The notes under the pieces: model-generated | The model's database searches: none | What the model saw: the letters and a program-made list of their open reading frames with translations, nothing else | What the model was told of the DNA's origin: nothing | Shown here: positions 1 through 61,147 of the stretch, piece by piece | How the letters are laid out: every line of letters begins with the position of its first letter | Numbering within the stretch: the first letter of the stretch is position 1 | Virus record (IMG/VR): IMGVR_UViG_3300042472_000140 | Coordinates: 1-61,147 of that record | DNA from: a virus | Lineage: Duplodnaviria > Caudoviricetes | Length of the DNA stretch: 61,147 nucleotides | Direction: 5' to 3' (one strand) | Position numbers and translations under genes: made by a program

Positions 1-127
1 GAGGGCTTTAAAATGCGTGTCAAGGTTCTCGTTAACTTCTTCTGACGGTATGATGATCGTCTTTGACTGTCCTACGATCACCTTTGACGCACGTCCCAAC
101 CCAGCAAAGTCCACGTTGGCAACGTTG
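1..127. repeat. Terminal direct repeat, copy 1 (assembly overlap; circular genome of 61,020 bp)
   Basis: 1-127 is identical to 61021-61147; groEL stays in frame across the join. Confidence 0.97.
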
Positions 128-1038
128 TCACCAGTTGTTGCAGAGTAGTACTTACCACCCAGCGCAATAGCCAAGTCGGTCATCAACTCGTCCTGACGGT
201 AACCCATGCTCGGAGGTATGATGTTAGCAGCCTTGATTCTGCCCTCGTACACGTTCTTGTTCAACGTCTGTATCGTCTGTAAGTTCATCTGACCGATAAT
301 CAACAAAGACTCTCCTCTCTCGATGATTGGTCCCAAGATGGCGATCATGTGCTCCAAGTTAGTGATCTCCTGGTTGGTGATAAGAACGTACGGGTTATTC
401 AACACGCACTCGTTCTTACGAACGTCGTTCACAAAGAACCTACTAGTGAAGCCTCTGTCTACCTTGATGCCGTTAACAATCTCTGTGTGTGTCTTGGTCG
501 TTCGACTGTTCTCAACGGTTACGTGTGACACCTTGCTGTACGTGTCAGCGATAATAGCACCCAACCTTGCGTCGTTGTTAGCCGAGATGGTAGCAACGTC
601 TAAAAGTCTTTTGCCACTCACTGGCTTAGACATCTTGACCAACTGTGCGTCCATCTTCTCTGCGATGTCGTTTATGTGTCTTATTACCTCCGTCGTGTTG
701 GTTAGCTCGTCGATCTCCTCGTCAGCTGCGTTAATAATCGCTCCAGTGAGAACCACAGAGGTCGTAGTGCCATCACCTGCCATAGTAGCTGTCTGTGAGG
801 CTGCCTGACGGACTAGCTGCACCGCTAAGTTCTCAACTGGGTCGAATAGATTAATTCCCTTTGCGACGGACACACCGTCCTTCGTTATTGTTATGCCTCC
901 AGTGTGGAGTTCCGACTCCATAAGAACCGTGTTGCCCATCGGTCCTAGGGTTGATCCTACCGCCTGGTCGATCTTGCGTATTCCGTCCTTTAACTTCTGA
1001 CGACCTTCCTCGTCAAAGAATAATTGTTTTACTATCAT
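1..1038 (-). CDS. groEL: Chaperonin GroEL, N-terminal part (continues at 61020-60475; about 527 aa in total)
   Basis: Manual translation from ATG at 1038: MIVKQLFFDEEGRQKLKDG...STLGPMGNTV...ITKDGVSVAK...AGDGTTTS. Missing from the ORF track because it crosses the contig end. Confidence 0.95.
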   Translation of the reverse strand, partial: MIVKQLFFDEEGRQKLKDGIRKIDQAVGSTLGPMGNTVLMESELHTGGITITKDGVSVAKGINLFDPVENLAVQLVRQAASQTATMAGDGTTTSVVLTGAIINAADEEIDELTNTTEVIRHINDIAEKMDAQLVKMSKPVSGKRLLDVATISANNDARLGAIIADTYSKVSHVTVENSRTTKTHTEIVNGIKVDRGFTSRFFVNDVRKNECVLNNPYVLITNQEITNLEHMIAILGPIIERGESLLIIGQMNLQTIQTLNKNVYEGRIKAANIIPPSMGYRQDELMTDLAIALGGKYYSATTGDNVANVDFAGLGRASKVIVGQSKTIIIPSEEVNENLDTHFKAL

Positions 1039-1063
1039 TTAATTTAATTTTATGCGAATATAG

Positions 1064-1405
1064 TTATTTTATATTAAACTTCTCGTCGTAGTGCGATAAA
1101 ACTTTATCTGCAAACAACATCGGGTCCGAGTGCTTGACATCCGTGGCAGATATCACCGCCCTGCGCCACAGCTCAGACCGATGGATGTCGTGTGCTGACT
1201 TTCTGTCGGACTCCTGGTTGATGTGACTAGTGACGCAGTCTTCAATTGATTCAAAGCTACCGAACCTGGACATTAAAAATACGAACTCTGACGGAGAACG
1301 TGTTTCCTTGAAAGCCTTCAACGAGTCAGACAGAACTTGTGATGCGTCATCATCTTCAATTATCCTTACTATGTAGCTCCTAAACTCGTCCCTCAAACTG
1401 AACAT
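1064..1405 (-). CDS. Hypothetical protein
   Basis: ORF track 1064..1489; ATG at 1405 overlapping the upstream stop is the more likely start. Confidence 0.6.
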   Translation of the reverse strand: MFSLRDEFRSYIVRIIEDDDASQVLSDSLKAFKETRSPSEFVFLMSRFGSFESIEDCVTSHINQESDRKSAHDIHRSELWRRAVISATDVKHSDPMLFADKVLSHYDEKFNIK

Positions 1406-1695
1406 ACGTCGTAGTTTTCTTTGTACATGTACTCGTAGCTCACCTCCATCGGTGCAAAGCGTGACACTCGGAACGCTGGCTCCTGCCAACGACCTCCAAG
1501 CAACGGTTGGGGGATGGCTCCGTTACGTATCTCGTCCAATAATAAACCCGTCACTATACCGTCGTTGTCTAACACCTCCCGAATGGTGTACATGCTGTCT
1601 TTTTTAACCCATGTTCTGTATGCCTTCGAAACGAACATCAGCTGGTCAGCCTTGATGCTGTCGTCGATACATACGACTGATTGTCCTTTAGTCAT
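1393..1695 (-). CDS. Hypothetical protein (small beta-barrel/SH3-like phage protein)
   Basis: ORF coupled to neighbours; N-terminal GQSVVCID...YTIREV pattern. Confidence 0.7.
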   Translation of the reverse strand: MTKGQSVVCIDDSIKADQLMFVSKAYRTWVKKDSMYTIREVLDNDGIVTGLLLDEIRNGAIPQPLLGGRWQEPAFRVSRFAPMEVSYEYMYKENYDVCSV

Positions 1696-2072
1696 CTGTT
1701 CTTTAGTTCTTCGTTAAACGTCTCCAGGTACATCTCATCATTACAGAACCCTCCGTCAAGTATCGCCTCGATGTGGTCCGTAGCCAAGTCCTTTATCAAG
1801 ATCCACTCAGTCTCCAATAACCTATTCATGTCCTTGTCGTAGTTACGACCCCACCTAAGGTACTCCCGTCGTGTCGACCACTCACCGTCGTCGTACACCG
1901 AGATATCTGTGTAGTCCATATCGTCGAAGACCCTCCTTGAATAATCACTCCCACCGTCCACAGCGTAGTACCGACCGTTCGCATCTTTGTGCGAAACAAA
2001 GTCGTGTCTGTTAGTCGAAACGATGACCGTCCCGTCTGGTGTCCTAATTGCATTATACAGTACTCTCTTCAT
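1692..2072 (-). CDS. Hypothetical phage protein
   Basis: Coupled ORF; S-x-x-RHDF and AVDGG-x-x-Y-x-RR motifs. Confidence 0.75.
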   Translation of the reverse strand: MKRVLYNAIRTPDGTVIVSTNRHDFVSHKDANGRYYAVDGGSDYSRRVFDDMDYTDISVYDDGEWSTRREYLRWGRNYDKDMNRLLETEWILIKDLATDHIEAILDGGFCNDEMYLETFNEELKNR

Positions 2073-2241
2073 CCTCGATTTTTTTTAAAATTAATTGTCT
2101 GTTATACTCCTCCCTCTCGACGGCTTCAAACTCGTCCGCCCGAAGGTACTTCTTTATTCTTAGATCTGACAAATGAAGTTGATGTTTTAATCCATTCATG
2201 TTGTCTTGCTCTATTATCATCCGTTCTACAAAACTGACCAT
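2053..2241 (-). CDS. Hypothetical protein
   Basis: Short ORF overlapping the next gene. Confidence 0.55.
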   Translation of the reverse strand: MVSFVERMIIEQDNMNGLKHQLHLSDLRIKKYLRADEFEAVEREEYNRQLILKKIEDEESTV

Positions 2242-2253
2242 GGTTTAAGTTAA

Positions 2254-2600
2254 ATGTCGCTGTAACCCCCGTCCTGCCTACATTGTGTCGCAACTGTGCT
2301 GCAAAATGCTGCTGTAGTGTCGCAAAAATGCTGCTAGATTTCGGCTTAACGCTCTGATTATTAATTGTTTATCTGTTTTTAGTGTCGCTGGAGCGTCTCC
2401 GACGAAATTTTTTTTTTTTTTTTATTGTGAGGGTGCAATTATTCTTATTGCACCCCCTTTATATAGGCTACTTTTTTTTTCAAATTATATTTCTTCTTTT
2501 TTCCTACACAGCAACACTAAAAGAAAGAAAGAGTAGTGGTAGTAAGGATCTAGCTGATTTTTTTGCGACATTTTTGCGACATTCTGCGACATTTACCTAC
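2254..2600. repeat. Origin-like element A: convergent TGTCGC/GCGACA repeats around a T tract and hairpin
   Basis: TGTCGC at 2255, 2286, 2318, 2383; T16 run 2408-2423; 9-bp hairpin 2431-2455; GCGACA at 2565, 2576, 2587 (11-bp period). The origin role is inferred. Confidence 0.65.
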
Positions 2601-2679
2601 ACGATTTTGGTTGAATTTTGCGAAAAATCAGTTTTTGAGCAAAAAATAGAGCCGAAATAATTATCCGACAAACATTCGG

Positions 2680-3054
2680 CTAGTCTAAAATCTGTCTCGA
2701 AATTGTAGATTCTCCATAATGTTTAATGTAGCTAACCGCATACTGAACTCCATCCATTTCATAGAACCATACAATCTCGTCCTCTAAAATATTTGAGTGC
2801 TCGCCAATACTTGGTCTATTATAGTTTTGTGCGTCCGTCTTTAATAACTCTCTTAAGTACTCGTTAATGAATTTATCGTCCGATGTCATGTACTGAACTC
2901 CCTCGTAACCTTTTTCATCAAGCTCGTACCATTCTCTCTGTGGTTCATCCATAACACTTGGTGTGTATGTAGCTGGATTATATCTTTCAACTTGTGCCGT
3001 CGTAGTGAACATCATTCCGATTGTCATTGCTACTGTTAAAATTACTGTTCTCAT
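2680..3054 (-). CDS. Putative exported protein
   Basis: From ATG 3054: MRTVILTVAMTIGMMFTTTA|Q, a Bacteroidota-style signal peptide followed by Gln. Confidence 0.7.
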   Translation of the reverse strand: MRTVILTVAMTIGMMFTTTAQVERYNPATYTPSVMDEPQREWYELDEKGYEGVQYMTSDDKFINEYLRELLKTDAQNYNRPSIGEHSNILEDEIVWFYEMDGVQYAVSYIKHYGESTISRQILD

Positions 3055-3105
3055 CTTTATTAGTTTTAAGTTTATGCTTCGTTGCATACCTTAAATATAA
3101 GCATA

Positions 3106-3142
3106 AAAAAACCGTCCAATCAGCTTAATGTGATGGACGGTT
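3106..3142 (-). terminator. Intrinsic terminator
   Basis: aaccgtcca/tggacggtt stem with an A run on + (U tract on -). Confidence 0.7.
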
Positions 3143-3164
3143 AATAATTTAGGTTGAACGGTAG

Positions 3165-3632
3165 TTACAACTTCTTTGTTGTCTTTCTAACTGTGTAGTT
3201 AGTATAAGTCTTACCTCCTGATCCACCTTCTACTGGATTACCACTTGCGTCAGTCTGCATTCTAGTCTTTACTCCCTTGTGAGCTTCGTATTGTGCCTTG
3301 CTAACCATCTCAGTCTTACCGCCAACTTCTTTTCCTACAAAGTACTTATAAGGCTCTGAAAATTTCTTCTTAGCAGTGATCTTAATCTCTGGCAATGTAG
3401 TAACCTTAGATGTCTTCTTAGCTGTAACAGTTACCTCAGGTAAAGTCTTTACTGCTGGTTTACTTGCAGTTGTCTTCTTTACTGGTGTAGAAGATACAGA
3501 TTTAGATTGAGCAACAGTCTTCTTAACTGGTGTGTTAATCTTCTTGAATGCTGGAATAGTTTCCATAGTGCTAATCATAGTACCCTTCTTTGGAGGATTA
3601 CCAGCAGCCATGTTTCTTTGTGTAAATGCCAT
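3165..3632 (-). CDS. Basic Lys/Thr-rich protein with two LPE(V/I)x(V/I)TA motifs
   Basis: ORF track; TLPEVTVTAKK and TLPEIKITAKK; TACCTTTG promoter just upstream. Confidence 0.75.
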   Translation of the reverse strand: MAFTQRNMAAGNPPKKGTMISTMETIPAFKKINTPVKKTVAQSKSVSSTPVKKTTASKPAVKTLPEVTVTAKKTSKVTTLPEIKITAKKKFSEPYKYFVGKEVGGKTEMVSKAQYEAHKGVKTRMQTDASGNPVEGGSGGKTYTNYTVRKTTKKL

Positions 3633-3673
3633 AACGTTATTTTTTTAGTTTGTATACCCTGCAAAGGTAATGA

Positions 3674-3865
3674 TTATTTTTTATATCTCTTCACTTCTTT
3701 ATACCTTCCCAACACAGAGTCGCCTATGCCGACACCCTTTACAACCGTCTTCTTTACCAACCCGTTCGATCGCTTGACTACCTTGACAGTCTCCCTCGCT
3801 GCGTTCTCCTTGCCGTCAACACCCCTGGTGACAGTGCTGCTTGTCTTTGTCTTGTTCTTTCTCAT
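3674..3865 (-). CDS. Small basic hypothetical protein
   Basis: ORF with TAACTTTG 4 nt upstream of the ATG. Confidence 0.6.
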   Translation of the reverse strand: MRKNKTKTSSTVTRGVDGKENAARETVKVVKRSNGLVKKTVVKGVGIGDSVLGRYKEVKRYKK

Positions 3866-4002
3866 AGAGCAAAGTTAATGAAAATATTAGTATTAGTGCA
3901 TTATGACGCACTATCTTGCTTAATTAAGTATAGATGATCGGAAAATAACCGATTAAGTGCTTTATATTGCACAAATTAGAAGTAATACTGTGCAGAAAAA
4001 TG

Positions 4003-4632
4003 TTATATATTTGGGGGGAGTTTATTACTTTTCTTTAAATTATCTATCGCCCATAACGGCTGGAAGTTTGTGTAGTGACTTAATCTTATTACATCTTCTT
4101 CAATTTTAGCACTATCCAATGGTATTATGTGATCTAAATGCCACCCGTAATAAATATTATTATTCCAATTCATTCCATCTGTAAATTTTGATTCTATATA
4201 TTCTTTAAAAAATTCAATGCTACACCCAAGTATTTCTTCGGATCTTCTATTTTTTACTGTACCTATGTATTTAAAACATCTTCTAATACTATCTCTCAAT
4301 CTTCGTTTAAGTATATATAGTTCATTTGATTTATATTTTTGATAGTGTTTTTTATTTCTTTTTAATGCTGCGTCTTTATTTTTTTTATTATATTCAGATA
4401 TTTTATCATAGTTATTCTCTCGATAATTTTTCTGTGCTTGAATATGTTTTTCCCTATTCTCAATTACGTATTTTTTAGCATATTTACACCTTTCTAATTT
4501 ATTTATATTCTTTAGAAAACATTCTTTACAGTCACTTCTAAATCTTATGTCTCCATTATTTTTTTTGCCTTTTTTGTAAAAGCAAGATATTTCAAGCAAC
4601 TCTTTGCATTTAGTACATCTCTTAATTTTCAT
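4003..4632 (-). CDS. HNH-type (homing) endonuclease with N-terminal Zn finger
   Basis: CxxC...CxxC N-terminus; WHLDHIIPL...HYTNFQPLW...NLKKSN; much more AT-rich than flanks. Confidence 0.85.
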   Translation of the reverse strand: MKIKRCTKCKELLEISCFYKKGKKNNGDIRFRSDCKECFLKNINKLERCKYAKKYVIENREKHIQAQKNYRENNYDKISEYNKKNKDAALKRNKKHYQKYKSNELYILKRRLRDSIRRCFKYIGTVKNRRSEEILGCSIEFFKEYIESKFTDGMNWNNNIYYGWHLDHIIPLDSAKIEEDVIRLSHYTNFQPLWAIDNLKKSNKLPPNI

Positions 4633-4734
4633 GATAAAAAAATACCCTCTAGGGTTCAGCGTGGACGTGCTTACTTCCTAAAGGGTTTTATAATGTCTTA
4701 CATTCTGCGTCCACTCAGATGATATACAAATATA
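4633..4734 (-). promoter_or_regulatory. Promoter and structured 5' leader of the HNH gene
   Basis: TATATTTG -7 box (4727-4734); stem 4644-4654/4676-4686 followed by a U tract; loop 4661-4667 complementary to 4708-4714. Confidence 0.6.
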
Positions 4735-5009
4735 ATGATTTTTTTTAATATCATATATGCGGAGTGTTTATATAATATATACGTTTCAGGTAGAGTCGAC
4801 GCATAGGAAAACGGATTACAAACAGCATGGGGGGTGCTGATTTCCAGTCTTTCCGTCAGATTTTCTAGCTTTTTGTGTGGGGTGCAGTCCTACCTAGCTA
4901 CAGTCACGTTGTATGGTGGTTCCGTTGTGCTGTAGGTATCATGTTACGACCTATTGACCTACCGTTCGTCTGACTGACTAACTGTCTGTTGTTCAGCGAT
5001 GTAAGTTCT

Positions 5010-5037
5010 ATTTTACATAATATACCTTATAGGACAA
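5010..5037 (-). other. dif-like XerC/D recombination site
   Basis: Minus strand reads TTGTCCTATAA-GGTATA-TTATGTAAAAT: 11-6-11 layout with a near-canonical XerD arm. Confidence 0.75.
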
Positions 5038-5358
5038 GTCAACCTATCGCACTGTCTGTCAGTCTGTTAGTGAATCCATACGTACGTGTGTACGTGTGCG
5101 CATACGTGCGTGTGTGTTTCTTATATTCTTGGGACGAATGCGCTACATCCCTTTGTTTATGCGTGTTTAGGCATGGAATAACATCACCTCCCCATCTCCC
5201 CACATTAAATGTGAGTTTATCTGTCTGTCTGTTGTTATATCTGTCAATCGTTGCTGTGACTGAGTTGTAGCGTTATTGGTACTTGGTGGGCTACGTAGTT
5301 CTACTTAGATCGATCTACGTAGTTATACGTATTTTTAAACTTATATCAAAAAAAAGTA

Positions 5359-5388
5359 TTGTCAATCAAAAGAACCTCCGTATGTTTG
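5359..5388 (+). promoter_or_regulatory. Bacteroidota sigma70-type early promoter
   Basis: TTG at 5359, 19-nt spacer, TATGTTTG at 5381 (TAnnTTTG consensus). Confidence 0.7.
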
Positions 5389-5394
5389 TTTCAG

Positions 5395-5976
5395 TCAAGC
5401 AAACGAGCTTACTTAGTTTTTGAAATCCTTTATATATAACAAGCGACACGGGATAGGGAGTTAGCGTTAGGAGATGGTTAGTCTAGTCAGCGTATGCGAC
5501 AGAGCTAGTGAAAGTATTAACCACCGAGACACCTCTACTTAGAACGATTATCCAATGCGATGTTGAGGCAGTAAGACCCCAAAGACATCAGTTATAACAA
5601 AAGAACAATAAATAATACGTTACACCTCGGTAGTATGATTATTTAGTTTGAAGTGTGAAACCTTAAGGCATGACGGAAGCCCCAGTCTTAAGCAACTAGC
5701 GAGTAAAACCGTTCATCAGGATTTTAAACCGTTCATCACAATTGGTGAAGATAAGCGAAAGTGAATGACTAGATTTGAAATGTGTTAGCAATCGAGCTAC
5801 ACTATACGAAGGAGCGTAATCTCTGAACCCATTGATAGTATTGTAAGGGACAACAACAAATACTCAAAGTCTTGCCTAAGTAGATTGAATAGGTGCACAA
5901 GTTACATGGAGAAAGCGAGAGCTGACGGAAGTAATCGAGTAATGGAGGATAAAAACCAAGCATCGAAAAAAGGCTA
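5395..5976 (+). ncRNA. Candidate large structured ncRNA (about 580 nt; ROOL/GOLLD-class size)
   Basis: No credible ORF between the promoter and the hammerhead; purine-rich; nested complementary segments (GGATA/TATCC, TGGTTAG/TTAACCA, CTAG/CTAG, GTC/GAC, GAGG/CCTC). Confidence 0.55.
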
Positions 5977-6020
5977 TACAGATGTGTGTCTGTACTGATG
6001 AGTTCAAAAGAACGAAAGCT
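5972..6020 (+). ncRNA. Hammerhead ribozyme, type III topology
   Basis: GGC-UA / stem I UACAGA-UCUGUA / CUGAUGA / stem II GUUC-AAAA-GAAC / GAAA / GCU; predicted cut after A5976; stem III is short. Confidence 0.8.
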
Positions 6021-6041
6021 AACCAATTAAAAATAACGACC

Positions 6042-6281
6042 ATGAATGAATTATCATTAAAAGCGTTACTACTTGACACCATTACTTATTTAAAGTTTGG
6101 TACTCATTTATCAAGTAACTACAAGTCAACAAAGAAAGAGTTATGTATTCTTTTAGGACAGAAAACAAATATATCAGCTAGTCAGTTGTTGAATGGAATC
6201 GGACTTGTTTACAAGGATAACGGCAAAGAAGTTGAATTTTGGGCAACAATAGACAAGTTTGATGCTGAGAAATATTTATAG
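6042..6281 (+). CDS. Early hypothetical protein
   Basis: ATG 6042 after an A-rich leader; the track start at 5982 lies inside the ribozyme. Confidence 0.7.
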   Translation: MNELSLKALLLDTITYLKFGTHLSSNYKSTKKELCILLGQKTNISASQLLNGIGLVYKDNGKEVEFWATIDKFDAEKYL

Positions 6282-6308
6282 TAATTAACCACCAAACACC
6301 ACCACACC

Positions 6309-6416
6309 ATGAGCGTAAAAATCATTAGAATTGAGGGGAAGTTCGAGGTAATCGGATACTTTCAAGAAGGCGTACTAGTAAGAGAGCGCAAGAGATTAGT
6401 AAGAGACTGGAGATAA
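6309..6416 (+). CDS. Small hypothetical protein (35 aa)
   Basis: Manual translation MSVKIIRIEGKFEVIGYF... Confidence 0.45.
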   Translation: MSVKIIRIEGKFEVIGYFQEGVLVRERKRLVRDWR

Positions 6417-6508
6417 TCGGTCACCCTTAGGGGTGATTGAATGGTCTCATATCAAAACAATACCTTAAGAAGATAGATTAAGTAATTAACGTATAAAAAT
6501 TAGAAATT

Positions 6509-6724
6509 ATGAAAACGATACAAATTAGAATATCAAGAAGTTATTTTAAAGAAACATTTATAGATGTAGAAGTTGAAGACGGAGAATTAGATATAGATTT
6601 TTTAGTTAGTGATAAAGAAATAGATAAACGTTTAGAGGATGCGATTGAAATTGCTGATTTGATAGACGGAGAAACTGACTATGAATGGACAGATGAAACA
6701 GATAATAACGGTGGACATTTATGA
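6509..6724 (+). CDS. Acidic early hypothetical protein
   Basis: ORF track; very D/E-rich. Confidence 0.7.
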   Translation: MKTIQIRISRSYFKETFIDVEVEDGELDIDFLVSDKEIDKRLEDAIEIADLIDGETDYEWTDETDNNGGHL

Positions 6725-6867
6725 AATTTGAACTTCAATTTAAGACCTCAAACGGCTTGTACAAGAACTTCAGTAAGACGTTCAACAGCGAGAAACATCG
6801 GGACAACTTCATCGACAAGATGGAGCGAGAGTTCGGATGGAAATTAATAGGAATGACTAAAAACTAG
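6721..6867 (+). CDS. Small hypothetical protein (48 aa)
   Basis: Manual translation MKFELQFKTSNG...; ATGA overlap with upstream stop. Confidence 0.65.
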   Translation: MKFELQFKTSNGLYKNFSKTFNSEKHRDNFIDKMEREFGWKLIGMTKN

Positions 6868-6872
6868 AAATT

Positions 6873-7073
6873 ATGATAAAATTAACATCGCATTACAGTA
6901 AATTGCCAATACTAATAAATGAGTCACACATCGAGAGTGTATCTATTCAGGTTAACAACAGTAGGTCGGCATCCTTAGTTTATTATATAACCACTATACA
7001 CATGTCATCAGGTCTTATTTTATATGTAAAAGAGACTGTAGAACAAATTGAAGAACTTTTAAAAAATCAATAA
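6873..7073 (+). CDS. Small protein resembling the FlbD family
   Basis: MIKLT...LINESHIESV...TIHMSSG...VKETVEQI pattern. Confidence 0.55.
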   Translation: MIKLTSHYSKLPILINESHIESVSIQVNNSRSASLVYYITTIHMSSGLILYVKETVEQIEELLKNQ

Positions 7074-7075
7074 TT

Positions 7076-7282
7076 ATGAACGGAAAGATTCACGACAGCG
7101 TAGGCTTCACTAAGGTAGATGGAGCGATAAGACAGTTAACCTTAAGAGAGAGGTTACAGCAGATTATTAACTTGGGACAGCCGAGCGACATTAAGGGCGT
7201 TCGAACTACAGTAAGAGACGCAGAGATTGCGCTCGAGCGATTCAAGAGTAGTTTACTCGACGAGGAGATAGGAAGAGATTAA
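7076..7282 (+). CDS. Early hypothetical protein
   Basis: ORF track; its stop codon forms part of hammerhead stem I. Confidence 0.7.
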   Translation: MNGKIHDSVGFTKVDGAIRQLTLRERLQQIINLGQPSDIKGVRTTVRDAEIALERFKSSLLDEEIGRD

Positions 7283-7334
7283 CTGACGAGCTTTAGATAA
7301 GCGAAACGGCACAAGAGATTGTGCTGTCTTAATC
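7277..7334 (+). ncRNA. Hammerhead ribozyme, type I topology
   Basis: GAUUAA / CUGACGA / GCUU-UAGAU-AAGC / GAAA / CGGCACAA-GAGA-UUGUGCUG / UC / UUAAUC; GUC triplet, predicted cut after C7328. Confidence 0.92.
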
Positions 7335-7350
7335 AATTAAAACACACACC

Positions 7351-7605
7351 ATGAAGAACACAATAAGCAAGAAATACATAATTGACTACATCACTAGCAA
7401 CTATGGACCAATGAAGCACGACATCTATAGAATGTACTATGCTATAATATCAACATCTAAGGTATTCAAGCTAGACAAGAAGAGTCTGTTCCATTACATC
7501 ATCGAGCGGACTGACGCAATATTAGGAGCTACATCGTACGGATTTGATACTGCGTACGGTAGAGAGATTAGAGAGAGATTTGAGTATGAATATTATAACA
7601 ACTAG
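7351..7605 (+). CDS. Early hypothetical protein
   Basis: ORF track. Confidence 0.7.
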   Translation: MKNTISKKYIIDYITSNYGPMKHDIYRMYYAIISTSKVFKLDKKSLFHYIIERTDAILGATSYGFDTAYGREIRERFEYEYYNN

Positions 7606-7610
7606 GAGTT

Positions 7611-7784
7611 ATGGAAGAGACATTCAATTTAACAGCAACAGACACACGTGGGGACAACGTTCCTCACGTGGTGTTTACTGGCACAGCGCATGAATGTAAG
7701 GTAGCATTCATGTTCAAGTGTGCCTACTCTTTTCACAATCATAAGACGTTCAGTAGTGTTCACTATAACATCGTGAAGTCATGA
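7611..7784 (+). CDS. Small hypothetical protein (57 aa)
   Basis: Manual translation MEETFNLTATDTRG...; fills the gap in the operon. Confidence 0.55.
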   Translation: MEETFNLTATDTRGDNVPHVVFTGTAHECKVAFMFKCAYSFHNHKTFSSVHYNIVKS

Positions 7785-7869
7785 TAGTGTTTATCTTTGT
7801 ATTGAAGTACGCCATGTGGTTCATGGTGTTCTTGTTATCGGTAGATTATTTATCTAAAAAATTAAAGTG

Positions 7870-8073
7870 ATGAGCAGATTTATGTGTGCAGTAAGACCTT
7901 ACGGAACCTCAGAGGAGTGGGTGTTACAAGAGTTAGAAGGAAAGACAGACGAGATGAGAGCTATGGAGATTCACAGCTACTTAAAACGGATGGGCGTTAG
8001 TTATTACACGGTGACACACTACTCGGAGCGTAGTGTTATAGACATAGCAATTGAGGACATTTATTTAAATTAA
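7870..8073 (+). CDS. Early hypothetical protein
   Basis: ORF track (ATG 7870). Confidence 0.65.
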   Translation: MSRFMCAVRPYGTSEEWVLQELEGKTDEMRAMEIHSYLKRMGVSYYTVTHYSERSVIDIAIEDIYLN

Positions 8074-8078
8074 AAGAG

Positions 8079-8447
8079 ATGAAAGCAAATCCAGAATTTA
8101 AGGCAATTTATAATCCTTACAACAGACAGTTACTAGTGTCTTACGGTGACACAGTTACAGAGTACTTCTTCCAAGACGTTGAAGAGTGGGTAAAGATTAG
8201 TTTCAATGGAGACGATAATCACCCAAACTACTTACACGTTCAGTTAGACTATGACGAGTGTATGCAACTTATTTTCTATCCACGAGTAGATGGTAGTGAA
8301 GATTTAAATGAGCGTATTGGTACTTATTTTAATTCAGGAGATGATGATAACCCTGACAATATCACAATCATTCATACTGAAGAACAGTTGGAAGAAGCTA
8401 AAGAGAGAATATTCGGTTTAAAATATAATCAAACAACAATAGAATGA
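8079..8447 (+). CDS. Early hypothetical protein
   Basis: ORF track, operon context. Confidence 0.75.
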   Translation: MKANPEFKAIYNPYNRQLLVSYGDTVTEYFFQDVEEWVKISFNGDDNHPNYLHVQLDYDECMQLIFYPRVDGSEDLNERIGTYFNSGDDDNPDNITIIHTEEQLEEAKERIFGLKYNQTTIE

Positions 8448-8815
8448 AAAACTTACACGACTTCGTTGCGTCCATCGTTGAGAACGGTGGGGCAACATTT
8501 AACTTGGTAACGGGCACTAGTCCTACGACTGGCTTTGTGGTATCAGAGAGAGGATTTGAGGACATAACTCCAATCTTTGGTGACGACGTTACCAAGCAGA
8601 TAATCACGACGTATGCCGTATCAGAGTTCATCAAGAAGAACGGATTTGAGCTGAACAACCCTGAGAACTTCTTAGGCGGATGGATAGACGACGGTGAGCT
8701 GTTCTTGGACATCTCAAGGGTGTACGACAACGAGCACGACGCCTTGCGCATCGCAGTAGAGAACGGACAGAGGGCATACTATAGTATTGACAACGATAAA
8801 ACTACGGAGCTATGA
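8444..8815 (+). CDS. Hypothetical phage protein
   Basis: ORF track; GGAT...G-x-x-VS...LGGW...LDIS...Q-x-AYY pattern. Confidence 0.75.
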   Translation: MKNLHDFVASIVENGGATFNLVTGTSPTTGFVVSERGFEDITPIFGDDVTKQIITTYAVSEFIKKNGFELNNPENFLGGWIDDGELFLDISRVYDNEHDALRIAVENGQRAYYSIDNDKTTEL

Positions 8816-8958
8816 ACTTACGAGAGATAGACAGACTGATAGCACGTCTGAAGGAGAACACAGAAGATAACGCAGAGTTGATCAACTTCTATAACAAGAA
8901 GAGGACGGATCTGATGCACAAGATATGTGACGAACTAATAATAAAACTAGGACTATGA
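8812..8958 (+). CDS. Small hypothetical protein (48 aa)
   Basis: Manual translation; ATGA-coupled on both sides. Confidence 0.6.
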   Translation: MNLREIDRLIARLKENTEDNAELINFYNKKRTDLMHKICDELIIKLGL

Positions 8959-9113
8959 AGAGTGTAAAGAAGAACATTAGGATGGGAGGCATAGAGTATG
9001 CCCAAAGAATGAACGACGTGATGTTGCGAGACAACATTATATCGGACAAGATGTATACAGAGGCAAGGGAGTTCATGTATAGAGTACGAACTATGAATAT
9101 AAACAAGCTATGA
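8955..9113 (+). CDS. Small hypothetical protein (52 aa)
   Basis: Manual translation; ATGA-coupled on both sides. Confidence 0.6.
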   Translation: MKSVKKNIRMGGIEYAQRMNDVMLRDNIISDKMYTEAREFMYRVRTMNINKL

Positions 9114-9352
9114 GAAAGTTATTAAGTATAGTAATCCTATCGGTCGGACTGATGGGGTGCAAGAAAGAAGAGGTCACACCGAACAACACGTGTAACTGTG
9201 GAATAATAATGAACGACAGTGCGTCGAACTATTCGGTTGACATAAAGAACGACTGTAGTGGAAATGTTAAGACGTTTTATCTGAGCGAGGCTGACTGGAT
9301 GACGGCATACGTTGGGACGAATTTTTGCATAACTAATGTCGCAAATTGGTGA
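9110..9352 (+). CDS. Small lipoprotein
   Basis: Signal peptide with lipobox LMGC followed by KKEE; four further Cys. Confidence 0.8.
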   Translation: MRKLLSIVILSVGLMGCKKEEVTPNNTCNCGIIMNDSASNYSVDIKNDCSGNVKTFYLSEADWMTAYVGTNFCITNVANW

Positions 9353-9354
9353 TT

Positions 9355-9632
9355 AGTGTCGCTGTGTGTCGCTAGAATGTCGCTAGAAAAGTGCCTCAAT
9401 CCCTTTGTTTATCTACTTCTTTCTCTTTTTAGTGTTGCTGTGTAGTAAGAAGAGAAATAAAAATAAAAAAAGTAGTATTGAGTCCTATTATTGTAATAGG
9501 ACTCAATAAAAAATTTAAAAACTTTTTGACCTATTTTGCGACACAGCGACATTCACAGTCATTATTCGTTGACTGTCAATACGTTAACCTATGTTACTTA
9601 AACGAAGTTCACGACATTCTGCGACAGCGACC
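9355..9632. repeat. Origin-like element B, inverted relative to element A
   Basis: TGTCGC at 9357, 9367, 9378; perfect 15-bp hairpin 9476-9508 between A tracts; GCGACA at 9538, 9546, 9621; about 9413-9445 is a near reverse complement of about 2504-2536. Confidence 0.65.
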
Positions 9633-9692
9633 TTAAACTCAGGCAGTTATGATAAAGTATATTTTTATAGTGTTTTTGATGAATATTTCGAT

Positions 9693-9700
9693 TATATTTG
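9693..9700 (+). promoter_or_regulatory. -7 promoter element
   Basis: TATATTTG upstream of ORF 9780 and the tRNA-like cluster. Confidence 0.55.
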
Positions 9701-9779
9701 GCGTCGTGTATTCATCACCAATTTTTTGGTTAGGACTTGTGGTAGTCCTGCCGACGTTTAATTATTTAATAAAGAAGGT

Positions 9780-10181
9780 ATGAATGTAGGAGACGAGGTA
9801 ATAATAAGAAACCAGTTGGGAGGGCATCAGTTCTTCCTCAACGAGAAGGTCAGGATAACGGACGACATGGGTGGAGGTATATTCTATGCAACGAACGGGT
9901 ACTTCACGTGGGCTGTTCAGCTAGAGAACTTCGACGTGCTGATAGTCATGCCTAAGTTGAGGGCGTTCGTTGTGAAGCAGATGTCACCCAATTTTGGCAG
10001 GATAACAGACCAGTCTAACGGTAAACGTAGAGCTTTTGTTATTTTTAGTGATGACATGCTGAACGAAGCATCGATGATACTTTCAAAGATAGGTATAAAC
10101 ATTGTGTCTTACTCGTCACTAACTAAGGGCAGAGGTCTTCTGTTGAGCGACGACTTTGACACACCGATTCTTAATGTGTAG
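9780..10181 (+). CDS. Hypothetical protein (N-terminal SH3-like segment)
   Basis: ORF track. Confidence 0.7.
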   Translation: MNVGDEVIIRNQLGGHQFFLNEKVRITDDMGGGIFYATNGYFTWAVQLENFDVLIVMPKLRAFVVKQMSPNFGRITDQSNGKRRAFVIFSDDMLNEASMILSKIGINIVSYSSLTKGRGLLLSDDFDTPILNV

Positions 10182-10210
10182 GTAAGCTCCGACGGTAGGT
10201 TAAACCGTCA

Positions 10211-10286
10211 GCTAGTAGCTCAGTGGGGAGAGCGTGTTGTTTATAGGTTAGGCAACGAATGACGGGCGTTCAATTCGTCCCTAGCA
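10211..10286 (+). tRNA. tRNA-like RNA with short acceptor stem and aberrant anticodon arm (no anticodon assignable)
   Basis: D arm GCTC/GAGC; T arm GGGCG-TTCAATT-CGTCC; 5-bp acceptor GCTAG/CTAGC; 8-bp anticodon stem with 5-nt loop; no CCA. Confidence 0.55.
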
Positions 10287-10340
10287 AAAAGTCTTCGTCA
10301 AGACTAAAGCCATCGTGTATTGTGCACGATGGCTATAATT

Positions 10341-10460
10341 GGTTAGGTAGAGCAGTTGGTAGCTCGATTGGTGAGCAGTAAAAAGTATGGAGTAATTACC
10401 TGAGGATATACATTCAGTCTTGCCGATAGGTCGCATGTTCGAGTCATGCCCTAGCCACCA
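10341..10460 (+). tRNA. tRNA-like RNA (initiator-like body) with a 51-nt segment in place of the 7-nt anticodon loop
   Basis: Acceptor GGTTAGG/CCTAGCC plus ACCA; D arm GAGC-AGTTGGTA-GCTC; T arm GCATG-TTCGAGT-CATGC; anticodon stem ATTGG/CCGAT enclosing 10372-10422. Confidence 0.8.
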
Positions 10461-10489
10461 CATGTTTCATGTGTGTTTGGTTAATGTTG

Positions 10490-10522
10490 ATTGGAGGGGT
10501 GTGGTGTCCCTCCAATTATTTT
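10490..10522 (+). terminator. Intrinsic terminator after the tRNA-like cluster
   Basis: ATTGGAGGG/CCCTCCAAT stem followed by TATTTT. Confidence 0.65.
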
Positions 10523-10545
10523 AATGATTGTGAAACATAAATGAC

Positions 10546-10599
10546 TTATAACGTTTTGCAACTTGGCGCATTTTCAGTTGCGCTAAGGTGTGGTTATGC
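10546..10599. repeat. attC-like site 1
   Basis: TTATAAC...CTTGGCGCA/TGCGCTAAG...GTTATGC. Confidence 0.75.
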
Positions 10600-10623
10600 T
10601 TAGGTTTACATAAATAAAATAAT

Positions 10624-10794
10624 ATGACGAAGGATAAATTTATCGGTATGTATTTAGAACGTGAAATGAAAGACCACGGATTGCCTTATGGTTTGGCATA
10701 CTATAACTTACTTGAAGAAAAAACAGAAAAAGCAGAAAGGGCTTGGACAAGATTTTGCAAAAGATACGGAACTGCCAAAACTAAAGGTAAGTAA
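10624..10794 (+). CDS. Cassette 1 ORF, hypothetical (56 aa)
   Basis: Manual translation MTKDKFIGMYLEREMKDHGLPYG...; stop lies inside the arm preceding site 2. Confidence 0.7.
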   Translation: MTKDKFIGMYLEREMKDHGLPYGLAYYNLLEEKTEKAERAWTRFCKRYGTAKTKGK

Positions 10795-10800
10795 ACTTGA

Positions 10801-10896
10801 GCATAACGGTTGGGTATATGTGTTGTACGCCTAACCACTAACTTTAAAATTAAGTACGACACTTCATTGGCGTATAACATATATACCTTGTTATAA
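10801..10896. repeat. attC-like site 2
   Basis: GCATAAC...GGTATATGTGTTGTACGCC/GGCGTATAACATATATACC (19 bp, 2 G-T)...GTTATAA. Confidence 0.8.
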
Positions 10897-10917
10897 GCCG
10901 TTTTAAATTAAATAATT

Positions 10918-11073
10918 ATGGCAAAGAAAATGCAAAATTTACCAGAAGGAATGATACCTGATAGGGATAATGTCGTTTACTACGATACAGAGAAAGGACA
11001 GTTTTATATTATTAAGTGGGAAGATAGTGGGAACAATGACATCCCTATCAGACATTACATACCGAAGCCTTAA
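10918..11073 (+). CDS. Cassette 2 ORF, hypothetical (51 aa)
   Basis: Manual translation MAKKMQNLPEGMIPDRDNVVYYD...; stop abuts site 3. Confidence 0.7.
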   Translation: MAKKMQNLPEGMIPDRDNVVYYDTEKGQFYIIKWEDSGNNDIPIRHYIPKP

Positions 11074-11078
11074 ATGAC

Positions 11079-11177
11079 TTATAACGTTTTGCGGCTTTGT
11101 GTCTGTTTGCCCCTTGCACAATGCTTCAATTTACCACAAATGTTAATGAAGCAAATAGCACAAAACCGCTGTTAGCA
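11079..11177. repeat. attC-like site 3
   Basis: TTATAAC...GCGGCTTTGTGTCTGTTTGC/GCAAATAGCACAAAACCGC...GTTAGCA, with a bulged base. Confidence 0.8.
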
Positions 11178-11220
11178 GATGGCACGGTTTATTTAGTACA
11201 AATTTTAAATTGAAATACAA

Positions 11221-11784
11221 ATGAAAAAAATTAGCACATTATTTAAGAAAGACCCACAAGATTTGGGCAGAGTAATCAATGAAGTGAACCCTGAAAATGA
11301 GTGGGGGTTTACAGATGGAATACCAACACGAAAGTATGATGGAACTGCAACTGCTATAATTGATGGCGAACTTTACAAAAGATACGATGTGAAGAAAGGC
11401 AGACAAGTTCCTGATGGTGCAATACCTTGTCAAGAAGCTGATTTAATAACAGGACATCATCCACATTGGTTAAAATGTAGCCACGATAAAAACGAGGATA
11501 AATACTTTTTTGAAGGATTTAATTCACTTGCTGAACTTGGCACGGTTGAAGATGGTACTTATGAATTGATTGGTGAAAAAGTACAAGGCAACCCCGAAAA
11601 AATAGAAGGACATCATTTGGTAAAACACGGAGCAAAAGTTTTGCAAGGATTGATTAACCCAATGACATTTGAAAACTTAAAGGAATACTTGGAGAAAGTA
11701 GATATTGAGGGAATTGTATTTCATCATAAGTCCTATGGTCATATGTGTAAATTACGAAAATCTGATTTTGGAATACGGAGGTAG
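11221..11784 (+). CDS. Cassette 3 ORF: RNA-ligase-like nucleotidyltransferase (DUF5565/Rlig1-like)
   Basis: Ligase motifs I KYDG, III YELIG, IV EGIVF, V CKLR. Confidence 0.7.
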   Translation: MKKISTLFKKDPQDLGRVINEVNPENEWGFTDGIPTRKYDGTATAIIDGELYKRYDVKKGRQVPDGAIPCQEADLITGHHPHWLKCSHDKNEDKYFFEGFNSLAELGTVEDGTYELIGEKVQGNPEKIEGHHLVKHGAKVLQGLINPMTFENLKEYLEKVDIEGIVFHHKSYGHMCKLRKSDFGIRR

Positions 11785-11832
11785 TGCTTTCTGCTAACTA
11801 CTTGCTAACAGAACATTCAATAACACGAAACT

Positions 11833-12060
11833 ATGCGTATTACCTTAGATTTATATTGCAAGTACTGTATAAAATTTGCACCTAACTATGTGTTTACTAC
11901 GGATCCAAAGCTGTTGGTTAACATGAAGTCAGGTCGGGTAATCAAGCAGGTGATAAAGGGTAGCACGATAGGTTATATTATTAACAGTAAGTTTTATTCG
12001 TTAGCCAGACTACGTGAATGTCTGGAGGCAATACCAGTAAAAGAAACCTTACCATTTTAG
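11833..12060 (+). CDS. Hypothetical phage protein
   Basis: ORF track; C-terminal LPF. Confidence 0.65.
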   Translation: MRITLDLYCKYCIKFAPNYVFTTDPKLLVNMKSGRVIKQVIKGSTIGYIINSKFYSLARLRECLEAIPVKETLPF

Positions 12061-12062
12061 TT

Positions 12063-12227
12063 ATGTGGATATCCCCAATTTTATTCATACTGTCGGCATT
12101 ACTGATGGTATGGTCGACAGCCAGTGTAAGGATACACTGGTTGCATCAAATCATATGTGCGATATGTACCATGTCGCTAGTTATTAACTTATTCTTTAGC
12201 TTATGTTATTTCGTTTCGATAATTTAA
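12063..12227 (+). CDS. Small membrane protein
   Basis: ATG 12063; two hydrophobic segments. Confidence 0.55.
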   Translation: MWISPILFILSALLMVWSTASVRIHWLHQIICAICTMSLVINLFFSLCYFVSII

Positions 12228-12229
12228 AG

Positions 12230-12736
12230 ATGGACTACGTGAGAGTCGATCTAAGACCACTTGTTATAGTGGCACTACTGTTTGTATGTCTGACGGTCTT
12301 ACTATCTCTCAGACCTACCGAGGTAAAGACTAAGGTACGGTACGTAGAATCCGAGATGATTGTGAAGATTCAGGGCATCGAGTTTAGTCCTGAGAACTTG
12401 CGCAAGTACATTAAGTTGTGTGGTATAAAGTTTTCCGATATTGTGTATGCCCAGGCTGTGCTTGAGAGTGGAAACTTTAGGTCAACTAGGTTCCTAGAGA
12501 GCAACAATCTTTTCGGAATGAAGAGGGCGATGTCACGACCTACAACGGCACAGACCGAGTATGGTGGACACGGACGTTACGACAGCTGGTTGCTCAGCGT
12601 CCAAGATTATGCTCTATTTCAGAGTGCGTTCCTTAGGGATATAAAGACTGAGAAGGAATACCTAAAGTACTTGTCTGACAACTACGCAGAGGATCCAGAT
12701 TATATTAACAAGGTAATTAAAATAAGTAAGAGATGA
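12230..12736 (+). CDS. Membrane-anchored glucosaminidase (GH73/FlgJ-like peptidoglycan hydrolase)
   Basis: N-terminal TM; AQAVLESG, NNLFGMK and YAEDPDY motifs. Confidence 0.85.
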   Translation: MDYVRVDLRPLVIVALLFVCLTVLLSLRPTEVKTKVRYVESEMIVKIQGIEFSPENLRKYIKLCGIKFSDIVYAQAVLESGNFRSTRFLESNNLFGMKRAMSRPTTAQTEYGGHGRYDSWLLSVQDYALFQSAFLRDIKTEKEYLKYLSDNYAEDPDYINKVIKISKR

Positions 12737-13008
12737 AGAACATAGATAAAGCTATAATGCACTGCTACAGAGAGTTGTATGCGAACGCTACACCTCCAGC
12801 GTCGTTTGACGAGCTGTTGGAAAATGCGACGGTTAACGAGCAAGGACAGAAGGCTATACCGTTCTTAGACTACGAGATAGATCAGGACGTGTTTGAGGAT
12901 ATAGTTGCAGACACTATCAAGGTGTACAAGATCAACAGAAGTTATTTAAAGCAGTCGTTCAGGTTTACGATCCTGATGGGCTGTAGTCCTAAATTTAAAA
13001 AGTTATGA
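12733..13008 (+). CDS. Hypothetical protein
   Basis: Coupled ORF. Confidence 0.75.
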   Translation: MKNIDKAIMHCYRELYANATPPASFDELLENATVNEQGQKAIPFLDYEIDQDVFEDIVADTIKVYKINRSYLKQSFRFTILMGCSPKFKKL

Positions 13009-13202
13009 AGAAGGTAAAGGTAGAGATTAATGACTACACGTACGACTGTGCGGATGGGTGCTGTACAGATTTTGGAACAGAGGTGATTGTGAATGACGTA
13101 GATCTTGACTTAAATAACCAGGACGTTGGAACGATAGTAAGACGGATCTTAGAACACCTAGGGTATGAGGTAGAGTTAATAGAAACATATAAACATAATT
13201 AA
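13005..13202 (+). CDS. Hypothetical protein (CxDGCC motif)
   Basis: Coupled ORF. Confidence 0.7.
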   Translation: MKKVKVEINDYTYDCADGCCTDFGTEVIVNDVDLDLNNQDVGTIVRRILEHLGYEVELIETYKHN

Positions 13203-13341
13203 TATGAGCAAAGCAATAATAATATGCGCAATAGCAGTAGTTTTGATAATAATAAGCGCATTAGTTCATAAATATACTAGATTACAGTAAACCACTTAGT
13301 GTAAACAAAATCACACATAAACGGATTAAAACCGATTTACT

Positions 13342-13515
13342 ATGAAAAATATGACAGATGAAGAAAAAAAAGAAGAAGCTAAAAGAAGAGCTATAATCTT
13401 AATGACTTTAAAGGAAGGATATAAACCAAAAGATGAAGAGAAAATAATTAAGGTTAAAGAACCTAATAAAACTCCTAAGAATTATGGTAAGTTACTAAAT
13501 AAAAAAAAGTGGTAA
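13342..13515 (+). CDS. Small Lys-rich hypothetical protein
   Basis: Manual translation MKNMTDEEKKEEAKRR... in an AT-rich island. Confidence 0.5.
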   Translation: MKNMTDEEKKEEAKRRAIILMTLKEGYKPKDEEKIIKVKEPNKTPKNYGKLLNKKKW

Positions 13516-13517
13516 TT

Positions 13518-13772
13518 ATGAAAAAATCAGATGAGAAAAAACTACAGTCAGCTATTGAGGATATAATATGGATGGCTGCAAGATATGCACATGGAAGACA
13601 CACATACGCACCGTCTGTTGTGCGTGATTCAGTAGCTGTATTTAAAGATGTATTTCCAGACTTTAAAATAAAACAAGACCATGTAATTGAATCACCAGCT
13701 GATGATGAAATAGGAGGTATGTCCTTTAGAAGTGATTATTTAGATGATATTTTTAATAATAAAACATTATGA
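13518..13772 (+). CDS. Hypothetical protein
   Basis: ORF track (ATG 13518); WMAARYAHGRHTYAPS motif. Confidence 0.7.
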   Translation: MKKSDEKKLQSAIEDIIWMAARYAHGRHTYAPSVVRDSVAVFKDVFPDFKIKQDHVIESPADDEIGGMSFRSDYLDDIFNNKTL

Positions 13773-13984
13773 CACCAATAGATTTACTATTAGAAAGACT
13801 AGCAGAAAATGGAATCTTACATAGCTCAGATGTTGCAGAAGCTAATGAGTTATTTAAGCAACAGATTATAGATGCTTTCAATGCTGGTGATTTAGATTCT
13901 GATACTTATTTTATTCCATTCTTAAAAGAAAATGATGAATCAGAAAACTACTACAATGAAACCTTTAAAAACACGAAAGAATAA
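13769..13984 (+). CDS. Hypothetical protein
   Basis: ORF track; KQQIIDAF...YYNETF pattern. Confidence 0.7.
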   Translation: MTPIDLLLERLAENGILHSSDVAEANELFKQQIIDAFNAGDLDSDTYFIPFLKENDESENYYNETFKNTKE

Positions 13985-14119
13985 CACAAAATGTGTTACA
14001 CAAAATGTGTAATATAATATCAAAAAGTGCTGTATAATGCCTATTTTAATATTATAACCTACATTTAGCTAATATAATAGATAGATGTTATTTTTAACAG
14101 TTAATTAATTTAAGAACAT

Positions 14120-14281
14120 ATGATAATAACAATTTTAGTAGTAGTAATACTAGCCCTGGTATGGCTAGCAGTGATGAGTAAGCGGACGTTCGATCAGGCG
14201 GACGAGTTAGATAACCGAGAGATTAAGACGAGTAGGACGGTGTTCCCACCGAGTGGTAAGAAGGACTGGTATGGGTATTGA
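14120..14281 (+). CDS. Small membrane protein (53 aa)
   Basis: Manual translation MIITILVVVILALVWLAVM... Confidence 0.55.
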   Translation: MIITILVVVILALVWLAVMSKRTFDQADELDNREIKTSRTVFPPSGKKDWYGY

Positions 14282-14675
14282 GCAGATAATAGGCGACAAC
14301 CACCACATCTTTATGATTGTGAACAGAACGTACGAACAGTCTCACGCTCGGCACGTGGTCTACTACAAGGCTTACGAGCAATACAAGGGACCATCAAAGA
14401 TTATGAAGTACCTAAAGGATAGGTACAACTACAAGGCAAACCAGTCCACGATATATTATGCGTGGTATAAAATTAGAAACAAGATGAACGAGAAGACACC
14501 CAGTGAGTTTATTAAGATGAAGTACGGTAGCGACACCGTCAACGGCAAGGGAATCTACAAGTTGATGGACGAGTACGCTGCATATCAGCTGTCTCTTCAC
14601 ACAGAGCACCCGACCAACGTAAAGAGCGATAGGTTGGACATTAAGAACAAGATTAAAGAACTAAACGATAGATGA
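14271..14675 (+). CDS. Hypothetical protein
   Basis: ORF track 14253..14675; ATG at 14271. Confidence 0.65.
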   Translation: MGIEQIIGDNHHIFMIVNRTYEQSHARHVVYYKAYEQYKGPSKIMKYLKDRYNYKANQSTIYYAWYKIRNKMNEKTPSEFIKMKYGSDTVNGKGIYKLMDEYAAYQLSLHTEHPTNVKSDRLDIKNKIKELNDR

Positions 14676-15061
14676 AAGCCTGGAAAGATTTAACTAGCAA
14701 CAAAGACTTCACGATATGTACAACAAACAACAGCGAGTGGTACGTTAACTACGGAGTGAAGATAGAACGATTCGAGGATGGATCGTTCGAGGTTAAGAAC
14801 ACGATGACCAACTCTGACCACTACGAGGAGGTGACCGACGAACAACTGAATGTATTCTCAACGCATGGTTGGGAGGCTGGATGCTGTGACGTTAACGCAT
14901 CAGTGAACCTACGTAAGGCTAATAAGACCAAGTACTTGGCTGACCTTGCACTGTTCAATGGCAAGGAGTCACTTGCAGAGTCATTATTGGAATCCTATCA
15001 AAAACTTATTAACAAATACTACGATTACGATATTAGATTGAATAATCTGCTATCTTTGTAG
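14672..15061 (+). CDS. Hypothetical protein
   Basis: Coupled ORF. Confidence 0.75.
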   Translation: MKAWKDLTSNKDFTICTTNNSEWYVNYGVKIERFEDGSFEVKNTMTNSDHYEEVTDEQLNVFSTHGWEAGCCDVNASVNLRKANKTKYLADLALFNGKESLAESLLESYQKLINKYYDYDIRLNNLLSL

Positions 15062-15110
15062 TCCCCAAAATGGTGAGGGTATTCACCACTAACTCAATTA
15101 AATTAAATAA

Positions 15111-15617
15111 ATGGCGCACTATCGCTCAAGATTCGCAGAATCTGACAAGCACCTTGGCTCATGGGACCTATGGGACGATGAGAACAAGAAGTACTTCCAG
15201 GTGGAGGTAACAGTAGACAAGTTCGTGAACGACGTTCTTGTAGGATCAATGGGCACTGAGAAGAAGGTGTTCGTTAAACTTAAGGAGTACAGCAAGCTGA
15301 TGGTCTGTAACGTGACTAACTTCAAACGACTGAGTAAGTTGTATGAGTCTGTCGACGAGAACGACTTCATCGGTAAGACGGTTGTACTAGGAGTAGAGAA
15401 GGTCAAGTCACCAGAGGGCATGGTCGACGCACTAAGGTTCTCAACTAGAAAGCCAGCTCCTACAGTTGTAGAGGGCTTGAAGTTCATCTCTGATGAAGCC
15501 TTTCCAAGGGCACTAGCGTCAGTTGCTTCTGGAGGAACTCCAATAGATAAGATCCTAGCTAAGTACTCTGTGACTGAAGAACAATTTAAACAACTGAACG
15601 ATGCAGTTCAGGGCTAG
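15111..15617 (+). CDS. Hypothetical protein, possible recombination partner of the exonuclease
   Basis: First gene after a TATCTTTG promoter; lies directly before exonuclease and SSB genes. Confidence 0.6.
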   Translation: MAHYRSRFAESDKHLGSWDLWDDENKKYFQVEVTVDKFVNDVLVGSMGTEKKVFVKLKEYSKLMVCNVTNFKRLSKLYESVDENDFIGKTVVLGVEKVKSPEGMVDALRFSTRKPAPTVVEGLKFISDEAFPRALASVASGGTPIDKILAKYSVTEEQFKQLNDAVQG

Positions 15618-16434
15618 TGGGGTTGCCCCTCTGTTCTTAGGGACGGACGGGCTGACGGACGCACAACAGCGCACGTTTGTTAAGCTGAACGAGAGACACA
15701 CGTCATGGCTCAACGAGACAGACGAGAAGGCTAAGAAGAAGCTAGAGCTGACGTCTAACATGCACGACGAACTGACGGTTCTAACAATAGGATTGGATGC
15801 CTACAATCGTGGGGAGATACTACTATCTCAAGGAGCCAAGACCTTTATCGAGGGTATCATAGACAAGGAGCTGTACCACTACAACGACCACGTGTCTACC
15901 AAGGAGATGGACAAGGGATCCGACACGACCGTTGAGGATGCAGCCATCGAGGTGTACAATCGTGTGTTCTTTACCGACCATAAGAAGTTACTTGCTGGAG
16001 ATGAATACGCAGAGCTATCTTACAACAGCTTGGTAGGACACCCTGACATCGTGTGTAAGGACACTAAGATGGTTAAGGATGCTAAGTCCTCGTGGACCAA
16101 GAAGACGTTCCCTAAGCGACCAGAGTATAACGGCACGTACGAGTGGCAGGTCAAGTCTTACCTATACATGCTCATCGGCATGACGGGTGATAACTCATGG
16201 AGAACTGGAGAGGTGTTCCATGCACTAGTTGATACTCCTGAGGGACTTGTTCCTGAGTGGGAGAACGACAGCCTTCACGTGATGTCTGACGTCCCTGACC
16301 ACATGCGTGTGACTGTGACAAAGGTAGAACTGACGGACGCTGACATCAAGCACATTAACATCAGGATAGTTGCTGCAAGAAAGTACGCAGACATTTATAG
16401 AAATGAAATCTTAAATAAAAACAAATATGTTTAA
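15601..16434 (+). CDS. PD-(D/E)XK exonuclease (lambda exo/YqaJ-like)
   Basis: FRAS N-terminus; GHPD, KDAK and YEWQ-x-x-x-Y motifs. Confidence 0.8.
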   Translation: MQFRASGVAPLFLGTDGLTDAQQRTFVKLNERHTSWLNETDEKAKKKLELTSNMHDELTVLTIGLDAYNRGEILLSQGAKTFIEGIIDKELYHYNDHVSTKEMDKGSDTTVEDAAIEVYNRVFFTDHKKLLAGDEYAELSYNSLVGHPDIVCKDTKMVKDAKSSWTKKTFPKRPEYNGTYEWQVKSYLYMLIGMTGDNSWRTGEVFHALVDTPEGLVPEWENDSLHVMSDVPDHMRVTVTKVELTDADIKHINIRIVAARKYADIYRNEILNKNKYV

Positions 16435-16786
16435 ATTACAAGGGACCATCAAGGTCATTAAGGACACACAACAAGTGTCAGACAAGTTCTCTAAGAGAGA
16501 AATGGTAGTAACAACCCCAGACGACAAGTATCCTCAAGATATTTCTCTTGAGCTACAGCAAGACCAGACGGCTATGCTTGATGGCTTCATGGAAGGTCAA
16601 GAGGTAGAGGTGTCGTTCGACATCAGAGGTCGTGAGTGGACTAGTCCAACTGGAGACGTTAAGTACTTCAACACGTTAAAGGCGTTCAGAGTTGAGGCTA
16701 TTGGAGATGCTCCAGCGAAGCCTAAGCCAGTTAAGGTTGTTGCTGAGGTCACTACTGAGGCAGAGGACGACGACTTACCGTTTTAA
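16427..16786 (+). CDS. Single-stranded DNA-binding protein (DUF3127-like)
   Basis: FSKRE...YPQDI...RGREW...YFNTL; acidic DDDLPF tail. Confidence 0.9.
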   Translation: MFKLQGTIKVIKDTQQVSDKFSKREMVVTTPDDKYPQDISLELQQDQTAMLDGFMEGQEVEVSFDIRGREWTSPTGDVKYFNTLKAFRVEAIGDAPAKPKPVKVVAEVTTEAEDDDLPF

Positions 16787-16794
16787 TTAGTAAC

Positions 16795-16962
16795 ATGACA
16801 GCAACTATAATTTTAATTTGCTTACTTTTTGGTAAGTTTGTTATTCATGGGTCAAATCATGGAAAAGAAATGAATACTAAGTATAATGTACTTCATTCTC
16901 TTGCCTATATGTCTTTACAGCTTGTATTATATTATTTTGCAGGCTTGTTTGATAAATTCTAA
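16795..16962 (+). CDS. Small membrane protein (55 aa)
   Basis: Manual translation; two hydrophobic segments; AT-rich. Confidence 0.5.
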   Translation: MTATIILICLLFGKFVIHGSNHGKEMNTKYNVLHSLAYMSLQLVLYYFAGLFDKF

Positions 16963-16980
16963 TTAAATAATCAATCACTT

Positions 16981-17011
16981 AGCCCACCGATTAACCGTCG
17001 GTGGGTTTTTT
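16981..17011 (+). terminator. Intrinsic terminator
   Basis: GCCCACCGA/TCGGTGGGT stem followed by a T run. Confidence 0.8.
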
Positions 17012-17024
17012 AACCATTAAACAT

Positions 17025-19403
17025 ATGATAACATACTTCAAGTCACTATCTGATACGTCTCAACCATTCTATAGGTCAGTTGATTATGCTATCGAACGAA
17101 TTAAGAACGGCAACTCGAAGGACTTGTGCGAGGCGATTAGAAGTCACCCAGACGACAAGCCGAAGAGAAACGAAATTAAAAAGAAACTGCCAGCCATTTG
17201 TTTTAGCGGAGAGTTCTTGAAGAGGGAGAAGAAGTCCATACAGAAGCACAGCGGATTTATCTGCATTGACTTTGATGGATTTGCCGACGAGTGGTCCATG
17301 ACAGACTACAGAGACACGCTGTGTGCCGACGAGTACTCTTACTCGGTGTTCACGTCCCCATCAGGTGACGGAATAAAGGTACTAATAAAGGTCCCGTCTG
17401 ACATAGACAACCACCTCAACTACTTCCTATCACTACAGAAGTACTACAACGTGCCAGAGTTCGACACATCAACCAAGGATATATCACGTGTGTGCTACGA
17501 GTCATACGACCCAGACATATACGTCAACAAGGAGAGTAGCACGTGGGATAAGATACTTGTCGAGGAGCACCAGGTGTTCGAGAAGAAGACATCACGCTCA
17601 ACCATCGTGCTAGACAACGACAACGAGGTAATAAGACGGCTCATCATATGGTGGGAGAAGGAGTTTGGTATGGTTGCTGGAGCAAAGAACAACAACCTAT
17701 TCATCCTAGCGTCAGCTCTTAACGAGTTTGGGATACCTGAGTCAGACGCTCGCTCGGTCATGCTGTCATACGACGAGGGCGAAAAAGAGAAAGAAATACT
17801 CACGATACTTCGGTCAGCATATAAGAACGAGTCATCACATAACACTAAGTTCTACGAGGATACAACAAAGATAGATGCCATCAAGACTCTAGCTAAGAAG
17901 GGTGTTCCTACTAACGAGCTAGTTAAACTTAATAGTCAGGTTCCACACGAGGTTGTCGAGTCTATTGCAAACGAAGAGGACGACGCTCCAGGTGTGTTCT
18001 GGTCGAAGAACTCTAAGGGAGCCATCACACATATCAATCACCTATACAAGGAGTACCTAGAGAGCATGGGATACAACAAGTTTTATATCGAGGGTGGATC
18101 AGCGTTTGTATTTGTTCAGATAAACAACAACATCATATCTGACGCATCAGACGATACCATCAAGGATGTGGTCCTTAAGGCTTTACATAGCCTAGAGGAC
18201 AAGAGCATATACAACTACTTTGCCGACAAGACCAAGCTATTTAAGGAGGACCACTTGTCTTTTCTTAATGCCATAAAGCCTGCCATAATGACTGACACAG
18301 CTGACACGGCTCACCTATACTTCAAGAACTGTGTGGTCAAGGTTACAAAGGACAAGATAGAGACGATAGACTACATGGACATCGACGGATACATATGGGA
18401 GAAGCAGAAGATCAACCGTAACTTCAAGAAGGCGGACTTCTCGGACGCTGTGTTCAAGAAGTTCATAAGCAACATTGGAGGGTCTGACGAGGAGAGGATA
18501 AGGTCAATCGAGTCTACGGCTGGGTATCTTCTACACAGCCACAAGCCTGCGAGTTATAGTCCTGCCGTCATTATTAATGACGAGGTCATCTCAGACAATC
18601 CAGAGGGAGGTACTGGTAAGGGTATATTCGTTAGCTCTATTGGACACCTAAAGAAGTCAGTCATTATTGACGGTAAGGCGTTCAGCTTCACCAAGGCTTT
18701 CCCATACCAGCGTGTATCCGCTGACACTCAGATGCTTGTTTTTGATGACGTCAGTAAGAACTTTGACTTTGAGAAGCTGTTCAGTATTATTACCGAGGGT
18801 ATCACCCTAGAGAAGAAGAATAAGGACGAGATACACATACCATTTGAGCGGTCACCAAAGATTGTCATAACGACCAACTACGCCATCAAGGGTGACGGTA
18901 ACTCGTTCGAGCGTCGTAAGTGGGAGCTAGAGTTCGCACAACACTACCATAAGAACCACACGCCAGAGCATGAGTTTGGGCATCAGCTGTTCACACAGTG
19001 GAATGATTGTGAATGGAACAAGTTCGACAACTACATGATTTCAAACCTACAGCTTTATTTGAACAAGGGACTCATGAAGTCGACGTTCAAGAACCTGAGA
19101 GAGCGTGGCTTCATTGCACGAACGTCTATGGACTTCTATGACTGGGCTAGGGATGGTTTTAACCAACGAACGAAGGCTCTCAGCGAGTGTCCAGCTCAGG
19201 ACCTATATAACGACTTCACAGAGCAGAACACCGACTACGGTCCACGTGGAAAGTTCACCCTTCCTCAGAAGAAGTTCTACCAGTGGATAGACATGTGGGG
19301 AGACTTCATGTACAACACGAAGCCGTACACGTGGAGAGCAGCAAACGGTAAGATGATACGTTTCGATGTCAAGCATGCAGAACAAGTAAAACTAAAGGTA
19401 TGA
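17025..19403 (+). CDS. Primase-helicase (BT4734/VirE-N primase domain, PriCT-like domain, SF3-type helicase)
   Basis: KKKLPAICFSG, HSGFICIDFD, SPSGDG-x-K, DISRVCY; Walker A GGTGKG; FDDV; ITTN; start ATG 17025. Confidence 0.9.
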   Translation: MITYFKSLSDTSQPFYRSVDYAIERIKNGNSKDLCEAIRSHPDDKPKRNEIKKKLPAICFSGEFLKREKKSIQKHSGFICIDFDGFADEWSMTDYRDTLCADEYSYSVFTSPSGDGIKVLIKVPSDIDNHLNYFLSLQKYYNVPEFDTSTKDISRVCYESYDPDIYVNKESSTWDKILVEEHQVFEKKTSRSTIVLDNDNEVIRRLIIWWEKEFGMVAGAKNNNLFILASALNEFGIPESDARSVMLSYDEGEKEKEILTILRSAYKNESSHNTKFYEDTTKIDAIKTLAKKGVPTNELVKLNSQVPHEVVESIANEEDDAPGVFWSKNSKGAITHINHLYKEYLESMGYNKFYIEGGSAFVFVQINNNIISDASDDTIKDVVLKALHSLEDKSIYNYFADKTKLFKEDHLSFLNAIKPAIMTDTADTAHLYFKNCVVKVTKDKIETIDYMDIDGYIWEKQKINRNFKKADFSDAVFKKFISNIGGSDEERIRSIESTAGYLLHSHKPASYSPAVIINDEVISDNPEGGTGKGIFVSSIGHLKKSVIIDGKAFSFTKAFPYQRVSADTQMLVFDDVSKNFDFEKLFSIITEGITLEKKNKDEIHIPFERSPKIVITTNYAIKGDGNSFERRKWELEFAQHYHKNHTPEHEFGHQLFTQWNDCEWNKFDNYMISNLQLYLNKGLMKSTFKNLRERGFIARTSMDFYDWARDGFNQRTKALSECPAQDLYNDFTEQNTDYGPRGKFTLPQKKFYQWIDMWGDFMYNTKPYTWRAANGKMIRFDVKHAEQVKLKV

Positions 19404-20638
19404 AGACTCTTAGACCATACCAAAAGACCATAGCTGATAACGGTGCAGTCATACTTGATAAGTTCGGTATGCTGTACCTAAGCATGGAGGTAAGAACTGG
19501 AAAATCGGCAACGGCAATGGAAGTAGCATCCATCCTTGACTTTAAGGAGGTGCTGTTCTTGACTAAGAAGAAGGCTATAGATGGAATACTTGAGGACTAC
19601 AACGACTTCGGTTATGAGTTCAACATAACGGTGATCAACGATGAATCGATGCACAAGATACTCAACCCGTCAAGGTTTGATTTAGTCATACATGACGAAC
19701 ATCACCGCTATGGTGCCCTAAATAAGCCTGGTACGTCTATTAAGTTATTCAAGAAGTTATTCTCTGACAAGCCGATGATATTCTTATCAGGGACCATGTG
19801 TCCAGAGTCATACAGTCAGCTGTTCCATCAGTTCTGGGTGTCATACCGTTCGCCATGGAGTAGATACCCTAACTTCTACAAGTGGGCACACGACTACGTA
19901 AACATCACACAGAAGCGCATAGGGTCGTTCGTTCATAACGACTACTCAGCAGGGATAGAGACAAAGATCATGGGAGACATCGCTCACCTCATGCTGACGT
20001 ACACACAGTCTCAGGCTGGGTTCGAGACAGAGATCAAGGAGACCGTCCTATATGTCGACATGAAGCCCTTGACAGTTGCTATAGTAGACAAGCTATGTAA
20101 GGACCTGGTGGTCGAAGGGAAGGAGGAGGTCATACTAGCCGACACAGCAGCCAAGCTAATGCAGAAGATGCACCAGCTATGGAGTGGTACGTGTAAGTTC
20201 GAGAGTGGAAACAGCATGACACTTGATACATCTAAGGCTGAGTTCATTAAGGACCACTTCGCTGGTAGTAAGCTAGCGATAATGTATATATTCAAGGAAG
20301 AACTTAACCTGATAAGTCAAGTATTTGGCGCAGAAAACTTGACAAACGACCTAGACGAGTTCAATTCGACAGACAAGCACTTCGTCGGTCAGGTCGTCAG
20401 TTCAAGGGAGGGAATATCGTTAAAGGCTGCCGACTACCTTGTAATGTATAACATACAGCACAGTGCTGTGTCTTACTTCCAGGCGAAGGACCGATTAACT
20501 ACTATGGATAGACTGAGTAACGAGGTCTTCTGGATCTTCTCTCGTGGAGGGATTGAGGAGAAGATATACAAGGTCGTCAAAGCAAAGAAGAAGTACACAA
20601 CTAATATTTTTAAGAAGGACTATGGAATTAAAACTTAG
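19400..20638 (+). CDS. SF2 (SNF2-like) helicase
   Basis: LRPYQ, RTGKS, DEHH, LSGT, EGISL and QAKDR motifs. Confidence 0.88.
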   Translation: MKTLRPYQKTIADNGAVILDKFGMLYLSMEVRTGKSATAMEVASILDFKEVLFLTKKKAIDGILEDYNDFGYEFNITVINDESMHKILNPSRFDLVIHDEHHRYGALNKPGTSIKLFKKLFSDKPMIFLSGTMCPESYSQLFHQFWVSYRSPWSRYPNFYKWAHDYVNITQKRIGSFVHNDYSAGIETKIMGDIAHLMLTYTQSQAGFETEIKETVLYVDMKPLTVAIVDKLCKDLVVEGKEEVILADTAAKLMQKMHQLWSGTCKFESGNSMTLDTSKAEFIKDHFAGSKLAIMYIFKEELNLISQVFGAENLTNDLDEFNSTDKHFVGQVVSSREGISLKAADYLVMYNIQHSAVSYFQAKDRLTTMDRLSNEVFWIFSRGGIEEKIYKVVKAKKKYTTNIFKKDYGIKT

Positions 20639-20825
20639 CAGAACAGTAAGGAAGTGGCTCAGTAGTATGTCATTCAAGGTGATGAACCAGACGGACGAGT
20701 ACATGTTCATGCCATACTGGTTCAAGAAGGAGCCGAACGGCAAGTATCACTTGGTAAAGTTTGACGAGCTGTCGGACGAGATTAAACAAATAATTAAAGA
20801 ACGGTATGAAGAAAATACTAACTGA
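20622..20825 (+). CDS. Hypothetical protein
   Basis: ATG 20622 within track ORF 20544..20825. Confidence 0.6.
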   Translation: MELKLSRTVRKWLSSMSFKVMNQTDEYMFMPYWFKKEPNGKYHLVKFDELSDEIKQIIKERYEENTN

Positions 20826-21033
20826 CCCGAACGTTCAAGAACTTATCAAGGCGTTTGACCTTGAGATACCTAAGATGCACAACATATTAGTGGATGATTT
20901 TGAGCTACTTGACGGAAAAATTTTAATTAATTCAGCAAAAGTCTTGGATGCTAACTTAAATTTTGTTAGATTAGCCGACCTATCTAAGTTGATAAGTAAC
21001 CTAGATAAGTGTAACGTGATATTTAAATGTTAG
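20806..21033 (+). CDS. Hypothetical protein
   Basis: Coupled ORF. Confidence 0.65.
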   Translation: MKKILTDPNVQELIKAFDLEIPKMHNILVDDFELLDGKILINSAKVLDANLNFVRLADLSKLISNLDKCNVIFKC

Positions 21034-21284
21034 AATCAGTAATACAAGCGAAGTTAATTAAGAAGCTAGAGGCTGAGGGCTACTACGTCATCAAGCTGTC
21101 GGTAACTAATAAGCCTGGGATTCCAGATCTGTTAGCTTTACCGCCAGGCTGCATGGCAGAGTTCTATGAGGTCAAGCAGCTAGGTAAGAAGCCTAGACCA
21201 CTACAAGTGTTCAGGATGAACGAGATAAAGAAGGGCAACTACGGTAAAACATACACACATGACGGTACTACAAAAGAATTCTGA
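21027..21284 (+). CDS. VRR-NUC nuclease (Holliday junction resolvase-like)
   Basis: E-x-x-IQ, GIPDL, EVK and RPLQ motifs. Confidence 0.88.
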   Translation: MLESVIQAKLIKKLEAEGYYVIKLSVTNKPGIPDLLALPPGCMAEFYEVKQLGKKPRPLQVFRMNEIKKGNYGKTYTHDGTTKEF

Positions 21285-21534
21285 TAAGCTAGCATACCAG
21301 CAGATTAAGTCTGGAATAAAGCTGTCTGAAATATACAAGAACTCTAAGATGGGATACCCTAGATTAAAGAAGATATTTAAGGAGTACGCCAAGAGAGAGA
21401 ACTCTCAGGACGGCATATGCTTCGGACACAAGAGTGAGCCATATTATGATTGTGAAGATTATACCATAGCTGAGTACAGCTATGATGACTTAAGTTTAAC
21501 AGAAAAAGAATTTTATGAAGGTAGAAGTAATTAA
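21259..21534 (+). CDS. Hypothetical protein
   Basis: Coupled ORF. Confidence 0.6.
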   Translation: MTVLQKNSDKLAYQQIKSGIKLSEIYKNSKMGYPRLKKIFKEYAKRENSQDGICFGHKSEPYYDCEDYTIAEYSYDDLSLTEKEFYEGRSN

Positions 21535-21919
21535 AAGTTCTGGTGGCTATTGGTATAGCACACGAACTGGGGAACAGTTTGATGTAACAGAAAAGAATGA
21601 CCACATGTTCTTTGTGACTGTTGGTGACGACGTTAGACACATACACGAGTTCCACTGCAAGGTGGTTGAAGAAGACGCTCACTACGACAACTCTAACGGA
21701 AGTTTATATCTAATAGGTCATAAGTTAGGATTAAATTCTTGGGAACAAGATTTAATTAAACGGATTGTAAGATGCCGTAAGAAGGGTCAGTTTATAGAAG
21801 ACCTAGAGAAAACAAAACGTGTAATAGATTTATACATAGCAGAATATGACCAGAGCAGTATACATAGCAGATGTTACGGTGGTAGCGTCAAAGAAGAGGA
21901 TAAAAAGAAAAATCGTTAG
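21515..21919 (+). CDS. Hypothetical protein, C-terminal part DUF3310-like
   Basis: HY...IKRIVR...KKG...EDLEK motif. Confidence 0.6.
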   Translation: MKVEVIKSSGGYWYSTRTGEQFDVTEKNDHMFFVTVGDDVRHIHEFHCKVVEEDAHYDNSNGSLYLIGHKLGLNSWEQDLIKRIVRCRKKGQFIEDLEKTKRVIDLYIAEYDQSSIHSRCYGGSVKEEDKKKNR

Positions 21920-22091
21920 TAAACAGTACCCGATGACACTGAACGAGGATGGAACCATACCAGCTGACACACTAAACCGTCAGCTGTTTAAACTCGTCAA
22001 GTCTGTCATAGATATTCATCACTTTAAGGAATATTCTTACACATTTAACATAGACTCATACAAATTTAGTTCAAAAATATACGGAACTTAA
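21846..22091 (+). CDS. Hypothetical protein
   Basis: ORF track. Confidence 0.55.
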   Translation: MTRAVYIADVTVVASKKRIKRKIVSKQYPMTLNEDGTIPADTLNRQLFKLVKSVIDIHHFKEYSYTFNIDSYKFSSKIYGT

Positions 22092-22139
22092 TTGATAATC
22101 TAAATAATAAACAATATATTTGTCCATAAACTTAAAGTT

Positions 22140-22319
22140 ATGGAACTAAACACTGCATACATTAACTCAACAATGAACGAAGTTCACGACCTATGCAACG
22201 ACCTATACGAGGCGATGATGGATAGTGAGTCTGTTGATCATATTATAAAAACTCTTAAACGAGCGTTGAGTGACATACAAAAATCTTATGATGGAGAAAG
22301 CCAAAATCAGAGCCATTGA
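22140..22319 (+). CDS. Small hypothetical protein (59 aa)
   Basis: Manual translation MELNTAYINSTMNEVHDL...; TATATTTG promoter upstream. Confidence 0.6.
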   Translation: MELNTAYINSTMNEVHDLCNDLYEAMMDSESVDHIIKTLKRALSDIQKSYDGESQNQSH

Positions 22320-23436
22320 GTTATACAACTCTGGCGTTACTAATAAAACAGAGATTGCCAGAGAGGTAGCCAAGGAGCTAGGAATGGAGTACAGTGACTC
22401 GTTTAGAAAGACAATACATAACTGTGTAATAAGTAAGGGTAAGTCTAGCGGATGGGAGGACGGAAAGTCAACATCACTTATAGACGAGTGTGAGAAGGTT
22501 GGACTAGATCCTTCTAAGGTCAGTGACTTCTGGTACAAGGGAGAGCACTACTCAATAAGATCTAAGAGTAACATCAAGGAGTTCGTTTACGATGACTTTA
22601 AGGCAGACTTTATAGAAGAGATATCTAAGTGGTCACCTAAGTACCCAAAGATCGTTAGAAAGGACGTAAACTACCCACACTGCATGATATTTGATCCAGC
22701 TGATATACACATAGGTAAGCTATGTAGCTCATTTGAAACTGGAGAGGACTACAACCAACAGATAGCTGTTAAGAGAGTCATGGAAGGAATGCATGGTATC
22801 ATTGACAAGGCAAAAGGATTTAACATCGACAAGATAATATTCATTGCTGGAAATGACATCCTACACACAGACAACCCTAGAAGACAGACTACGTCAGGTA
22901 CTCCACAAGATACTGACGGAATGTGGTACGATAACTTTGTAACTGCAAAGAGATTACTAGTTGACATAATCGAGACGCTTGTTCAGATAGCTGACGTAGA
23001 GGTGGTATATAATCCATCTAACCACGACTACATGTCTGGTTTTATGTTACTTGACTCTGTAACAAGTTGGTTTAGAAATCATAAGAACATAACGTTTAAG
23101 AACGACATGTCTCATAGAAAGTACAGCATCTACGGTCAGTGCTTAATAGGTACTACACACATGGATGGTGCTAAGGTTGCGGACCTTCCGTTACTTATGG
23201 CGCACGAGGCGTCTGCCTGGTGGGCTGAATGTAAGCACAGATACATATTTGGACATCATATACATCACAAGACGTCTAAGGACTTCATGTCTGTGTGTGT
23301 TGAGACCTTGAGGTCCCCTAGTGGTACTGATAGCTGGCACCATCGTCAAGGTTACTCCCATGCACCTAAGGCTGTTGAGGCATTTATATTAAGTCCAGTT
23401 CATGGGCAGGTAGCCCGTCTTACACATTTATTCTAA
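22288..23436 (+). CDS. Calcineurin-like metallophosphoesterase with N-terminal HTH-like region
   Basis: DIHIG, GND-x-x-H, SNHD, THMD and GHHIHH motifs. Confidence 0.85.
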   Translation: MMEKAKIRAIELYNSGVTNKTEIAREVAKELGMEYSDSFRKTIHNCVISKGKSSGWEDGKSTSLIDECEKVGLDPSKVSDFWYKGEHYSIRSKSNIKEFVYDDFKADFIEEISKWSPKYPKIVRKDVNYPHCMIFDPADIHIGKLCSSFETGEDYNQQIAVKRVMEGMHGIIDKAKGFNIDKIIFIAGNDILHTDNPRRQTTSGTPQDTDGMWYDNFVTAKRLLVDIIETLVQIADVEVVYNPSNHDYMSGFMLLDSVTSWFRNHKNITFKNDMSHRKYSIYGQCLIGTTHMDGAKVADLPLLMAHEASAWWAECKHRYIFGHHIHHKTSKDFMSVCVETLRSPSGTDSWHHRQGYSHAPKAVEAFILSPVHGQVARLTHLF

Positions 23437-23603
23437 TGGAACACATAGACGTTAATACGATGATAGCTGTAGTTGAAGAGTACATCCTAAAGGTAAAGGG
23501 TGTGCACGTTAAGATAGAGCTACGATACCATCCGTTTGTCATACAACGAGATGTTGACATGCTACACTGGTGCTATAACGTTGCGCTAGACTACGACAAG
23601 TAA
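23436..23603 (+). CDS. Small hypothetical protein (55 aa)
   Basis: Manual translation MEHIDVNTMIAVVEEYI...; TAATG coupling. Confidence 0.6.
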   Translation: MEHIDVNTMIAVVEEYILKVKGVHVKIELRYHPFVIQRDVDMLHWCYNVALDYDK

Positions 23604-23614
23604 TTAGAATGATA

Positions 23615-23655
23615 AATGTCCAGTTAATTTCAAACTTAACTGGACATTCTTTTTT
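23615..23655. terminator. Terminator at the convergence of the two genome arms
   Basis: Perfect 13-bp stem AATGTCCAGTTAA/TTAACTGGACATT followed by a T run. Confidence 0.8.
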
Positions 23656-26600
23656 ACTTCCTCTTTGAATACTTCTTATCGTATATGTATAAGGCTTGCT
23701 TTGATAACTTCATCTTAGCTTTACCCATAACTTCAGATAGTATTTTCTTTTCTTCACTATCAAGTTCTGATCCGTATCTGTTATAAAGTCTTAACGCTTG
23801 AACTTCAGGAGTTTCTTCATACAGTATATCAAGTATCGACCTATCGATGTTCATGTTCTTGATGTATGCATAATATTTTTTAGCGTACTTCTCCTGGTCT
23901 TTTTTCTCAAAGTTAGTTTTTATTAAATCTACTAACTCACCATTTGACAACTCCTTCCCGTCCTTATATATATTCTTGATGGTGTTGTACACCTTCTGTT
24001 CTTTGTTATATATATCTGTCTCGATAATCATCTCTTGATTTTCTATCTTGTCCTCTTCCTTATATCTGATGTTATCTTTGTTAGTAGTTCTCTTTAACTT
24101 CCTAGCTGAAGCATCAAATACATTACTAAAGGCATCTGAGAATTCAGCTCCGTATCCATCCTTATTAAAGAATCCATTCACAGATGCATAAAATATAGAT
24201 ATCATAGGGTTAGTATTCTCACTTGTAACTATCTTCTCTATAGCCGCCTTAGTTCTAATAGGAGACAACCCTAGACTAGGTGCTATCTTTTTATATATCT
24301 CCTCTACCTTATCGTCGTACATTCCCTCCGCACTAGCTGCTATCTTTTTATCTCTAGGTTCTCTAAAGATTTTCTCCCCAGTAAATGAATCCCAGTTAAA
24401 ACTATACGTTAGAAGTCCAGATATAAGTGGATTTCTAGATGCAATATCAGACGGTGAGAATGGAGTTGATGCCGATATAGATTTATTTATCACCTCTTGG
24501 TCTACATCATATTTAATTCCTGCCTCTGATAGTAAGTACTTGTACGTGAACTGCTCTGCCACAGTAGACATTACAGATAGAACTGGTAATTTTTTTACTC
24601 TGTAGTACTCGTACTCTCCATCCTTATCCTTCTTACCAGTAAATATTATATGGTATGTTGCCTTCTCGTAATCAGATAATGAATCTAACACCTCTAATAC
24701 TTTCTTCTTCTCTTCTTCGTCATCTCCAACTGATCTCATAAGTGCAGCTAAAGACAGTGCCGCTACTGATCCAGCCATTACTGCCGCTTGAACTAAGCTA
24801 GAAGTAAATCCTAGTGGGTTATTTTTAGCGTACTCAAGAGGTCTTCTAAATCCTTGCATGGATGCATTTAAGTATGGCATCACATTATCAGCCGTCTTAA
24901 CCCATGTCCCTCCCTGATTGAAGTCCATTGTCTCTCTAGCATTCCTTGTTGCCTCGTACATTATATCATCTAGTTCCTTAGCGTCAGGGTCTCTTCCGTT
25001 TTCTTTTTTGAATTTAGATATCTCGTCACCTTTTACTTTATCATAAACAGCAAGTCTAAACGCAAGTTCAGATTTTTCTCCTAGGTAGGACATGATGTTT
25101 CCGTAGCCAACTAATACCTTCTGACTGATATTTAGTATCTTATTTTTAGGAGACAGTGACTTCAATGCTCTAAGACCGTCGTTAGATAGAAAGTCCATAG
25201 CTCCACCATGCTCAACGTATTCGTTGTATATTACATTCTTTCTATTCTTAGTTGCTACTCCCTTCAAGAACTTTCTAACAAAGTCATAGCTTAACTGAGC
25301 ACCTCCAACTAGCTTGAACTTTGAGTACACATCAGAGAAGAATAATATGTTCTGGAAATCTACTGCTGTGTTACCAATAATGAACAACGGGTTACCTCCA
25401 GTCGCAAAGAACCTTAGTATTTTAGCTCCAGTTAATGTACCAATTAAATTAAGTGCCTGGTTTGAAGACTTAATATCTAACAGCTGTGTAGCATATTCAT
25501 CTTTAACTACTAGGTCCGTCTTCACTCCATTCTTAAAGAATGACACTATGCTGTACCCTATAGGCACATTATTTTGGTTGTACTTATACTGAATAGACCC
25601 AGTAGATGTCTGCTTTACTATAGGGTTATCTATTATGAATTCAGACATAGCGTCTCTCTGTTCTTGAGTTGCTCCATCAATAGCGTCACTGAACTCATTT
25701 AGCATCTTATTCTCGAACGCTCGTCCTTCAACAGACATAACGTTCAACATAAGGAGCCACTTAGAGTCAAATATTATAGCGTTCTCGTTACTGTCAGTAA
25801 GAGCCATTATATCTTTCTTACTAACTCCTAACTTACTAGCCTCTCTATCTACAGTAGCTGGGTCTAAGTTATCTCCAATGATGTACTTAATAGTTCTAAT
25901 AGGAGAGTACTCTATATCTCTCAGGTTTATGTAAGTCTCTTCGTTTATTCTACCTGACTCGTACAGCTTCTTTAAGTTTTCTGAGAACACACCAAAATAT
26001 TTAGTAGCTCTTTCGCTTAAGTCGTTGAATTTCTTTTCACCTATCTTATTCTTTATAGCATCTAAATCTTTTAAAGCCTTCACCTCAGAGTAACCGTCCA
26101 TACCAGTGTATGGCTCTGCTCCTTGCTTGGCTCTACTCTCATTAATAGCTACCATACGTCTTGCGTATATGATATCATCAAGTGTATCTAAATCATTCTT
26201 TTTCAAATCTTTATAGATATCAGCCTCAGCATTTTTAAATCTGTAGTTAGCAAAACCACTAGCTCCAGCCTTGTTGACTAATAAGTTGTAAGCTCTTATT
26301 GACTCCTTGCTTCCGATGCCTTTAATTAATCTCTTAATGTCGGACTGTCTATCAATAAATTTATTTCTTATTGCTCTAATTCTATCTCTTATAGTCAGCT
26401 TCTTCTGTCTAGCCATAAGTTCTTTCTGACTAGCTTCCCTTATCTTACTCACAGTGACGTCACCAGTGTCTGGCTCCATTGCGTCGTTGATATTCTTGTC
26501 AGAGTATCCCTGGTCCTTTAAGTACTGACGGATAGCAGCGTCAGAGAACCCTTGGTCCTTAGTCAACTTAACTATGTCGTTGATGGTCTTAGGCTTCTGC

Positions 26601-29600
26601 TTACGTGGAGATATACTCTCTTCGATACCAGTAACCTCTTCAGCTATCTGCTTACGTGGTGTGATCTGCTTGGATATGTTCTTAGGGAACCTCTTGAAGT
26701 TTATGCCTCCACCTACTCCGTCACCTTTGAACGTGATCATGTCACCATCGATACTAGTTATCTTACCCTTAGACCCGTACACCTCAACGTCATCTCCTAC
26801 CTTGTAAGTTTCTTCAGCTATAGGCTTCATAGATACATTGTCCTTAGAAGCCTCAAGCGACATTGTAGTCTGTGCTCTGAGTTCGTTATTTCTCCATCTA
26901 GCAACGACCATGTCATACCCGTTCTCGTTAGCGACCTGAGTTATAAATGCCAACTGGTAGTTAGGGCTGAATGATTGTGAAGGACGTGCAACCTCGAATC
27001 TTTTCTTAGCCTCGTCATAGAAGTTTTCTGGATCACTATTAAAGTCGTACACCTTACCGTTAGGAACAAGGACAGTGTGTAGTACGTTACCAACACCTGG
27101 CTCAACCTGGTTGTCCATCGTGTAGTACATCGCAAGTCCTCCAACAGCAGATAAGGCTCCACCTTCTTCCTTCCCAGTGATGATATTCTCTCCAGTTCCA
27201 GGCTTAATTACATCTCTATTGTCGTTTGAGTAGTGATGGAACACGAAGTTTCCGCTCTTATCTTCAGTCAACTTGTTTGACAGCTCTGGAGCAAGTTGCT
27301 TTCTAGAAGAAATTTCTTTTATCCCTATGCCATAAGGAGCAACAACTTGAGATTGCTCAGATCGAGACATATCATCACGATATTTATCCTTTATTTCAGA
27401 AGGCATTATATCATAAGAATTAATTTTCTTATCTGGAACACCTACAACAGAACCTAATATATCTGTTTCATATGTAGAATGTTTAGATTTTTCACCTAAT
27501 TTATCAGCCTTTAAAACTAACATAATATCTCCCATCTCAAAATTATTATCTTGATAGAATCCATCACGTAAATCATTTGGATCAACAAATGCATTATATT
27601 TTTCTAATACTTTTTTTGCTAGAGTATTTTTAGTTTGTTGTTCATTTATAGCTATAATAAAATTCTTTCTATCAGCCCCCATAAATAGGTCTTCATAAGA
27701 ATTATATTTTTCTAATATAGATTTTATCTTAGATGTTGGTTTAGATTCTAGTAATTCTTTTTTAAAGTTATTAAATTCAATAGCTCCTTCAATTCTTCTT
27801 CTAATTAAATTAGTAACAGTCTTGTTGAATAATTTTGATCTCTGAGGGGATCCACTTATAATAAATATATAATCAGATTTAGCTATATTATTATCTAAAG
27901 TTTTCTTTTTAGCACCAGAAGCCCATATTACATTATTACTTCTATTCTCAGGATCTAACGCAAACGATGGTCCAGCATCTAAGAAATGTTCTCCATTTAA
28001 TACTGAATCAAAATAATTTCCTCTTCCTAATTGATCAGCAACCCAAAACCAAACCTTTTGTTTTTTAGATGAAATATCAGATATTAATGAATCAATATCA
28101 ATAATATCTTCTTTCGTTACAAAAGTTAATTTTTGATCTTTACTTACTTTTACTTGTTTTCTTGGTTCAGTAGATTCAACAATATTAGTTGTAACACCAG
28201 TTATTGACATCATATTAATATCAGCCTCACTAATCACCTTACCCTTAGCTACCTTTCTAGCTATAGTGTTGAGCATGTCGTAGGTCTCGTTTCTGTTGAA
28301 CGGATCTAATTTAGATATCTTAGCCAACTTATCTATCCATCTGAAGATAGTATCCTTAACAGATGTAGAAAATGAATTATAGTTCTCAGCTAATACACCT
28401 ACTAGTTCAGCTAGTTTCTCTTCGTTCTGAATATTCTCATCGTAGTTAGATATAAAGTCATTCAATTTTTTATTTACATCTACATCAACTTTAAGCCATA
28501 TAGCTTCAATCATTCGTTTAGTTATATCAGCAGCATTTTTATCTGTCTTAACCTTATTTATTAAGATAGCATGGAATACCTCGTGAGCTACAGTTCTATT
28601 GTTAGCTGACGTTCCATTAATATGTATGGTATTCGTTTTTGCATTAAACTCACCATTTGATGATTGCTTCAGTCCTTCTTCTTTTGTAGCAGCTCTATAT
28701 GACTCATCTGTATCATGAACTATAAACTTAGTGCCTGGTATAACCTTAGATACTGCCTTAGCTGCTCTAGCTACTGCCTTAGATATTTTCTTATTAACTA
28801 TAGTATACGCCTTCTGGTCAATCTCTTGATCTGTTCCAGACAATAACTGTCCGATAGCCTCAACCTCTTGCTCTACGGTAGGACCTTCTTTTGTAGCTGG
28901 TAACAAAGGAGTTATCAGCTTGTCATACTTGTCGTATATCTCGTTGTACTTCGTTAGGTCTTCAGGAGTCATTAGGGTCTTATCTACTTCACCGTTAACC
29001 TTGTAGTCTTCTATGTTAGGTATAACGTCAGATAACTCCGCTTGTTCTTCTGCTCTTAAGGTTGCTACTTGGTCTTGTTCAGTAGGTTGAACTGCTGATG
29101 CCTTATCTTGTAAATTAAACAATTCTGACTGTGCAACATCAAATTTATCTGCCTTAGAACGAAAGTCTGGATTAGCCATAACTTCCTCTTCAGTTAAACC
29201 TTGATCTTCCAACTCAGCTTGCAGGATGGTTTTTTCATCCCAAAGAGAATCAACTTCTGCCTGCTTAGCGTCTACTTCTTCTTGCTGTACTTCGCTTGTG
29301 ACAACGCTATCGCCACGATCTGCTTCTGGCTGCGTGGTTTCCCGTTTGCCCCCTTCGCTGATCCCGACTTCTTGTTGTCCTTCACCAGTTCTCTGATATT
29401 CGCTTGTACTGACTTCTTGGACGTTGCTTTCTTTAGTGGCATCTTCTGATATCTTTGTTAGTTCGTTATTTATCTCGGCAACTCTTGCCTTCTGTGATGC
29501 GACAAGGTTTTCATCCTTGCCAGCAATTTCTTTTTCTAGTTTATTTCTTTCTAATGTAAGAGTTAATGCACTCTTTAAATTCTCGCCAGTTATATTATCA

Positions 29601-32356
29601 GGAATTTTATTAAACAGACCTTGCACATCATTCATAGCATCTAACTGGTTCTGAGCTTCTGACTTTGTTATTTTTCCAGAAAGCATTCCAGTCTTTAACT
29701 TTGCAATAAAAATTTTCTTAATCTCTGAATCTTCTGCAATTGATTTTAGAAAATCTACATCTTTAGCATTATATAGGCTTATGTCTCCATTTCTAATCTT
29801 CTCATATGACGTACCAACAGATGTCATAACCATACCTCCTATAGCTTCAGCTGCTGCGTCTTCTAATACCATAGCTGCACCTTCACTAAAAGAGTCAGGA
29901 GTATCAAAGTATTCTCCTTGAGATAAGTCTGTTGCAAGTTTCCCGTCAGTCTTGTCTTTGTATATGTTGTATAGACCCTTCAGTCCAATGTCTAATACAA
30001 GAGACTGAGTTGCACCAGTCTCTGCCTCTGCTAGTGTACCTCCTATTACTTTTAATCCAAACTTAGCTATATTTGATTTTATTTCTTTTTCAAGAACACT
30101 CTCAAATACTTTTTTGGTTGTATTTCCACCTATCTTACCAGCTACTGAAAGTAATGATTTAGCTATTAATGATTTAGCTAATGGGTTCTTTGACATCATT
30201 GTAGTTACACCAATATTCTCTAAGATACCCATACCTATAGCATAAGGAACAGTAATTATAGATCTATCCTTCACAGATGTAGTTTCAAAGTCAGGATCAT
30301 TAAGCATCTCATCCTCAATAGAACTATAAGCCTGAGTCCCTAATGCTGATATTCTAGCAGCAGCTCCACCTGGAACAAGCATAGCTGGTAATGATTCAGC
30401 AACTCCAGCTAATGCTTTCTCAAAGAAACCACGATCAGCTGATTTTCTATATTCTTCTGTTGTACTTGATGTTCCTAATGTTTCAATTAATGATGATTTA
30501 ACAACTTCTTTAACTTGTTTTTGTCTTTTATTAGCAAGATAATTTATAGATTCTTCTTTACTGTATTTTTTATCTTTTAAATAATTTTTTATTTGAGGGT
30601 CTAGCATTTCATAATCAAGATCTCCTGAATAAGATGCAGCTAATCCAACTGGAAATTCTATTATTTTAGATACTCCACTAACAGTAGAGTTAAGCATGTT
30701 ACCCCAAAACCCACCAATTTTTTCTTTTGTCAATAAGTATTTTCCAGCTACAGTCTCTAATTTTTTCATTTCAGACACTACTGCATTACCACTTTTCTTT
30801 ATTTCTAAATTTTTATTATCTATATCTTCAGCTCGCTGTATAAATTCAGATGACATTGCGTCGTACTGTTCTTTATCAATTTGTCCAGAGTTTACTTTTT
30901 GATTAAATTCATTCAGATCTTTTTGATATTGTGCAGTTTCTGTTTCAATCTTTTTATATGAATTGCTTACATCATTTAACTGTATGTTATAGTTATTAGT
31001 TTGATCTTGTATAAAGTTATTAGATAAATAAGAATCTATTTGTTGTTTAATAACTTTCTTTTGATCATCAGTTTTTGCTTGCTTTAATGAGTAGTAAAGT
31101 TTATCAATTTGATCTGTTCTATCTTTTAATTGTTTAGAAACATCTTTTTTATATATTTTATATATATCAGAATTATAAAAATTACTTATTTCATCTTTAG
31201 TTCTATTTATTTCACTTTGATTTCCAGTATTACCAGCTGTATTTCTATTGCGTCTTAAATCATTTAAATAAATGTCAATTTCCTTCTTTTTACTGTAAAA
31301 GTCTAATGATTTAAAATCATCTACATATTGATCAGACTTTAAATATTCATTTAATTTTTTATTTCCTTCTGCAATTGCTGAGTTTCTTGCCTTATTTATT
31401 GAATCAGATAATGATCCATCTGGAAGTGGTATATCAGATATTTTTTGTCTTAATTCTTTTATATTATTATTTTTTGTAGATTTATCTGATTTATTTAAAT
31501 CCAAGAATGTTCTCAGTTTTAAAGCCTCTGTTGGGTTAGATTCATCTAAACCTACCTCCATAGTTTTACCATTCTTAGCGGTAACAGTAACGTAGTCTGT
31601 ACCCATGCCAGATTGCTCAAATGAGAACCCTAAGTTACCGTACTTGTTTTGTAAATATGGAACTACAGTCTCCTCTGTATTTGATACTAACTTAGAATTT
31701 ATATCAGCAAATTTAGGAGTATTATCTTCTACAACATTTTGTAGTACTGTAGGTATTTTTACTTTTTTCTTAAATTGATTATTTAGAGCAGTTATAGCCG
31801 TAGCGTCAGTTAACGTGGTCCACTTTGTAGCAGTAGGCTGCATTCGCTCCCAGTTACCATTATATACTCTGTACTTATTAGTTTCTTTACCAGGGACTCC
31901 AACAAAAACTTCTTCTATATCTGATGCTCCAGCATTCTGATTGAAGTGCTTATTAAGTGCTGCTACTCTAGCTGGATCAGTTATATTTATTTTTACACTG
32001 ATAGGAGCTGATACTGGTTTATTTCCGACTACTAATCCAGTTCCTGCATCTTCCTTCCATATTGGTGTACCAGTAGATTCATCTAATATATACTTCTTAT
32101 CTCCCTTCCCAGGATACCCAGTGAATACTTGTTGTTTAGCCTTTCCTCCAGACGATACCAAAGGCTTTTGAGCCGTCTTTGGCTTTGATGTAGCCAATGT
32201 AGATTCCAGTAGATCTGTAACGGGCGAAAATATAACACCCTTCTTCTTTGGAGCAGGCGTAGCTTCTTTTTTTTTTACTGGTTCTAATATATCACTTGGT
32301 TTAGGAAGAGATGATTTATTCAATATATCACCTGGTTTTGGTAAGTTATTTGGCAT
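23654..32356 (-). CDS. Giant virion/ejection-type polyvalent protein (2900 aa) with zincin motif and LPD38-like C-terminus
   Basis: HEVFH...EEKLAE; C-terminal ARETMDF-x-QG...PYLNASMQG region; last gene of the virion module. Confidence 0.75.
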   Translation of the reverse strand: MPNNLPKPGDILNKSSLPKPSDILEPVKKKEATPAPKKKGVIFSPVTDLLESTLATSKPKTAQKPLVSSGGKAKQQVFTGYPGKGDKKYILDESTGTPIWKEDAGTGLVVGNKPVSAPISVKINITDPARVAALNKHFNQNAGASDIEEVFVGVPGKETNKYRVYNGNWERMQPTATKWTTLTDATAITALNNQFKKKVKIPTVLQNVVEDNTPKFADINSKLVSNTEETVVPYLQNKYGNLGFSFEQSGMGTDYVTVTAKNGKTMEVGLDESNPTEALKLRTFLDLNKSDKSTKNNNIKELRQKISDIPLPDGSLSDSINKARNSAIAEGNKKLNEYLKSDQYVDDFKSLDFYSKKKEIDIYLNDLRRNRNTAGNTGNQSEINRTKDEISNFYNSDIYKIYKKDVSKQLKDRTDQIDKLYYSLKQAKTDDQKKVIKQQIDSYLSNNFIQDQTNNYNIQLNDVSNSYKKIETETAQYQKDLNEFNQKVNSGQIDKEQYDAMSSEFIQRAEDIDNKNLEIKKSGNAVVSEMKKLETVAGKYLLTKEKIGGFWGNMLNSTVSGVSKIIEFPVGLAASYSGDLDYEMLDPQIKNYLKDKKYSKEESINYLANKRQKQVKEVVKSSLIETLGTSSTTEEYRKSADRGFFEKALAGVAESLPAMLVPGGAAARISALGTQAYSSIEDEMLNDPDFETTSVKDRSIITVPYAIGMGILENIGVTTMMSKNPLAKSLIAKSLLSVAGKIGGNTTKKVFESVLEKEIKSNIAKFGLKVIGGTLAEAETGATQSLVLDIGLKGLYNIYKDKTDGKLATDLSQGEYFDTPDSFSEGAAMVLEDAAAEAIGGMVMTSVGTSYEKIRNGDISLYNAKDVDFLKSIAEDSEIKKIFIAKLKTGMLSGKITKSEAQNQLDAMNDVQGLFNKIPDNITGENLKSALTLTLERNKLEKEIAGKDENLVASQKARVAEINNELTKISEDATKESNVQEVSTSEYQRTGEGQQEVGISEGGKRETTQPEADRGDSVVTSEVQQEEVDAKQAEVDSLWDEKTILQAELEDQGLTEEEVMANPDFRSKADKFDVAQSELFNLQDKASAVQPTEQDQVATLRAEEQAELSDVIPNIEDYKVNGEVDKTLMTPEDLTKYNEIYDKYDKLITPLLPATKEGPTVEQEVEAIGQLLSGTDQEIDQKAYTIVNKKISKAVARAAKAVSKVIPGTKFIVHDTDESYRAATKEEGLKQSSNGEFNAKTNTIHINGTSANNRTVAHEVFHAILINKVKTDKNAADITKRMIEAIWLKVDVDVNKKLNDFISNYDENIQNEEKLAELVGVLAENYNSFSTSVKDTIFRWIDKLAKISKLDPFNRNETYDMLNTIARKVAKGKVISEADINMMSITGVTTNIVESTEPRKQVKVSKDQKLTFVTKEDIIDIDSLISDISSKKQKVWFWVADQLGRGNYFDSVLNGEHFLDAGPSFALDPENRSNNVIWASGAKKKTLDNNIAKSDYIFIISGSPQRSKLFNKTVTNLIRRRIEGAIEFNNFKKELLESKPTSKIKSILEKYNSYEDLFMGADRKNFIIAINEQQTKNTLAKKVLEKYNAFVDPNDLRDGFYQDNNFEMGDIMLVLKADKLGEKSKHSTYETDILGSVVGVPDKKINSYDIMPSEIKDKYRDDMSRSEQSQVVAPYGIGIKEISSRKQLAPELSNKLTEDKSGNFVFHHYSNDNRDVIKPGTGENIITGKEEGGALSAVGGLAMYYTMDNQVEPGVGNVLHTVLVPNGKVYDFNSDPENFYDEAKKRFEVARPSQSFSPNYQLAFITQVANENGYDMVVARWRNNELRAQTTMSLEASKDNVSMKPIAEETYKVGDDVEVYGSKGKITSIDGDMITFKGDGVGGGINFKRFPKNISKQITPRKQIAEEVTGIEESISPRKQKPKTINDIVKLTKDQGFSDAAIRQYLKDQGYSDKNINDAMEPDTGDVTVSKIREASQKELMARQKKLTIRDRIRAIRNKFIDRQSDIKRLIKGIGSKESIRAYNLLVNKAGASGFANYRFKNAEADIYKDLKKNDLDTLDDIIYARRMVAINESRAKQGAEPYTGMDGYSEVKALKDLDAIKNKIGEKKFNDLSERATKYFGVFSENLKKLYESGRINEETYINLRDIEYSPIRTIKYIIGDNLDPATVDREASKLGVSKKDIMALTDSNENAIIFDSKWLLMLNVMSVEGRAFENKMLNEFSDAIDGATQEQRDAMSEFIIDNPIVKQTSTGSIQYKYNQNNVPIGYSIVSFFKNGVKTDLVVKDEYATQLLDIKSSNQALNLIGTLTGAKILRFFATGGNPLFIIGNTAVDFQNILFFSDVYSKFKLVGGAQLSYDFVRKFLKGVATKNRKNVIYNEYVEHGGAMDFLSNDGLRALKSLSPKNKILNISQKVLVGYGNIMSYLGEKSELAFRLAVYDKVKGDEISKFKKENGRDPDAKELDDIMYEATRNARETMDFNQGGTWVKTADNVMPYLNASMQGFRRPLEYAKNNPLGFTSSLVQAAVMAGSVAALSLAALMRSVGDDEEEKKKVLEVLDSLSDYEKATYHIIFTGKKDKDGEYEYYRVKKLPVLSVMSTVAEQFTYKYLLSEAGIKYDVDQEVINKSISASTPFSPSDIASRNPLISGLLTYSFNWDSFTGEKIFREPRDKKIAASAEGMYDDKVEEIYKKIAPSLGLSPIRTKAAIEKIVTSENTNPMISIFYASVNGFFNKDGYGAEFSDAFSNVFDASARKLKRTTNKDNIRYKEEDKIENQEMIIETDIYNKEQKVYNTIKNIYKDGKELSNGELVDLIKTNFEKKDQEKYAKKYYAYIKNMNIDRSILDILYEETPEVQALRLYNRYGSELDSEEKKILSEVMGKAKMKLSKQALYIYDKKYSKRK

Positions 32357-32365
32357 AATATTTTT

Positions 32366-33895
32366 TTAGTTTAATTTAATTTTACCTTCTTTTACTCCTT
32401 GTGCTATCTGTGCATCAGACCATCCAGCTGCTTTCCAGTCAGCCTTTGATGCTGTTGGAACTTCAGTTTGTTTTGGAGTTCCGCCACCTTGAGCTTCTGT
32501 CCAAAGTCTTCTCTGCTTTTCAGCTTCTCTTACTTGAGAAGCACCTCTTCCAAAGAAATATACGGTTAGATCAGATAGTTCTTTAGTTGGCGCATGTATT
32601 AACACTTCCTTTGTACCTCCTTGGCCATCATCTACCATTTGAACTACCTTAACACCTTTATCTTTTACATATACTGTTTTATAACTTTGATCTTTAAATA
32701 AAGAGTTCAATGTAGCGTTATCTCCAGAAATAAATGCTGTTGCTAGGTCGTTATAAAGTGTGTAGTCATTTTTTGCGCTGATTGGATTATTATCATTTCT
32801 CTGTGGCGCATACTGAGTACGTCCTCTAGCATCCATCGTCTCCTTCATCTGTATGTCAACCACTTTCAATACGTGGTCTTGAGCCAACTTAACTTGAGCG
32901 TCCGTTAGTTGTGGGTTGTATGTACCGTCAAGATCTATTCCCTTCTTAACTAAGCTGATCTCTATATCTTTCTTCTGTTGCTCTGTAGGCTCAAGAGGAT
33001 TGTTAGCAACTCTATTTACCTCTTCTATCTCTGCATATCGTTGAGCAATAGCTGCCTTCTTTTCATCTTCATTCCAGTAGTATATAGGATCAATTACACC
33101 GTTATCAGCAAGGATACTTAGCGTAGCCCTAGGAGAGCTAGTTGCGGCAACAGCAACCTTAGCAGCCATCTCATTGTATATGCTCTTACCGTTTGCGTCC
33201 TTATGATTCTTAACTGAAGTGAAATCTTCATACGCACCCCCACCTAAATCTTTAAATATCTGGACTGTCTCCCAGTTCTTAGTTGCGTCCTTTACAAAGT
33301 CAGTAACAATAATCTTATTATCGACTATGTTCTGAGGAAGGTTAGGAGTTCTAACGTCCTTTGGATCTCCAATAATAGCTCCAGTTTGTGGATCTACCTT
33401 AGCCCACATAATAGACCCATCATCTGACACAATAAACTTAGAATCCCTTATCTCAGCCATAGATCCAGTCTCTTTTAGCATCTCCATTTCCCAATCAGTT
33501 GCGTCACCATCAACCTCTCTTTGAACTGTGGCATTTATTCTTTCGTCTAGAGTCTTTGCAGATGAAGCAAGTATTCCAGTGTAGTCGCTTAGATTTTGGG
33601 TTCTTTTTCTATACTCAGCTTCAGTCATGGTTCCAGCCTTTAGCTGACTATTCCAATCGTTCTGTCTATTCCTTCCTCCATCTTGGAAGTCTAGTATCAT
33701 AGTCTGAAACGTCTGACTCTTGCCCTGCTCTAACTTGTTAATCTTATCAATGTTGTCAGCAGCAATCTTGTCAAGCTCCTCACGTCTAGCTACCCTAGCC
33801 TCTCCAGCGTCTGTAATTGACTTAGATAGATTACTACTTAGTGCTGCCCAGTCAACTTGTTTAGGTGCTACGTATCCTGAATATTCTATTGCCAT
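32366..33895 (-). CDS. Putative internal virion protein
   Basis: 509-aa ORF between the Ala-rich protein and the giant protein. Confidence 0.65.
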   Translation of the reverse strand: MAIEYSGYVAPKQVDWAALSSNLSKSITDAGEARVARREELDKIAADNIDKINKLEQGKSQTFQTMILDFQDGGRNRQNDWNSQLKAGTMTEAEYRKRTQNLSDYTGILASSAKTLDERINATVQREVDGDATDWEMEMLKETGSMAEIRDSKFIVSDDGSIMWAKVDPQTGAIIGDPKDVRTPNLPQNIVDNKIIVTDFVKDATKNWETVQIFKDLGGGAYEDFTSVKNHKDANGKSIYNEMAAKVAVAATSSPRATLSILADNGVIDPIYYWNEDEKKAAIAQRYAEIEEVNRVANNPLEPTEQQKKDIEISLVKKGIDLDGTYNPQLTDAQVKLAQDHVLKVVDIQMKETMDARGRTQYAPQRNDNNPISAKNDYTLYNDLATAFISGDNATLNSLFKDQSYKTVYVKDKGVKVVQMVDDGQGGTKEVLIHAPTKELSDLTVYFFGRGASQVREAEKQRRLWTEAQGGGTPKQTEVPTASKADWKAAGWSDAQIAQGVKEGKIKLN

Positions 33896-33937
33896 AATTT
33901 TTTATTAAAAATTTAATCCACTTAGAGCTTTTATTTG

Positions 33938-34534
33938 CTAAGCAATTAGCTCATCAGTTATCCCTGCCTTTTTTGCTTTATATGCCTTACCAGCTTTTTC
34001 AATTGCGGTTAATGCTGATCCAGCTCCTTGAACTGCTCCAGTTATAGCTGCTGCCTTAGCAGTCTGTGCAGCTGCTGCTGCATTTTGTGCGCCAGTAAGT
34101 TCATCTGAATATATATCTTTCTCTCTTAGTGCTCTTCTTTGTTCAATACCAGTTCCAGCCTCTGCTTGTGCCATGTCTCTACTTAACTTAGCCTCTCCAG
34201 CTTGTGCTGAAAGTTCTAGTTCAGATGCTCCAACAGCTTGTTGAATTTGTCCAGCAGCACCAATAACTCCTTCTGCACCAGCTCCTTGAGCTGATTGAAG
34301 TCCAGCTACGGCTGAACGGTCTATCCCTTGCTGTGCTAACTCAAAGCCTAACGTAGGAACTTGAACTTGGGCATACTGGTTAGTCTCTTTAATATTCTTC
34401 ATAGCTGCCGCCGCTGCCGATGCTGCTCCTTGAGCTGCCTTCTTATCTTTATTAGCTTTTACGGCTTGTCCTATATTCATTCCAACTCCTGCGAGTGCTA
34501 CACCTGCGCTAATTGCTGCTGTTACTGCTGCCAT
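33938..34534 (-). CDS. Ala/Gly-rich internal virion (ejection) protein
   Basis: Hydrophobic Ala/Gly N-terminus and coiled coil; podovirus core-protein position. Confidence 0.7.
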   Translation of the reverse strand: MAAVTAAISAGVALAGVGMNIGQAVKANKDKKAAQGAASAAAAAMKNIKETNQYAQVQVPTLGFELAQQGIDRSAVAGLQSAQGAGAEGVIGAAGQIQQAVGASELELSAQAGEAKLSRDMAQAEAGTGIEQRRALREKDIYSDELTGAQNAAAAAQTAKAAAITGAVQGAGSALTAIEKAGKAYKAKKAGITDELIA

Positions 34535-35038
34535 TTATTTCTTATTTAAAAAGATAACTTGAACAAGTCTTGACCTATCCTCGATACCAAAGTTATTAAA
34601 AATGTTTCTACTGTGCTTTAAGAGTGAGTCAAAGATAATCATTCTATTCAACTTACTCTTAAATATTATTTTTGATGTTTCGTCCTCGTCATACATTGTT
34701 GTGCCGTCCTCACTTGGAGGATTCTCGTTCAAATATAACAGACAAGTTATATCTCCCATCATCTCGTCTGAGTGAATGAAGTTTGGCTCCTCTTGTCCTT
34801 CTGGAGATTTTCTAACAAAGTTGTACGCCACGTCAAAGTCCTTAAGGATAGTCAACAGTGAGTTGCTCACAACGTCTGACTTTCTATCTTGTATGTTCTT
34901 GAACGTATTAACTCCGTCAGTTACGTCAATAAAGTCATTAGACATAACGTCCTCTAGGTGTGAGTTTACATCATCTAGGAAGTCATCTATCAGTAAGAAC
35001 GAGTTTATCTTCATATTACCTTTAACATTTCTTGACAC
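34535..35038 (-). CDS. 2OG-Fe(II) oxygenase-like protein
   Basis: IDDFL, H-x-D, LLYLN, GT, NR...FD...H...R facial-triad pattern; ATG 35014 is the likely start. Confidence 0.8.
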   Translation of the reverse strand: MSRNVKGNMKINSFLLIDDFLDDVNSHLEDVMSNDFIDVTDGVNTFKNIQDRKSDVVSNSLLTILKDFDVAYNFVRKSPEGQEEPNFIHSDEMMGDITCLLYLNENPPSEDGTTMYDEDETSKIIFKSKLNRMIIFDSLLKHSRNIFNNFGIEDRSRLVQVIFLNKK

Positions 35039-35415
35039 TTTGAGTCACCCTTAATAAATCCACACGTCTCGTACCTTAGTACAAGTGGCGCACTCTTTAA
35101 GGATGTGTAAATGTACTTATATCCCTTGTCATTTGCAATAGCTGTCAGACAATTAATTAAAAATTCTATTGCCTCTTTTCTATCTTTGTCTCTGTACTCC
35201 TTGTTCGACACGATGTACTCTAGCCATGCCGTCTTTGAGTTCGTGAAGTACAAGAACCCAGCGCATATATCAACGCCACCTTTTGATATCATCACTCCAC
35301 CAGATCCATCCTCTGGAAGCATGTCCTTTGCTGGAGCTGCCCAGTTCCAAGATTCCCACCATGGCTTAAGTATGGTGTCATAGTCTGACGGTATCAGCAT
35401 CCTTACCTCCATCAT
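35011..35415 (-). CDS. GNAT-like acetyltransferase
   Basis: VSNKEYR...A...GY...YE-x-x-GF pattern. Confidence 0.7.
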   Translation of the reverse strand: MMEVRMLIPSDYDTILKPWWESWNWAAPAKDMLPEDGSGGVMISKGGVDICAGFLYFTNSKTAWLEYIVSNKEYRDKDRKEAIEFLINCLTAIANDKGYKYIYTSLKSAPLVLRYETCGFIKGDSKCQEMLKVI

Positions 35416-36164
35416 GGCTTTGATATAAATACGTTCGATGTAACTGCAAATATCTCTGTCTCTGTTGTGTCATAGTTTGTCAGTGTGAGGTCCATATAGT
35501 AACCCCTAGCTCCATAACTCTCTGCCTGAGCGTTCTTTACAAATACTATAACGTTTCCAGCAACTGGTGTTACAGCTGTAGACACTAATGTGATAGTATT
35601 TGATGTATGTGAAGCAACCACTCCAAGTAGAACAAGTGTATTAGTTCCAGATATCTTATATACCGTATCGCCAGCAGATATGCTAGTTCCAATGTTAAAC
35701 GAGAACGTCAGTACTAATGACAAGTAACTAGCCATAGAACCTATTCCTTGAGTAGATATAGACTTCGTGTCATAGTTCTCAGTGTCTAGTCTTCTGATGT
35801 ATGAGTACCACATGCCCTCCTTCTCTGTGAAGTATGAGCTGTCCATGTGACCAGTAGACATGTCTGTAATTATATCAACCTCCCAAGACTTTGTACTGTC
35901 TAGAGATATAGACTTGAACATCTTATTAACTGCGTAATCTTGATTAAATATGGTCTGTATAGATGACGGATACATAAAGTAATCGTCATTATCTACATCA
36001 TAGTAGAACGCATTTCTAGTAGCGTTACTGTTGTGTTGATACAACTCACCATTCTTCCATGTGTAGAACGAGCTGTTCATCCCTATCATCCACTCTGGCT
36101 CATATGACCAGAAGGATGTCCATCCCTTTGAAAGGTCAGAATATGAAACTGTGTATACACTCAT
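35412..36164 (-). CDS. Tail/stabilisation-related structural protein
   Basis: KGWTSF-x-SY-x-PE...KMFKSI...KEGMWY...RGYY motifs. Confidence 0.65.
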   Translation of the reverse strand: MSVYTVSYSDLSKGWTSFWSYEPEWMIGMNSSFYTWKNGELYQHNSNATRNAFYYDVDNDDYFMYPSSIQTIFNQDYAVNKMFKSISLDSTKSWEVDIITDMSTGHMDSSYFTEKEGMWYSYIRRLDTENYDTKSISTQGIGSMASYLSLVLTFSFNIGTSISAGDTVYKISGTNTLVLLGVVASHTSNTITLVSTAVTPVAGNVIVFVKNAQAESYGARGYYMDLTLTNYDTTETEIFAVTSNVFISKP

Positions 36165-36184
36165 AGTGCAAAGATAGTTAAAAT

Positions 36185-37939
36185 CTAGCAGACATTAGTG
36201 TCACATACTTTCCCAGTCTCACATATCTTTATAGAGTAGGTAGATATGTCAATGTTGTACCATCTGCTTCCTCCCATAAACAAGTCTATACCTCTATGAT
36301 CTAAGAATATATCGTCGTTTATGTCTGGAATATTACCTATACCGTTATGGTAAAGTAGACTATAGATAGGAGTAAGTGCACAAGCTCCAGCTCCATTATC
36401 ACTAAAGTTTTCAACGTCAACTGCAAACGGTGTCAACTGTATCCCAGTTGCGACAGATATGTTTACAGTAGCATCAATACTATCGCCAAAGCAGTTAGTA
36501 GCGTTAACAGTTATAGCATACTCACATGCCTCTGTAGGGGTTCCTGATAGCACTCCAGTATTTGTATCAAACAATAGTCCTTGAGGAAGTATACTCGACA
36601 TGCACGCAGTTCCAGCTCTTATTCTTCCATCTCCGAAACTAAGAGTAGGTAGTGCTGTAGCACATATAGTAACATCAGTCTGTACGTTTACAGTTACGTT
36701 CCTAGTTATCGAGTTACAGTCAGTTATTGAGAATATACTTCCCTTAGTTCCACCATTTAGCACGTAGTTATTACATGTAGACACGACTGTCCAACTTGTA
36801 GGGTTGTTTGTAGCACTGAACGCTAAGTTTACAAATCTATTCTGAGTTATATTAATGTCTACCTGATCAATTACTGGTATAGCAACCTCTGGACAGTCGC
36901 ACTCTCCGTACAATATACATAAGCCATCTGCGTTAACAACAACAAACTTTCCACCTGATACTGGAGGAGTTGCAGAGTATGTGTCACTAATTAAGTGGTA
37001 CAAACTAGTGCCGTCAAACAATATACTTCCGTCAGCAACTGTGAATATTCTATCTCCTACGGTTGGCGTTAATCCAACTCCGTCGTGGTAGTAGTTAGTT
37101 GTAGGTGCTTGAGCACACACGTTAGCACTAGTGCCAGCAGTTATGTCAAGATAGAATGATGTCAACGTTGGGTCAACTCTAACTAAAGACCACTCAGTAA
37201 AATATAGTGGAGAGTATGCCTCCAGAATCCCGTATCCAGTAGATAAGAACTTATTAAACTTTATTGATCCAGTGCCATTATCAACTAGTCCGTCGTATGG
37301 ATATACTAAATTTATTTCATTTTGTGGAATTCCTAGTGCTATTAAAGAATTATAATAATCAATATCATTTAATCCAACGTATCCAGTGTCTCCTACTGTA
37401 TTATTATTATACTTTAGTATAAATCTAGCTGGACCTCCAGAAACATCTATGTTATAATCTACAGCTGCATTCCCAATGTCAGACCTAAAATCTACATCTA
37501 AACGCTTTGTAGACGCAACTCCAGAATAACTTGCAGTCCCACCTTCAAGGCTATCCGTATAGTCCCATATTAGGTATAGGTACTCATAGTCGTCTGGATT
37601 GTTGAATACAAAAGTGCCCTCGTATCTACTACCAACAAGAGACATAGGTACTGGAGTGGCTAAAGATATTATCAAGTCCTTATCTGTGGTGTTATATAAT
37701 ATATTAGTAACTAAGTAGTAAGCCTTATTATTTAAACTAGGCTGTAGATCCTTTGTATTTGGGTTAGTGTTTATATCTCCAGTAAATATATCAACAGTGT
37801 CACCATCAGATGGCATGAAGTCTATTCCTCCAATCCCAGTTAATGAATCAAATAATGACAGTCCGTTGTTATTTATATTAACGTTATCAAACTCTAATCC
37901 GCTGCTTCCAGTAGAGCTAAATCCTTGGCTTGTATTCAT
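36185..37939 (-). CDS. Virion protein with putative Ig-like (He_PIG) segment
   Basis: LPQGLLFDTNTGVLSGTPT...YAITVNATN; repeated C...YH-x-G...P...D-x-IF modules. Confidence 0.7.
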   Translation of the reverse strand: MNTSQGFSSTGSSGLEFDNVNINNNGLSLFDSLTGIGGIDFMPSDGDTVDIFTGDINTNPNTKDLQPSLNNKAYYLVTNILYNTTDKDLIISLATPVPMSLVGSRYEGTFVFNNPDDYEYLYLIWDYTDSLEGGTASYSGVASTKRLDVDFRSDIGNAAVDYNIDVSGGPARFILKYNNNTVGDTGYVGLNDIDYYNSLIALGIPQNEINLVYPYDGLVDNGTGSIKFNKFLSTGYGILEAYSPLYFTEWSLVRVDPTLTSFYLDITAGTSANVCAQAPTTNYYHDGVGLTPTVGDRIFTVADGSILFDGTSLYHLISDTYSATPPVSGGKFVVVNADGLCILYGECDCPEVAIPVIDQVDINITQNRFVNLAFSATNNPTSWTVVSTCNNYVLNGGTKGSIFSITDCNSITRNVTVNVQTDVTICATALPTLSFGDGRIRAGTACMSSILPQGLLFDTNTGVLSGTPTEACEYAITVNATNCFGDSIDATVNISVATGIQLTPFAVDVENFSDNGAGACALTPIYSLLYHNGIGNIPDINDDIFLDHRGIDLFMGGSRWYNIDISTYSIKICETGKVCDTNVC

Positions 37940-37942
37940 ATT

Positions 37943-40900
37943 TTATTGTTTAATTCCTTCAGTATTATTACGAACTACAACTACTATATTTATCCTCTTA
38001 CCACTTCCTTGCGTTAAAATAAAGTCTTTATAAAATCCATTACAGTAATTTACACGCACTATCATAGACCTCGTGCCTCCAGTGTTGGCTTGTTGTAGTC
38101 CATATATGTCTTGTGAGCCAGATCCAGTTGGAGTTGTTAACGTCAACCATGAAGTTCCAAATCCATTGTCAACCTTTGTTATTTCCCAAGATGAACTATA
38201 GATGATTGTGAATAACTCTCCAAATGCTTGATTTTTTGTGACTGATAAGCTGTACCTGCTAAGATTTAATGTTTCACAACTAAGAACACTTATGTCATTT
38301 GCCGCTAGTACATACTTACGTGTGTACGGGTCGTACCCTCCTAACTTTTGAGTGTTAGGATTTTCCATCATATTTTTTCTAAAGTATCCAGTCATACCTA
38401 TAGATGAGATAGGTACTATCTGATCAGAAGTCATCTCTAACACAGAACCACGTCTTGAGTCTGTCCAGTATACGTTGTCTCCCCACTCAGCAAACGACTC
38501 TGGGTTGTTGCTTATTCCGAAGTCTCCTGGATACGCTACTTGCGTACCTAGCACTTGAGGTATAGATGCAACCTGGCTCCCTCCAACAGCATCGTATAAT
38601 AAGTTCTTCTCGTACTTAACCTGAGATATCTTATTCTCTTGGAATACCAATAGGTCGGTATCTCTAACGTATAGCTTCTGAATTGGTCCAAACTCACTGT
38701 GTAGGTACTTGAAGTTCGCTATAGATAGGTTGAACTCATTTAAGTTATTAATACCAGTGTTTTGACCGTATATACCGCTGTAACATATCGCATTATAGCT
38801 GTGTCGTTCCTTGTAGTCATCAACGATAGCGTTAACTCTTGGGCTATACTGTAGCTCAATTGCGTTGAAGTCATCGTATATTCTATCTGACTCTAGACCG
38901 TTACCAAAGCACCACCCATTGAACGTTGAGTTGACAGTGTTAGGGTTATTTATCTTAATAACAGCTGGCTGTGATGTAAAATTCAACTGGTTAACGTCAA
39001 TACTACTGAACGACACCTTACCTGGAATTGCTAAACCAATACCTGGGAATGATAAATCAATAACTATGTTATACGCATCTGGTATATAAGTTATCGTATA
39101 TATATCAGTAAGAGCGTCCATTGGATCGTTATTCCATAGCACATACACCGTATCTCCGACAGTGAACCAGTGCTCCATGTCTGACGATGTTATAGCAGAC
39201 CCTGGATTTAGTTGTCCTAAATTCGTCTTTCCTGACGCATAAGTCGGTGCTGTATAGTCTAGGTACGACCAAACTACCACGTGCTTACCAGCTACAATTG
39301 GGTACGTGTGAGCTGTCTCGTGATATAAGTCAATAGGTGACTCCTTTGCAACTGTCTCACATATTGTTGGAGTGTCAGTCTGTGTAATCTCAAATGATAC
39401 TTGGAACTTACTTTGATCATTTCCATGACTATCATAAAGATCTGCGGCAGCACTATTTCCCCAACCTGGATTTGTAGGCATACTAGATACAATACACATC
39501 CTTACTGGACCTGGATATGAAGATGATGTAGTAATTACATTATTTTCATAATCTGAATTCGATCCAGTAGCAAACACATAACTATGACCTCTTCTAAATC
39601 TAACCTGAGATCCATATATTTCAGTTCCAGTAACATCAATATAAGAAAAATGATTTCTTGCTCCAGACTCGTACCACCACTCTTCAATATTATCATACAT
39701 AGAACTAGATGGAGTAAATTGCTGTAGTCCTTGAACTGAATTATTTGGATTGAATGTATCCTCTACTACTCGCATAGTAATAACAGCATTAGGAAATATT
39801 TTTCTATCTACTTCAAAAGTTGATGGAGACCAATTTTTTCCAGGAACTATAGCTATAGGATGATCTAAAGAATTTAATATTGGAGTAGTTGCTCTGCAAT
39901 TAAAAACCCATTTATCTCCAACAGTGTATGCTGATTGCATAAACTTAATGTAAAAATAATATCCTGGATTAGCAGTTCCTAGATATGTTATTGGCTGATT
40001 AGATGCTATTTCTTGATCATTATTTGAAAAAATATTAAGACCAACTGGATTTTTAAATACTGAATATGTAGTAGAAGAAGTTATTACTATGGATATTCTT
40101 TCATCATTATAATTTGGGGCTTCAGGTGTAAAAATAGTATTTGCTGGATCAACTATTATGCCATTACTATTTCCACTACCATAATATATTGGGATATCTA
40201 TATATGTTTGATTAACAACTGGGGGATATTGCTCTTTTGTATTTCCACTCCATATAACCCTTGATACTCCAACACCAGTCCATGTATAATTAAACTGATT
40301 AGCATTAGTAAGCTCTGTTAAAGCATCTACTTTTATTGTAAAATAAAGACCAGCTGCCTCACCACCAATACTACCTAAGAAGTTAGATGGTTGACTCTTT
40401 AACTGAAGTATCTTGTACTGTTTATTAGAGTATGTTGGTCCTCCAGTCGTTGATTTAAATATAACGTACCCACCAACTGCAAACTTATCCCTATCAGACT
40501 CAGATATTAAGAAGTGTCTATAAAGTCCATCTATATAGTATAGGATAGGAAATATGTTGTAGTACTCCTTCTTGTTCTGCTTAATAAGCAGTCGATAACT
40601 AGATGCCCACACTGGCGGCTGATTATACACGCTTGCTATAAGACTGTTAGCTGTGTTGGACTGTGTTGCAGGGATGTATACAGTATTGTTTGCTGTATTG
40701 GTTGTGTTTGCGTTAGTAAAGTATGCAGACGTAAGAGCTGTTGTATGTCTACCATAGTCGTCTAAATACTCAATAGCAATCTCGTAGTCTCTGTCTGATC
40801 TAAATGTAGACTTAGGAGCTTCTGAACTAACACCCTCAGATACAGACGTTAAGTTTATCTTAATATTTATAGGCTCATTATTTACACCTACAACGTTGTA

Positions 40901-41905
40901 GAACTGTGTATAGTTACCGTACATCAGCCTACTATCAACAAAGTCTTGAGCCTTAGCGTGCAGTGGAACATTATCAAACGTTCTAGTAAGTTGGTCAGAT
41001 GTAAGTATAGTGTACGTCTTGTTGTTATTAAACGTTAACGTCTTATGTAATCCATCTCCGAATGCGAGCTTCTTCTTGTTAAATATTTCAACAACGCTAA
41101 TATTAGAACTCATCTCGTCGTGCATGAGAACTTGTATGTCTGTTACGTTACGTTTACCAGTGTTAAATGTTATGTCAACAGTGTTGAACTTATTAATCAT
41201 AGCCTTGTTATGACCAGATGCGTAGTCGTACACGTATGCCTTCGGACTGAATGACACAGCCGATAATGGAGACATCGCACTGTACTGACCGTCTATGTAC
41301 TTGTAACGATAAGAGAACGATAAGAACTTCTCAGATATGTTGTTGGCTTGTGTTGTCGTGTCGTTAAACAGTCTAAGTGTTGGTGGATTCAATGGTGGAG
41401 CCATTATTACGCTTATGTCGTCTGCAATTCGTGCGTCATCAATGGCGTAACCCTTTGCTCTTGAAATGTTTATCTTTCTAGGTGGGTTAAGGTCATCCGT
41501 CCAGTATAAGAACCCGTTTATGTAGTTTATACCAGTTATTATATAGTTCCCATTAAAATTTAATGTATCATCTGTACAAGCTAGTACCCTAGTAGTAATT
41601 CCAGTTATAGTGTTGTGCTCAATTACAGCGTCAAAGTCACCAGTGATAATCCAGTATATAAGACTATCTGCATCATATGTTACAGCTCCAATAGTTCTTG
41701 CATTTATAATATCTACACCAAAAAGTGCAGCAAGGTCAGTCTTAATGGTGTTACCTAACGAATTACGAGCAGACCCAATGTTAGAACCCTCGTCTGTATC
41801 CACGTCAATATTCAAGGCGTTACGGTAAACACCCTCTTGGATTAATCTCTCGTCGAGATCTTTATCCATATTACCTCCTACAAAAACGTTTGTAATGTCT
41901 GCCAT
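37943..41905 (-). CDS. Tail stabilisation/nozzle (muzzle-like) protein
   Basis: MDKDLDERL...YRNALN; NPPRKIN; FDNVP...AQ...RLMYGNY; GISNNPESF; LGGYDPY. Confidence 0.75.
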   Translation of the reverse strand: MADITNVFVGGNMDKDLDERLIQEGVYRNALNIDVDTDEGSNIGSARNSLGNTIKTDLAALFGVDIINARTIGAVTYDADSLIYWIITGDFDAVIEHNTITGITTRVLACTDDTLNFNGNYIITGINYINGFLYWTDDLNPPRKINISRAKGYAIDDARIADDISVIMAPPLNPPTLRLFNDTTTQANNISEKFLSFSYRYKYIDGQYSAMSPLSAVSFSPKAYVYDYASGHNKAMINKFNTVDITFNTGKRNVTDIQVLMHDEMSSNISVVEIFNKKKLAFGDGLHKTLTFNNNKTYTILTSDQLTRTFDNVPLHAKAQDFVDSRLMYGNYTQFYNVVGVNNEPINIKINLTSVSEGVSSEAPKSTFRSDRDYEIAIEYLDDYGRHTTALTSAYFTNANTTNTANNTVYIPATQSNTANSLIASVYNQPPVWASSYRLLIKQNKKEYYNIFPILYYIDGLYRHFLISESDRDKFAVGGYVIFKSTTGGPTYSNKQYKILQLKSQPSNFLGSIGGEAAGLYFTIKVDALTELTNANQFNYTWTGVGVSRVIWSGNTKEQYPPVVNQTYIDIPIYYGSGNSNGIIVDPANTIFTPEAPNYNDERISIVITSSTTYSVFKNPVGLNIFSNNDQEIASNQPITYLGTANPGYYFYIKFMQSAYTVGDKWVFNCRATTPILNSLDHPIAIVPGKNWSPSTFEVDRKIFPNAVITMRVVEDTFNPNNSVQGLQQFTPSSSMYDNIEEWWYESGARNHFSYIDVTGTEIYGSQVRFRRGHSYVFATGSNSDYENNVITTSSSYPGPVRMCIVSSMPTNPGWGNSAAADLYDSHGNDQSKFQVSFEITQTDTPTICETVAKESPIDLYHETAHTYPIVAGKHVVVWSYLDYTAPTYASGKTNLGQLNPGSAITSSDMEHWFTVGDTVYVLWNNDPMDALTDIYTITYIPDAYNIVIDLSFPGIGLAIPGKVSFSSIDVNQLNFTSQPAVIKINNPNTVNSTFNGWCFGNGLESDRIYDDFNAIELQYSPRVNAIVDDYKERHSYNAICYSGIYGQNTGINNLNEFNLSIANFKYLHSEFGPIQKLYVRDTDLLVFQENKISQVKYEKNLLYDAVGGSQVASIPQVLGTQVAYPGDFGISNNPESFAEWGDNVYWTDSRRGSVLEMTSDQIVPISSIGMTGYFRKNMMENPNTQKLGGYDPYTRKYVLAANDISVLSCETLNLSRYSLSVTKNQAFGELFTIIYSSSWEITKVDNGFGTSWLTLTTPTGSGSQDIYGLQQANTGGTRSMIVRVNYCNGFYKDFILTQGSGKRINIVVVVRNNTEGIKQ

Positions 41906-41906
41906 A

Positions 41907-42791
41907 TTATTTTAATTGTCTGCTCTGACCACGAAGGCTCATTAATAATCTTGATGGGTGCATGTCACTAAGTCTTAACTTTGCGTTTCTAAACTCTGCC
42001 TGCTTCTCGTCACGTGCCAACTTTCTGTCGTACACTGGGATGTTAACCTTGCCGTTAAGTAGCTTCCACTTGATGTATCTGTTGACGAACTCCTCAGCAA
42101 ACTTGTGGACGTTAATGTTAGCATCAACTCCGTTCGCCATGCCGTCAGATATGTACTCTAGAACGACCAACTGGTTAGCGATTCCAGAAGAGAAGTCTAT
42201 AACACCGTTATTTACCCTAAAGGACGGTCCTGCGAACATATCTCTAGTGTCTGCACCGTATCTAGCACCGATGCTGTATCCGAAGTACCAGCAGTCGTCT
42301 ATGAACCATCCCATGCATCCGCAATAAATTCCAGGTCCGTTGTACTGTGTCTGGTTGATTCTAGATAGGTCAAGGTTAGATGTCCCAGTCAGAACGTTTC
42401 CATCTATGTCGAACAATAAGTTCAAGTTGTTATCCTGCAAATACCCTAACGCTGTGTTAGCCATTCTGTTCTCGTACAGCGGTCTGAGTGTTCCTCCGAC
42501 GTTAATTGAGATGCGTATGTAGTTCACGTAGTCAGACGGTAGGATGAACTTTAAGTCGTCCCCAACCTCTAGCTCGATAGAGTTAACTGGCTTCACCTTA
42601 GAGTCAAAGTTCAGTAACTTGATAGCCTCCTTAGCATAGAAAATAATCTCGTGTCTTCTGACGTTGTTTATCTGCTTATCGTTTCCGACATACATTATCA
42701 TGAAGTTGTTCACTATGTCAGACAACGTAGTGTACTGGTATGACCCATAGTTCGCTGGATCTGAGTAGTACTGGTATGGAGTAATTGGCAT
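41907..42791 (-). CDS. Head-tail connector/ring protein
   Basis: LPSDYVNY, LEYISDG and AKLRLS motifs; position. Confidence 0.65.
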   Translation of the reverse strand: MPITPYQYYSDPANYGSYQYTTLSDIVNNFMIMYVGNDKQINNVRRHEIIFYAKEAIKLLNFDSKVKPVNSIELEVGDDLKFILPSDYVNYIRISINVGGTLRPLYENRMANTALGYLQDNNLNLLFDIDGNVLTGTSNLDLSRINQTQYNGPGIYCGCMGWFIDDCWYFGYSIGARYGADTRDMFAGPSFRVNNGVIDFSSGIANQLVVLEYISDGMANGVDANINVHKFAEEFVNRYIKWKLLNGKVNIPVYDRKLARDEKQAEFRNAKLRLSDMHPSRLLMSLRGQSRQLK

Positions 42792-42794
42792 CTG

Positions 42795-43487
42795 TTATTG
42801 TTTATCTTGTTTGTCTTGAACCTCCTCAGAAGATGCTGCCTGAGCAATGTCTGCCTCTCTAATTGATATCCCAGCGTACTGAAGAATCTTAACAACTAGC
42901 TTAGTTTCGTCCGCTATTGGTAACTCAAAGTCCTGGTAATCTATAGCTCCTTGGTCAAATATTGGTGCACCGTCTATAAGTGATACCCACGTCCACTTAG
43001 GGTCAACTGGGGTTCTCAAGTAGTCTAGCGTTATGTCAGAAACTATAGTTGTAGGGTAAACCTTTATAGAGTTATTGTTTTGAGTGTACACTGGATAGTC
43101 TGTAGTAGGACTAGTCATGTTAGACGTTAGTAAGTTCAGTATGTTACTAGGAGCCTTGTCAACCTCTACTGCGTCGTTGTATATTACCGTCTGTGTTAAA
43201 TATAAATCAGATGGAAGTGGGAACTGTGACACCACATACGTAAGAGCTAACGGGTCTGGTCTGAATAAATCTAGTACCTCCTCTGCCTTTCTAACTATGT
43301 TTGAGTATCCGACACCATTCAAGCGAGCGTTCTGCTTGTTCATGGCATTAGAGTACGTGTATATGTAGTCCTCGAATATCTCCATCTGAGCTTGTTTAGC
43401 AAACAGATTAAACTCGAACGGAGTTATGTAACCTCTATTGTCTTTGCTGATGATGGATAGTACTGTATTTCTAACGCTGTCGATCAT
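42795..43487 (-). CDS. Head-tail connector/ring protein
   Basis: K-x-NRGYITP-x-EFN-x-FA-x-QAQ, YLR-x-P-x-x-PKW and DFELP motifs; position. Confidence 0.7.
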   Translation of the reverse strand: MIDSVRNTVLSIISKDNRGYITPFEFNLFAKQAQMEIFEDYIYTYSNAMNKQNARLNGVGYSNIVRKAEEVLDLFRPDPLALTYVVSQFPLPSDLYLTQTVIYNDAVEVDKAPSNILNLLTSNMTSPTTDYPVYTQNNNSIKVYPTTIVSDITLDYLRTPVDPKWTWVSLIDGAPIFDQGAIDYQDFELPIADETKLVVKILQYAGISIREADIAQAASSEEVQDKQDKQ

Positions 43488-43524
43488 TGATTATAATTTA
43501 TACAAAGATAGTATTTTATATCTA

Positions 43525-43678
43525 ACTAAATGTAGCAAGACACATGATAGAGATGTAAATGCTTCAAAAAATATTAAAAACTTCGGGCTTAGGAACAAGC
43601 CTTTAAATGTTAACGTGAGGCATTTAGCTTGTGCGTAGTTTAAGAAACCAACACTCTTTTAGGTTGTTGATAGTTCAC
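43525..43678 (+). pseudogene. tnpB: IS200/IS605-family remnant: tnpB 3' end plus right end
   Basis: KCSKTHDRDVNASKNI (TnpB C-terminal motif), stop at 43638, subterminal CAACA/TGTTG hairpin, terminal TTCAC. Confidence 0.8.
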
Positions 43679-43690
43679 ACAAAGATAATG

Positions 43691-43720
43691 AAAAAAAAGG
43701 CACTACCGAAGCAGTGCCTT
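43691..43720 (-). terminator. Intrinsic terminator
   Basis: AAGGCACT/AGTGCCTT stem with an A run on +. Confidence 0.75.
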
Positions 43721-43745
43721 GAATTTAAGATACGTAATTTAACTA

Positions 43746-44066
43746 TTATGCAATAGCGATAGACGTAATTAATTGTTGCGTTGCTCCAACTAATGGTAAA
43801 TCAACAACAATAATAGCTGGACATGGTACAGCTTTAAAATCTTTATCTTGTGCTAAAGCATTAATTACAGCAGCATGAGATGCATAAGTTGCATCAGCAG
43901 TTGTAAATGTAATTGTAATTACATCAGCTGTAGCTACACCTCCTACAGCAGTAAGTACTACCGTTGCGTTTGATGGTGTTGTTACAAAATAATTTGCATC
44001 TGTAGGGATGTAATCCTTTACTAATGATGTTGCAGCACCAATTGTGAACTCTAAAAATCTTGCCAT
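43746..44066 (-). CDS. Small structural protein (possible capsid decoration)
   Basis: Ala/Thr/Val-rich; codon style like the capsid gene; own promoter and terminator. Confidence 0.65.
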   Translation of the reverse strand: MARFLEFTIGAATSLVKDYIPTDANYFVTTPSNATVVLTAVGGVATADVITITFTTADATYASHAAVINALAQDKDFKAVPCPAIIVVDLPLVGATQQLITSIAIA

Positions 44067-44108
44067 TTTAAAATGTTTAATAGTTAATAACTAGCACAAA
44101 GATACTAA

Positions 44109-44867
44109 TTATTCTGCAAACATGTTCTCAAGAACCTTGAAGAAGTCTAACCCCTCGTCAGAGTGCAACCACGACGACAACGCATCAACTGGCTTCATTC
44201 CAAAAGGAACCGTAAGAATCTTCTTCTTATTGTCAGCTAGGTTATAGAAAATATCCTTGTCTCCTCTGATTGTAACTACCTTCTCTTGTATTGCTCTAGA
44301 TGCTAAGTTATTAAGCTCCATGTCTGGATCTCCAATAGCATCTAAGAAATCTGATGGGTTGTTCTCTGCGTAGCGCATTAGGTCATACTTAACCTCAGCA
44401 GTTGACATCTTGTCAACGTTTCCACGTAAGAACGTTCTTGCTAAACCTAGCATAGTGTTCAAGTCCAACTGCTTTGCAGCAATGATAGCGTCTGTACGAA
44501 GGTCTAACTCCTCCATTCGCACTTGAGCCTCAACCTCTGGGTCGTACTCAAAGAAAACTCCACCACCATTAGCCTCATTGCCAGGATGAATAGCTAAAAA
44601 ATCTTGTTTTGACTTGTCAGTCTTTGGTACGTTTAATATACCCTCTAAAAAAATTATTGGTTCAACGATAGCTGTATCGTCTTGCTCGTCTAAAAACGGT
44701 GATGCATGGTTACGTGAGTAACGCATAGATCTATTTCTACCAGTCTCTGGGTCGTTATATAGCAACCTGCTACGTCTTCCATCCTTAGATGCAATATACA
44801 TGCTCAGTGGAGCCATGTCGTTTGACAGTACATAGGTACGGTCTTTTAGTTCAATTTGTTTTTTCAT
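44109..44867 (-). CDS. Hypothetical protein downstream of the capsid gene
   Basis: ORF track. Confidence 0.75.
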   Translation of the reverse strand: MKKQIELKDRTYVLSNDMAPLSMYIASKDGRRSRLLYNDPETGRNRSMRYSRNHASPFLDEQDDTAIVEPIIFLEGILNVPKTDKSKQDFLAIHPGNEANGGGVFFEYDPEVEAQVRMEELDLRTDAIIAAKQLDLNTMLGLARTFLRGNVDKMSTAEVKYDLMRYAENNPSDFLDAIGDPDMELNNLASRAIQEKVVTIRGDKDIFYNLADNKKKILTVPFGMKPVDALSSWLHSDEGLDFFKVLENMFAE

Positions 44868-44886
44868 TATTATTAGATTAGAATTA

Positions 44887-44924
44887 AAAAAAAAAACAGA
44901 GAGGAATATTTCTACTCCTCTCTG
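44887..44924 (-). terminator. Terminator after the major capsid gene
   Basis: CAGAGAGGA/TCCTCTCTG stem with a long A run on +. Confidence 0.75.
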
Positions 44925-44934
44925 GTATTAAGTG

Positions 44935-46353
44935 TTATGCATTAAACATGAAGAAGTTTTGTGCACCAAGAGTACAAAGTGCTCTTTCAGATAAGTAGTC
45001 AATGAACATAGCATCAAAAGAGTTATTAGAAGCTCCACCTGCTGAACCAGTCACCCAAGTCTTCAACTTTCTATTTTCTTTGTTAGCCATTCTGTAACGA
45101 ACGTGTAAGAACGGACGAGTAGCATTTTGACCAAGAACTTGATCGTATACTGTAGTTGTTCCAGCTGGAACTAAAACTCCGTTAACTGAACCACCTACTA
45201 ATCCACCACGCAATGTAGCGTCATTCAAGTACTTCCAGTCAGACTTATAGAAGTCATAAGATCCACGACGGAATCCAGTGAATCCTAAGTTCAAAGCCAT
45301 GTCCTTATCGTTATCAAACATACCGTAAGATGTTCCAGTAGCTGTAGATTGAGCACCTAACATGTCATCAACATCTAAAGAGAATGCACGATTAACAAAT
45401 AATGTGTTCTCAGCGATAGAACCTTGACCGTCAAGACGCTCAACAATTGTATCAAAGTCACCTAGTGTAGTTGGATTACCTCCAGCCCATACGTTTCCTC
45501 TTTCCTCAATTGCAGCAAATAAACCTTGAGAACCTGCTGTTGGAGTTGTACTTGCGATATTGTATCCAGTAGTTAAAGCTGCTAATGCACCAGAAGCAGT
45601 TTCAGCTTCAATATGCTCAACAGACATCATCTCTAACTGATCATCAAAACGTAGACGTGTTTCAGCTTCAGCTTTAATGTACCATAAGAATCCGTTAGCA
45701 CCATTCTCAGATGTAGCTTCAATCCAACCAATTTGAGACATATCAGATCCTGAAATCTCATAACGGTCCTTAATAATAACTGGTTTAACATCAAAGATTT
45801 TAGGCTCTGGTGTTAATGATCCAACCATTCCATTAGTACCTTTTGCAAATTCAGAACCGTATACGAATGCAGTTACTAATTCAGTAGTAATAACAAATGG
45901 AGAACCAGTTGATGCATAAAATGCTACTGTAAAATCAGCACCACTACTAGCAACAGCTGTAACTAAACCTTTTGCAGAAGCAGAAGTTGATTCTGAAGAT
46001 AAAAATACAACTTGATTTACTCTAAAGTTACATACATCTGTACCACCCATAAGGAATGTAGCTGTATTAGACGCAGCAGCATCATCAGGAATACATCCCG
46101 TATACTTAGTATGCAAACGTCCTTGTTCTGCCCACTTGATTAAGTCAGATGCAAAAGGAATCTCTGCTGTACCTACGTTACGTAAGAATCCAGTGATTGT
46201 ACGGTTTCCGTATCCTTCGAACTCGTTCTTGTCAGTTTCTGGAAGATACTGATTCAAGTAGTCGAAGTCTGTAATATAATTCGTTTGAAGTGCTTGTTGC
46301 ACTGAACTAGGAGTTAACTCTACTCCTGGAGATAAATTGATTGATCCTGCCAT
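44935..46353 (-). CDS. Major capsid protein
   Basis: 472 aa after portal and scaffold; W-x-EQGRLH, YGSEF-x-KG, LNLGF-x-GFRRG-x-YDF; strongly biased codons. Confidence 0.88.
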   Translation of the reverse strand: MAGSINLSPGVELTPSSVQQALQTNYITDFDYLNQYLPETDKNEFEGYGNRTITGFLRNVGTAEIPFASDLIKWAEQGRLHTKYTGCIPDDAAASNTATFLMGGTDVCNFRVNQVVFLSSESTSASAKGLVTAVASSGADFTVAFYASTGSPFVITTELVTAFVYGSEFAKGTNGMVGSLTPEPKIFDVKPVIIKDRYEISGSDMSQIGWIEATSENGANGFLWYIKAEAETRLRFDDQLEMMSVEHIEAETASGALAALTTGYNIASTTPTAGSQGLFAAIEERGNVWAGGNPTTLGDFDTIVERLDGQGSIAENTLFVNRAFSLDVDDMLGAQSTATGTSYGMFDNDKDMALNLGFTGFRRGSYDFYKSDWKYLNDATLRGGLVGGSVNGVLVPAGTTTVYDQVLGQNATRPFLHVRYRMANKENRKLKTWVTGSAGGASNNSFDAMFIDYLSERALCTLGAQNFFMFNA

Positions 46354-46365
46354 GTTTTCTAATTT

Positions 46366-47424
46366 TTAGCGTTTTTTTATTTTAAACTGGTTACTATTAT
46401 TACCATCGTTAACTACCTTAAGCTGTAACCCAGAAGACTTAGATGAAGGAACTGACGCTCCTCTAACCATGTCGATGTTCTTTCCGTCCTTCTCAAAGTT
46501 TGTCACTGAATCGGACTTCCCTTTGTCGTAGAAGAAGTTTGCAAACTTCTCTGGATCACCAGCTACAGTCATAGCTCTTTGGAACTTCTCCACGTCCTTA
46601 ACATATCCGTTGTCGTCTAGGAATGAACCTATAAGATCTGTCAATGCAGTCTGTGCTTTAGCAGCGTTCATATCTGTTGGCTTGTATACTACCTTATCAT
46701 CTCCCACTTTAAATCCGAAACCTTCGAAACTATCGGTAAACAACTCATTAGTTTTTTCAACAAAATAATTCGACTTCTTAAGTTGTTCCTCTTGCTCTGT
46801 TGCAACTCTGGTCTTATTTGCTTTATAGGACTCGTAATCATTTCTATCAGCCTCTGGTACTAGCGGTTCTCTTGACTCAAGAGATGTGCTGTATTGCTCC
46901 TTCTGCTCATTGAAGTGCTTCTTCGCCTTCTTTAGCTCTTGTTTTAGTGCTATCTTCTTTTCTTCAATCTCGTCTTCAGAGTCTAAGTCTTCGTCGTACC
47001 TGAACTTTCTCATTCGATACTCTACGTCCTCTTCGTCGTCTCCGTTTTCTTTATAGAAGTCAGATAACAGTTTTGTTGGGTCTACCTTATCTAGGTCTCT
47101 ATGTAAATTCACAAAGTCTTCGATACCTCTACCCGTCTCTTTTTTATACTTATTGAATGCAGCCACGTCTTCAGACAACTCTTCAGAGGATACTCTCTCC
47201 TTGAATAAGTCATCGATAGTGTCTACCTCCTTATTGTATTTTGTTCTAATATGTGAAAGAACTGCGTCGTCATCTAACTCAACGACTGGAGCTTCTTCAA
47301 TTTTTTCTTCTACTACTTCATCGGCAACTACTTCATCAGCAACCACCTCTTCAATAACCTCTTGTTCTATTTCAGCGATAGACTTTTCTTCGTAGCCTAC
47401 CTTCTTGAATGTTAATCCTTCCAT
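46366..47424 (-). CDS. Capsid scaffolding protein
   Basis: Acidic, coiled-coil, directly upstream of the capsid gene. Confidence 0.7.
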   Translation of the reverse strand: MEGLTFKKVGYEEKSIAEIEQEVIEEVVADEVVADEVVEEKIEEAPVVELDDDAVLSHIRTKYNKEVDTIDDLFKERVSSEELSEDVAAFNKYKKETGRGIEDFVNLHRDLDKVDPTKLLSDFYKENGDDEEDVEYRMRKFRYDEDLDSEDEIEEKKIALKQELKKAKKHFNEQKEQYSTSLESREPLVPEADRNDYESYKANKTRVATEQEEQLKKSNYFVEKTNELFTDSFEGFGFKVGDDKVVYKPTDMNAAKAQTALTDLIGSFLDDNGYVKDVEKFQRAMTVAGDPEKFANFFYDKGKSDSVTNFEKDGKNIDMVRGASVPSSKSSGLQLKVVNDGNNSNQFKIKKR

Positions 47425-47476
47425 TTATATTTGATTTAATTGTTACAAAATTAACTAAAAAAGTAATACCACCGTT

Positions 47477-47755
47477 TCACCACTTTACGACATGACTCCA
47501 ATATCTAGCCGATAATTTACTTGGACTTGGGTCTTGCGCATTATGTCTTGCGTAATAACTTTTCTTTCTATCCTTTTCTTTTTCTGTTTTTGGATTTTTA
47601 CCAGCTCCCTTTACACCCTGCTGACCAAAACGAATAGTTTTTATAGTGTCTCCAACCTTAGCCACAACAACGTGTGACTTCTTAGGATGACTAGGCGTCT
47701 TCTTGGGTTGATTAAATCCAGTCACACCTATTTTAGCAAGTCTAGGGTCTTTCAT
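47477..47755 (-). CDS. Small basic phage protein
   Basis: IRFGQQG...SYYARH...ARYWS motifs. Confidence 0.75.
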   Translation of the reverse strand: MKDPRLAKIGVTGFNQPKKTPSHPKKSHVVVAKVGDTIKTIRFGQQGVKGAGKNPKTEKEKDRKKSYYARHNAQDPSPSKLSARYWSHVVKW

Positions 47756-47757
47756 TT

Positions 47758-50193
47758 TTATCTTGGTTCAAATGATGACAAGTCAAAGTCTGATAGGTTG
47801 TCCTCGTTACTCTCAAAGTTCACTGGAGGAAGGTTGTTCTTGCGCTGGTCAATTAGCTTTGACTGAGCCGTAGCTTGTATGTCAACTCTCTTGTCCTTCG
47901 CCTCTTCCTTCTTGTCTTCTCTCCTTGTTAGGTTCTCAGTCTCGATACCCTTAAGTTGCATGTTGTAGTCGAACTCTAACTGCATTAACTCCTTCTTGCT
48001 AGCAACCTCTGCTGCAAGTGTCTGGATTGCAAAGTTCATCTCAGCCTCTCTAATAGCGATCTTAGACTGTGCCTCAATCTGTGCTGTCTGTTGCTTCTGC
48101 TCTGCGGCTGCTTGTTGCGACTGCATGTTGGTCTGCATCTGAATCTGTGACTGCATGTCTTGTCTGTCCTCTAGAGCCTTCTGCTTCTTCTTTCTCTTAA
48201 TCTTAAGGATCTCGTTAGCCATCTTCAGATTCTTAACCATCCTGATGTCTATTGCGTCCTCTAAGTCGATCTGTTGTTGTTGAAGTGACATCTGAATGTT
48301 AGCCTCAAGCTGTGCTCTCTCTTCAGCGTCTGGCTCAAGTTCAATGAAGATACCGAACGAGTGTAGGTACAAGTTCTTGATATCCTCAAGTATCGTAATG
48401 TTATACTTACCGATCTGCATAGCGAACTCATCTCTGAAGTCTGAGTACTCTAATATATCAGCAATTCTAAGTGATATGCAAGTAGCTAGTCTCTTAGTTA
48501 TAGATAGTCCACTATCTAGAATATGTTTTGTTGCGATGTTACTATTTAATGCAGCCAGCTTCTGAAGTCCAACCAGTGCGTCTGGATTTGGAGTCGATGC
48601 GTCCCTAGCCTCGTTGAGTCCAGTCACGTCACGTATCATGTTTAGCTGGTAGTTGTAAGCACCTATAAGTGCCTGCATCTTGTTCTGACCACTTGAGCTG
48701 TTGAGCTGTTGGATTGGAACACGTGCCTGATTAAACTCACCGTCTCCAGTGTAGCTACGTCCTACAACCGAACCAGTCTGAAAGAATAGGTTAAGTGCGT
48801 CTTGTGGCGTGTACGCTGCTCCAGTTCCTAGGTCAACCTCACTTACGCCGTCGGCATCAATAAATACACCGTCTGGAACAACTCTCGAAAGAACTTGCTG
48901 TAGCTTTAAGTGTGTCAACTGAATCTGATCAGCGAACGGAATCATTCTCTTTACGATAGACTCGATCCTACCCTTGTACATCCTAGGTGCTGAAATAACA
49001 TAGTTACACACAGCCTTCTGACTAGCAGCCTCTGGACGAACCATGTTCTTAGATAGGTTCCACTGAACAAGCATATTAGACCCAAGAACAAGGACACCCT
49101 CGTACCATACATCCTTAGTAGCCTCAACCTTTTCAAATCTCTCCTCTGTATCAGTTGGAGGGTTGAACGAGTCGTCCCTCTTGATTACTCTCTCTCCACC
49201 GTTGTCTAGGAACTTCTTCTTCCATACAAACTTCTTGTCTGTCTTGTAGTTGAAGTATAGGACGGAGATCATCTCCGAGTTGAACGGGTCGTCTTGTAGT
49301 TGACCGATAATAGTGTAGTCGTTATACCAAGCGTTACCCCACTTCTTTATCTCTTGTAGGTCCTCGTCAGTGATGCTTGGGTTAATCTTTCTTAACTCTG
49401 TGTAGTGTATCTGTTTAACCTCTCCTACATAATAGATGTCAGAGAAGTCATTCTTTTCAGTGTAGCTATAAACCAACTGAGCTGGATCAACATAGTCAAG
49501 CTGAACGCCAGCTCCTGGTAAGAACGAGTGCTTTGCAGCACCGATACCTATAGTTGTAATGTCGTAATTTATTCTTGGTTTTATTGAGTCTTCATACTCG
49601 TTGACTTCAAACAAAGTGTTGATAGCAACTTCTTCAGCAATTTCAACACTAGGTTTGAACTTCAACTGCATGTAAATCGATAGTTCCTCGTTGTCAGCTG
49701 GAAGCTCTTCCTCTGGAACGTTGAATGCATCAACGCCAAACTGTTCTTTAGATTGCTTAAGGAAGTCCTTAGCAACCATGTCTTTTTCTACAGTCTCTTG
49801 GAATAGGTTCTTCTTCTCTGCTGACGATATGTCTTGTGACTCTGCCTTGATAGCGTACATCCTATCCTGCATCCCGTTGACAACAATGTCTACGAACTTA
49901 GGCACGATAGGCACGATAGCCCAGTCAAGGTTTAGGTATGATAGGTCTCCATCTACTGCCATGCCAGCCTTATACTTCTGGATTGACTGCTCGCCTCTAG
50001 CGTAAAGTCTTAGCTGATGGAAGTCATTAGCTTGGTCGTAGTATCTGCAAGAATTACCAGTTGTTTTTTTAAACCACTCACCCTCAATAGCACGAGCAAC
50101 TGCCATCCCATACTCTATTGATGACTTCTCTGTATCTGATGCCATCTGGTTAGGAAATGGTACGTTCTTTACACTTATTGTTGGTTTAATCAT
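47758..50193 (-). CDS. Portal protein
   Basis: 811 aa after the terminase; RLYARGEQ, PKFVDIVVNG, IRDVTGLNEARD; Gln-rich C-terminal barrel. Confidence 0.88.
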   Translation of the reverse strand: MIKPTISVKNVPFPNQMASDTEKSSIEYGMAVARAIEGEWFKKTTGNSCRYYDQANDFHQLRLYARGEQSIQKYKAGMAVDGDLSYLNLDWAIVPIVPKFVDIVVNGMQDRMYAIKAESQDISSAEKKNLFQETVEKDMVAKDFLKQSKEQFGVDAFNVPEEELPADNEELSIYMQLKFKPSVEIAEEVAINTLFEVNEYEDSIKPRINYDITTIGIGAAKHSFLPGAGVQLDYVDPAQLVYSYTEKNDFSDIYYVGEVKQIHYTELRKINPSITDEDLQEIKKWGNAWYNDYTIIGQLQDDPFNSEMISVLYFNYKTDKKFVWKKKFLDNGGERVIKRDDSFNPPTDTEERFEKVEATKDVWYEGVLVLGSNMLVQWNLSKNMVRPEAASQKAVCNYVISAPRMYKGRIESIVKRMIPFADQIQLTHLKLQQVLSRVVPDGVFIDADGVSEVDLGTGAAYTPQDALNLFFQTGSVVGRSYTGDGEFNQARVPIQQLNSSSGQNKMQALIGAYNYQLNMIRDVTGLNEARDASTPNPDALVGLQKLAALNSNIATKHILDSGLSITKRLATCISLRIADILEYSDFRDEFAMQIGKYNITILEDIKNLYLHSFGIFIELEPDAEERAQLEANIQMSLQQQQIDLEDAIDIRMVKNLKMANEILKIKRKKKQKALEDRQDMQSQIQMQTNMQSQQAAAEQKQQTAQIEAQSKIAIREAEMNFAIQTLAAEVASKKELMQLEFDYNMQLKGIETENLTRREDKKEEAKDKRVDIQATAQSKLIDQRKNNLPPVNFESNEDNLSDFDLSSFEPR

Positions 50194-52424
50194 TGCCGCT
50201 TGAATTGACTTTTTGATGAGCTGTTATCATACCTTGCAAAATTAAGCAAAATTTTCGTATTTTCAGTTTGTTGTTTAACGATGTACTCACGTGTAGCCAT
50301 TATGGCTAAACCAGAGCTAATGGATGCATCATGTTTGGTACGATTATTTATATCGAACCTAGCCCAATCCTCTAACGTCTTAGTGAAGTACATGTTACCC
50401 ATCTCGTCAGGATCTCTGTACGTACCCTCTAAGTCATACCCAACGTTCTCCTCTGTGTACGACCCGATAGCTGAGGCGTGTGCCTGCTTTACATCCTCAG
50501 AAGAGTTAGGAATTCCACCTAGCTCTAGCTCGGTCTTTGATAACTTAGACACGTGCTTGTCTGGTCTGTTGAGCGAGAACGCTCTGTATCCTCTGTTCTT
50601 GAAGTGGTACAGTAGCCTAGTCTTGTTGTTCTCTATAAGTATTGGCATTCCGTAGAATATACAAGCCATGAGCACGTCTTCAAAGAATATCTCTGCGGTC
50701 TGTGTCCTTGTGACGTACTCTAAGAAAAACTGTCCAGTAGGAGCCTCTGCCTCTAGGTGAAACTTTGTCTTACCATGAAGCGCTCCGTTAGATCCGCCTC
50801 CACCTACAACTCCTGAGATGTCATAAGGGTCACACCCGAACGCTCCTAGGTGTTTATTTCCAGGCTGTCTGTTACCATGTCTATCCTTTACAACCTTATT
50901 TCTAAGTGTTGTTGGTGGTATCCACGATACCAAGAATCGTCCGTTATTCTCTGGTGTCCATATGACCTCTGAGTCTTCAACTCCGTTCTTCCAACTAAAG
51001 CCACCTCTTGTTAGTACCCTATCCTTGATTAGAGACTCGTTATGGTCTATCTGCTGGTATATCTTTGTCAAGTTGAATAAAGACTGCTTAGACTCGTCCC
51101 TGAACGCATGAGACGTTGTCCTAGGAAACTGTCTGTAGAACTCATTCAATGCGTCTGGGTCGTTCTTAAGTGCTGACACCTCGTTCTCCCAGTAAGTAAT
51201 AACACCAATCTCTATCATCTCACCGTCGATACCAAGAACTGGCTTCTTTGGGTCCTCAAATACTGGGAACCCGAACTCGTCGATGTAGCCCTCGAAGTTC
51301 CACTCCATAGGAATGAATAGGCTATATAAACCACTCTTAGTCTGACCATTCTTGGAGCGCATATTAACGTTAGAGTCGTTGAACATCTTCTTGTAGTTCT
51401 CACCACCCTTTGATAGTGCGTTAGATGTTGACCCCATCATGCACTTACCAATGATCTTGCTACCTAGACGAAGACACGTCTTCCTTACTCGCCATCCGTT
51501 CAGTATGTTGTTAGGCTTCTCGACCTTACCAGCCTCATCCTCAATTAGTCTTAGCAGCTTCTCACCATCGTAAGAGTTGTCAGCAGTGTTCTTCCAGTCA
51601 ATGATCGTATCCAACCCCTCCATGGACTCGGTGTTCTCCTCGTTCATGTTCTTCTTGGTTATCTTAGACGCTGGAAGTCTGAACGATATCTCAGTCTTTG
51701 GTGCGTCCATACCATCTCGAAGTGGCTTGAAGAAGAACGGGTAGTTGTTAACGATTGGTACAATCTTGTCGGTAAACATTGTCTTGGCATCAGATCCAGA
51801 CTTGGACTGTATACCTAGCTTTGAGTTCCTTGATAGTGTTGCCGTATCTGATATCTCTGCGGATGACATGAACGAGAAACCAGAACGTCTGTTCTTTAGG
51901 TAGCACTGACCAAACGACCTACTGTCAGCTACACATGCAGCCCAGTGTATGTAGAATATCCTATTAGCCTCCCGAAAGTCTGGAAGCCCAATGTCAATCT
52001 TAGACCACTGCAAGTACATGTAGTGATTGCCAGTTATGTATGTTGGCTTGCCGTTGTTTAAAAACCAGTACCCCTTGTCTCTCCTATCGAACTCCTCCTC
52101 GATGTAGTCAACGTATTTAGACTTGAACTCGTTGTCGAACCTATTCCAGTCGAAGAACGTCTTGATGCGTTGCAACTCCTTCGGGTACTCTGACGCTATC
52201 CACTTATTGTTGACCGACTCTATATTATCCGATACTTTAGGTAGGGCTATTATTAGTCCCTCTATCTCGTACACCTGACCGATCTCACCAGTCTTAGATA
52301 TAACCACAACGTCGTAATCTTTGTCGTAGCCATACTTCCATGACTTAGCTCTATTCTTCTGTCTAATAGTCTGATCTGATATGTGATCCTCTAGTACTCT
52401 ATATAGTGCGTACTTATCTTCCAT
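50190..52424 (-). CDS. terL: Terminase large subunit
   Basis: KNRRSGFS Walker A, IEDEAGK Walker B, GST, GCDPYD nuclease motif. Confidence 0.92.
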   Translation of the reverse strand: MEDKYALYRVLEDHISDQTIRQKNRAKSWKYGYDKDYDVVVISKTGEIGQVYEIEGLIIALPKVSDNIESVNNKWIASEYPKELQRIKTFFDWNRFDNEFKSKYVDYIEEEFDRRDKGYWFLNNGKPTYITGNHYMYLQWSKIDIGLPDFREANRIFYIHWAACVADSRSFGQCYLKNRRSGFSFMSSAEISDTATLSRNSKLGIQSKSGSDAKTMFTDKIVPIVNNYPFFFKPLRDGMDAPKTEISFRLPASKITKKNMNEENTESMEGLDTIIDWKNTADNSYDGEKLLRLIEDEAGKVEKPNNILNGWRVRKTCLRLGSKIIGKCMMGSTSNALSKGGENYKKMFNDSNVNMRSKNGQTKSGLYSLFIPMEWNFEGYIDEFGFPVFEDPKKPVLGIDGEMIEIGVITYWENEVSALKNDPDALNEFYRQFPRTTSHAFRDESKQSLFNLTKIYQQIDHNESLIKDRVLTRGGFSWKNGVEDSEVIWTPENNGRFLVSWIPPTTLRNKVVKDRHGNRQPGNKHLGAFGCDPYDISGVVGGGGSNGALHGKTKFHLEAEAPTGQFFLEYVTRTQTAEIFFEDVLMACIFYGMPILIENNKTRLLYHFKNRGYRAFSLNRPDKHVSKLSKTELELGGIPNSSEDVKQAHASAIGSYTEENVGYDLEGTYRDPDEMGNMYFTKTLEDWARFDINNRTKHDASISSGLAIMATREYIVKQQTENTKILLNFARYDNSSSKSQFKRQ

Positions 52425-52707
52425 TCTTTTTTATCTTACCCTCAGCAAAGCCATTAGCTCCAAGCGTTACAACTGGTATCACTCCAGCATCTAGCTTATT
52501 CCTCTCTGACTCTATCTTCTCTAGCATGTATATTGCATCCTCGTAGGCTAGCCTCTTAGCAGAAGCAGCGTTCTTCATCTTGTCAGCCGTTAGGTCTTCA
52601 TCACTAGATGTAATTATGGGCATCTCAAGAACCTTGATTAACTCATCGACAGCCTTCTCAGCAGCGACTAGTACCCTATTCTTCTTGTCCTTTAAATCTT
52701 CAGACAT
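52414..52707 (-). CDS. Probable terminase small subunit
   Basis: Helical 97-aa protein overlapping the terL start. Confidence 0.55.
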   Translation of the reverse strand: MSEDLKDKKNRVLVAAEKAVDELIKVLEMPIITSSDEDLTADKMKNAASAKRLAYEDAIYMLEKIESERNKLDAGVIPVVTLGANGFAEGKIKKNGR

Positions 52708-53255
52708 ATGTTATTTAGTTTTACTCTGTATAACTTATCTCCATCTATCTTGAACTCGTACTCTGATCCTGGCTTGAACGATATCTCGTCTCCAACGTCT
52801 ACGGTGTCTACCTCTTCAGGTTTAAACTCTACCGTTCCGTATAAGTTCTTCTCCACGTAGTGGTTAAGTACGGTGGTCGAGTCGTCGTTCTGTTGTGGCT
52901 TAATAAAGCAGTAAGGATACGTAGCCATCCAGCCAGCACCTTCCTTCTTGTATAAATAAATCTGTTCGTAGTCTAGTATGTAGATGTCGTCCTTTATATA
53001 ACTCCATCCGCTAGTCTCGTTACCGTTCATGTTGTAGTAAAGTCTGAACGTGTTGTGATGCACGACCACTATATCTTCTTTAGATATAGGTCCCTTGTAC
53101 CAGTCTGGAGTAGATATAACAGTGGCTAGTCTATTGGTTACTGTATGGTCCTCAATAGAGGACGATATAATAAACTCAACGTCACCAAATTTTCTTATGT
53201 TGTCATACCTAACTCCATTATATGGTCTTATAATGAAGTAGTTAGGTGATGTCAT
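52692..53255 (-). CDS. GroES-like (tandem Cpn10-fold) protein
   Basis: Two GroES-like halves: FIIRP...ATVISTP...EDIVVV and FIKP...GTV...VGDEISF...EFKIDG-x-KLYRV. Confidence 0.55.
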   Translation of the reverse strand: MTSPNYFIIRPYNGVRYDNIRKFGDVEFIISSSIEDHTVTNRLATVISTPDWYKGPISKEDIVVVHHNTFRLYYNMNGNETSGWSYIKDDIYILDYEQIYLYKKEGAGWMATYPYCFIKPQQNDDSTTVLNHYVEKNLYGTVEFKPEEVDTVDVGDEISFKPGSEYEFKIDGDKLYRVKLNNICLKI

Positions 53256-53257
53256 AT

Positions 53258-53488
53258 CTAGAACTCTAGGTTATACTCTATTGACACAGCCACTGTGTGA
53301 CCGATGTTTTTCCACATGATAACCTCTGGGATGCCATCCTCCTCACGCTGAACGTAGATGTCGTATGACCCCTCACCGTTCTTGATGATGTCAGATATTA
53401 CGGCTGTTCCACCCATCGCATTCTTGCCTACTTGGTAGTGCATGGCGTTCAGTAGGTCGTTGCCTATTGATATCTTTCTGATTATCAT
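53258..53488 (-). CDS. Hypothetical phage protein
   Basis: IRKISIG...AMHY-x-VG...WK...SIEYN pattern. Confidence 0.75.
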   Translation of the reverse strand: MIIRKISIGNDLLNAMHYQVGKNAMGGTAVISDIIKNGEGSYDIYVQREEDGIPEVIMWKNIGHTVAVSIEYNLEF

Positions 53489-53724
53489 GACACCTCTCCA
53501 GTTGACATGTTGATTGCACCGTCTCCGTACTTCTCTTGAAGTTCTGCGTGCAGTTCTGACAGTGCAGACGTAGACTCACTGATGTTCATTAGAGTTAACT
53601 GCTTGTCAGTCTTAAGTCTCTCCTCTGCTAACGTGATGTCGCACAGACGGCTTCTCAACTCTGAGTACTCTTTTCTTGCTACTGTAAACTGCTCTAATTC
53701 TTCTGATGTTAATTTCTTTTCCAT
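53485..53724 (-). CDS. Coiled-coil hypothetical protein
   Basis: Heptad pattern; KYG...IN...GE C-terminus. Confidence 0.75.
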   Translation of the reverse strand: MEKKLTSEELEQFTVARKEYSELRSRLCDITLAEERLKTDKQLTLMNISESTSALSELHAELQEKYGDGAINMSTGEVS

Positions 53725-53752
53725 TTGATTTTATTTTTTACAAATATAGTTA

Positions 53753-53784
53753 AAAAAAAGAAACTCACGAAATAGTTCGTGAGT
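53753..53784 (-). terminator. Probable terminator
   Basis: ACTCACGAA/TTCGTGAGT stem with an A-rich flank on +. Confidence 0.6.
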
Positions 53785-53811
53785 CTGTATATTATGCTAA
53801 TAGTATAGTGG

Positions 53812-54237
53812 TTAGTATACTTGTATTTTTAATCCTTGATTAATCAATATGTCGTCGCTCAGTGTTCCACTCAAGTATGACTTAAGTGTTATGACGTTGC
53901 TTGATGTCTTAATTATTGAGAACGTATGAAGAACGTTTGTTGGGGTAGCAACAATAAGTAAAGAGTCACCTACGAACGCATTTAATAGTGTTCCAGTATA
54001 TATCCCAGCACTTGTTCTAGCCCATACAATTGCTCCAATAGTATTTGATCCTAACACAGTAGCAACTGGTGCTGCTGTAGATGCTTGATTTAATAAGCAG
54101 TTGTAGTAATTAGAACCAAGATAATCAACGATACCCTCTGGGGTAATGTTCTTAGTTACACCAGTAACTCCATCTGAAGTTAAAATTCTGTCTGTTGCGT
54201 TAACTGACTCAACTGGATAGTTATTTATTTGTCCCAT
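53812..54237 (-). CDS. Putative structural protein
   Basis: ORF track; beta-rich. Confidence 0.7.
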   Translation of the reverse strand: MGQINNYPVESVNATDRILTSDGVTGVTKNITPEGIVDYLGSNYYNCLLNQASTAAPVATVLGSNTIGAIVWARTSAGIYTGTLLNAFVGDSLLIVATPTNVLHTFSIIKTSSNVITLKSYLSGTLSDDILINQGLKIQVY

Positions 54238-54250
54238 AATGCAAAGGTAG

Positions 54251-54388
54251 TTATTTTCCTTGACCTACATATTTCTTCTTGTAGTTCTTGGAGGTCTTTA
54301 GTTTACTCGATCCAGCCTTAGAGTGAACGCCTGGTCTGCTGACGTGTGTCTTCTCTAGGTTATTAGTTCCTGCTATTTTTTTACTCAT
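54251..54388 (-). CDS. Small basic peptide (45 aa)
   Basis: Manual translation ...RPGVHSK...SKNYKKKYVGQGK; ATGA-coupled to the endolysin. Confidence 0.65.
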   Translation of the reverse strand: MSKKIAGTNNLEKTHVSRPGVHSKAGSSKLKTSKNYKKKYVGQGK

Positions 54389-54954
54389 GGTCTGAATGTT
54401 TTTCTATAGTCCGCCAGACGATTCGTCCAGCCTTTTAAAAATTTAGCATTCTTAGTTCCTGGTCTACCTATGTATCTAAAGAATCTTTCTCTCTCTGCTG
54501 TTAACGCATCGAATAGTTTTGTTGGTTCAATGCTATTTGCAGCAGCAATTGTCTTGTTACCAAGAACACCGTCCTTATCTACAACAACGCCACAGTTAAT
54601 TATAGCTTGTTGTAATGACATTACGGCTTGTTTCTTGCCTGACCCCCATGCCATTCCAGTCACAAATATAGCAACATTTTGTGACAGAAACTCGTCCGCT
54701 CTGACTGTATTCCAGTAAAGAGTTTTGAACACGTTGAACCAGTCCTCGCTGTTCATAGTGAAGAACCTAGCATCGTTATTTTTTCCGTACATTGACTTCC
54801 ATACAGCGTATGTTATACCAACATTTGTATGGTAACCACCTAATCCTTTATAAGGAGTAGGACATGGAGTAGATGATGCCGAGTCAGATTTATCTCTCGA
54901 AAGTCCACCCTCCCATTTTTTTACAAATAATATGTACTTGTCAATTAAAGTCAT
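54385..54954 (-). CDS. Endolysin, glycoside hydrolase family 108 with peptidoglycan-binding C-terminus
   Basis: WEGG, T-x-x-GIT, DG-x-x-G-x-x-T and FLKGW-x-NR motifs. Confidence 0.88.
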   Translation of the reverse strand: MTLIDKYILFVKKWEGGLSRDKSDSASSTPCPTPYKGLGGYHTNVGITYAVWKSMYGKNNDARFFTMNSEDWFNVFKTLYWNTVRADEFLSQNVAIFVTGMAWGSGKKQAVMSLQQAIINCGVVVDKDGVLGNKTIAAANSIEPTKLFDALTAERERFFRYIGRPGTKNAKFLKGWTNRLADYRKTFRP

Positions 54955-55394
54955 TTGAACTTAAATAATAAAATTATTAGCAACACAAGGAACGAAATGA
55001 TAGCTATGAACCTAAGATTATAAGCGAACCCCTTCTTCTTTTCTTGCTTGATTTCTTTCTTATGTGTCTTGTAGATGTACTTAACCTTCCACTTCACGAT
55101 CTTTAAACTATCGTGCACCGTCTTCCACCTATACCTAACCTCATACCTTGTCGGAGGAAAGACTGGCTCTGGACAGATAGTACTAACTGTTCTATAGATG
55201 ATAGAGTCCTTACCGTCCTTACCCTTTATAGTATCGTTTACAGTAAACACTATAGTGTCACCTTTTATTTTTCCACCAAACTTAATGAACTTCTTATATC
55301 CTTGCTGCGCCTTGCGAGCGTTAGAGCAACTCATCACACCTACAAATAAAGATGTAGATATAATGGTAGCTATGATAAGTGTTATTAACTTCAT
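54951..55394 (-). CDS. Putative unimolecular spanin
   Basis: N-terminal lipoprotein signal (VMSC) and C-terminal TM helix; between holin and endolysin. Confidence 0.6.
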   Translation of the reverse strand: MKLITLIIATIISTSLFVGVMSCSNARKAQQGYKKFIKFGGKIKGDTIVFTVNDTIKGKDGKDSIIYRTVSTICPEPVFPPTRYEVRYRWKTVHDSLKIVKWKVKYIYKTHKKEIKQEKKKGFAYNLRFIAIISFLVLLIILLFKFK

Positions 55395-55828
55395 TCCTCT
55401 ATCTTTTTTCTAACTTGCTTTACCTTTACTATTAAGTCATAGAACTTCTTCAAGAACGAGTAACCATTTATCTCTTGCCAGTTCTCGTCTATTGACACAA
55501 CCTCGTTAGCGATAAATATTATTGATATAATCTTTGTTGATACGTACGGTATGCTCACCCATGACTTAGTGAACTCGTTAAGTAGATAGAAGTCTAAAAA
55601 GTACGTTAGAAGTATCACAAATGTATAGCCACCAACCTTGGGAACAAAACCGTACCTAAACTTCTTTGATGACGGCTTTATTCCGTTCTTTCTAGCCTTC
55701 TTTATTCCGTATATTGAATCTATTACTGATACTAACGCTACTCCTAATACTAAAAATACTACTGGTGAAAAGAAAAAAAGTATACCCTTAAGAACTGCCG
55801 TTGAGGCTTCTACGATGTGATGTTTCAT
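55391..55828 (-). CDS. Holin
   Basis: About three TM segments; D...G, S-x-KF and E-x-x-SI-x-EN motifs; ATG 55828. Confidence 0.8.
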   Translation of the reverse strand: MKHHIVEASTAVLKGILFFFSPVVFLVLGVALVSVIDSIYGIKKARKNGIKPSSKKFRYGFVPKVGGYTFVILLTYFLDFYLLNEFTKSWVSIPYVSTKIISIIFIANEVVSIDENWQEINGYSFLKKFYDLIVKVKQVRKKIEE

Positions 55829-55896
55829 TCTACAAAGGTACTTAAAAAACAACTTAGTGTCAGTTAGTTATATAGTGCTGATTACGTGATAGTTAG

Positions 55897-56190
55897 TTAA
55901 ACTGGATCAGCAGCTCCCAGGGTAACACATACAGCACCAGCACTTAATCGAACCGATGTGAATGGCTTCTTTATGTCTATAGGCGTTATAATTGAGCCTC
56001 TAGGTACTGCTACTGCTGGATCAGTTATATAGTCAGCTAAAACATCTATTCCATCTTGTTGTAAACCATCTATTATAGTTGCATCAGATACTGATGTTAT
56101 TGCATACATATTTGCAGAAAATGTAGAGACATCATTTATAACTACAGACCCTTGTCTAGCAGTTAGTATTTCATTCCATGAGTTTGGCAT
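55897..56190 (-). CDS. Hypothetical (structural) protein
   Basis: ORF track. Confidence 0.7.
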   Translation of the reverse strand: MPNSWNEILTARQGSVVINDVSTFSANMYAITSVSDATIIDGLQQDGIDVLADYITDPAVAVPRGSIITPIDIKKPFTSVRLSAGAVCVTLGAADPV

Positions 56191-56193
56191 AAT

Positions 56194-56445
56194 TTAACAC
56201 TTTTGTGCGCCACCTCTGGCACGATTAATTTTTCTATCTTCCTTTACTATTTTTCCGTTAGGCATATGACTTGCGTCTCTCTTATCACCCTTCTTTAGAC
56301 CTAACTCCTTGCGAGCTTTGTTAGCCTCACCACGCTTCTTAATAGCCTCTGGCTTTGCAGCTGCCTTCTTTGAGCTAGCTTGATGAATAGCCCTAGCTTT
56401 AGGATTCTCTCTATAAAACTTTGCTGTCTTACTTAGCTGTAACAT
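56194..56445 (-). CDS. Small basic protein with degenerate HNH-like motif
   Basis: GD-x-x-D-x-SH...NRAR. Confidence 0.55.
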   Translation of the reverse strand: MLQLSKTAKFYRENPKARAIHQASSKKAAAKPEAIKKRGEANKARKELGLKKGDKRDASHMPNGKIVKEDRKINRARGGAQKC

Positions 56446-56752
56446 TATACAGAATTTCAGTTGTATAACCTAACTGCTCATAAGCTAAACTAGCGTATTT
56501 ATCCACAGTATTAATATCTTGCAATTCAGTTGGTAAAATTTCTACTGTGAAATTACCTTGTTGAACATCTGTAAAGATAGGTTGATTGCTTTCATACGTT
56601 AATTTACTTGCGTATGTTGCTACTGCAATTTCTAACGTTTTACCATCTGCTCTCGCTGCAAATTCAAAACGTGCATAGACGCTATCTAGTTTCAACTCAG
56701 TACCTAAAATTGTGATACTTTTTTCTTCGTTTGCTTTTATTAAAATTGCCAT
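56429..56752 (-). CDS. Hypothetical protein, possible tail-fibre chaperone
   Basis: Directly downstream of the fibre gene, same AT-rich composition. Confidence 0.6.
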   Translation of the reverse strand: MAILIKANEEKSITILGTELKLDSVYARFEFAARADGKTLEIAVATYASKLTYESNQPIFTDVQQGNFTVEILPTELQDINTVDKYASLAYEQLGYTTEILYNVTAK

Positions 56753-56767
56753 AATTGTTTTTATTTT

Positions 56768-58333
56768 TTATGCTAAAATACCTAAATTTCTTAATGCCTT
56801 AACTACTTGTTTTAAAGTGTAACCGTCAATAGTATCTGTGTCTGTTAAGATAGTACCTAAGTTACTCACTAAAGTAGCTGCTGTTATTGCAGTTGTTTCT
56901 TGATAAACTTTAACTACAGCTCCGTTTTCAGTTCTAAAATGTGGTGCTGCATTTCCTGCTGTTATGTCGGCTGAATATTGTTTAAACCCGTCAATAATTG
57001 ATGCAGTTGGGGCAGTTCCGTTTGGCACATAAACAACTCCTATATCATTTGTATCTTCTGTTGGTGCTTGTAGTAATAAATTTGATTGGGAAGTAATAGA
57101 TGCTCTTTCTGCTAAAGTATTTCCTTTATTTAAAAGAAATTTAAAATAAGATTTACAAGTATTAGATAAACTATTACCGCCATTATTACCAATTGTTAAA
57201 TATGCTAAAGGATTACCTCCATAAATTCCACCCGTGTATCCAGTCGTAAACTTTAAAGTAACATCTGATTGAGAAACATCATTAAAATTATTTCCAAATC
57301 TAGTTATTATTTGATTTTGAGTGCCTCCTAAAGATAAATCCAATAAATGAGTAGGGGCATTTGTTCCTATTCCTAAATATTGACCTGAACCACCATAACA
57401 AAAATATGAAAGATATGTTGAAATTCTTGTCATTTCAGTGCTATATTTATATACTGATAATTTATAATCAGTTGCAGCCGTATTTATTTCTAATCTTTCA
57501 CTACCCGTTTTAAATTTTATTATACCTGAGCCACCAACTTCTAATAAGTTATCAGTATCCGCACTATTCCTAACCCTCAAAGCTATATCAGTTGACAATG
57601 CACCTTGCGCTCTTACGTCTAGTCTAGCTCCTAAAGTTCCTACATTACCAATACCAAAGTTACCAGTTTGAGCTTCAAATTTATATTTTTTAGTAGTTTG
57701 TAAATTTATGTAAACATTTGAACTTACTGATATTACAGATGAGCCAACTCCATCGCCTATATTTCCTTGATTATTTAACCATACTGCATTTGTTGCCGCC
57801 TCTCCATAAGAAGAGCCTAAACCATAACCACCTAAATCAAGCTCATTACCAGTTAAAGTTGAATTACTTCCGTAAATTCTAGCTGCAATAAATACAGAAG
57901 CTACACTTGATTGTGATGCAGTTACATTATCTCTAACTCTTAAAATTGGATTGCCATATTGACCATTTTGTATAGTAACAATATCATTAGCAACAAGTGT
58001 ATTTGTCCTTAAAAATAATGCGGCAGTTGGTATATTGCCATTTGCTCCTATTCCTAAACGTTTATTTGTATTATCCCAAAATAAAGATGAATCAGCTCCA
58101 AATGCACCCGCATTATTAAACTGAATTTGTCCCGTTGTTCCTGCAGGAGTTCCTCCGCTTGCAATTGGAATATTTAAAGTATCTGATATAAATGTAGCAG
58201 CTCCACTTCCCGTTGTTGTTAATGTTATTGGTGCTTGCTTCAAAGCCAACGCATCAAACACAGCGTCTGAGCTTGGAGACTGAGAAATATTCCCGTTTGT
58301 TATCGTCTGGGTTATGTTACTTCTTAAGTCCAT
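56768..58333 (-). CDS. Tail fibre/receptor-binding protein
   Basis: GQIQFNNAGAFG, WDNTNKRLGIG and repeated G-x-GIG...P...LD motifs. Confidence 0.8.
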   Translation of the reverse strand: MDLRSNITQTITNGNISQSPSSDAVFDALALKQAPITLTTTGSGAATFISDTLNIPIASGGTPAGTTGQIQFNNAGAFGADSSLFWDNTNKRLGIGANGNIPTAALFLRTNTLVANDIVTIQNGQYGNPILRVRDNVTASQSSVASVFIAARIYGSNSTLTGNELDLGGYGLGSSYGEAATNAVWLNNQGNIGDGVGSSVISVSSNVYINLQTTKKYKFEAQTGNFGIGNVGTLGARLDVRAQGALSTDIALRVRNSADTDNLLEVGGSGIIKFKTGSERLEINTAATDYKLSVYKYSTEMTRISTYLSYFCYGGSGQYLGIGTNAPTHLLDLSLGGTQNQIITRFGNNFNDVSQSDVTLKFTTGYTGGIYGGNPLAYLTIGNNGGNSLSNTCKSYFKFLLNKGNTLAERASITSQSNLLLQAPTEDTNDIGVVYVPNGTAPTASIIDGFKQYSADITAGNAAPHFRTENGAVVKVYQETTAITAATLVSNLGTILTDTDTIDGYTLKQVVKALRNLGILA

Positions 58334-58334
58334 C

Positions 58335-58676
58335 TTACTTAGTTATTGAGATGCTTATTAAACCATCAGTAGTATTCGCTGTGTAATCTAACTTCATGAA
58401 CCTGAACGGCATGATGCTATCAAAAATTACTGGATCCGTAGCTATATCAACATCCGTAGATGCAGTCTTGTAGTTCTTATACGTTCCGTCAAATGTGTTA
58501 CACACAAGGACCGTTATTGTTGCGTCAACAGTTCCAGTTGTTGTTATGTCTACCGACCAGTCCTTCTGACTAGCTGGAAACTCGATGTACTCCGTAGTGA
58601 AGTTTGCCGTTGCGCTATAACTTGTTACTGGTGCAACTCCTACTGTAGGAATAAATAATTGTTTCTGGTTGATCAT
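58335..58676 (-). CDS. Putative structural beta-sandwich protein
   Basis: ORF track. Confidence 0.7.
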   Translation of the reverse strand: MINQKQLFIPTVGVAPVTSYSATANFTTEYIEFPASQKDWSVDITTTGTVDATITVLVCNTFDGTYKNYKTASTDVDIATDPVIFDSIMPFRFMKLDYTANTTDGLISISITK

Positions 58677-58861
58677 TTTTTCTTATATAATATTTTACTT
58701 ATAGGGTGCTCGTTAAGAGCCTCTTTCCGTCCCTCACAACCGCAGTCCTCAATACCTACCGCCTGGGCAGCCATCTTTACGGCATACGCAATGCCAGTTT
58801 TTTCAAGCATGAACTCAACAGTGTCACCAAGACCTTTGTGCCTCTTGACAACCTGGATCAC
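58673..58861 (-). CDS. Small phage protein with CGC motif
   Basis: GLGDTV...TGI...DCGC-x-x-R-x-x-x-LN. Confidence 0.75.
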   Translation of the reverse strand: MIQVVKRHKGLGDTVEFMLEKTGIAYAVKMAAQAVGIEDCGCEGRKEALNEHPISKILYKKK

Positions 58862-59001
58862 TTCTTCTTACCGCCCTTACAGAACTCCATCCCACGCTTG
58901 CCATACTCCTGCATGCGCTCCTTCTTTCCTTCAGACTTTTCGTGCTTCATCTCAGCCTTCTTAGATGAGTACTTCTCGCCCGTCTTTTTTTCTCTTATCA
59001 T
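58858..59001 (-). CDS. Small basic protein (47 aa)
   Basis: Manual translation MIREKKTGEKYSSKKAEMKHEKSE...; promoter 4 nt upstream. Confidence 0.65.
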   Translation of the reverse strand: MIREKKTGEKYSSKKAEMKHEKSEGKKERMQEYGKRGMEFCKGGKKK

Positions 59002-59026
59002 GATGCAAAGATAGTTAAAATATTAA

Positions 59027-59704
59027 TCAATAAGTTTTACTTAGAACAAAGTTCTGTGACTGTATAGAGTTAGCTGTTTTAGCTGATCCCCAATGAGCTG
59101 TAATAGTGAGCGTGTTAGTTATCGTTGTGTTGAACGTTGTATTAGATACCAGGGCGAAGTTCACCCCATCAAGCTGCGTGTTAGCGTTCTGATTATAAGA
59201 GTACTGACCGTTTACAAATATCTCAGCAACGCCAGCTCCACCTATCTTAGTGATAGTAAAATCTGACACTAACTCAAAGTGTTTATTAGTAGTAATCTTC
59301 ATCTGGAATACACCTAAATCTCCAATAACTATTCCGTTAGACTTAATCCTAATATGTATTGTCTCGTTATTTGCACATGACAAATGTCCGCACATCTTAA
59401 AGATAAAACTATCACCAACTTTGAACGCATTTGCTGGTACAGTGAGAGTTCCAACTCCAGTGCCTATTAGCGAGGTATCTACAATAGTATTTGTGATGTT
59501 AGTGCCTAACGCAGTCTGGGCATACAGCCCATATGATGCAGTAGGTAATATATCTGAGAATGGAACCCACGTCTGGTCTCCCCTTAAGTACGTCGTGTTG
59601 TCAGCCGTACCAGTCCCAAGGTTGAACGTTGGGATGAGATCTACCAGCGAGAACGGTATTATCTTGCCTAGTACTTTCTTTAATGGACGTGGAAAAATGC
59701 TCAT
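59027..59704 (-). CDS. Putative tail-associated structural protein
   Basis: GTADNTTYLRGDQTW fibre-type motif. Confidence 0.7.
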   Translation of the reverse strand: MSIFPRPLKKVLGKIIPFSLVDLIPTFNLGTGTADNTTYLRGDQTWVPFSDILPTASYGLYAQTALGTNITNTIVDTSLIGTGVGTLTVPANAFKVGDSFIFKMCGHLSCANNETIHIRIKSNGIVIGDLGVFQMKITTNKHFELVSDFTITKIGGAGVAEIFVNGQYSYNQNANTQLDGVNFALVSNTTFNTTITNTLTITAHWGSAKTANSIQSQNFVLSKTY

Positions 59705-59743
59705 ATTACTTGCAAAGATAGTTAAAAAACACTACATTTGGGC
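59705..59743. promoter_or_regulatory. Overlapping divergent promoters
   Basis: TATCTTTG on - (59713-59720) and TACATTTG on + (59733-59740). Confidence 0.6.
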
Positions 59744-60265
59744 ATGATTAAAATTAATGGAAAGTCAATATACACGCTAGAGCGACGAAAAAAAAAGAAG
59801 CCAGCACCAAAGTACCAAAGAGTGACACCCGACAACGACTACCTAAAGTACTACAGAGTCGTACGATACTGGGCGATGCGTCAGTACAACATAACGGGAC
59901 CTGAGCTTGACGTGCTGCTGTTCCTATACTCAGAGCGTCTGTTCAACTACTCAACCTTCGTCGAGTTCTGTAACATAATGCACTGGAACAAGTCTCGCTT
60001 CAAGACGCTTACTGACAAGGAACTGATACACGTGTGGCGTAGGTCAGGGTGGAAGGAGATAAGACTATACGAGCTAACCTACAAGGCGAAGCGAATGGTC
60101 AACTCCATCTACAAGAAACTAAACGGAGAGGAACTCATACCACTATCCCACCACAACCCAGTGATGAGCAGCAGTGGGAGCTACACCGACAAGGTGTACG
60201 CAATGGCTATAAAGAGGATGAACAAGGAGACTAAAGAACGACGGCAACATCCTGCTCCCGAATGA
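59744..60265 (+). CDS. Putative winged-helix transcription regulator
   Basis: Lone + strand gene in the late arm; ELDVLLFLY...LI...YELT-x-KAK MarR-like pattern. Confidence 0.6.
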   Translation: MIKINGKSIYTLERRKKKKPAPKYQRVTPDNDYLKYYRVVRYWAMRQYNITGPELDVLLFLYSERLFNYSTFVEFCNIMHWNKSRFKTLTDKELIHVWRRSGWKEIRLYELTYKAKRMVNSIYKKLNGEELIPLSHHNPVMSSSGSYTDKVYAMAIKRMNKETKERRQHPAPE

Positions 60266-60491
60266 TTCGGTAGGTCTTGTCGTCGATTGTTATGTGGTGA
60301 CCCTGAGCCTTGTCGAACATTATGTTGACACCAACGACAACATACTTGACCTCTGGACCGACGTGTATAACCAAGCCCTCGTGGTAGCGCATCTTGGATG
60401 CGTTGTCAGCTGTTGTTATCAAACCAGTCATGGACTCCTTGTGGTCCACGACTGATTCTTCAATTATAATGTAGTTACTTAGAACCCTCAT
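60231..60491 (-). CDS. groES: Co-chaperonin GroES
   Basis: 86 aa; GLVIHVG, VG-x-x-I-x-F, I-x-IDD-x-x-Y-x-IIREQDV; overlaps the groEL stop. Confidence 0.85.
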   Translation of the reverse strand: MRVLSNYIIIEESVVDHKESMTGLITTADNASKMRYHEGLVIHVGPEVKYVVVGVNIMFDKAQGHHITIDDKTYRIIREQDVAVVL

Positions 60492-61147
60492 CGTCTCGAA
60501 TGTTTGTTATTATTGCGTTAGTACTTAGTATCGTTGTTGCTACAGACACTGCGTTCTTTAGCGCAGACCGAGTAACCTTCGTAGGGTCAATAACTCCCAT
60601 CTTCATCATGTCTCCGAACTTGTCGTTCTTCACGTCGTACCCGTAGTACCTAGACTTGTTGTTACATATCTCCACACCGATCTCGATGTGGTTCTTGCCA
60701 GCGTTCTTAAGGATCCGTCTGAACGGCTCCTCGATGGCGTACAGCATTATGTCTGCCGCCTTGTCATAAGACTCGGACTTGCCTAGCTCTATTACAGAGC
60801 CAGCCCTCAGTAAAGCCATGCCTCCTCCAGGAAGTACGCCCTCCTCGATGGCAGCCTTTACAGCCAACACAGCGTCGTCCGTTCTATCTTTTAATTCCTT
60901 CTGCTCGATGTCAGAGTTAGCACCGACGTAGATTACGCCCACGCCTCCAGAGATGTTGGCTAGACGCTCTTTAGTGAACTCGATGTCCTCTTGGTCAATC
61001 TTGAGGTCTAAACTATCTGTGAGGGCTTTAAAATGCGTGTCAAGGTTCTCGTTAACTTCTTCTGACGGTATGATGATCGTCTTTGACTGTCCTACGATCA
61101 CCTTTGACGCACGTCCCAACCCAGCAAAGTCCACGTTGGCAACGTTG
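60475..61147 (-). CDS. groEL: Chaperonin GroEL, C-terminal part (joined to 1-1038)
   Basis: ERLANISGG, EEGVLPGGG and GVIDPTKVTRSAL motifs. Confidence 0.95.
   Translation of the reverse strand, partial: NVANVDFAGLGRASKVIVGQSKTIIIPSEEVNENLDTHFKALTDSLDLKIDQEDIEFTKERLANISGGVGVIYVGANSDIEQKELKDRTDDAVLAVKAAIEEGVLPGGGMALLRAGSVIELGKSESYDKAADIMLYAIEEPFRRILKNAGKNHIEIGVEICNNKSRYYGYDVKNDKFGDMMKMGVIDPTKVTRSALKNAVSVATTILSTNAIITNIRDDEGSK
61021..61147. repeat. Terminal direct repeat, copy 2
   Basis: Identical to 1-127. Confidence 0.97.

Follow-up and report, generated by a model that had tools for sequence, protein, structure and literature searches.

What does a self-cleaving ribozyme do at the start of a phage's early gene array, and to which of the two RNAs that it would separate does it matter? 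We addressed this question in a 61,147-nucleotide stretch of Caudoviricetes DNA (IMG/VR record IMGVR_UViG_3300042472_000140; hereafter the window), where a hammerhead motif on the + strand at 5972–6020 and the gene starting at 6042 sit in an array of early genes on the same strand. The first-pass annotation had rightly located the motif in this array, with same-strand early genes downstream, and had read it as a device for making the 3′ end of a large noncoding RNA (ncRNA) encoded upstream. Sampled words of the phage matched 24 sequencing runs, 23 of them DNA metagenomes from lakes or freshwater and one an RNA run (4% of words).

The motif has type III topology: stems I and II are closed by loops and stem III is open, with 7, 4 and 4 pairs, respectively. 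The 5′ strand of stem III, GGCU (5972–5975), and the unpaired A17 (H17 = A5976) make up 5972–5976 and are followed by the stem I hairpin (5977–5994), in which UACAGAU (5977–5983) pairs with GUCUGUA (5988–5994) across a GUGU loop; the same stem I is present in locus L241. The catalytic core strand CUGAUGA (5995–6001, also placed there by the Rfam Hammerhead_3 alignment) leads into the stem II hairpin GUUC-AAAA-GAAC (6002–6013, with 6002–6005 pairing with 6010–6013), and the core GAAA (6014–6017) together with the 3′ strand of stem III, GCU (6018–6020), completes the motif. Stem III consists of U5975-A6017, C5974-G6018, G5973-C6019 and G5972-U6020, the first of these being the U16.1-A15.1 pair. 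The cleavage triplet C5974-U5975-A5976 has the form N-U-H, with H not G, and self-cleavage is predicted between A5976 and U5977. The three-way junction is the minimum free energy (MFE) fold of 5965–6030, with an unremarkable fold energy (z = −1.37; 21 of 200 shuffles were as stable). The structural description in the first-pass annotation, namely a complete core CUGAUGA...GAAA, six Watson-Crick pairs in stem I, four pairs in stem II, three pairs plus the core A-U in stem III, and a CUA triplet with a predicted cut after 5976, holds throughout, with one U-G pair to be added to stem I.

A descriptor search of both strands returned 5972–6020 as the sole type III arrangement in the window, which contains ten CTGATGA words. 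To estimate chance occurrence, we scored 400,000 random contexts around CTGATGA by stem lengths. Five reached at least 6/4/3 pairs (about 0.000125 expected per window), 154 reached 4/3/3 (about 0.004 per window) and 882 reached 3/3/2 (about 0.022 per window). The Hammerhead_3 family of Rfam (RF00008, clan CL00010) matched with 25.0 bits (E 0.0083 for a 901-base and 0.015 for a 1601-base segment); a scan at the gathering score of 48.5 bits therefore misses the motif, so that the Rfam check proposed in the first-pass annotation finds the site, but under the threshold. We also built a covariance model (model R1) from 87 other phage hammerheads, leaving the window out; it aligned end to end at 5969–6023 with 57.0 bits (E 3.9e-15), its sole match in the window. 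Judged by its sequence, 5972–6020 is a genuine type III hammerhead of a common phage type, a kind of element already known.

The relatives of this motif form a large class. A 17-base pattern fixing only GTGT, CTGATGAG and CGAAA found at least 125 loci in viral contigs, and among the matches listed, 122 of 127 formed full type III hammerheads. The 87 distinct sequences aligned from the matches listed share one design, in which a GUGU loop closes a stem I of 7 pairs and an A-rich loop closes a stem II of 4 pairs. In this alignment 94.9% of paired cells were filled by pairs, against 65.3% after shuffling (0 of 500 shuffles reached 94.9%) and 31–44% when partners were slid; compensatory double changes occurred at 14 of 17 pairs, stem I was paired in 99.8% across the 87 members, and the 15.2/16.2 pair covaried. 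In hammerheads, rapid cleavage at low Mg2+ requires a tertiary contact of loop 1 with loop 2. Both loops of the window copy match the class consensus. Conservation of loop 1 proves nothing because the search pattern fixes it, while the loop 2 adenines are 90–100% conserved though the pattern left them free. An unrelated contig, L001, carries an identical core and stem II with stems I and III fully compensated, and the window, compared with L001 and the L012 group, differs by compensated changes that cover all three stems. The window copy is unusual in its triplet: CUA occurs in 1 of 87 members, G stands at 16.2 in 81 of 87, and the window has G15.2-C16.2. Since this combination is rare, the window copy could cut more slowly than typical members; papers on triplet kinetics yielded no cleavage rate for CUA.

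The low Rfam score is a property of the whole class. We compared 20 loci with clear class members against RF00008: only one reached the gathering threshold, and the 15 of the 20 that were listed at all scored 35–48.5 bits; the threshold thus leaves out the class rather than the window copy specially. The 17-base pattern therefore recovers a large, cleanly covarying type III phage class that the Rfam threshold misses almost entirely, and annotation pipelines will consequently overlook its members. Members with the GUGU design might already sit in the alignments of Perreault et al. 2011.

Across 104 distinct genomic sites from the matches listed, most class members lie between an upstream protein gene and a start codon about 23 nt downstream. 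The distance from the ribozyme to the next ORF start has a median of 23 nt (interquartile range 19–33.5; n = 96 of 104), compared with 21 nt in the window, and the distance from the upstream gene end to the ribozyme has a median of 30.5 nt (n = 92 of 104). The downstream message looks like the common denominator. Upstream, the window departs from the class norm: no gene stop lies within about 30 nt of its ribozyme, the closest ORF on its strand, of 46 aa, stops at 5423, and the convincing gene closest upstream, at 4632, is encoded on the opposite strand. Most class members have a stable GC-rich hairpin next to the 5′ side of the ribozyme, which the window also lacks. For the 40 nt upstream, the MFE is −4.8 kcal/mol in the window, while the median is −13.6 for the class and −6.35 after shuffling, and 74% of 98 class contexts are at or below −10 kcal/mol.

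The DNA between this opposite-strand gene and gene 6042 was examined for a promoter, genes and terminators. A promoter scan and a motif search point to a candidate early promoter at 5359–5388 (+ strand; TTGTCA, 16 nt, TATGTT), whose second hexamer overlaps TATGTTTG, in agreement with the form TAnnTTTG. Between it and the ribozyme, ORF, terminator, Rfam and folding scans define a putative untranslated leader of about 580 nt (5389–5971, + strand; 5′ end approximate) that cleavage would detach. Under table 11, its + strand holds no ORF longer than 38 aa. Neither table 11 nor TAG=Q nor table 4 yields a convincing gene in the wider gap at 4633–6041. With TAG=Q, + strand ORFs of 80 aa (4735–4977), 144 aa (4989–5423) and 77 aa (5765–5998) appear, each reading through one or two TAG codons; table 4 yields a further ORF, of 131 aa (4875–5270), and none of 60 aa or more on the + strand inside 5389–5971. 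Family searches gave these alternative-code ORFs no support, and none of them spans most of 5389–5971. The terminator scan found terminator-like hairpins at 5077–5117 and 5252–5272 and no + strand site between the candidate promoter and the ribozyme, so about 580 nt of untranslated RNA would be released. To this extent the upstream RNA release from the early message that the first-pass annotation had proposed stands; the large, functional, structured ncRNA that it was to release is not supported.

Downstream of the cut, 5977–6041 would form a 65-nt leader ending at ATG 6042, as the first-pass annotation had described. Its last 21 nt, from the ribozyme to the start codon (6021–6041), are A-rich and without a Shine-Dalgarno sequence, and the probable host of the phage is a bacterium whose leaders are of this kind. 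The first early gene (6042–6281, + strand) encodes 79 aa without a family match. An in-frame ATG at 5982 falls inside stem I; we prefer the start at 6042, and in the alignment with a homologue in locus L253 the match begins at residue 1 of the 79-aa form. A search of viral contigs for relatives of gene 6042 found none, and blastn of 4600–6300 against 50,697 phage records gave no match. A promoter-like pattern built on the candidate promoter, GAACCTC(N)GTATNTTTG, occurred at 100 loci in viral contigs, around chance level by a rough estimate with an assumed collection size, and in none of the 100 did the 1.1 kb downstream contain a hammerhead core. Three of these loci (L327, L292 and L279) have a longer promoter-like box in common, and a similar box stands directly before genes in L253, L327, L292 and L279.

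Distant relatives of the phage (GroEL about 48% identical) have the HNH and GroEL neighbours in common with the window, and they preserve the position of the ribozyme. In four distinct relatives a type III hammerhead is found at the corresponding site: it is on the opposite strand to the HNH gene, 13 nt separate it from the first small gene downstream, and a CGTATGTTTG box lies 178–212 nt upstream of the hammerhead core. The ribozyme is 93–97% identical among relatives. The stretch just upstream is unalignable between leader types: from box to ribozyme the leaders measure about 145–185 nt and are hypervariable, with at least three unrelated sequence types. In this clade, then, the early operon is headed by a ribozyme, which is preceded by a conserved promoter-like box and an untranslated leader that is hypervariable. 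Type I hammerheads also occur further on in the relatives. Separately, a block at 4786–4925 is conserved with three relatives. A ligase-like gene of the window (11221–11784) was tried as a synteny anchor at 48 loci and rejected, because conservation was limited to the gene itself and no synteny was gained; the gene behaves as a mobile cassette.

The window also carries a second hammerhead, of type I, on the + strand at 7277–7334 (core CUGACGA), found by our own descriptor and by the Rfam RAGATH-1-hammerhead family with 31.7 bits, under the cut-off of 56.3. It is predicted to cut after C7328, 22 nt before ATG 7351. The two hammerheads bracket about six small genes (the block 5977–7328).

We consider it probable, if not strongly so, that 5972–6020 is a constitutively self-cleaving type III hammerhead from an abundant phage class that trims an untranslated leader off the early message. 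Early transcription would most likely start near the candidate promoter at 5359–5388, and the transcript would pass through the untranslated leader before reaching the ribozyme. Once 5972–6020 had been made, the RNA would fold and cut itself after A5976. The leader would depart with a 5′ triphosphate and a 2′,3′-cyclic phosphate end, leaving an early message that begins with a 5′-OH and a folded 44-nt ribozyme body, followed by the 21-nt A-rich leader and ATG 6042. We infer that the benefit likely falls to this downstream message, which would gain a defined, structured 5′ end independent of the upstream RNA. Decay of messages that depends on their 5′ end is known from model bacteria and is the basis on which we propose a gain in stability or insulation here: the new end would probably protect the message from such decay. 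Were the type I hammerhead at 7277–7334 to cut as well, the block of about six genes would be excised with a ribozyme fold kept at each end.

Other readings of the locus differ in whether the motif is active, in what becomes of its products and in whether cleavage is controlled. That the motif is a chance look-alike or a decayed, inactive relic is very unlikely. The Rfam score under the cut-off, the rare CUA triplet, the unexceptional fold energy and the scale of the search (about 1e-4 per window over some 250,000 scanned windows would yield some tens of chance descriptor matches) would all fit such a reading; they are countered by the match to the independent class model, the intact core at every position, the conserved position in distant relatives, the class-typical spacing to the start codon and the contigs from four other lake metagenome runs, which over 4600–7500 are identical to the window, ribozyme included, with zero variants. 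The bracketing of 5977–7328 by hammerheads of type III on the 5′ side and type I on the 3′ side suggests another reading, in which the pair frees a 1.35-kb RNA whose ends a host RtcB-type ligase joins into a circular early message, and the 5′-OH and 2′,3′-cyclic phosphate ends that hammerheads make are indeed RtcB-type substrates. The phage's own ligase-like gene (11221–11784) matches Pfam RLIG1, which we take to be an ATP-dependent 5′-phosphate/3′-OH ligase and hence the wrong kind for such circularisation. Perreault et al. 2011 (PMC3088659) searched tandem prophage hammerheads for products that had been spliced or circularised and detected none, and we regard a circular message as scarcely credible. 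It is distinctly improbable that cleavage is regulated, with the short stem III letting upstream folding or a bound factor tune the amount of early message, as the first-pass annotation had suggested in proposing that a weak stem III could make cleavage conditional on upstream folding. Stem III does have only four pairs, one of them G-U, its predicted probability shifts from 0.01 to 0.3 with the length of upstream context, a 9-pair AU/GU-rich helix can form between 5413–5421 and its 3′ side (reached by 26 of 500 shuffles), and Perreault et al. 2011 (PMC3088659) consider it possible that phage hammerheads are regulated. Four pairs are nevertheless ordinary in the class (19 of 87 members; three pairs in 1 of 87), which leaves a switch based on stem length unsupported. 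The probability of stem III in context does not discriminate either, since well-supported class members score as low (median 0.01; window 0.003). Comparable long-range pairing was not seen in the relatives, where 131 to 480 of 500 shuffles did equally well; the pairing is neither significant nor conserved, and Rfam gave no aptamer-like family match in 4500–6100.

The reading closest to the first-pass annotation assigns the product of interest to the other side of the cut: the upstream RNA, about 0.6 kb long or as much as about 1.2 kb with a transcription start further left, would be a functional ncRNA and the ribozyme would make its 3′ end. We judge this unlikely. It accords with the gap at 4633–6041 that lacks a convincing gene under all three codes, with the cyclic phosphate end that cleavage would leave on the freed RNA, and with the relatives, in which promoter-like box and ribozyme are likewise separated by an untranslated segment. 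Against it, Rfam 15 found only scattered weak matches (E > 1) in 4500–6100 besides the hammerhead and none at gathering level, 5430–6030 folded no better than shuffles (z = +1.77), and neither the phage records nor 127 fetched loci contained a DNA homologue of the leader. The leaders of the relatives are three to four times shorter, hypervariable and without a consensus structure (−1.24 kcal/mol). In L253 a similar promoter-like box immediately precedes the homologue of gene 6042, leader and ribozyme both being absent, and most of the 104 class sites have a protein gene upstream. The hairpins at 5077–5117 and 5252–5272 would moreover part anything further left from the ribozyme. Variation of the segment among close relatives between two conserved flanks could also mark a fast-evolving RNA cassette, expressed first and freed by cleavage, for example as a host-matched decoy or anti-defence RNA. 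Such a cassette seems rather improbable; if it were real, the ribozyme would serve both products, maturing the 3′ end of the RNA and resetting the 5′ end of the message.

Trimming of the early message, the reading that we prefer, can be set against known hammerheads. By itself, 5972–6020 is one further phage hammerhead. As described in two papers (Perreault et al. 2011, PMC3088659; de la Pena et al. 2017, PMC6155905), phage and prophage hammerheads resemble the window in having a canonical core, an intergenic position just before start codons, and types I and III close together in same-strand arrays of small genes of unknown function; their proposed role, cutting long phage transcripts into shorter messages, is the one suggested here. 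Those flanking prophage genes cleave in vitro and in E. coli according to the former paper, and the latter, a review, regards the role of phage hammerheads as still open. The window copy differs in that it is not between two genes and heads an early array after about 0.6–1.3 kb without genes. The closest functional analogue of this layout is HHphage, the hammerhead variant of haloviruses HF1 and HF2. As described by Perreault et al. 2011 (PMC3088659), it lies 13 nt ahead of the first ORF in a polycistronic early transcript, and the 5′ end mapped for this transcript is at most 3 nt from the cleavage site. HHphage, structurally a variant, requires high Mg2+, has archaeal hosts and comes with a mapped end, whereas the window has a canonical core and is known from sequence alone. 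The type III hammerheads of viroids, satellites and plants (the RF00008 seed) have the same topology and core as the window, but process rolling-circle RNA replicons, and their model fits the window poorly (25 bits). The layout of the clade offers a clean natural test of whether such ribozymes are insulators and stabilisers of messages or makers of 3′ ends for leader RNA. In RiboJ-type insulators an engineered hammerhead, with a hairpin added after it, separates the promoter-derived leader from the ribosome-binding region and strips variable upstream RNA to give a 5′-OH message with a defined leader. The arrangement in the window is natural, and by analogy with these devices it may have an insulator-like effect on expression.

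All of the elements that the first-pass annotation had described for a hammerhead ribozyme were found at 5972–6020 (+) and can be read directly in the sequence: stem III (GGCU with AGCU, four pairs including the core A-U and one G-U), the unpaired A5976, stem I (UACAGAU with GUCUGUA, loop GUGU), stem II (GUUC with GAAC, loop AAAA) and the core strands CUGAUGA and GAAA. Minimum-energy folding of the local RNA yields this junction, at an ordinary energy (z = -1.37). A descriptor search of both strands of the window found it to be the sole such arrangement, and a simulation conditioned on the window's 10 CTGATGA words gave a chance expectation of about 1e-4 motifs for stems this long, rising to 0.02 under very lax stem requirements. 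The proposed Rfam Hammerhead_3 scan detected the element at 25 bits (E about 0.01 per 1-kb search), missing the gathering score of 48.5; this score by itself would leave hammerhead identity open, more so across many scanned windows. A covariance model of phage type III hammerheads with a GUGU-loop stem I, built from 87 copies with the window excluded, matched the motif at 57.0 bits (5969–6023; E 3.9e-15), with no second match in the window. Because of this match, we assign the ribozyme to a large natural hammerhead class; it is a new example of an already known kind of element.

The class itself is well defined by comparison. An exact search with the core and stem II returned one unrelated viral contig, L001, in which the flanks are unrelated and stems I and III, wholly re-paired with different letters, are followed downstream by a ribosome-binding site and an ATG. 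A pattern whose only fixed parts were GTGT, CTGATGAG and CGAAA, complementarity not being demanded, matched at least 125 viral loci; 122 of the 127 matches listed are complete type III hammerheads, and the remaining five are hammerheads in shifted register. In an alignment of 87 distinct copies, restricted to those passing a stem filter that removed 5 of 127, paired cells amounted to 94.9% versus 65.3% in shuffles (0 of 500 reached it), sliding the partners dropped pairing to 31–44%, and compensatory double changes occurred in 14 of 17 pairs. When Rfam was run on 20 loci, its output at E no higher than 1 included 15 of the pattern-matched ribozymes (35–48.5 bits), and just one class ribozyme reached the threshold. 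Rfam scores the whole class too low.

The usual class unit is a stop codon, a hairpin, the hammerhead, a short leader and a start codon. The nearest upstream same-strand ORF (at least 50 aa) ends a median of 30.5 nt away (n = 92 of 104 distinct sites), and the following ORF starts a median of 23 nt downstream (n = 96 of 104). ORFs of at least 40 aa overlap the ribozyme at 28 of 104 sites, and we take these to be spurious. The 40 nt upstream have a median MFE of -13.6 kcal/mol versus -6.35 when shuffled, with -10 or lower at 74% of 98 sites. In about three quarters of the class (viral loci L128–L252), a strong GC-rich hairpin, often GGGGC-UUCG-GCCCC-like, ends directly at stem III; a terminator was ruled out by the lack of a U-run after it, and its probable role is to protect the upstream cleavage product at its 3' end. 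Several of these loci carry two or three ribozymes. The unit is consistent with hammerheads flanking genes in prophages, as described in two earlier accounts (Perreault et al. 2011, PMC3088659; de la Pena et al. 2017, PMC6155905).

In the window, the 21 nt from ribozyme to start codon are normal for the class. This spacing, together with alignment from residue 1 of a homologue on metagenome contig L253, makes ATG 6042 a likelier start than ATG 5982, which is in frame but lies within stem I. Unlike the class, the window has neither upstream gene nor hairpin (upstream MFE -4.8), and its CUA triplet with a flipped 15.2/16.2 pair is shared by 1 of 87 members. A four-pair stem III is common (19 of 87), lending no support to the earlier idea that a short stem III makes cleavage conditional.

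The 61,147-base window is a complete phage contig encoding terminase, portal, structural proteins, primase/helicase and GroEL. Since the GroEL gene crosses both contig ends (1–1038 and 60475–61146, -), the contig is circular or circularly permuted. GC is 0.48 in the first 2 kb versus about 0.36–0.44 elsewhere. The ribozyme with its flanks has identical sequence in contigs from lake-water metagenome runs. Genes in 1–4632 lie on the - strand, among them an HNH-type endonuclease gene (4003–4632). Those from 6042 to about 23.4 kb lie on the + strand and, sharing a strand and opening with many small ORFs, form an early-type array; the 1.4-kb gap between the two arrays (4633–6041) holds no convincing ORF. 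A type I hammerhead (7277–7334, +; core CUGACGA, predicted cut after C7328) sits 22 nt upstream of ATG 7351, so that about six small genes are bracketed by the two ribozymes. The leader after it (AAUCAAUUAAAA...ACCAUG) is similar to that after the first (AACCAAUUAAAA...ACCAUG). The sole tRNA of the window, a tRNA-Pro (10208–10289, +; anticodon AGG, ARAGORN), scores 30.4 bits against a cut-off of 29 and has about 8 surplus anticodon-region bases relative to the Rfam model. An RNA-ligase-like gene (11221–11784, +; PHROG 14301; Pfam RLIG1, 27 bits) is present in 48 viral loci at 44–96% protein identity with flanks common to none, a distribution by which it behaves as a mobile cassette. A 2900-aa ORF (23654–32356, -) matched neither PHROG nor Pfam at the thresholds applied.

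Distant relatives fetched via the HNH gene have GroEL about 48% identical and additional proteins in common. The loci compared (L012, L031/L033, L140, L218, L240) amount to four distinct sequences, since L012 and L180 are the same and L031, L033 and L240 do not differ over the parts compared. In L012 and L031/L033, the HNH gene on one strand is followed by a gap of at least 1.1 kb and, on the opposite strand, by a type III hammerhead 13 nt upstream of a small gene; stem I is identical in design to the window's (seven pairs with a GUGU loop), and one or two type I hammerheads lie further on. For L140, L218 and L240, supplied by the ribozyme pattern scan, the sequence covered extends no more than 1.5 kb per side (about 0.3 kb for L218 and L240); within that span lie a promoter-like box, leader, ribozyme and next start codon. 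The relatives' ribozymes are 93–97% identical. Immediately upstream, the leaders are of at least three types, unalignable or weakly alignable (71–73% at best), and further upstream conservation returns. The 145–185-nt segment between box and hammerhead (L012 4132–4315, -; L031 4093–4243, -; L140 1344–1493, +; L218 137–293, +) comprises at least three unrelated sequence types between flanks 84–97% identical, and no consensus structure was found among these four leaders. A gap block at 4795–4900 of the window is alignable with L012, L031 and L140; a TGGGG(G)GTGC-type word occurs in it twice in direct orientation, at a spacing of about 50 nt, and the block resembles a DNA site for protein binding more than it does an RNA.

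Across the 1.7 Mb of sequence examined there are nine copies of the word CGTATGTTTG: one in the window (5379–5388), seven in relatives' loci, 178–212 nt upstream of the hammerhead core, and one at an unrelated place. The word contains the TAnnTTTG form, which we take to be the Bacteroidota -7 box, and the arrangement ATTGTNAAT ... CGTATGTTTG ... CAGT is common to window and relatives. In L253, a homologue of gene 6042 (72% identical) lies about 38 nt downstream of TTTG-N20-TATCTTTG, with GAACCTC before the box as in the window; no ribozyme and no long leader come in between. AATCNAAAGAACCTCNGTATNTTTGTTTCA stands directly upstream of a gene start in three more viral loci, and a sigma-70-style promoter scan also reports 5359–5386. 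A pattern scan built on the box gave a match count no higher than chance. No + strand terminator-like site was found between 5359–5386 and the ribozyme, and two lie upstream of the candidate promoter (5077–5117 and 5252–5272). From these sequence features we infer that transcription starts near 5395 and that the leader, untranslated, spans about 580 nt, compared with about 145–185 nt in relatives. A 40-nt near-palindrome (5292–5331, arms TACGTAG...CTACGTA), about 30 nt upstream of the candidate promoter, may be an operator. Within the leader, 5706–5743 is a tandem direct repeat, AAACCGTTCATCA twice at 20-nt spacing.

The first-pass annotation had read the upstream RNA as a large ncRNA with a ribozyme-made 3' end. 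Cleavage would indeed release such an RNA, but none of the tests for a functional structured RNA gave a positive result. The upstream RNA matched no Rfam family, 5430–6030 showed no excess folding stability (z = +1.77), and no homologue was found in phage records or fetched loci. Coding potential was absent under table 11, and under TAG=Q or table 4 none covered most of the leader. The leader is also dispensable in L253, where the gene 6042 homologue is present without it. A bolder though less likely reading, that the leader is a fast-evolving RNA cassette freed by cleavage, is kept alive by an oddity: the segment is hypervariable although the promoter-like box and the ribozyme on either side of it are both conserved.

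Most likely, the ribozyme provides a defined, structured 5'-OH end for the early message. Hammerhead self-cleavage is an internal transesterification yielding a 2',3'-cyclic phosphate and a 5'-OH; a cut after A5976 would place the former on the leader and the latter on the message, which would then open with the ribozyme body in its folded form, followed by an A-rich leader of 21 nt. Shine-Dalgarno sequences are absent from other genes of the array too. Such an end would insulate the early message from the variable leader and would probably stabilise it. The closest documented case to this layout is the HF1/HF2 halovirus hammerhead, which precedes by 13 nt the opening ORF of an early polycistronic transcript; the 5' end mapped for that transcript falls at the cut (Perreault et al. 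2011, PMC3088659).

Follow-up and report, generated by a model that had tools for sequence, protein, structure and literature searches.

The junction between two small genes in the left arm of an uncultured lake phage raises the question of whether the message running across it carries an RNA that cuts itself and, if so, whether the cut is tied to translation of the upstream gene. The window, by which we mean the whole stretch analysed, is a virus record of 61,147 bp, complete and with direct terminal repeats (IMG/VR record IMGVR_UViG_3300042472_000140). On its + strand, an ORF of 68 aa (7076-7282) ends with the stop codon UAA at 7280-7282, and an ORF of 84 aa (7351-7605) opens with the ATG at 7351. 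An earlier, sequence-only reading had placed a type I hammerhead with all core nucleotides, three stems, a GAGA loop and a GUC triplet at this junction. These elements could be read directly from the letters, and the minimum free energy (MFE) fold agreed with them. On sequence grounds, 7277-7334 is a genuine type I hammerhead RNA, predicted to cut itself, between two small phage genes.

The element, hereafter HH2, spans 58 bases of the + strand (7277-7334), and the sequence, the MFE fold, the descriptor scan and the leave-one-out model described below all place it there. An unpaired A at 7276, conserved in the class, precedes stem I on its 5' side. The 5' strand of stem I, GAUUAA (7277-7282), ends in the UAA stop of the upstream ORF, as had been noticed earlier, and leads into the core nucleotides C3 U4 G5 A6 C7 G8 A9 (CUGACGA, 7283-7289). 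Stem II forms a hairpin (7290-7302) of 4 bp between GCUU (7290-7293) and AAGC (7299-7302), with G10.1-C11.1 as its basal pair and the loop UAGAU. The core nucleotides G12 A13 A14 (7303-7305) connect it to the stem III hairpin (7306-7327), which has 9 bp including one G-U pair, runs from A7306-U7327 (A15.1-U16.1) to A7314-U7319, and is closed by the GAGA loop (7315-7318). C17 at 7328 completes the GUC triplet (7326-7328), and the 3' strand of stem I, UUAAUC (7329-7334), follows as the predicted 5'-OH end of the downstream RNA. The six pairs of stem I in the sequence are G7277-C7334, A7278-U7333, U7279-A7332, U7280-A7331, A7281-U7330 and A7282-U7329. The element is assigned to type I because its open helix is stem I, and it shows the features general to hammerheads of this type, namely the type I element order, the conserved core, and A15.1-U16.1 followed by H17 (C7328).

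The MFE fold of the 71 nt from 7270 to 7340 was exactly the three-way junction (-16.9 kcal/mol, z -2.3); in a 241-nt context, stem I was missing from the MFE fold, and stems II and III were retained in the centroid. The position of the cut, after C17 (H17), follows from the hammerhead consensus. With C17 at 7328 and the next ATG at 7351, the cut is thus predicted between 7328 and 7329, 22 nt ahead of the ATG, exactly as the sequence-only reading had it. The rest of this 22-nt leader is AAUUAAAACACACACC (7335-7350), the first base of which is the A conserved in the class. Contigs of four lake DNA runs aligned to 6800-7800 showed no base difference in the motif, so that no population covariation could be read from them, and one short contig from these runs contained the hammerhead of another phage. 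None of the sequencing runs listed for this stretch is recorded as RNA.

We scanned both strands of the window with descriptors of the three hammerhead topologies, using loose stems of at least 4/3/3-4 bp. The real window gave two matches, both on the + strand: the type I motif at 7277-7334 and a type III motif at 5972-6020 (HH1). The earlier description of the former as the second hammerhead of this region therefore holds, with the type III motif, also a sub-threshold match of Rfam Hammerhead_3, as the first. When the whole window was shuffled 300 times with dinucleotide composition kept, five descriptor sites appeared in four shuffles (no type I, two type II and three type III), a chance rate of ~0.017 loose motifs per shuffled genome, and none of the 300 shuffles held a site with stems of at least 6/4/4 bp. 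A leave-one-out covariance model, R2, built from 120 other phage rows, scored HH2 at 61.5 bits with an E-value of 1.3e-12, which is rough, like those of all our own covariance models, owing to a shortened calibration. HH2 was the sole match of R2 in the window at E<=1, and a covariance model that included the window sequence gave it 62.1 bits.

Rfam 15 reported no hammerhead anywhere in the window at gathering score. The Hammerhead_1 scan that had been proposed as a check came out negative, as RF00163 (cut-off 34 bits) had no match in the window even at E<=10; its topology and core are the same as those of HH2, with HH2 scoring below the reach of the model. The top Rfam score at HH2 was a sub-threshold one of 31.7 bits for RF03152, RAGATH-1-hammerhead (cut-off 56.3 bits). 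RF03152 shares the type I element order with HH2, whereas the consensus shown by cmscan combines a stem II of a single pair with a hairpin upstream. We rejected membership of HH2 in RAGATH-1 on the score, on its stem II of 4 bp and on the upstream-hairpin columns, which were flagged as non-pairing. For 17 members of the class described below, in five loci, there was likewise no Rfam match at gathering score. RF00163 gave four sub-threshold matches (25.1-30.2 bits, cut-off 34) for these 17 members and none at gathering score, indicating that the family model misses the class.

The class itself was delineated with two search patterns. Pattern 1, in which the core and three pairs of stem I were fixed, returned at least 120 rows from IMG/VR, and many contigs among the matches listed held 2-4 copies. 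Our own scan of 128 loci (1.1 Mb), which included locus L001 and the loci of seven relatives, gave 166 sites of type I and 7 of type III, distributed over 99 loci, among the matches listed. From the matches listed, 121 distinct rows were aligned. All core columns except N7 were invariant in 121 of 121 of these rows from the matches listed, and two-sided changes occurred at 14 of the 16 stem pairs in the same alignment of listed matches. Paired cells amounted to 99.3% in these 121 listed rows, as opposed to 29-36% with the partners slid by 1-3 columns; the rows had been chosen by a pairing-demanding scan, and part of the 99.3% is a product of that choice.

Pattern 2 specified only the core, the U..AU of loop II, CGAAAC and GUC, leaving stems I and II free, and again returned at least 120 rows, from which we analysed a sample of 80 loci with 87 distinct matches among those listed. 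The unspecified stem I was exactly 6 bp long in 85 of these 87 listed matches and the unspecified stem II 4 bp long in 86, and stem III had at least 4 bp in 85. Among the listed members with a six-bp stem I, an A stood on both sides of the stem in 84/84, and the first base of the stem was G in 79/84. HH2 has the same build: a stem I of 6 bp flanked by A7276 and A7335 with G7277-C7334 as its outermost pair, a stem II of 4 bp with the loop UAGAU of the form U-N-N-A-U, and a significant match to the model built without the window sequence. The conservation of the flanking A's and of loop II presumably reflects a tertiary contact that loop II makes with the end of stem I. As judged by both patterns, the class appears sharply defined, very common in viral contigs and poorly catalogued, with HH2 as an ordinary member. 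In six contigs among the matches listed (L009, L086, L113, L019, L021 and L028), 4-6 class hammerheads lay at a spacing of 300-1500 nt. Within each of these multi-copy contigs, every hammerhead preceded one and the same leader and ribosome site, particular to that contig, which looks like a repeated expression cassette.

Members of the class always lay between genes on the same strand, with the cut shortly ahead of the next start codon, among the matches listed. Measured from the cut to the next ATG opening at least 40 codons, which 81 of the 85 listed members had, the median distance was 28 nt (interquartile range 23-38 nt). HH2 is placed in the same way, with ORFs of the same strand on both sides, and its 22-nt leader is at the short end of the distribution found among the matches listed. 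An upstream ORF, called as the longest stop-to-stop frame of at least 60 codons ending nearby, was found for 68 of the 85 members among the matches listed. It ended inside the 5' part of the ribozyme in 45 of these 68 listed cases. The stop was the final stem I triplet in 12 of them, the core UGA in 12 and a UAG that spans the conserved A-G in 11, and it lay deeper in the 5' part in 10. It ended before the motif in the other 23 of the listed cases, within 13 nt in 22 of them and within 8 nt in 21. A stop triplet directly before C3 was present in 39 of 85 members (37 TAA and 2 TGA) in the sample with unconstrained stem I, among the matches listed. This triplet served as the stop of the upstream ORF in 12 of the 32 listed members that had it together with a long ORF, i.e., about one third. 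We rejected a selected stop codon in stem I, as a usage of 12/32 among the matches listed is about what reading-frame chance predicts. We read the overlap between stop codon and stem I as tight gene packing against a motif with stop triplets in two of its frames, and not as a sign of designed coupling. The overlap of the UAA with stem I in the window thus appears typical of the class and not special.

We searched for relatives of the locus at the nucleotide and protein levels. A nucleotide search with 6500-8500 against deposited phages gave no match, PHROGs and Pfam assigned no family to either flanking ORF (7076-7282 and 7351-7605), and ORF 7076-7282 had no confirmed relatives in viral contigs. 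The 84-aa protein of ORF 7351-7605 had relatives in seven viral contigs, with 47-83% identity. In three of these (L003, L004 and L006), a type I hammerhead closely resembling HH2 lay at a different gene junction, 1.4-2.7 kb upstream, where it followed directly after a stop codon and the motif ended 17-18 nt before an ATG. Compared with these three, the window has A-U instead of G-C as the second pair of stem I and C-G instead of A-U as that of stem II, both being compensatory changes. Between L003 and L006, conservation extended over the upstream gene, hammerhead and leader and gave way to divergence right after the ATG. The small genes of the block were reshuffled among the relatives in tblastx comparisons. 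When five whole related records were searched with the class model, three contained a single hammerhead each, and the other two, which include the closest relative (83% by the downstream protein), gave no match. HH2 therefore seems dispensable at the 7282/7351 junction, given that this closest relative has no class-model match. The closest relative (L002) has a hairpin and a T-run at the position held by HH2 in the window.

The companion motif HH1 (5972-6020, + strand) has the type III order. Its stem III pairs GGCU with AGCU, the predicted cut follows A5976, and the stem I hairpin (5977-5994, 7 bp), the core (5995-6001) and stem II (GUUC-AAAA-GAAC) come after it. The triplet at the predicted cut is CUA, not GUC, and Rfam Hammerhead_3 gave 25 bits at this site, below its cut-off of 48.5. 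The exact core and stem II of HH1 occurred 65 times in 64 viral stretches, many of them on contigs of ~60 kb. Among these 65 sites, 62 folded as type III with a stem I of 7 bp (6 or 8 in a few) and a G/U-rich loop, and stems I and III varied among the 62. HH1 ends 21 nt before the ATG at 6042, so that HH1 and HH2 bracket a block of six genes (6042-7282), and the leader sequence CAAUUAAAA is common to both. The genes here would be early ones by their position only. Two further large gaps in this gene block (6417-6508 and 7785-7866) showed stable hairpins on the + strand, at 6410-6448 (z -3.1) and 7805-7832 (z -2.9), and no ribozymes; the hairpin at 7805-7832 also matched a scan for terminator-like structures.

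Neither the leader at 7335-7350 nor that after HH1 contains a Shine-Dalgarno-like run. Bacteroidota make little use of Shine-Dalgarno pairing, and the leaders thus suggest a Bacteroidota host. The terminase was nearest to that of an uncultured podophage (66%), and phages of Flavobacterium, Cellulophaga, Tenacibaculum and Maribacter followed at ~44%.

These results are probably best explained by a constitutive, self-cleaving type I hammerhead that cuts a + strand polycistronic message shortly before the next gene. If the left-arm small-gene block yields a single polycistronic + strand RNA, this RNA would fold into the three-way junction and cut itself between C7328 and U7329. The upstream RNA would then contain ORF 7076-7282 complete with its stop codon, and its 3' end would consist of the hairpins of stems II and III and carry a 2',3'-cyclic phosphate. 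On the other side of the cut, the downstream RNA would begin with a 5'-OH and present a 22-nt unstructured, A/C-rich leader before ORF 7351-7605. The weak, AU-rich stem I of 6 bp would allow the two cleavage products to separate. Cleavage would be likely to uncouple the stability and translation of the adjacent gene blocks and to provide the downstream gene with a standard, context-free leader, although any benefit drawn from it is a matter of conjecture.

The sequence-only reading had interpreted HH2 as a self-processing element of the message whose cleavage may be coupled to translation through the stop codon in stem I. Self-processing fits both the position rules of the class and what passages of Perreault et al. 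(PMC3088659) describe, whereas the coupling draws no specific support from the 12 stops used among 32, about a frame-chance value among the matches listed. In its strongest form, the coupled reading says that ribosomes finishing ORF 7076-7282 melt stem I and the core, so that cleavage depends on upstream translation. The UAA at 7280-7282 is indeed part of stem I, and upstream ORFs end inside the ribozyme in 45 of 68 members and within 8 nt of it in most of the others, among the matches listed. Given the usual size of a ribosome footprint, the core would lie under a terminating ribosome in nearly every member. However, the stops show no frame preference, since the stem I stop was used in about one third of the listed members that had it, as expected by chance, the distribution of stops fits genes packed tightly against a motif rich in stop triplets, and the predicted cut is 46 nt beyond the stop, so that cleavage would never need the ribosome. 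We consider this form of coupling unlikely. With a ribosome terminating at the UAA, the core and part of stem II would be masked, so that any effect should be a delay of folding and cleavage, not a trigger. This would amount to a ribosome-gated switch in which heavy upstream translation holds back cleavage, and a pause in translation permits the cut and the release of a 5'-OH message. We likewise regard such a switch as doubtful; if it were real, it would tie the processing of a cistron to the translation of the one before it with no protein involved. A literature search for hammerheads together with a stop codon, ribosome, upstream gene and phage returned nothing beyond general reviews.

The shuffled gene order among the relatives, with the hammerhead at different junctions, points in another direction, as do the conservation of L003 and L006 up to the leader with divergence right after the ATG and the 2-6 near-identical copies in many contigs among the matches listed. 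All of these would fit a conserved element of 50-60 nt that, with its leader, is mainly selected as a shared boundary for the homologous exchange by which phages swap gene cassettes, or as a protective 3' structure, with cleavage being secondary. We think it quite improbable that this is the main role, as the catalytic core is invariant across the 121 rows from the matches listed while the stems covary, and the window has only one copy of each hammerhead type. An invariant core with covarying stems looks like selection for a working ribozyme, which neither a repeat nor a hairpin would need. The reading of HH2 as a chance look-alike or a decayed, inactive relic is very improbable. No shuffle in 300 produced such stems, the model that excluded the window still gave 61.5 bits, the core has no deviation, and HH2 shares with its class the A's on either side of stem I, the G-C pair that opens this stem and the UNNAU loop. 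The motif was also without a base difference across the contigs of the four lake runs. The missing Rfam match at gathering score and the closest relative without the element would fit a look-alike or relic, but they do not offset these results. Constitutive cleavage of the message just ahead of the downstream gene remains the preferred reading.

RNase III sites in T7 early mRNA and RiboJ-type insulators both cut a polycistronic message between cistrons, so that the upstream RNA ends in a hairpin and the downstream gene receives a defined leader. We propose that HH2 is a natural counterpart of the T7 sites and of engineered ribozyme insulators. In contrast to RNase III sites, HH2 would need no host enzyme, and the predicted ends are a 2',3'-cyclic phosphate and a 5'-OH rather than a 3'-OH and a 5'-phosphate.

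Hammerheads next to small genes have been on record for phages and prophages since 2011. In passages of their paper, Perreault et al. (2011; PMC3088659) report thousands of hammerheads with hundreds in bacteria, many of them near prophage integrases, and multiple ribozymes that flank single genes or short gene blocks. Native polycistronic fragments of ~2 kb were cleaved in vitro and one cluster was cleaved in E. coli, and the authors proposed in these passages that long phage transcripts are processed into shorter mRNAs. HH2 resembles the hammerheads described there in its canonical core and its location between same-strand small genes of unknown function. The presence of more than one hammerhead per gene block (HH1 and HH2) and the proposed processing of a long transcript are further points in common with these passages. 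Passages of PMC6155905 and PMC6765202 present the biological role of prokaryotic hammerheads as open and their link to phages as persistent. What these two and PMC3088659 stress in the passages compared is type II with pseudoknots and prophages of cultured bacteria, whereas HH2 is of type I and from an uncultured lake phage. Type I hammerheads are described as usual in bacteria and bacteriophages in part of a 2026 paper (PMC13725137).

HH2 alone is one more phage hammerhead, and the definition of its class is useful beyond this single site. Phage annotations are expected to miss the class, because Rfam 15 gave the tested members no match at gathering score. An example is the cultured Flavobacterium phage vB_FspP_elemoE_6-9C (NC_055854.1), in which a member of the class (52.3 bits) occupies 16299-16364 of the minus strand, between two genes of that strand; the site is recorded as a 35-aa hypothetical protein on the opposite strand. 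This RefSeq entry, gp65 (16289-16396, corresponding to 990-1097 of locus L218), is on the strand opposite to all its neighbours and is probably a spurious gene call. A literature search joining hammerheads with Flavobacterium, Cellulophaga or Bacteroidetes phages listed no paper that mentions hammerheads. As a cultured phage with a known host, NC_055854.1 would allow the role of phage hammerheads, a question of long standing, to be studied directly at the bench. The rules found here can serve as hypotheses: a 6-bp stem I flanked by A's, a loop II of the form UNNAU, an upstream ORF that stops within the motif or next to it, and a leader that is short and standard.

Several other features of the window were observed along the way. 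A 2900-aa ORF (23654-32356, - strand) had no sequence match in PHROG, Pfam or PDB. Its size recalls the virion RNA polymerases of N4-like phages; an N4-like reading of this ORF was a guess with no PHROG, Pfam or PDB support and was not used, and our search for literature joining hammerheads with N4-like phages found none. A 187-aa ORF at 11221-11784 (+) matched the PHROG annotation 'RNA ligase' (E 3e-67) and Pfam RLIG1 over part of its length (27.1 bits), and one may speculate that this RNA ligase-like protein is a partner of the RNA ends made by the ribozymes. A predicted 82-nt tRNA-Pro (anticodon AGG) with an insertion in the anticodon arm lies at 10208-10289 (+), with an Rfam tRNA score of 30.4 bits against a cut-off of 29. 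Finally, a long imperfect inverted repeat, GT/AC-rich and with 15-16 pairs, lies at 5077-5117 (+), downstream of the divergent region 4633-4988 and at the start of the + strand gene block.

Follow-up and report, generated by a model that had tools for sequence, protein, structure and literature searches.

A conserved tRNA-framed RNA gene of uncultured phages carrying a loop-E-like arm in place of the anticodon loop

Stable tRNA-like RNAs of phages have been known since T4 and T5 and, to our knowledge, no job has been assigned to them. RNAC and RNAD of T4 look like tRNA. Also termed species 1 and 2 RNAs, they originate from the phage tRNA region and are described with roles unknown (PMC3014915), and their detection by Northern blot late in infection is described as well (PMC9697503). 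Phage T5 encodes RNA1 (144 nt) and RNA2 (125 nt), both annotated as 'tRNA-like stable RNA with unknown functions' (NC_005859.1). For Lak megaphages of Bacteroidota, tRNAs with conserved 'enigmatic' introns are reported in a preprint (bioRxiv 10.1101/356790). In the laboratory, engineered tRNA scaffolds follow a related design, in which an RNA of interest replaces the anticodon loop (PMC3753655). Relevant for the present case is furthermore loop E of 5S rRNA, the L25 site, which is described as symmetrical and composed of non-canonical pairs (PMC4408793).

Here, an RNA gene is described which most likely represents a working small RNA, neither a decoder nor a broken gene. The whole stretch of DNA analysed (the window) comprises 61,147 bp and corresponds to an entire virus record that carries direct terminal repeats. 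Its terminase is nearest to those of podophages of Flavobacterium, Cellulophaga and Tenacibaculum (87 matching records, top identity 66%), and the phage is a podophage of Flavobacteriia type; DNA near-identical to the window was found in many lake-water metagenome runs. On the minus strand, a reading frame of 2900 aa at 23654-32356 gave no Pfam match. The RNA gene, hereafter the element, is located upstream of the replication genes, where small plus-strand genes form a block. The features of the region are the following:

10208-10289, plus strand: degenerate tRNA-like gene (Rfam tRNA model and ARAGORN; kept upstream of the element in the close relative L182)
10341-10460, plus strand: whole tRNA-framed RNA gene, 117 nt to the discriminator, then CCA (sequence, ARAGORN with introns allowed)
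10341-10371, plus strand: 5' half of the tRNA body, i.e. acceptor 5' strand, U8 and A9, D arm, G26 and anticodon-stem 5' strand (covariation)
10372-10375, plus strand: UGAG, 5' strand of the 4-bp anticodon-stem extension, pairing with 10419-10422
10377-10380, plus strand: AGUA, 5' strand of helix P3, pairing with 10409-10412 (UACA; covariation, RNAalifold)
10381-10388, plus strand: 5' strand of the loop-E-like run, insert positions 10-17 (position-wise comparison with E. coli 5S rRNA pairs 72-79/97-104)
10389-10400, plus strand: GG/CC helix of 2 bp (G18-C29, G19-C28) with an 8-nt apical loop (10391-10398)
10401-10408, plus strand: 3' strand of the loop-E-like run, insert positions 30-37, facing insert positions 10-17
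10413-10418, plus strand: one-sided internal loop UUCAGU of 6 nt, with C, U or A as fourth base across the family
10419-10457, plus strand: 3' half, i.e. stem extension, anticodon-stem 3' strand, variable loop, T arm, acceptor 3' strand and discriminator A
10488-10525, plus strand: terminator-like hairpin with a T run, 28 nt past the CCA of the element
11221-11784, plus strand: RNA ligase of 187 aa (PHROG 'RNA ligase', Pfam RLIG1)

An initial annotation of this DNA had described a tRNA body with its anticodon loop replaced by 51 nt, and this architecture was confirmed by the sequence itself, by ARAGORN with introns allowed, by covariation and by RNAalifold. The acceptor stem (10341-10347 with 10450-10456) comprises 7 bp including U3.G70, the D arm (10350-10365) carries G18 and G19 in its loop, the variable loop has 5 nt, and the T arm (10433-10449) has the loop UUCGAGU; discriminator A is followed by CCA at 10458-10460. 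As likewise stated at the outset and borne out by the sequence, the anticodon stem (10367-10371 with 10423-10427) is lengthened by UGAG/CUUG (10372-10375 with 10419-10422) to 9 bp and encloses 43 nt (10376-10418). The 51-nt insert, numbered 1-51 for window positions 10372-10422, hence occupies the place of the anticodon loop. Two further traits pointed out initially, an initiator-like A11-U24 pair and an encoded CCA, are present in the window copy but do not extend to the family: pair 11-24 is C-G in five of the 11 aligned members, A-U in four, U-G in one and unpaired in another, and CCA is encoded only in the window and in L182 (2 of 11).

With its cloverleaf of 7-bp acceptor stem, D arm and T arm, the element agrees with canonical tRNA, but it lacks the 5-bp stem with a 7-nt anticodon loop containing U33, and the score threshold of the Rfam tRNA model (RF00005) is not reached. 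Standard ARAGORN and RF00005 do not report 10341-10460, the latter giving no match even at E-values up to 5. When introns are allowed, as had been proposed as a check, ARAGORN at its default threshold calls the element and the 10208-10289 gene and nothing else in the whole 61 kb on both strands. Covariance model R1, made for this analysis, scores the window element with 133.6 bits. The minimum-energy fold of the single sequence (z = -0.75) does not recover the cloverleaf, so single-sequence folding is no guide for this element.

Several known RNA classes were weighed and rejected. A tmRNA is marked by tRNA-like ends with G3:U70, by the lack of a normal D stem and by a tag reading frame. For the element, ARAGORN reports no tmRNA, pair 3:70 is U.G, U-A or C-G, and the D stem is intact. 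The YrlA model (RF02553) gave no match in the window, and in the jumbo-phage relative L134 only weak matches on ordinary tRNAs elsewhere; no small self-cleaving ribozyme of Rfam matches at the element. The hammerhead consensus reads CUGANGA, and CUGAGGA of the insert fits it in some members only, with GAAA absent. K-turn and bulge-helix-bulge readings of the insert were weighed by eye and dropped. Finally, Rfam 15 holds no model for the element family.

The tRNA-like gene at 10208-10289 probably belongs to the same small-RNA unit as the element. With 30.4 bits it lies barely above the Rfam tRNA threshold, mismatches occupy the top two pairs of its acceptor stem, and the loop at the 'anticodon' position comprises 13 nt; L182 keeps this gene with a differing middle part. 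In a relative represented by a Logan contig of run X20, aligned to 10169-10561, the first tRNA-like gene and the terminator region are kept and 227 different letters replace window positions 10302-10454, element included. Downstream of the terminator-like hairpin, the intergenic motif AAATGACTTATAACGTTTTGC occurs twice on the plus strand (about 10538-10600 and 11073-11095), with a small hairpin after the first copy; it is possibly a phage promoter or leader, and two distant relatives, L053 and L054, conserve window positions 10541-10626. Short contigs of one wastewater run pile up at 11082-11174, immediately 5' of the ligase gene, to a summed depth in the thousands. Regarding the element region itself, the four sequencing runs compared with it consist of contigs; those labelled as RNA gave no cover, bar a depth of 1-3 in one that is probably DNA.

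Members of the family were found by four DNA patterns taken from the element, which yielded at least 11 distinct sequences from at least 14 phage or metagenome records, namely 12 viral contigs (window counted) and at least two metagenome contigs. L280 and L285, identical to L274 and L277, respectively, were left out of the alignment, as was L278 with a 27-nt internal tandem duplication of the 3' part of the element, which may be real or an assembly artefact. Since the patterns were drawn from the insert core, conservation of this core is partly built in. Fairer evidence is provided by GGUGAGC, AGUCUUGCC and P3, all outside the patterns; the two flanks, GGUGAGC and AGUCUUGCC, are nearly invariant. 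Other searches returned no further members. Neither a blastn search of window 10100-10700 against phage records (no match at E 1e-5) nor one of the element at E 1 against 50,697 phage records (only 21-nt matches of tRNA type) retrieved a relative, and no cultured phage record holds the element. It is absent from all 48 loci sharing the RNA ligase. Of 80 loci found via the primase, the closest relatives end before the region and the more distant ones lack the element, the covariance model detecting only other tRNA-framed RNAs in these loci. A strict pattern of the tRNA body gave 0 matches, and the 44 pattern matches in representative bacterial and archaeal genomes are read as chance because none has the flanking sequence of the family. 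No paper on the family was found in literature searches; it is uncatalogued and resides in uncultured phages.

The tRNA frame of the element is under selection. In the 11-row alignment, 92.3% of 375 cells pair, compared with 29-48% when the partners are slid, and 17 of 35 pairs change on both sides, a number reached in none of 500 shuffles. Such compensatory changes affect the acceptor, D, anticodon and T stems alike in the 11 members, each of which has the insert, and RNAalifold independently gives the cloverleaf, the 9-bp stem and helix P3. The bodies themselves differ considerably: acceptor strands read GGUUAGG, AGUCAGG, AGCAAGG or GGUCGAG, D and T arms are of several kinds, and several members have a Leu-tRNA-like body with discriminator A. 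Such differing bodies indicate homologues, not assembly copies of one sequence. On them, the insert is kept at 51 nt in 10 of 11 members (53 nt in L277) and is better conserved than the body, with a mean pairwise identity of 0.79 versus 0.68 and a higher likeness in 46 of 55 pairs. Additionally, in L142, a phage genome rated complete, P3 and the core are found in a four-way junction that is not tRNA-like, so the insert module can move between frames.

These data also bear on the simplest alternative, a dead tRNA gene broken by a small insertion. Such a gene would be overlooked by standard tRNA finders, as the element is, and the neighbour at 10208-10289 is indeed degenerate. An insert conserved in length and sequence on bodies that differ and yet still pair, with compensatory changes in four stems over 11 insert-bearing members, is however compatible neither with decay nor with a recent insertion, which makes this explanation extremely unlikely. 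The early argument that an intact frame speaks against simple decay has thereby stood, and the homologue alignment suggested at that stage returned a conserved insert. Ordinary-tRNA relatives with an unconserved insert were not seen among the relatives found by element-derived patterns. The proposal of a tRNA-scaffolded functional RNA is supported by this conservation on differing, still-pairing bodies.

Within the insert, the stem extension is followed by P3. Pair 3:49 of the extension is A-U in nine and G-C in two of the 11 members, and pair 2:50 is G.U in nine and A-U in two. P3 is formed by insert positions 6-9 with 38-41, where 7:40 is G-C in seven members, A-U in two and U-A in one, and 8:39 is U-A in eight and G-C in two; L175 does not form this helix.

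Beyond P3, the two strands at positions 10-17 and 30-37 resemble loop E. In L134, L265 and L274 they read AUGGUAG...GAGAGUA, and identical 7-mers stand on either side of helix IV in E. coli 5S rRNA, AUGGUA and GAGAGUA being common to four Bacteroidota 5S rRNAs as well. Set against the E. coli pairs 72-79/97-104 (G.A, A.U, U.G, G.A, G.G, U.A, A.G, G-C), the pairs of these three members (A.A, A.U, U.G, G.A, G.G, U.A, A.G, G.U) are identical at six of eight places, the geometries of individual loop E pairs being those of the literature and not computed ones, and RNAalifold favouring another register for the inner helix. The window copy (A.A, A.U, A.A, A.G, G.G, U.A, A.G, U.U) departs at four of eight pairs, with A.A, A.A, A.G and U.U in place of G.A, U.G, G.A and G-C. 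Bacterial loop E, taken as AUGGUA/GAGAGUA strands between Watson-Crick helices, is present in exact form in three of 11 members, and the other eight deviate only at 10.37, 12.35, 13.34 or 17.30. Positions 11.36, 14.33, 15.32 and 16.31 are invariant across the family. At 13.34 a purine-purine covariation is observed, with G.A in five members, A.G in six and never G.G or A.A; 12.35 is U.G, A.A or G.G, and 17.30 is G.U in nine members, A-U in one and U.U in one, the window.

The rod ends in a self-complementary tip. In the window, UAAUUA at 10393-10398 is self-complementary and part of an 8-nt palindrome at 10392-10399. The last six bases of the tip loop are UAAUUA in five members, including the wobble variant UAAUUG of L267, and UCAUGA in six, so that the inner pair 23:26 is A:U in five members, C:G in six and unpaired in none. 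Between the L134 and L265 inserts there are just two base differences, both at the palindrome partners 23 and 26 (A:U to C:G). Since only 2 nt separate these bases, they cannot pair within one hairpin, and pairing between two molecules would explain the double change most simply; alternatively, a strained 2-nt loop or a tetraloop with a closing pair may account for it. The two changes of L267 keep self-pairing and lengthen it. No half-changed palindrome was seen, and a scan with the palindrome left free found no new variant among the 14 stretches returned (10 at known family records, three from an unrelated coding stretch and one tRNA on the other strand). As only three palindrome states occur in the family, as few as two events may underlie the switch. 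With 3 sites versus 1.67 expected, the phage genome shows no enrichment of the palindrome, and two-copy cofolding favours dimers in 11 of 11 members, which most hairpins do and which is hence not evidence.

Another explanation to be considered is an intron-bearing tRNA, in which the insert, or 36 nt of it, would be removed and the ends joined, perhaps by the product of the nearby RNA ligase gene, yielding a tRNA able to decode. The 7 nt that immediately precede the 3' strand of the stem resemble an anticodon loop in nine of 11 members, with a variable base at position 35. Excision of insert positions 5-40 would thus leave the loop AUUCAGU (U33, anticodon UCA, G37), giving an opal suppressor (UCA) in the window, an ochre-type anticodon (UUA) in L182 and L267, and Leu (UAA) in six members (L134, L265, L175, L273, L274 and L277), several members having a Leu-tRNA-like body with discriminator A anyway. 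The conserved 'enigmatic' introns of Lak megaphage tRNAs (bioRxiv 10.1101/356790) and the RLIG1-like gene 0.8 kb downstream of the element point in the same direction. The product, however, would carry this loop on a 9-bp anticodon stem, and L276 and L281 give no such loop at all. In decoding tRNAs the anticodon stem has a fixed length, which 9 bp does not fit; the anticodon-loop-like pattern is therefore retained only as part of a quite unlikely alternative. On a normal 5-bp stem, no excision yields U33, as 7 nt taken from the insert ends always give G or A there.

Known intron types do not fit either. Archaeal and eukaryal tRNA introns have a bulge-helix-bulge at the splice sites, usually at 37/38, and a group I intron comprises some 200 nt or more with a P1-P9 core. 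Inspection by eye, not by a dedicated program, revealed no bulge-helix-bulge but a continuous stem of 9 bp lacking 3-nt bulges, and Rfam searches at E-values up to 5 gave no group I intron or ribozyme for the 51-nt insert. Further points against an intron are that the insert is better conserved than the exons and that the forced calls of ARAGORN disagree, with Ala(agc) in three members and Leu(aag) in one. Since the standard code leaves the long reading frames of the window open, no suppressor is needed there.

The ligase gene likewise fails to accompany the element, being absent from all eight other searchable element-bearing records, two of which are rated complete. Conversely, it recurs alone in 48 viral loci with 44-96% protein identity; as flanks are not shared among them, it looks like a mobile, wandering cassette. 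The mini-intron needing a ligase, offered in the initial annotation as the other option, is therefore not supported, given that no excision on a 5-bp stem provides U33, that ARAGORN calls are inconsistent and that the 48 ligase loci do without the element.

A second neighbouring gene has to be considered in the case of a cis-acting role, according to which the element would be a leader or processing site for a downstream cell-wall hydrolase, its tRNA shape merely recruiting RNase P to cut the transcript. Indeed, a glucosaminidase-domain gene (PF01832) lies directly 3' of the element in G003 and G007, and such a gene is located 1.75 kb downstream in the window, with the ligase cassette and small genes intervening. 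Hammerhead-like self-cutters between early genes of the window phage would fit transcript processing, too. The respective plus-strand matches (5973-6023 and 7254-7333, between small early genes) score 25.0 and 31.7 bits, below the Rfam thresholds. On the other hand, the element is followed by a terminator-like hairpin in the window and by an identical one in L182, and a conserved 51-nt rod would be superfluous for a mere cutting signal. In the six other contexts examined, no PF01832 gene adjoins the element, three of them (L134, L270 and L334) being tRNA arrays of jumbo phages, and the link is therefore read as common gene order, not function. A cis-acting site is thus considered very unlikely.

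The jumbo-phage contexts are informative in another respect. The array that houses the element in the fragment L134 comprises 26 ordinary tRNAs, which serve all 20 amino acids, and the element hence is not needed for decoding there. The covariance model additionally picks up many other tRNA-framed RNAs in relatives of the window phage and in jumbo phages. L057, L066, L076, L091, L092, L107 and L116/117/120/124 have a leucine-tRNA-like frame bearing inserts of 30-80 nt that are unrelated, some having additional inserts in the D loop, and L080 and L090 contain 59-60-nt forms without any anticodon arm. In the jumbo-phage contigs L130 (1495-1585) and L132 (minus strand), a tRNA with CAU at the anticodon position has a 23-nt insert following inside the loop. 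A second T-arm-like hairpin (stem and UUCGAUU loop) is present in the inserts of L134 (2269-2384) and of T5 RNA2 (L337, 2960-3084, minus strand), a 'double elbow' design thus common to an uncultured jumbo phage and T5. That the same phage group places many other inserts on tRNA frames suggests a general use of the tRNA body by phages to carry small functional RNAs. Programs restricted to standard tRNAs overlook such genes or label them pseudogenes.

The variety of frames also fits an arms race and a decoy, in which the tRNA body would draw a host enzyme attacking or sensing tRNA, such as an anticodon nuclease, a toxin or a modification enzyme, while the rod blocks cleavage or traps the enzyme. 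The element retains intact L-shape determinants, RNA-repair genes of the phage lie close by, and relatives and jumbo phages hold many tRNA frames with varied replacements of the anticodon arm as well as 59-60-nt forms that lack this arm. How hosts attack anticodon loops, and how phages counter this, is described in a review (PMC7824862). Nevertheless, a decoy needs neither a base-for-base loop-E run nor a self-complementary loop, and no defence gene or nuclease partner was identified, leaving this role unlikely.

Sequence and covariation demonstrate the tRNA frame and the extension of its anticodon stem, together with P3, the loop-E-like run and the self-complementary tip. Based on these features, the element is rather likely to be a non-decoding, tRNA-scaffolded phage small RNA of the kind known from T5 RNA1/RNA2 and T4 RNAC/RNAD, acting as follows. 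Because the cloverleaf and the bases of tertiary contacts are intact, host tRNA enzymes (RNase P, 3' trimming and CCA addition) would cut out and stabilise the RNA via its tRNA body. The working part would be the arm in place of the anticodon loop, a near-continuous rod with the order 5-bp anticodon stem, 4-bp extension, one-sided 6-nt loop, P3, loop-E-like run, two G-C pairs and 8-nt loop. Two molecules could join tip to tip through the self-complementary loop, in analogy to retroviral dimerisation loops, and the loop-E surface may bind a protein recognising this motif, the 5S-binding protein bL25/CTC being the obvious candidate. Judged from the sequence, dimerisation of the element through its tip or its binding to a protein that recognises loop E is probable, and the likeliest aim would be to tie up a host translation or defence factor. 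For experiments, both the base-for-base likeness to the 5S protein-binding motif and the self-complementary loop with its natural compensatory switch offer handles.

A more specific version would regard the element as a chimera in which a tRNA body is joined to a reduced 5S loop E/helix IV arm and whose tip dimer captures bL25/CTC or docks at the ribosomal 5S/tRNA place. If true, the phage could tune or disable host translation or the stress response, and the element would be the first natural RNA mimic of 5S rRNA from a virus. The Rfam 5S model has no match in the window. Loop E motifs occur in many RNAs and the likeness therefore need not mean 5S mimicry. Such a chimera appears quite doubtful.

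Compared with 5S rRNA itself, loop E/helix IV and the element share identical strands in three members, the same order around the hairpin and Watson-Crick flanks, whereas helix IV is reduced to two pairs, loop D is replaced by the self-complementary loop and the rest of 5S rRNA is absent. The Lak megaphage tRNAs are likewise over-long genes with highly conserved inserts in Bacteroidota phages that are found only with intron-tolerant settings; they are described with a normal anticodon after excision, while in the element excision restores no canonical loop on a stem of normal length. Engineered tRNA scaffolds have the same design, and the cell treats the chimera as a tRNA, yet they are laboratory tools and the element is natural and conserved. 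T4 RNAC and RNAD, likened here by their origin, are also small RNAs of a phage tRNA region. Closest are RNA1 and RNA2 of T5, which, like the element, are phage-encoded, have tRNA acceptor, D and T arms with tRNA-like ends, and bear a large folded non-tRNA domain replacing the anticodon arm or loop; they are located among tRNA genes, as are the jumbo-phage members of the element family. They share no sequence likeness with the element, their inserts contain neither a loop-E run nor a palindromic tip by eye, and they are proven stable RNAs, the element a putative one. The element is a fresh variant within the old class of phage tRNA-like stable RNAs.

Follow-up and report, generated by a model that had tools for sequence, protein, structure and literature searches.

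The 61,147-nucleotide stretch of phage DNA analyzed here (the window) carries an array of hairpin-gene units. The array probably belongs to a cassette system that resembles integrons but is independent of IntI, is widespread in both the phages and the chromosomes of Bacteroidota, and is used by phages in trans. The box-paired organization of the hairpin-gene units is real and far beyond chance, and units are gained, lost and relocated between near-identical phages precisely at a (A)TAAC core. The Bacteroidota attribution made in the first-pass annotation holds across the phylum, in phages as well as chromosomes.

Three hairpin-gene units in a lytic-type lake phage

Positions 10538-11798 of the window, which derives from a lytic-type lake phage, consist of three units arranged head to tail, each with the order hairpin, GTTA box, one ORF, complementary box and TAAC. 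All hairpins, ORFs and box pairings reported in the first-pass annotation were recovered, displaced by 3 nt at most, and no further hairpin or cassette copies were found in the window. The features of the array are:

10538-10552, plus strand: orphan end-type box TAAATGACTTATAAC at the left array edge, with no gene ahead of it
10549-10552 (TAAC) to 10593-10596 (GTTA): hairpin H1, 48 nt
10553-10807, plus strand: unit 1, comprising the H1 interior, start box 10593-10607, ORF1 and end box 10793-10807 with terminal TAAC
10624-10794, plus strand: ORF1, 56 aa
10804-10807 (TAAC) to 10890-10893 (GTTA): hairpin H2, 90 nt
10808-11085, plus strand: unit 2, comprising the H2 interior, start box 10890-10904, ORF2 and end box 11071-11085 with terminal TAAC
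10918-11073, plus strand: ORF2, 51 aa
11082-11085 (TAAC) to 11171-11174 (GTTA): hairpin H3, 93 nt
11086-11798, plus strand: unit 3, comprising the H3 interior, start box 11171-11185, ORF3 and end box 11784-11798 with terminal TAAC
11221-11784, plus strand: ORF3, 187 aa, predicted RNA ligase
11795-11832, plus strand: array end, TAAC followed by TACTTGCTAACAGAAC, without a hairpin; the junction 11798/11799 reads TAAC/TACTTGC

The stop codons of ORF1-ORF3 lie at the end box or inside its 5′ edge. The orphan box has the same sequence as the cassette 2 end box, and its TAAC forms the junction preceding unit 1; a repeat search returned the 10538 region and 11071-11097 as a 27-nt direct repeat (93%). 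Just 5′ of the orphan box is a terminator-like hairpin (10488-10518). At the opposite edge the fold of 11795-11832 is not beyond chance (z of -0.33 against shuffles), and we propose this hairpin-less end as the putative, attI-like primary insertion site of the array. A comparable hairpin-less array end, TAAC followed by TACCTACTAACAGGAAC, is present at another locus (L022), and in Flavobacterium phages new units are located exactly at the analogous end, TAAC followed by TACAATATT.

Folded as single-stranded DNA, H1, H2 and H3 have energies of -10.2, -17.3 and -17.6 kcal/mol, respectively (z of -2.3, -3.5 and -2.1 against shuffles). With the start and end boxes of each hairpin's own unit replacing the in-array flanks, the corresponding values are -17.0, -20.3 and -27.8 kcal/mol.

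The cargo of the window array is a predicted RNA ligase and two small ORFs. ORF1 had no match in Pfam or PHROGs and a single weak relative in IMG/VR. ORF3 matches the phrog_14301 RNA ligase profile over residues 1-187 of 187 (3e-67) and Pfam RLIG1 at 27.1 bits (cut-off 25); this full-length family match identifies it by sequence as an ATP-dependent RNA ligase. Its translation contains a KxDG motif, spotted by eye. The RNA ligase of Cellulophaga phage phi10:1 was considered as further cassette cargo and rejected, as that gene is not in a cassette. In Flavobacterium phages, small ORFs are annotated across hairpin 3; these were judged non-coding because indels shift the frame between copies. Across the phage arrays the cargo is mostly DNA methyltransferases, and this predominance of DNA-modification genes suggests that the arrays act as exchangeable sets of anti-restriction genes.

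The ends of each unit follow a pairing rule

The repeat search paired the start and end of unit 1 over 20 nt (10593-10612 with 10788-10807, 85%; the boxes themselves pair 15/15 including wobbles), of unit 2 over 14 nt (10890-10903 with 11072-11085, 86%) and of unit 3 over 15 nt (11171-11185 with 11784-11798, 87%). On other IMG/VR contigs, 46 of 67 non-redundant H3 copies have a downstream partner box that pairs at 13/16 positions or better, while swapping the start boxes between loci gave a mean of 1.3 and a maximum of 4 in 200 rounds. The earlier claim that the boxes form one continuous stem solely when a unit is closed on itself is thus upheld.

In 159 distinct cassettes the start and end boxes pair as a 15-bp helix, and the variable positions of this helix covary. 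Watson-Crick pairs occupy positions 1-9 and 12-15 in 132-159 of the 159 cassettes, and position 11 is a G.T pair in 150; the three units of the window all obey the rule. The arms had been described as about twice the classical box, and the ~15 bp found is indeed roughly double an integron R box. On the gene-sense strand the consensus unit reads G, an imperfect hairpin (~45-125 nt), the start box GTTA NNN GC WG NNNN, a short leader, one ORF, and the end box NNNN TT GC NNN TAAC, with successive units connected head to tail at the TAAC junction. The 69 distinct inter-cassette hairpins span 48-131 nt with the cores counted in, and the sites keep a 5-nt/1-nt spacer and a C.A mismatch. In Polaribacter phage P12002L the fourth core base covaries (CAAC/GTTG). 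The top strand is more stable than the bottom strand in 25 of 47 hairpins, a near-even split that singles out neither strand as the one that folds.

Units are gained, lost and relocated at the TAAC junction

The Flavobacterium phage isolates lillamy9-1 and lillamy9-3 are each 38268 bp long and differ in the position of one 439-nt unit (G-hairpin, GTTA box, 288-nt ORF and TAAC-terminated box), which is internal in lillamy9-1 and at the array end in lillamy9-3. Inside the array, the sequences on either side of this unit (1426 nt and 3605 nt) are 100% identical in the two phages, and the junction microhomology is ATAAC(G), which places the crossover to within the shared ATAAC. Past the array end the flanking 2043 nt are 98.4% identical, and these 33 mismatches imply that homologous exchange with a third phage contributed at least part of the difference. 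Four more unit-sized differences between Flavobacterium phages terminate at a TAAC junction; snusmum6-1 and 9-1 differ by a methylase unit and a short unit, and lillamy9-1 and snork6-2 by a 342-nt unit and a two-unit block. In pairwise comparisons, 37 of 69 homology breakpoints fall within -7 to +2 of a TAAC junction, a zone that holds ~6% of positions.

Cassettes of the window also occur elsewhere. The H3 core is present in 74 IMG/VR stretches. Homology to one locus (L047) covers exactly 11082-11798, from the TAAC of H3 to that of the unit 3 end box, and to another (L088) 11168-11798, where a different hairpin precedes the RNA-ligase gene. As two contexts place this gene after H3 and a third places it after a 55-nt hairpin, the linkage between hairpin interior and gene is not strict. 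Unit 2 including H2 recurs elsewhere (L257) with different neighbors, at 94.6% identity over 10809-11087, and an 8109-nt lake-metagenome contig shares solely 10888-11085 with the window. Homology to metagenome contigs breaks at 10888, 11085, 11070-11082 and 11174-11176, and no circle junction was seen among these assembled contigs. The proposed mobility therefore stands, with cassettes 2 and 3 found elsewhere beside other neighbors and with indels and homology ending at the TAAC/GTTA boxes; the outcomes set in advance against a cassette reading, among them fixed gene order and boundaries that do not coincide with the boxes, did not refute it. The window phage's own array may have been inherited rather than actively captured. 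There were no usable array-free relatives of this phage, the nearest contig (L080) beginning at window position 12386.

Chromosomal arrays and the search for a recombinase

The same arrays are present in Bacteroidota chromosomes, where they reach ~55 kb and show integron-like gene polarity. Tyrosine recombinase genes lie just past the TAAC end of two chromosomal arrays. The two enzymes share 54% identity, and their nearest models are those of XerA and the integron integrases. They score 183-184 bits, below the integron-integrase cut-offs, and the match is split into two stretches that leave out model positions 178-240. By sequence they are Xer/IntI-like enzymes without the IntI-specific insert. 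The Flavobacterium genome with the 55-kb array had no TIGR02249 match above 265 bits, and no tyrosine recombinase was found among the 25 ORFs flanking that array. Homologues of the array-adjacent family occur in 51 of 61 Flavobacteriaceae genomes and the array motif in 1 of 121, so that presence of the enzyme does not track the arrays.

The window phage had no PF00589 match at E≤0.1 and no integrase among its 51 ORFs in PHROGs, in agreement with the earlier statement that it lacks one. PF00589 searches found no tyrosine recombinase in 35 of 36 carrier phage records. A phage-encoded tyrosine recombinase was rejected as the partner enzyme, being present in 1/36 records and not tracking the arrays; the sole integrase near a phage array (L264) is not related to the family found beside the chromosomal arrays. 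The phrog_704 exonuclease was likewise rejected (2/36 records, not tracking the arrays). This exonuclease gene adjoins the array in some phages and is present in the window too. Thus the linked tyrosine recombinase sought on the advice of the first-pass annotation was found beside two chromosomal arrays, but neither in the phages, where the single example is unrelated, nor in the flanks of the 55-kb array.

The near absence of a phage recombinase also bears on a recombinase-free, copy-choice alternative. Here, during replication, a single-stranded template folded through the hairpin and the start/end stem would bring together two TAAC repeats, and the polymerase would slip across them, losing a unit, or switch between co-infecting genomes, gaining one, much as in the structure-stimulated precise excision of inverted-repeat transposons. 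Both TAAC copies do meet at one junction in the fold, the junctions share just 5-7 nt, and the phages encode their own exonuclease and SSB. However, copy-choice accounts for loss better than for the precise joining of a unit to an end that has no hairpin and whose flanks are unrelated, and it leaves the G.T at position 11, the 5-nt/1-nt spacer and the C.A mismatch unexplained. Neither the recombinase genes at the two chromosomal array ends nor the activity of IntI1 at the P12002L array-end junction, described in Qi 2023 (PMC9892861), would be expected from it. We consider this explanation unlikely, albeit the strongest of the alternatives.

Alternatives based on regulation and RNA

The hairpins might instead be regulatory stem-loops (terminators and/or promoters) between which genes are swapped by homologous recombination, as with the PeSLs of T4-type phages. 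They do sit between small accessory genes of a plastic early region, phages that have no other relationship share H3 and the ~45 nt after it at 83-85% identity, and Arbiol 2010 (PMC2839356) reports shuffling and mini-circles through recombination between such motifs. Against this, units are joined to a hairpin-less end or to hairpins of unrelated sequence, sharing (A)TAAC alone; covariation of start and end boxes is not predicted; H1-H3 lack trailing T-runs and none was called a terminator; and the chromosomal arrays retain the sites even though their genes lie on the opposite strand. Promoter-like sites were not above shuffles in a sigma-70 consensus scan, a consensus that may not fit Bacteroidota. 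PeSL-like shuffling thus seems improbable.

Less probable again is that the boxes pair in a polycistronic transcript and form processing or stabilizing stems around the individual ORFs (a site for a double-strand RNase, for instance), with modularity as a by-product: in 138 of 142 phage cassettes the ORF is on the same strand as the boxes and the G.T (G.U) pair, that of the hairpin's TAACG, and RNA duplex energies are -9.8 to -20.6 kcal/mol for a unit's own boxes and -1.9 to -3.7 kcal/mol for those of neighbors, but the precise relocation of units is left unexplained and the hairpins have no Rfam family (the search returned a tRNA alone, and Rfam holds no attC family). The Flavobacterium chromosomal array keeps the hairpin asymmetry and the G.T position, yet 32 of its 34 ORFs are on the other strand, antisense to the G.T-bearing one. 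Retention of the sites in this orientation argues for a signal at the DNA level rather than in mRNA.

Proposed mechanism and significance

The reading we prefer, an integron-like cassette system, would operate as follows. A unit would depart as a circle, in which end box, TAAC, hairpin, GTTA and start box form one long hairpin of the gene-sense strand. The folded site could mimic the core site of a tyrosine recombinase, with an outer arm, an unpaired spacer of 5-6 nt and an inner arm, and an enzyme of the Xer/IntI kind would exchange strands inside TAAC, which in an integron attC corresponds to AA/C of the recombining strand. The circle would then be re-inserted at another TAAC junction, preferentially at the hairpin-less array end. 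As almost no carrier phage encodes such an enzyme, we propose that it is supplied by the host or a co-resident element. More tentatively, Bacteroidota may possess an integron analogue of their own, with a 15-bp covarying box, a TAAC crossover and an Xer-like enzyme without the IntI domain, which recombinase-less virulent phages borrow in trans, with inverted polarity, to trade methyltransferase genes across unrelated lineages.

If the mechanism is correct, lytic phages infecting a major phylum of aquatic and gut bacteria have a dedicated route for swapping single accessory genes, chiefly DNA methylases that defeat restriction, across lineages that otherwise share no sequence. It would explain why Baltic Flavobacterium phage isolates differ in methylase content and plating efficiency, as recorded in Nilsson 2020 (PMC7077304). 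Integron-type gene capture would also reach a phylum in which canonical integrons are rare according to the IntegronFinder 2 preprint, which suggests that such capture does not need an IntI-specific enzyme. The system can be tested directly, as there are phage-host pairs in culture whose arrays have rearranged naturally.

Comparison with known systems

Comeau 2014 is said to describe PeSLs as mobile regulatory cassettes of T4-type phages. Like the arrays, PeSLs are stem-loops that surround small accessory ORFs where the genomes of lytic phages are plastic; whole units are inserted, deleted or replaced between close relatives, and mini-circles are proposed as vectors (Arbiol 2010). PeSLs exploit homology between promoter-terminator motifs, whereas the junctions here share a 4-7-nt core next to non-homologous sequence. 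In addition, our sites vary in sequence, their terminal boxes covary unit by unit, and the same sites occur in bacterial chromosomes. The combination that defines a PeSL, an early promoter plus a terminator stem-loop with exchange by homology, was not found at them.

The pdif modules of Acinetobacter plasmids are gene modules between inverted recombinase half-sites, without a recombinase of their own, that use the host Xer enzymes, and in CTX-phi integration a folded single-strand hairpin can serve as an Xer substrate. The box end ...ATAA(C) resembles the inner end of dif arms. Unlike Xer modules, the arrays have no dif-like 28-bp duplex site, and the arms are a 45-125 nt hairpin apart.

Searches of the literature outside subscription journals found a single earlier description of these arrays, Qi 2023, which describes a "CALIN" in Polaribacter phage P12002L with two attC sites called with IntegronFinder and HattCI models. 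In that study, IntI1 recombined attC2 with attI1 in E. coli at G/TTAGGC, and attC1, an inter-cassette hairpin, yielded no verified recombinants with IntI1. In our own reading of the genome, attC2 is the array-end junction and G/TTAGGC corresponds to TAA/C of the last unit's end box. The text and one supplement file of Qi 2023 contain no Flavobacterium phages, and the Polaribacter phage "CALIN" is a partial precedent.

The likeness to integrons noted in the first-pass annotation survives for the box and core signature and fails for polarity, the unit being a hairpin with its downstream gene and not a gene with its following site. The integron attC consensus is RYYYAAC/GTTRRRY. Our sites fit the attC/CALIN hairpin definition (57-141 nt, AAC/GTT feet), and the two systems share imperfect hairpins of ~50-130 nt whose two feet are ...AAC and GTT..., head-to-tail arrays of promoter-poor units with one gene each, and boxes that are fully complementary in the closed unit only, with a crossover inside the AAC/GTT core that makes the sites in the array hybrids. 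Both also have one array end as the preferred, here putative, site of insertion, form very large and sedentary arrays of near-identical sites in chromosomes, and carry defense and anti-defense genes. In contrast to a complete integron, neither the phages nor the Flavobacterium genome that holds the 55-kb array yielded an integron integrase, and the enzymes beside two arrays, which are without the IntI-specific insert, fall below the integrase cut-offs. Here the paired box measures 15 bp and has a fixed G.T, compared with 7 bp in integrons. In moved and inserted phage units the hairpin is 5′ of its own gene on the coding strand, the reverse of integron polarity, and the phage insertion end lies downstream of the genes. 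Thus the integron position of the site, 3′ of the ORF on the coding strand, is not that of the phages but is that of the chromosomal array (32/34).

The phage genome contains a cassette array and no integrase

The genome is complete (61,147 bp with direct terminal repeats) and encodes a tailed, lytic-type gene set that includes a terminase, portal, virion proteins, primase/helicase, exonuclease, SSB, and endolysins. A PHROGs scan of its 51 ORFs revealed no integrase and a six-frame search returned no match to the tyrosine-recombinase family even at E ≤ 0.1, in agreement with the first-pass annotation, which had described a phage without an integrase. GroEL-like (60475-61134) and GroES-like (52692-53255) genes are also present, as is an ORF of 2900 aa (23654-32356, minus strand) that lacks a PHROG match at 1e-5.

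The array is located 3' of a tRNA-Pro gene and of a terminator-like hairpin (10488-10518). The three hairpins alternating with three ORFs that the first-pass annotation had reported are present in the sequence:

H1, TAAC 10549-10552 to GTTA 10593-10596
ORF1, 10624-10794, no family match in PHROGs or Pfam
H2, TAAC 10804-10807 to GTTA 10890-10893
ORF2, 10918-11073, no family match in PHROGs or Pfam
H3, TAAC 11082-11085 to GTTA 11171-11174
ORF3, 11221-11784, RNA ligase

The pairing proposed between the start box (opening GTTA) and end box (closing TAAC) of each cassette was also recovered, as a repeat finder returned all three pairings independently. It further detected a 27-nt direct repeat (10538-10564 and 11071-11097), which shows that an end-type box with no preceding gene stands before H1. 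When folded as ssDNA and compared to shuffles, H1, H2, and H3 gave z-scores of -2.3, -3.5, and -2.1, respectively, and the stretch beyond the third end box did not fold above shuffles (z = -0.33). No further copies were found elsewhere in the 61,147-bp genome. These results confirm the cassette-like array.

The tRNA-Pro (10208-10289, 82 nt) is the sole tRNA called in the window; it has an unusual AGG anticodon at position 38 and an Rfam score of 30.4 against a gathering threshold of 29. A second stretch (10340-10460), called by neither ARAGORN nor Rfam, has an acceptor-like 5' end, a T-arm-like GGTCGCATGTTCGAGTCATGCC, a CCACCA end, and approximately 50 surplus nt in place of the anticodon arm. 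This stretch may be a tRNA that carries an intron or has decayed.

Units of the array recur with other neighbours

Recurrence of the same units in other arrays, proposed in the first-pass annotation as a check, was found for units 2 and 3. A 44-kb IMG/VR contig (L047) matches window 11082-11798 at 80% from TAAC to TAAC, placing the homology boundaries at the boxes. A second contig (L088) matches 11168-11798 at 93%, with its RNA-ligase gene preceded by a different 55-nt hairpin and followed 3' by a further hairpin. Unit 2 with H2 is found in a third (L257; 94.6%, window 10809-11087), adjoined by neither unit 1 nor unit 3. Unit 1 had no informative relative. From these contexts, a gene is usually inherited with its hairpin interior, though not in every case. 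Lake-water metagenome contigs of other genomes also align to portions of the array and depart from it at 10888, 11085, 11070-11082, and 11174-11176, one of 8109 nt containing only 10888-11085; as these are assembled contigs, branch points at repeats are expected. The cargo genes occur as ordinary phage genes too, since two ORF2 homologues (L258 and L259) are box-less and the RNA ligase of Cellulophaga phage phi10:1 lies outside any cassette. Comparing box-less and cassette homologues of ORF2 and the RNA ligase might reveal gene-to-cassette conversion.

Exact movement of units among Flavobacterium phages

Window 11069-11215, comprising H3 and its leader, is matched at 83-85% identity by an intergenic stretch in 37 otherwise unrelated, cultured Flavobacterium phages, and homology starts at TAAC. 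Small ORFs annotated over this stretch were rejected as coding on the basis of indels. In their early regions, these phages have arrays that pack 10 or more units into about 5.5 kb.

The genomes of lillamy9-1 and lillamy9-3 are identical in length. Over the 7.5 kb compared, a 439-nt segment with the composition G-hairpin-GTTA box-ORF-box-TAAC sits at an internal junction in lillamy9-1 and at the array end in lillamy9-3. It is bounded by TAAC junctions at both places, the vacant sites are exact, and its flanks of 1426 and 3605 nt are 100% identical. In snusmum6-1, relative to snusmum9-1, a hairpin and methylase unit is inserted exactly at TAAC/TACAATATT (slash, junction), and snusmum9-1 bears one additional short unit at another place. 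Two differences separate lillamy9-1 from snork6-2, a 342-nt unit at the end of the array and a block of two units, each falling exactly at TAAC. Four different last units join one same end flank at TAAC/TAC. Across six arrays, 37 of 69 pairwise homology breakpoints, which re-sample a handful of events, fall within -7 to +2 of a TAAC junction, a range covering about 6% of positions. Most of the others are found either 11-20 nt deeper, over the initial bases that adjacent hairpins have in common, or beyond the array. There are 33 substitutions between lillamy9-1 and lillamy9-3 in the 2-kb flank past the array, and therefore homologous exchange between co-circulating phages contributes too.

Boxes and hairpins follow a common rule

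The 22-nt H3 core was found in 74 stretches of IMG/VR contigs (4-191 kb) and 19 genome-contig stretches, nearly all short Bacteroidota MAG contigs. We analyzed the 67 non-redundant copies with sufficient downstream sequence for a partner, defined as a TAAC-ending site a few hundred nt 3' that pairs with 13 or more of the 16 nt following the hairpin. A partner was found for 46 of the 67, compared to a mean of 1.3 and a maximum of 4 when start boxes were swapped among loci (200 rounds).

All loci together yielded 159 distinct cassettes, many from related phages and not independent events, with a median length of 464 nt, 86% of which is the longest same-strand ORF. The start and end boxes form a 15-bp helix, GTTA and TAAC having been imposed as a search condition. 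Positions 5-9 and 12-15 covary, being Watson-Crick pairs of varying bases in 132-158 of the 159. Pairing holds at position 10 in 117/159, and G.T occupies position 11 in 150/159. The stop codon ends 13 nt ahead of the junction in 42 cassettes and is the TAA of TAAC in 36. The 69 distinct inter-cassette hairpins are built alike. TAAC is followed by G and 4-5 nt that stay unpaired; a stem of 4 bp is then separated by a C.A mismatch from a long stem, which is capped by an A-rich tip of variable sequence, and 1-2 nt remain unpaired ahead of GTTA. The stems covary among types.

Several variants were observed. Two different cassettes of lillamy9-1 (locus L109, gene-sense coordinates 1545-1864 and 3036-3276) have identical start and end boxes, GTTATAACTCGTTTT and AAAATGAGTTATAAC. 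The box types that recur across genes are limited in number, with TAA, TAC, and TAG triplets accounting for 43/67. One locus (L008, ~2030-2060) has an 'empty' TAAC-T-GTTA junction with no hairpin interior. Several ~118-nt hairpins contain an ATG inside the A-rich tip, where the ORF seems to start before crossing the GTTA box.

Cassettes carry mainly DNA methyltransferases

From a set of 114 representative cassette ORFs (60 aa or longer), we compared the longest 71 to Pfam. DNA methyltransferases account for 35 (28 N6_N4, 3 C5, 3 MT-A70, and 1 Dam), Mom-family proteins for two, and a Thg1-like protein, an RNA ligase, a YopX protein, and a zinc-finger protein for one each. The remaining 30/71 had no Pfam match.

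Chromosomal arrays in Bacteroidota

The general hairpin motif, TAACG-N5-GGCTTTGCGAAG, was found in at least 140 genome-contig stretches, among the matches listed mostly in Chitinophagaceae, Sphingobacteriaceae, Flavobacteriales, and other Bacteroidota. The suggestion of a Bacteroidota cassette system is thus upheld by chromosomal contigs across families as well as by phages. Under a strict rule, 44 of 136 parsed loci, many just 622 nt long, contain at least one cassette and 19 at least three. One Flavobacterium genome has 27 motif copies on a single strand within 2,458,469-2,513,106, with no match to a reversed control pattern, and keeps the start/end box rule throughout. The array of this genome (G037 contig 1, about 2,446,900-2,513,100; L113-L115, L252-L254) extends over roughly 55-65 kb, with near-identical 120-nt hairpins and a GmrSD-type restriction enzyme and a methylase among its cargo.

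With G and T demanded at position 11, the ORF is opposite to the TAACG orientation in 32/34 cassettes of this Flavobacterium genome and on the TAACG strand in 138/142 phage cassettes. By these counts, chromosomal arrays run gene first and site second, as integrons do, and phage units run the other way round. Hairpin asymmetry and the G.T pair hold their orientation whatever the strand of the gene, which argues for a constraint at the level of DNA and not of mRNA.

Candidate recombinases

A tyrosine recombinase near the sites, also sought at the suggestion of the first-pass annotation, was found at two chromosomal array ends; the flanks of the 55-kb Flavobacterium array did not provide one. The family occurs in 1/36 carrier phage records (1/21 of those at least 90% complete), and this single enzyme is unrelated to the array-adjacent chromosomal family. 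None of the 25 ORFs flanking the 55-kb array is a recombinase, and in its genome nothing scored above the cut-off for an integron integrase.

In a set of 73 ORFs (230 aa or longer) drawn from 20 array loci, the two recombinases lie just past the TAAC end of their array in the same relative orientation and are 54% identical to each other. Their best model is XerA/integron-integrase (203-207 bits, cut-off 220). The integron-integrase model gives 183-184 bits (cut-off 265) and aligns in two stretches that skip positions 178-240, which we take to be the IntI-specific insert. Homologues with 44-48% identity occur in 4/5 array genomes, not adjoining arrays where positions are comparable, and in 51/61 sampled Flavobacteriaceae genomes; the array motif was found in only 1/121 Flavobacteriaceae genomes. 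From this distribution, a host enzyme of the array-adjacent family is plausibly available to the phages as a candidate, with no tie to the sites found. The Flavobacteriaceae homologues are very often within the first 1 kb or so of a contig, which suggests that they adjoin repeated, assembly-breaking sequence; they may be members of a multi-copy element.

Together, the comparative evidence supports the interpretation of the array as mobile cassettes, with the unit boundary of the first-pass annotation corrected so that each hairpin goes with the gene 3' of it. We infer a trans-acting recombinase and a circular intermediate. The arrays show gene exchange of the cassette type in lytic phages without a recombinase, and point to an IntI-independent integron analogue across Bacteroidota. 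As phage-host pairs already exist, the system is open to experiment.

Comparison with known systems

Among known systems, the integron cassette and its attC site come closest, or the CALIN where no integrase is near. Xer-dependent modules provide an additional analogy. The nearest phage precedent is the PeSL cassettes of T4-type phages, described as shuffling unit-wise with mini-circles (PMC2839356). PeSL exchange proceeds via homology between promoter-terminator motifs, which is at odds with the 4-7-nt junctions of the present arrays. Canonical integrons are described as rare in Bacteroidetes (IntegronFinder 2 preprint).

Qi et al. 2023 (PMC9892861) report 17 CALINs from a screen of 10,705 phage genomes, including one with two methylases in P12002L, a virulent Polaribacter phage; the text and one supplement file do not mention the Flavobacterium phages. 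The P12002L genome has the cassette architecture of the window and the Flavobacterium phages, one unit having a CAAC and GTTG core. Their attC1, which gave no verified recombinants (Qi et al. 2023), is the inter-cassette hairpin 5' of gp35. Their attC2, which IntI1 recombined at G/TTAGGC (Qi et al. 2023), is the array-end junction on the other strand, and this point corresponds to TAA/C of the last end box.
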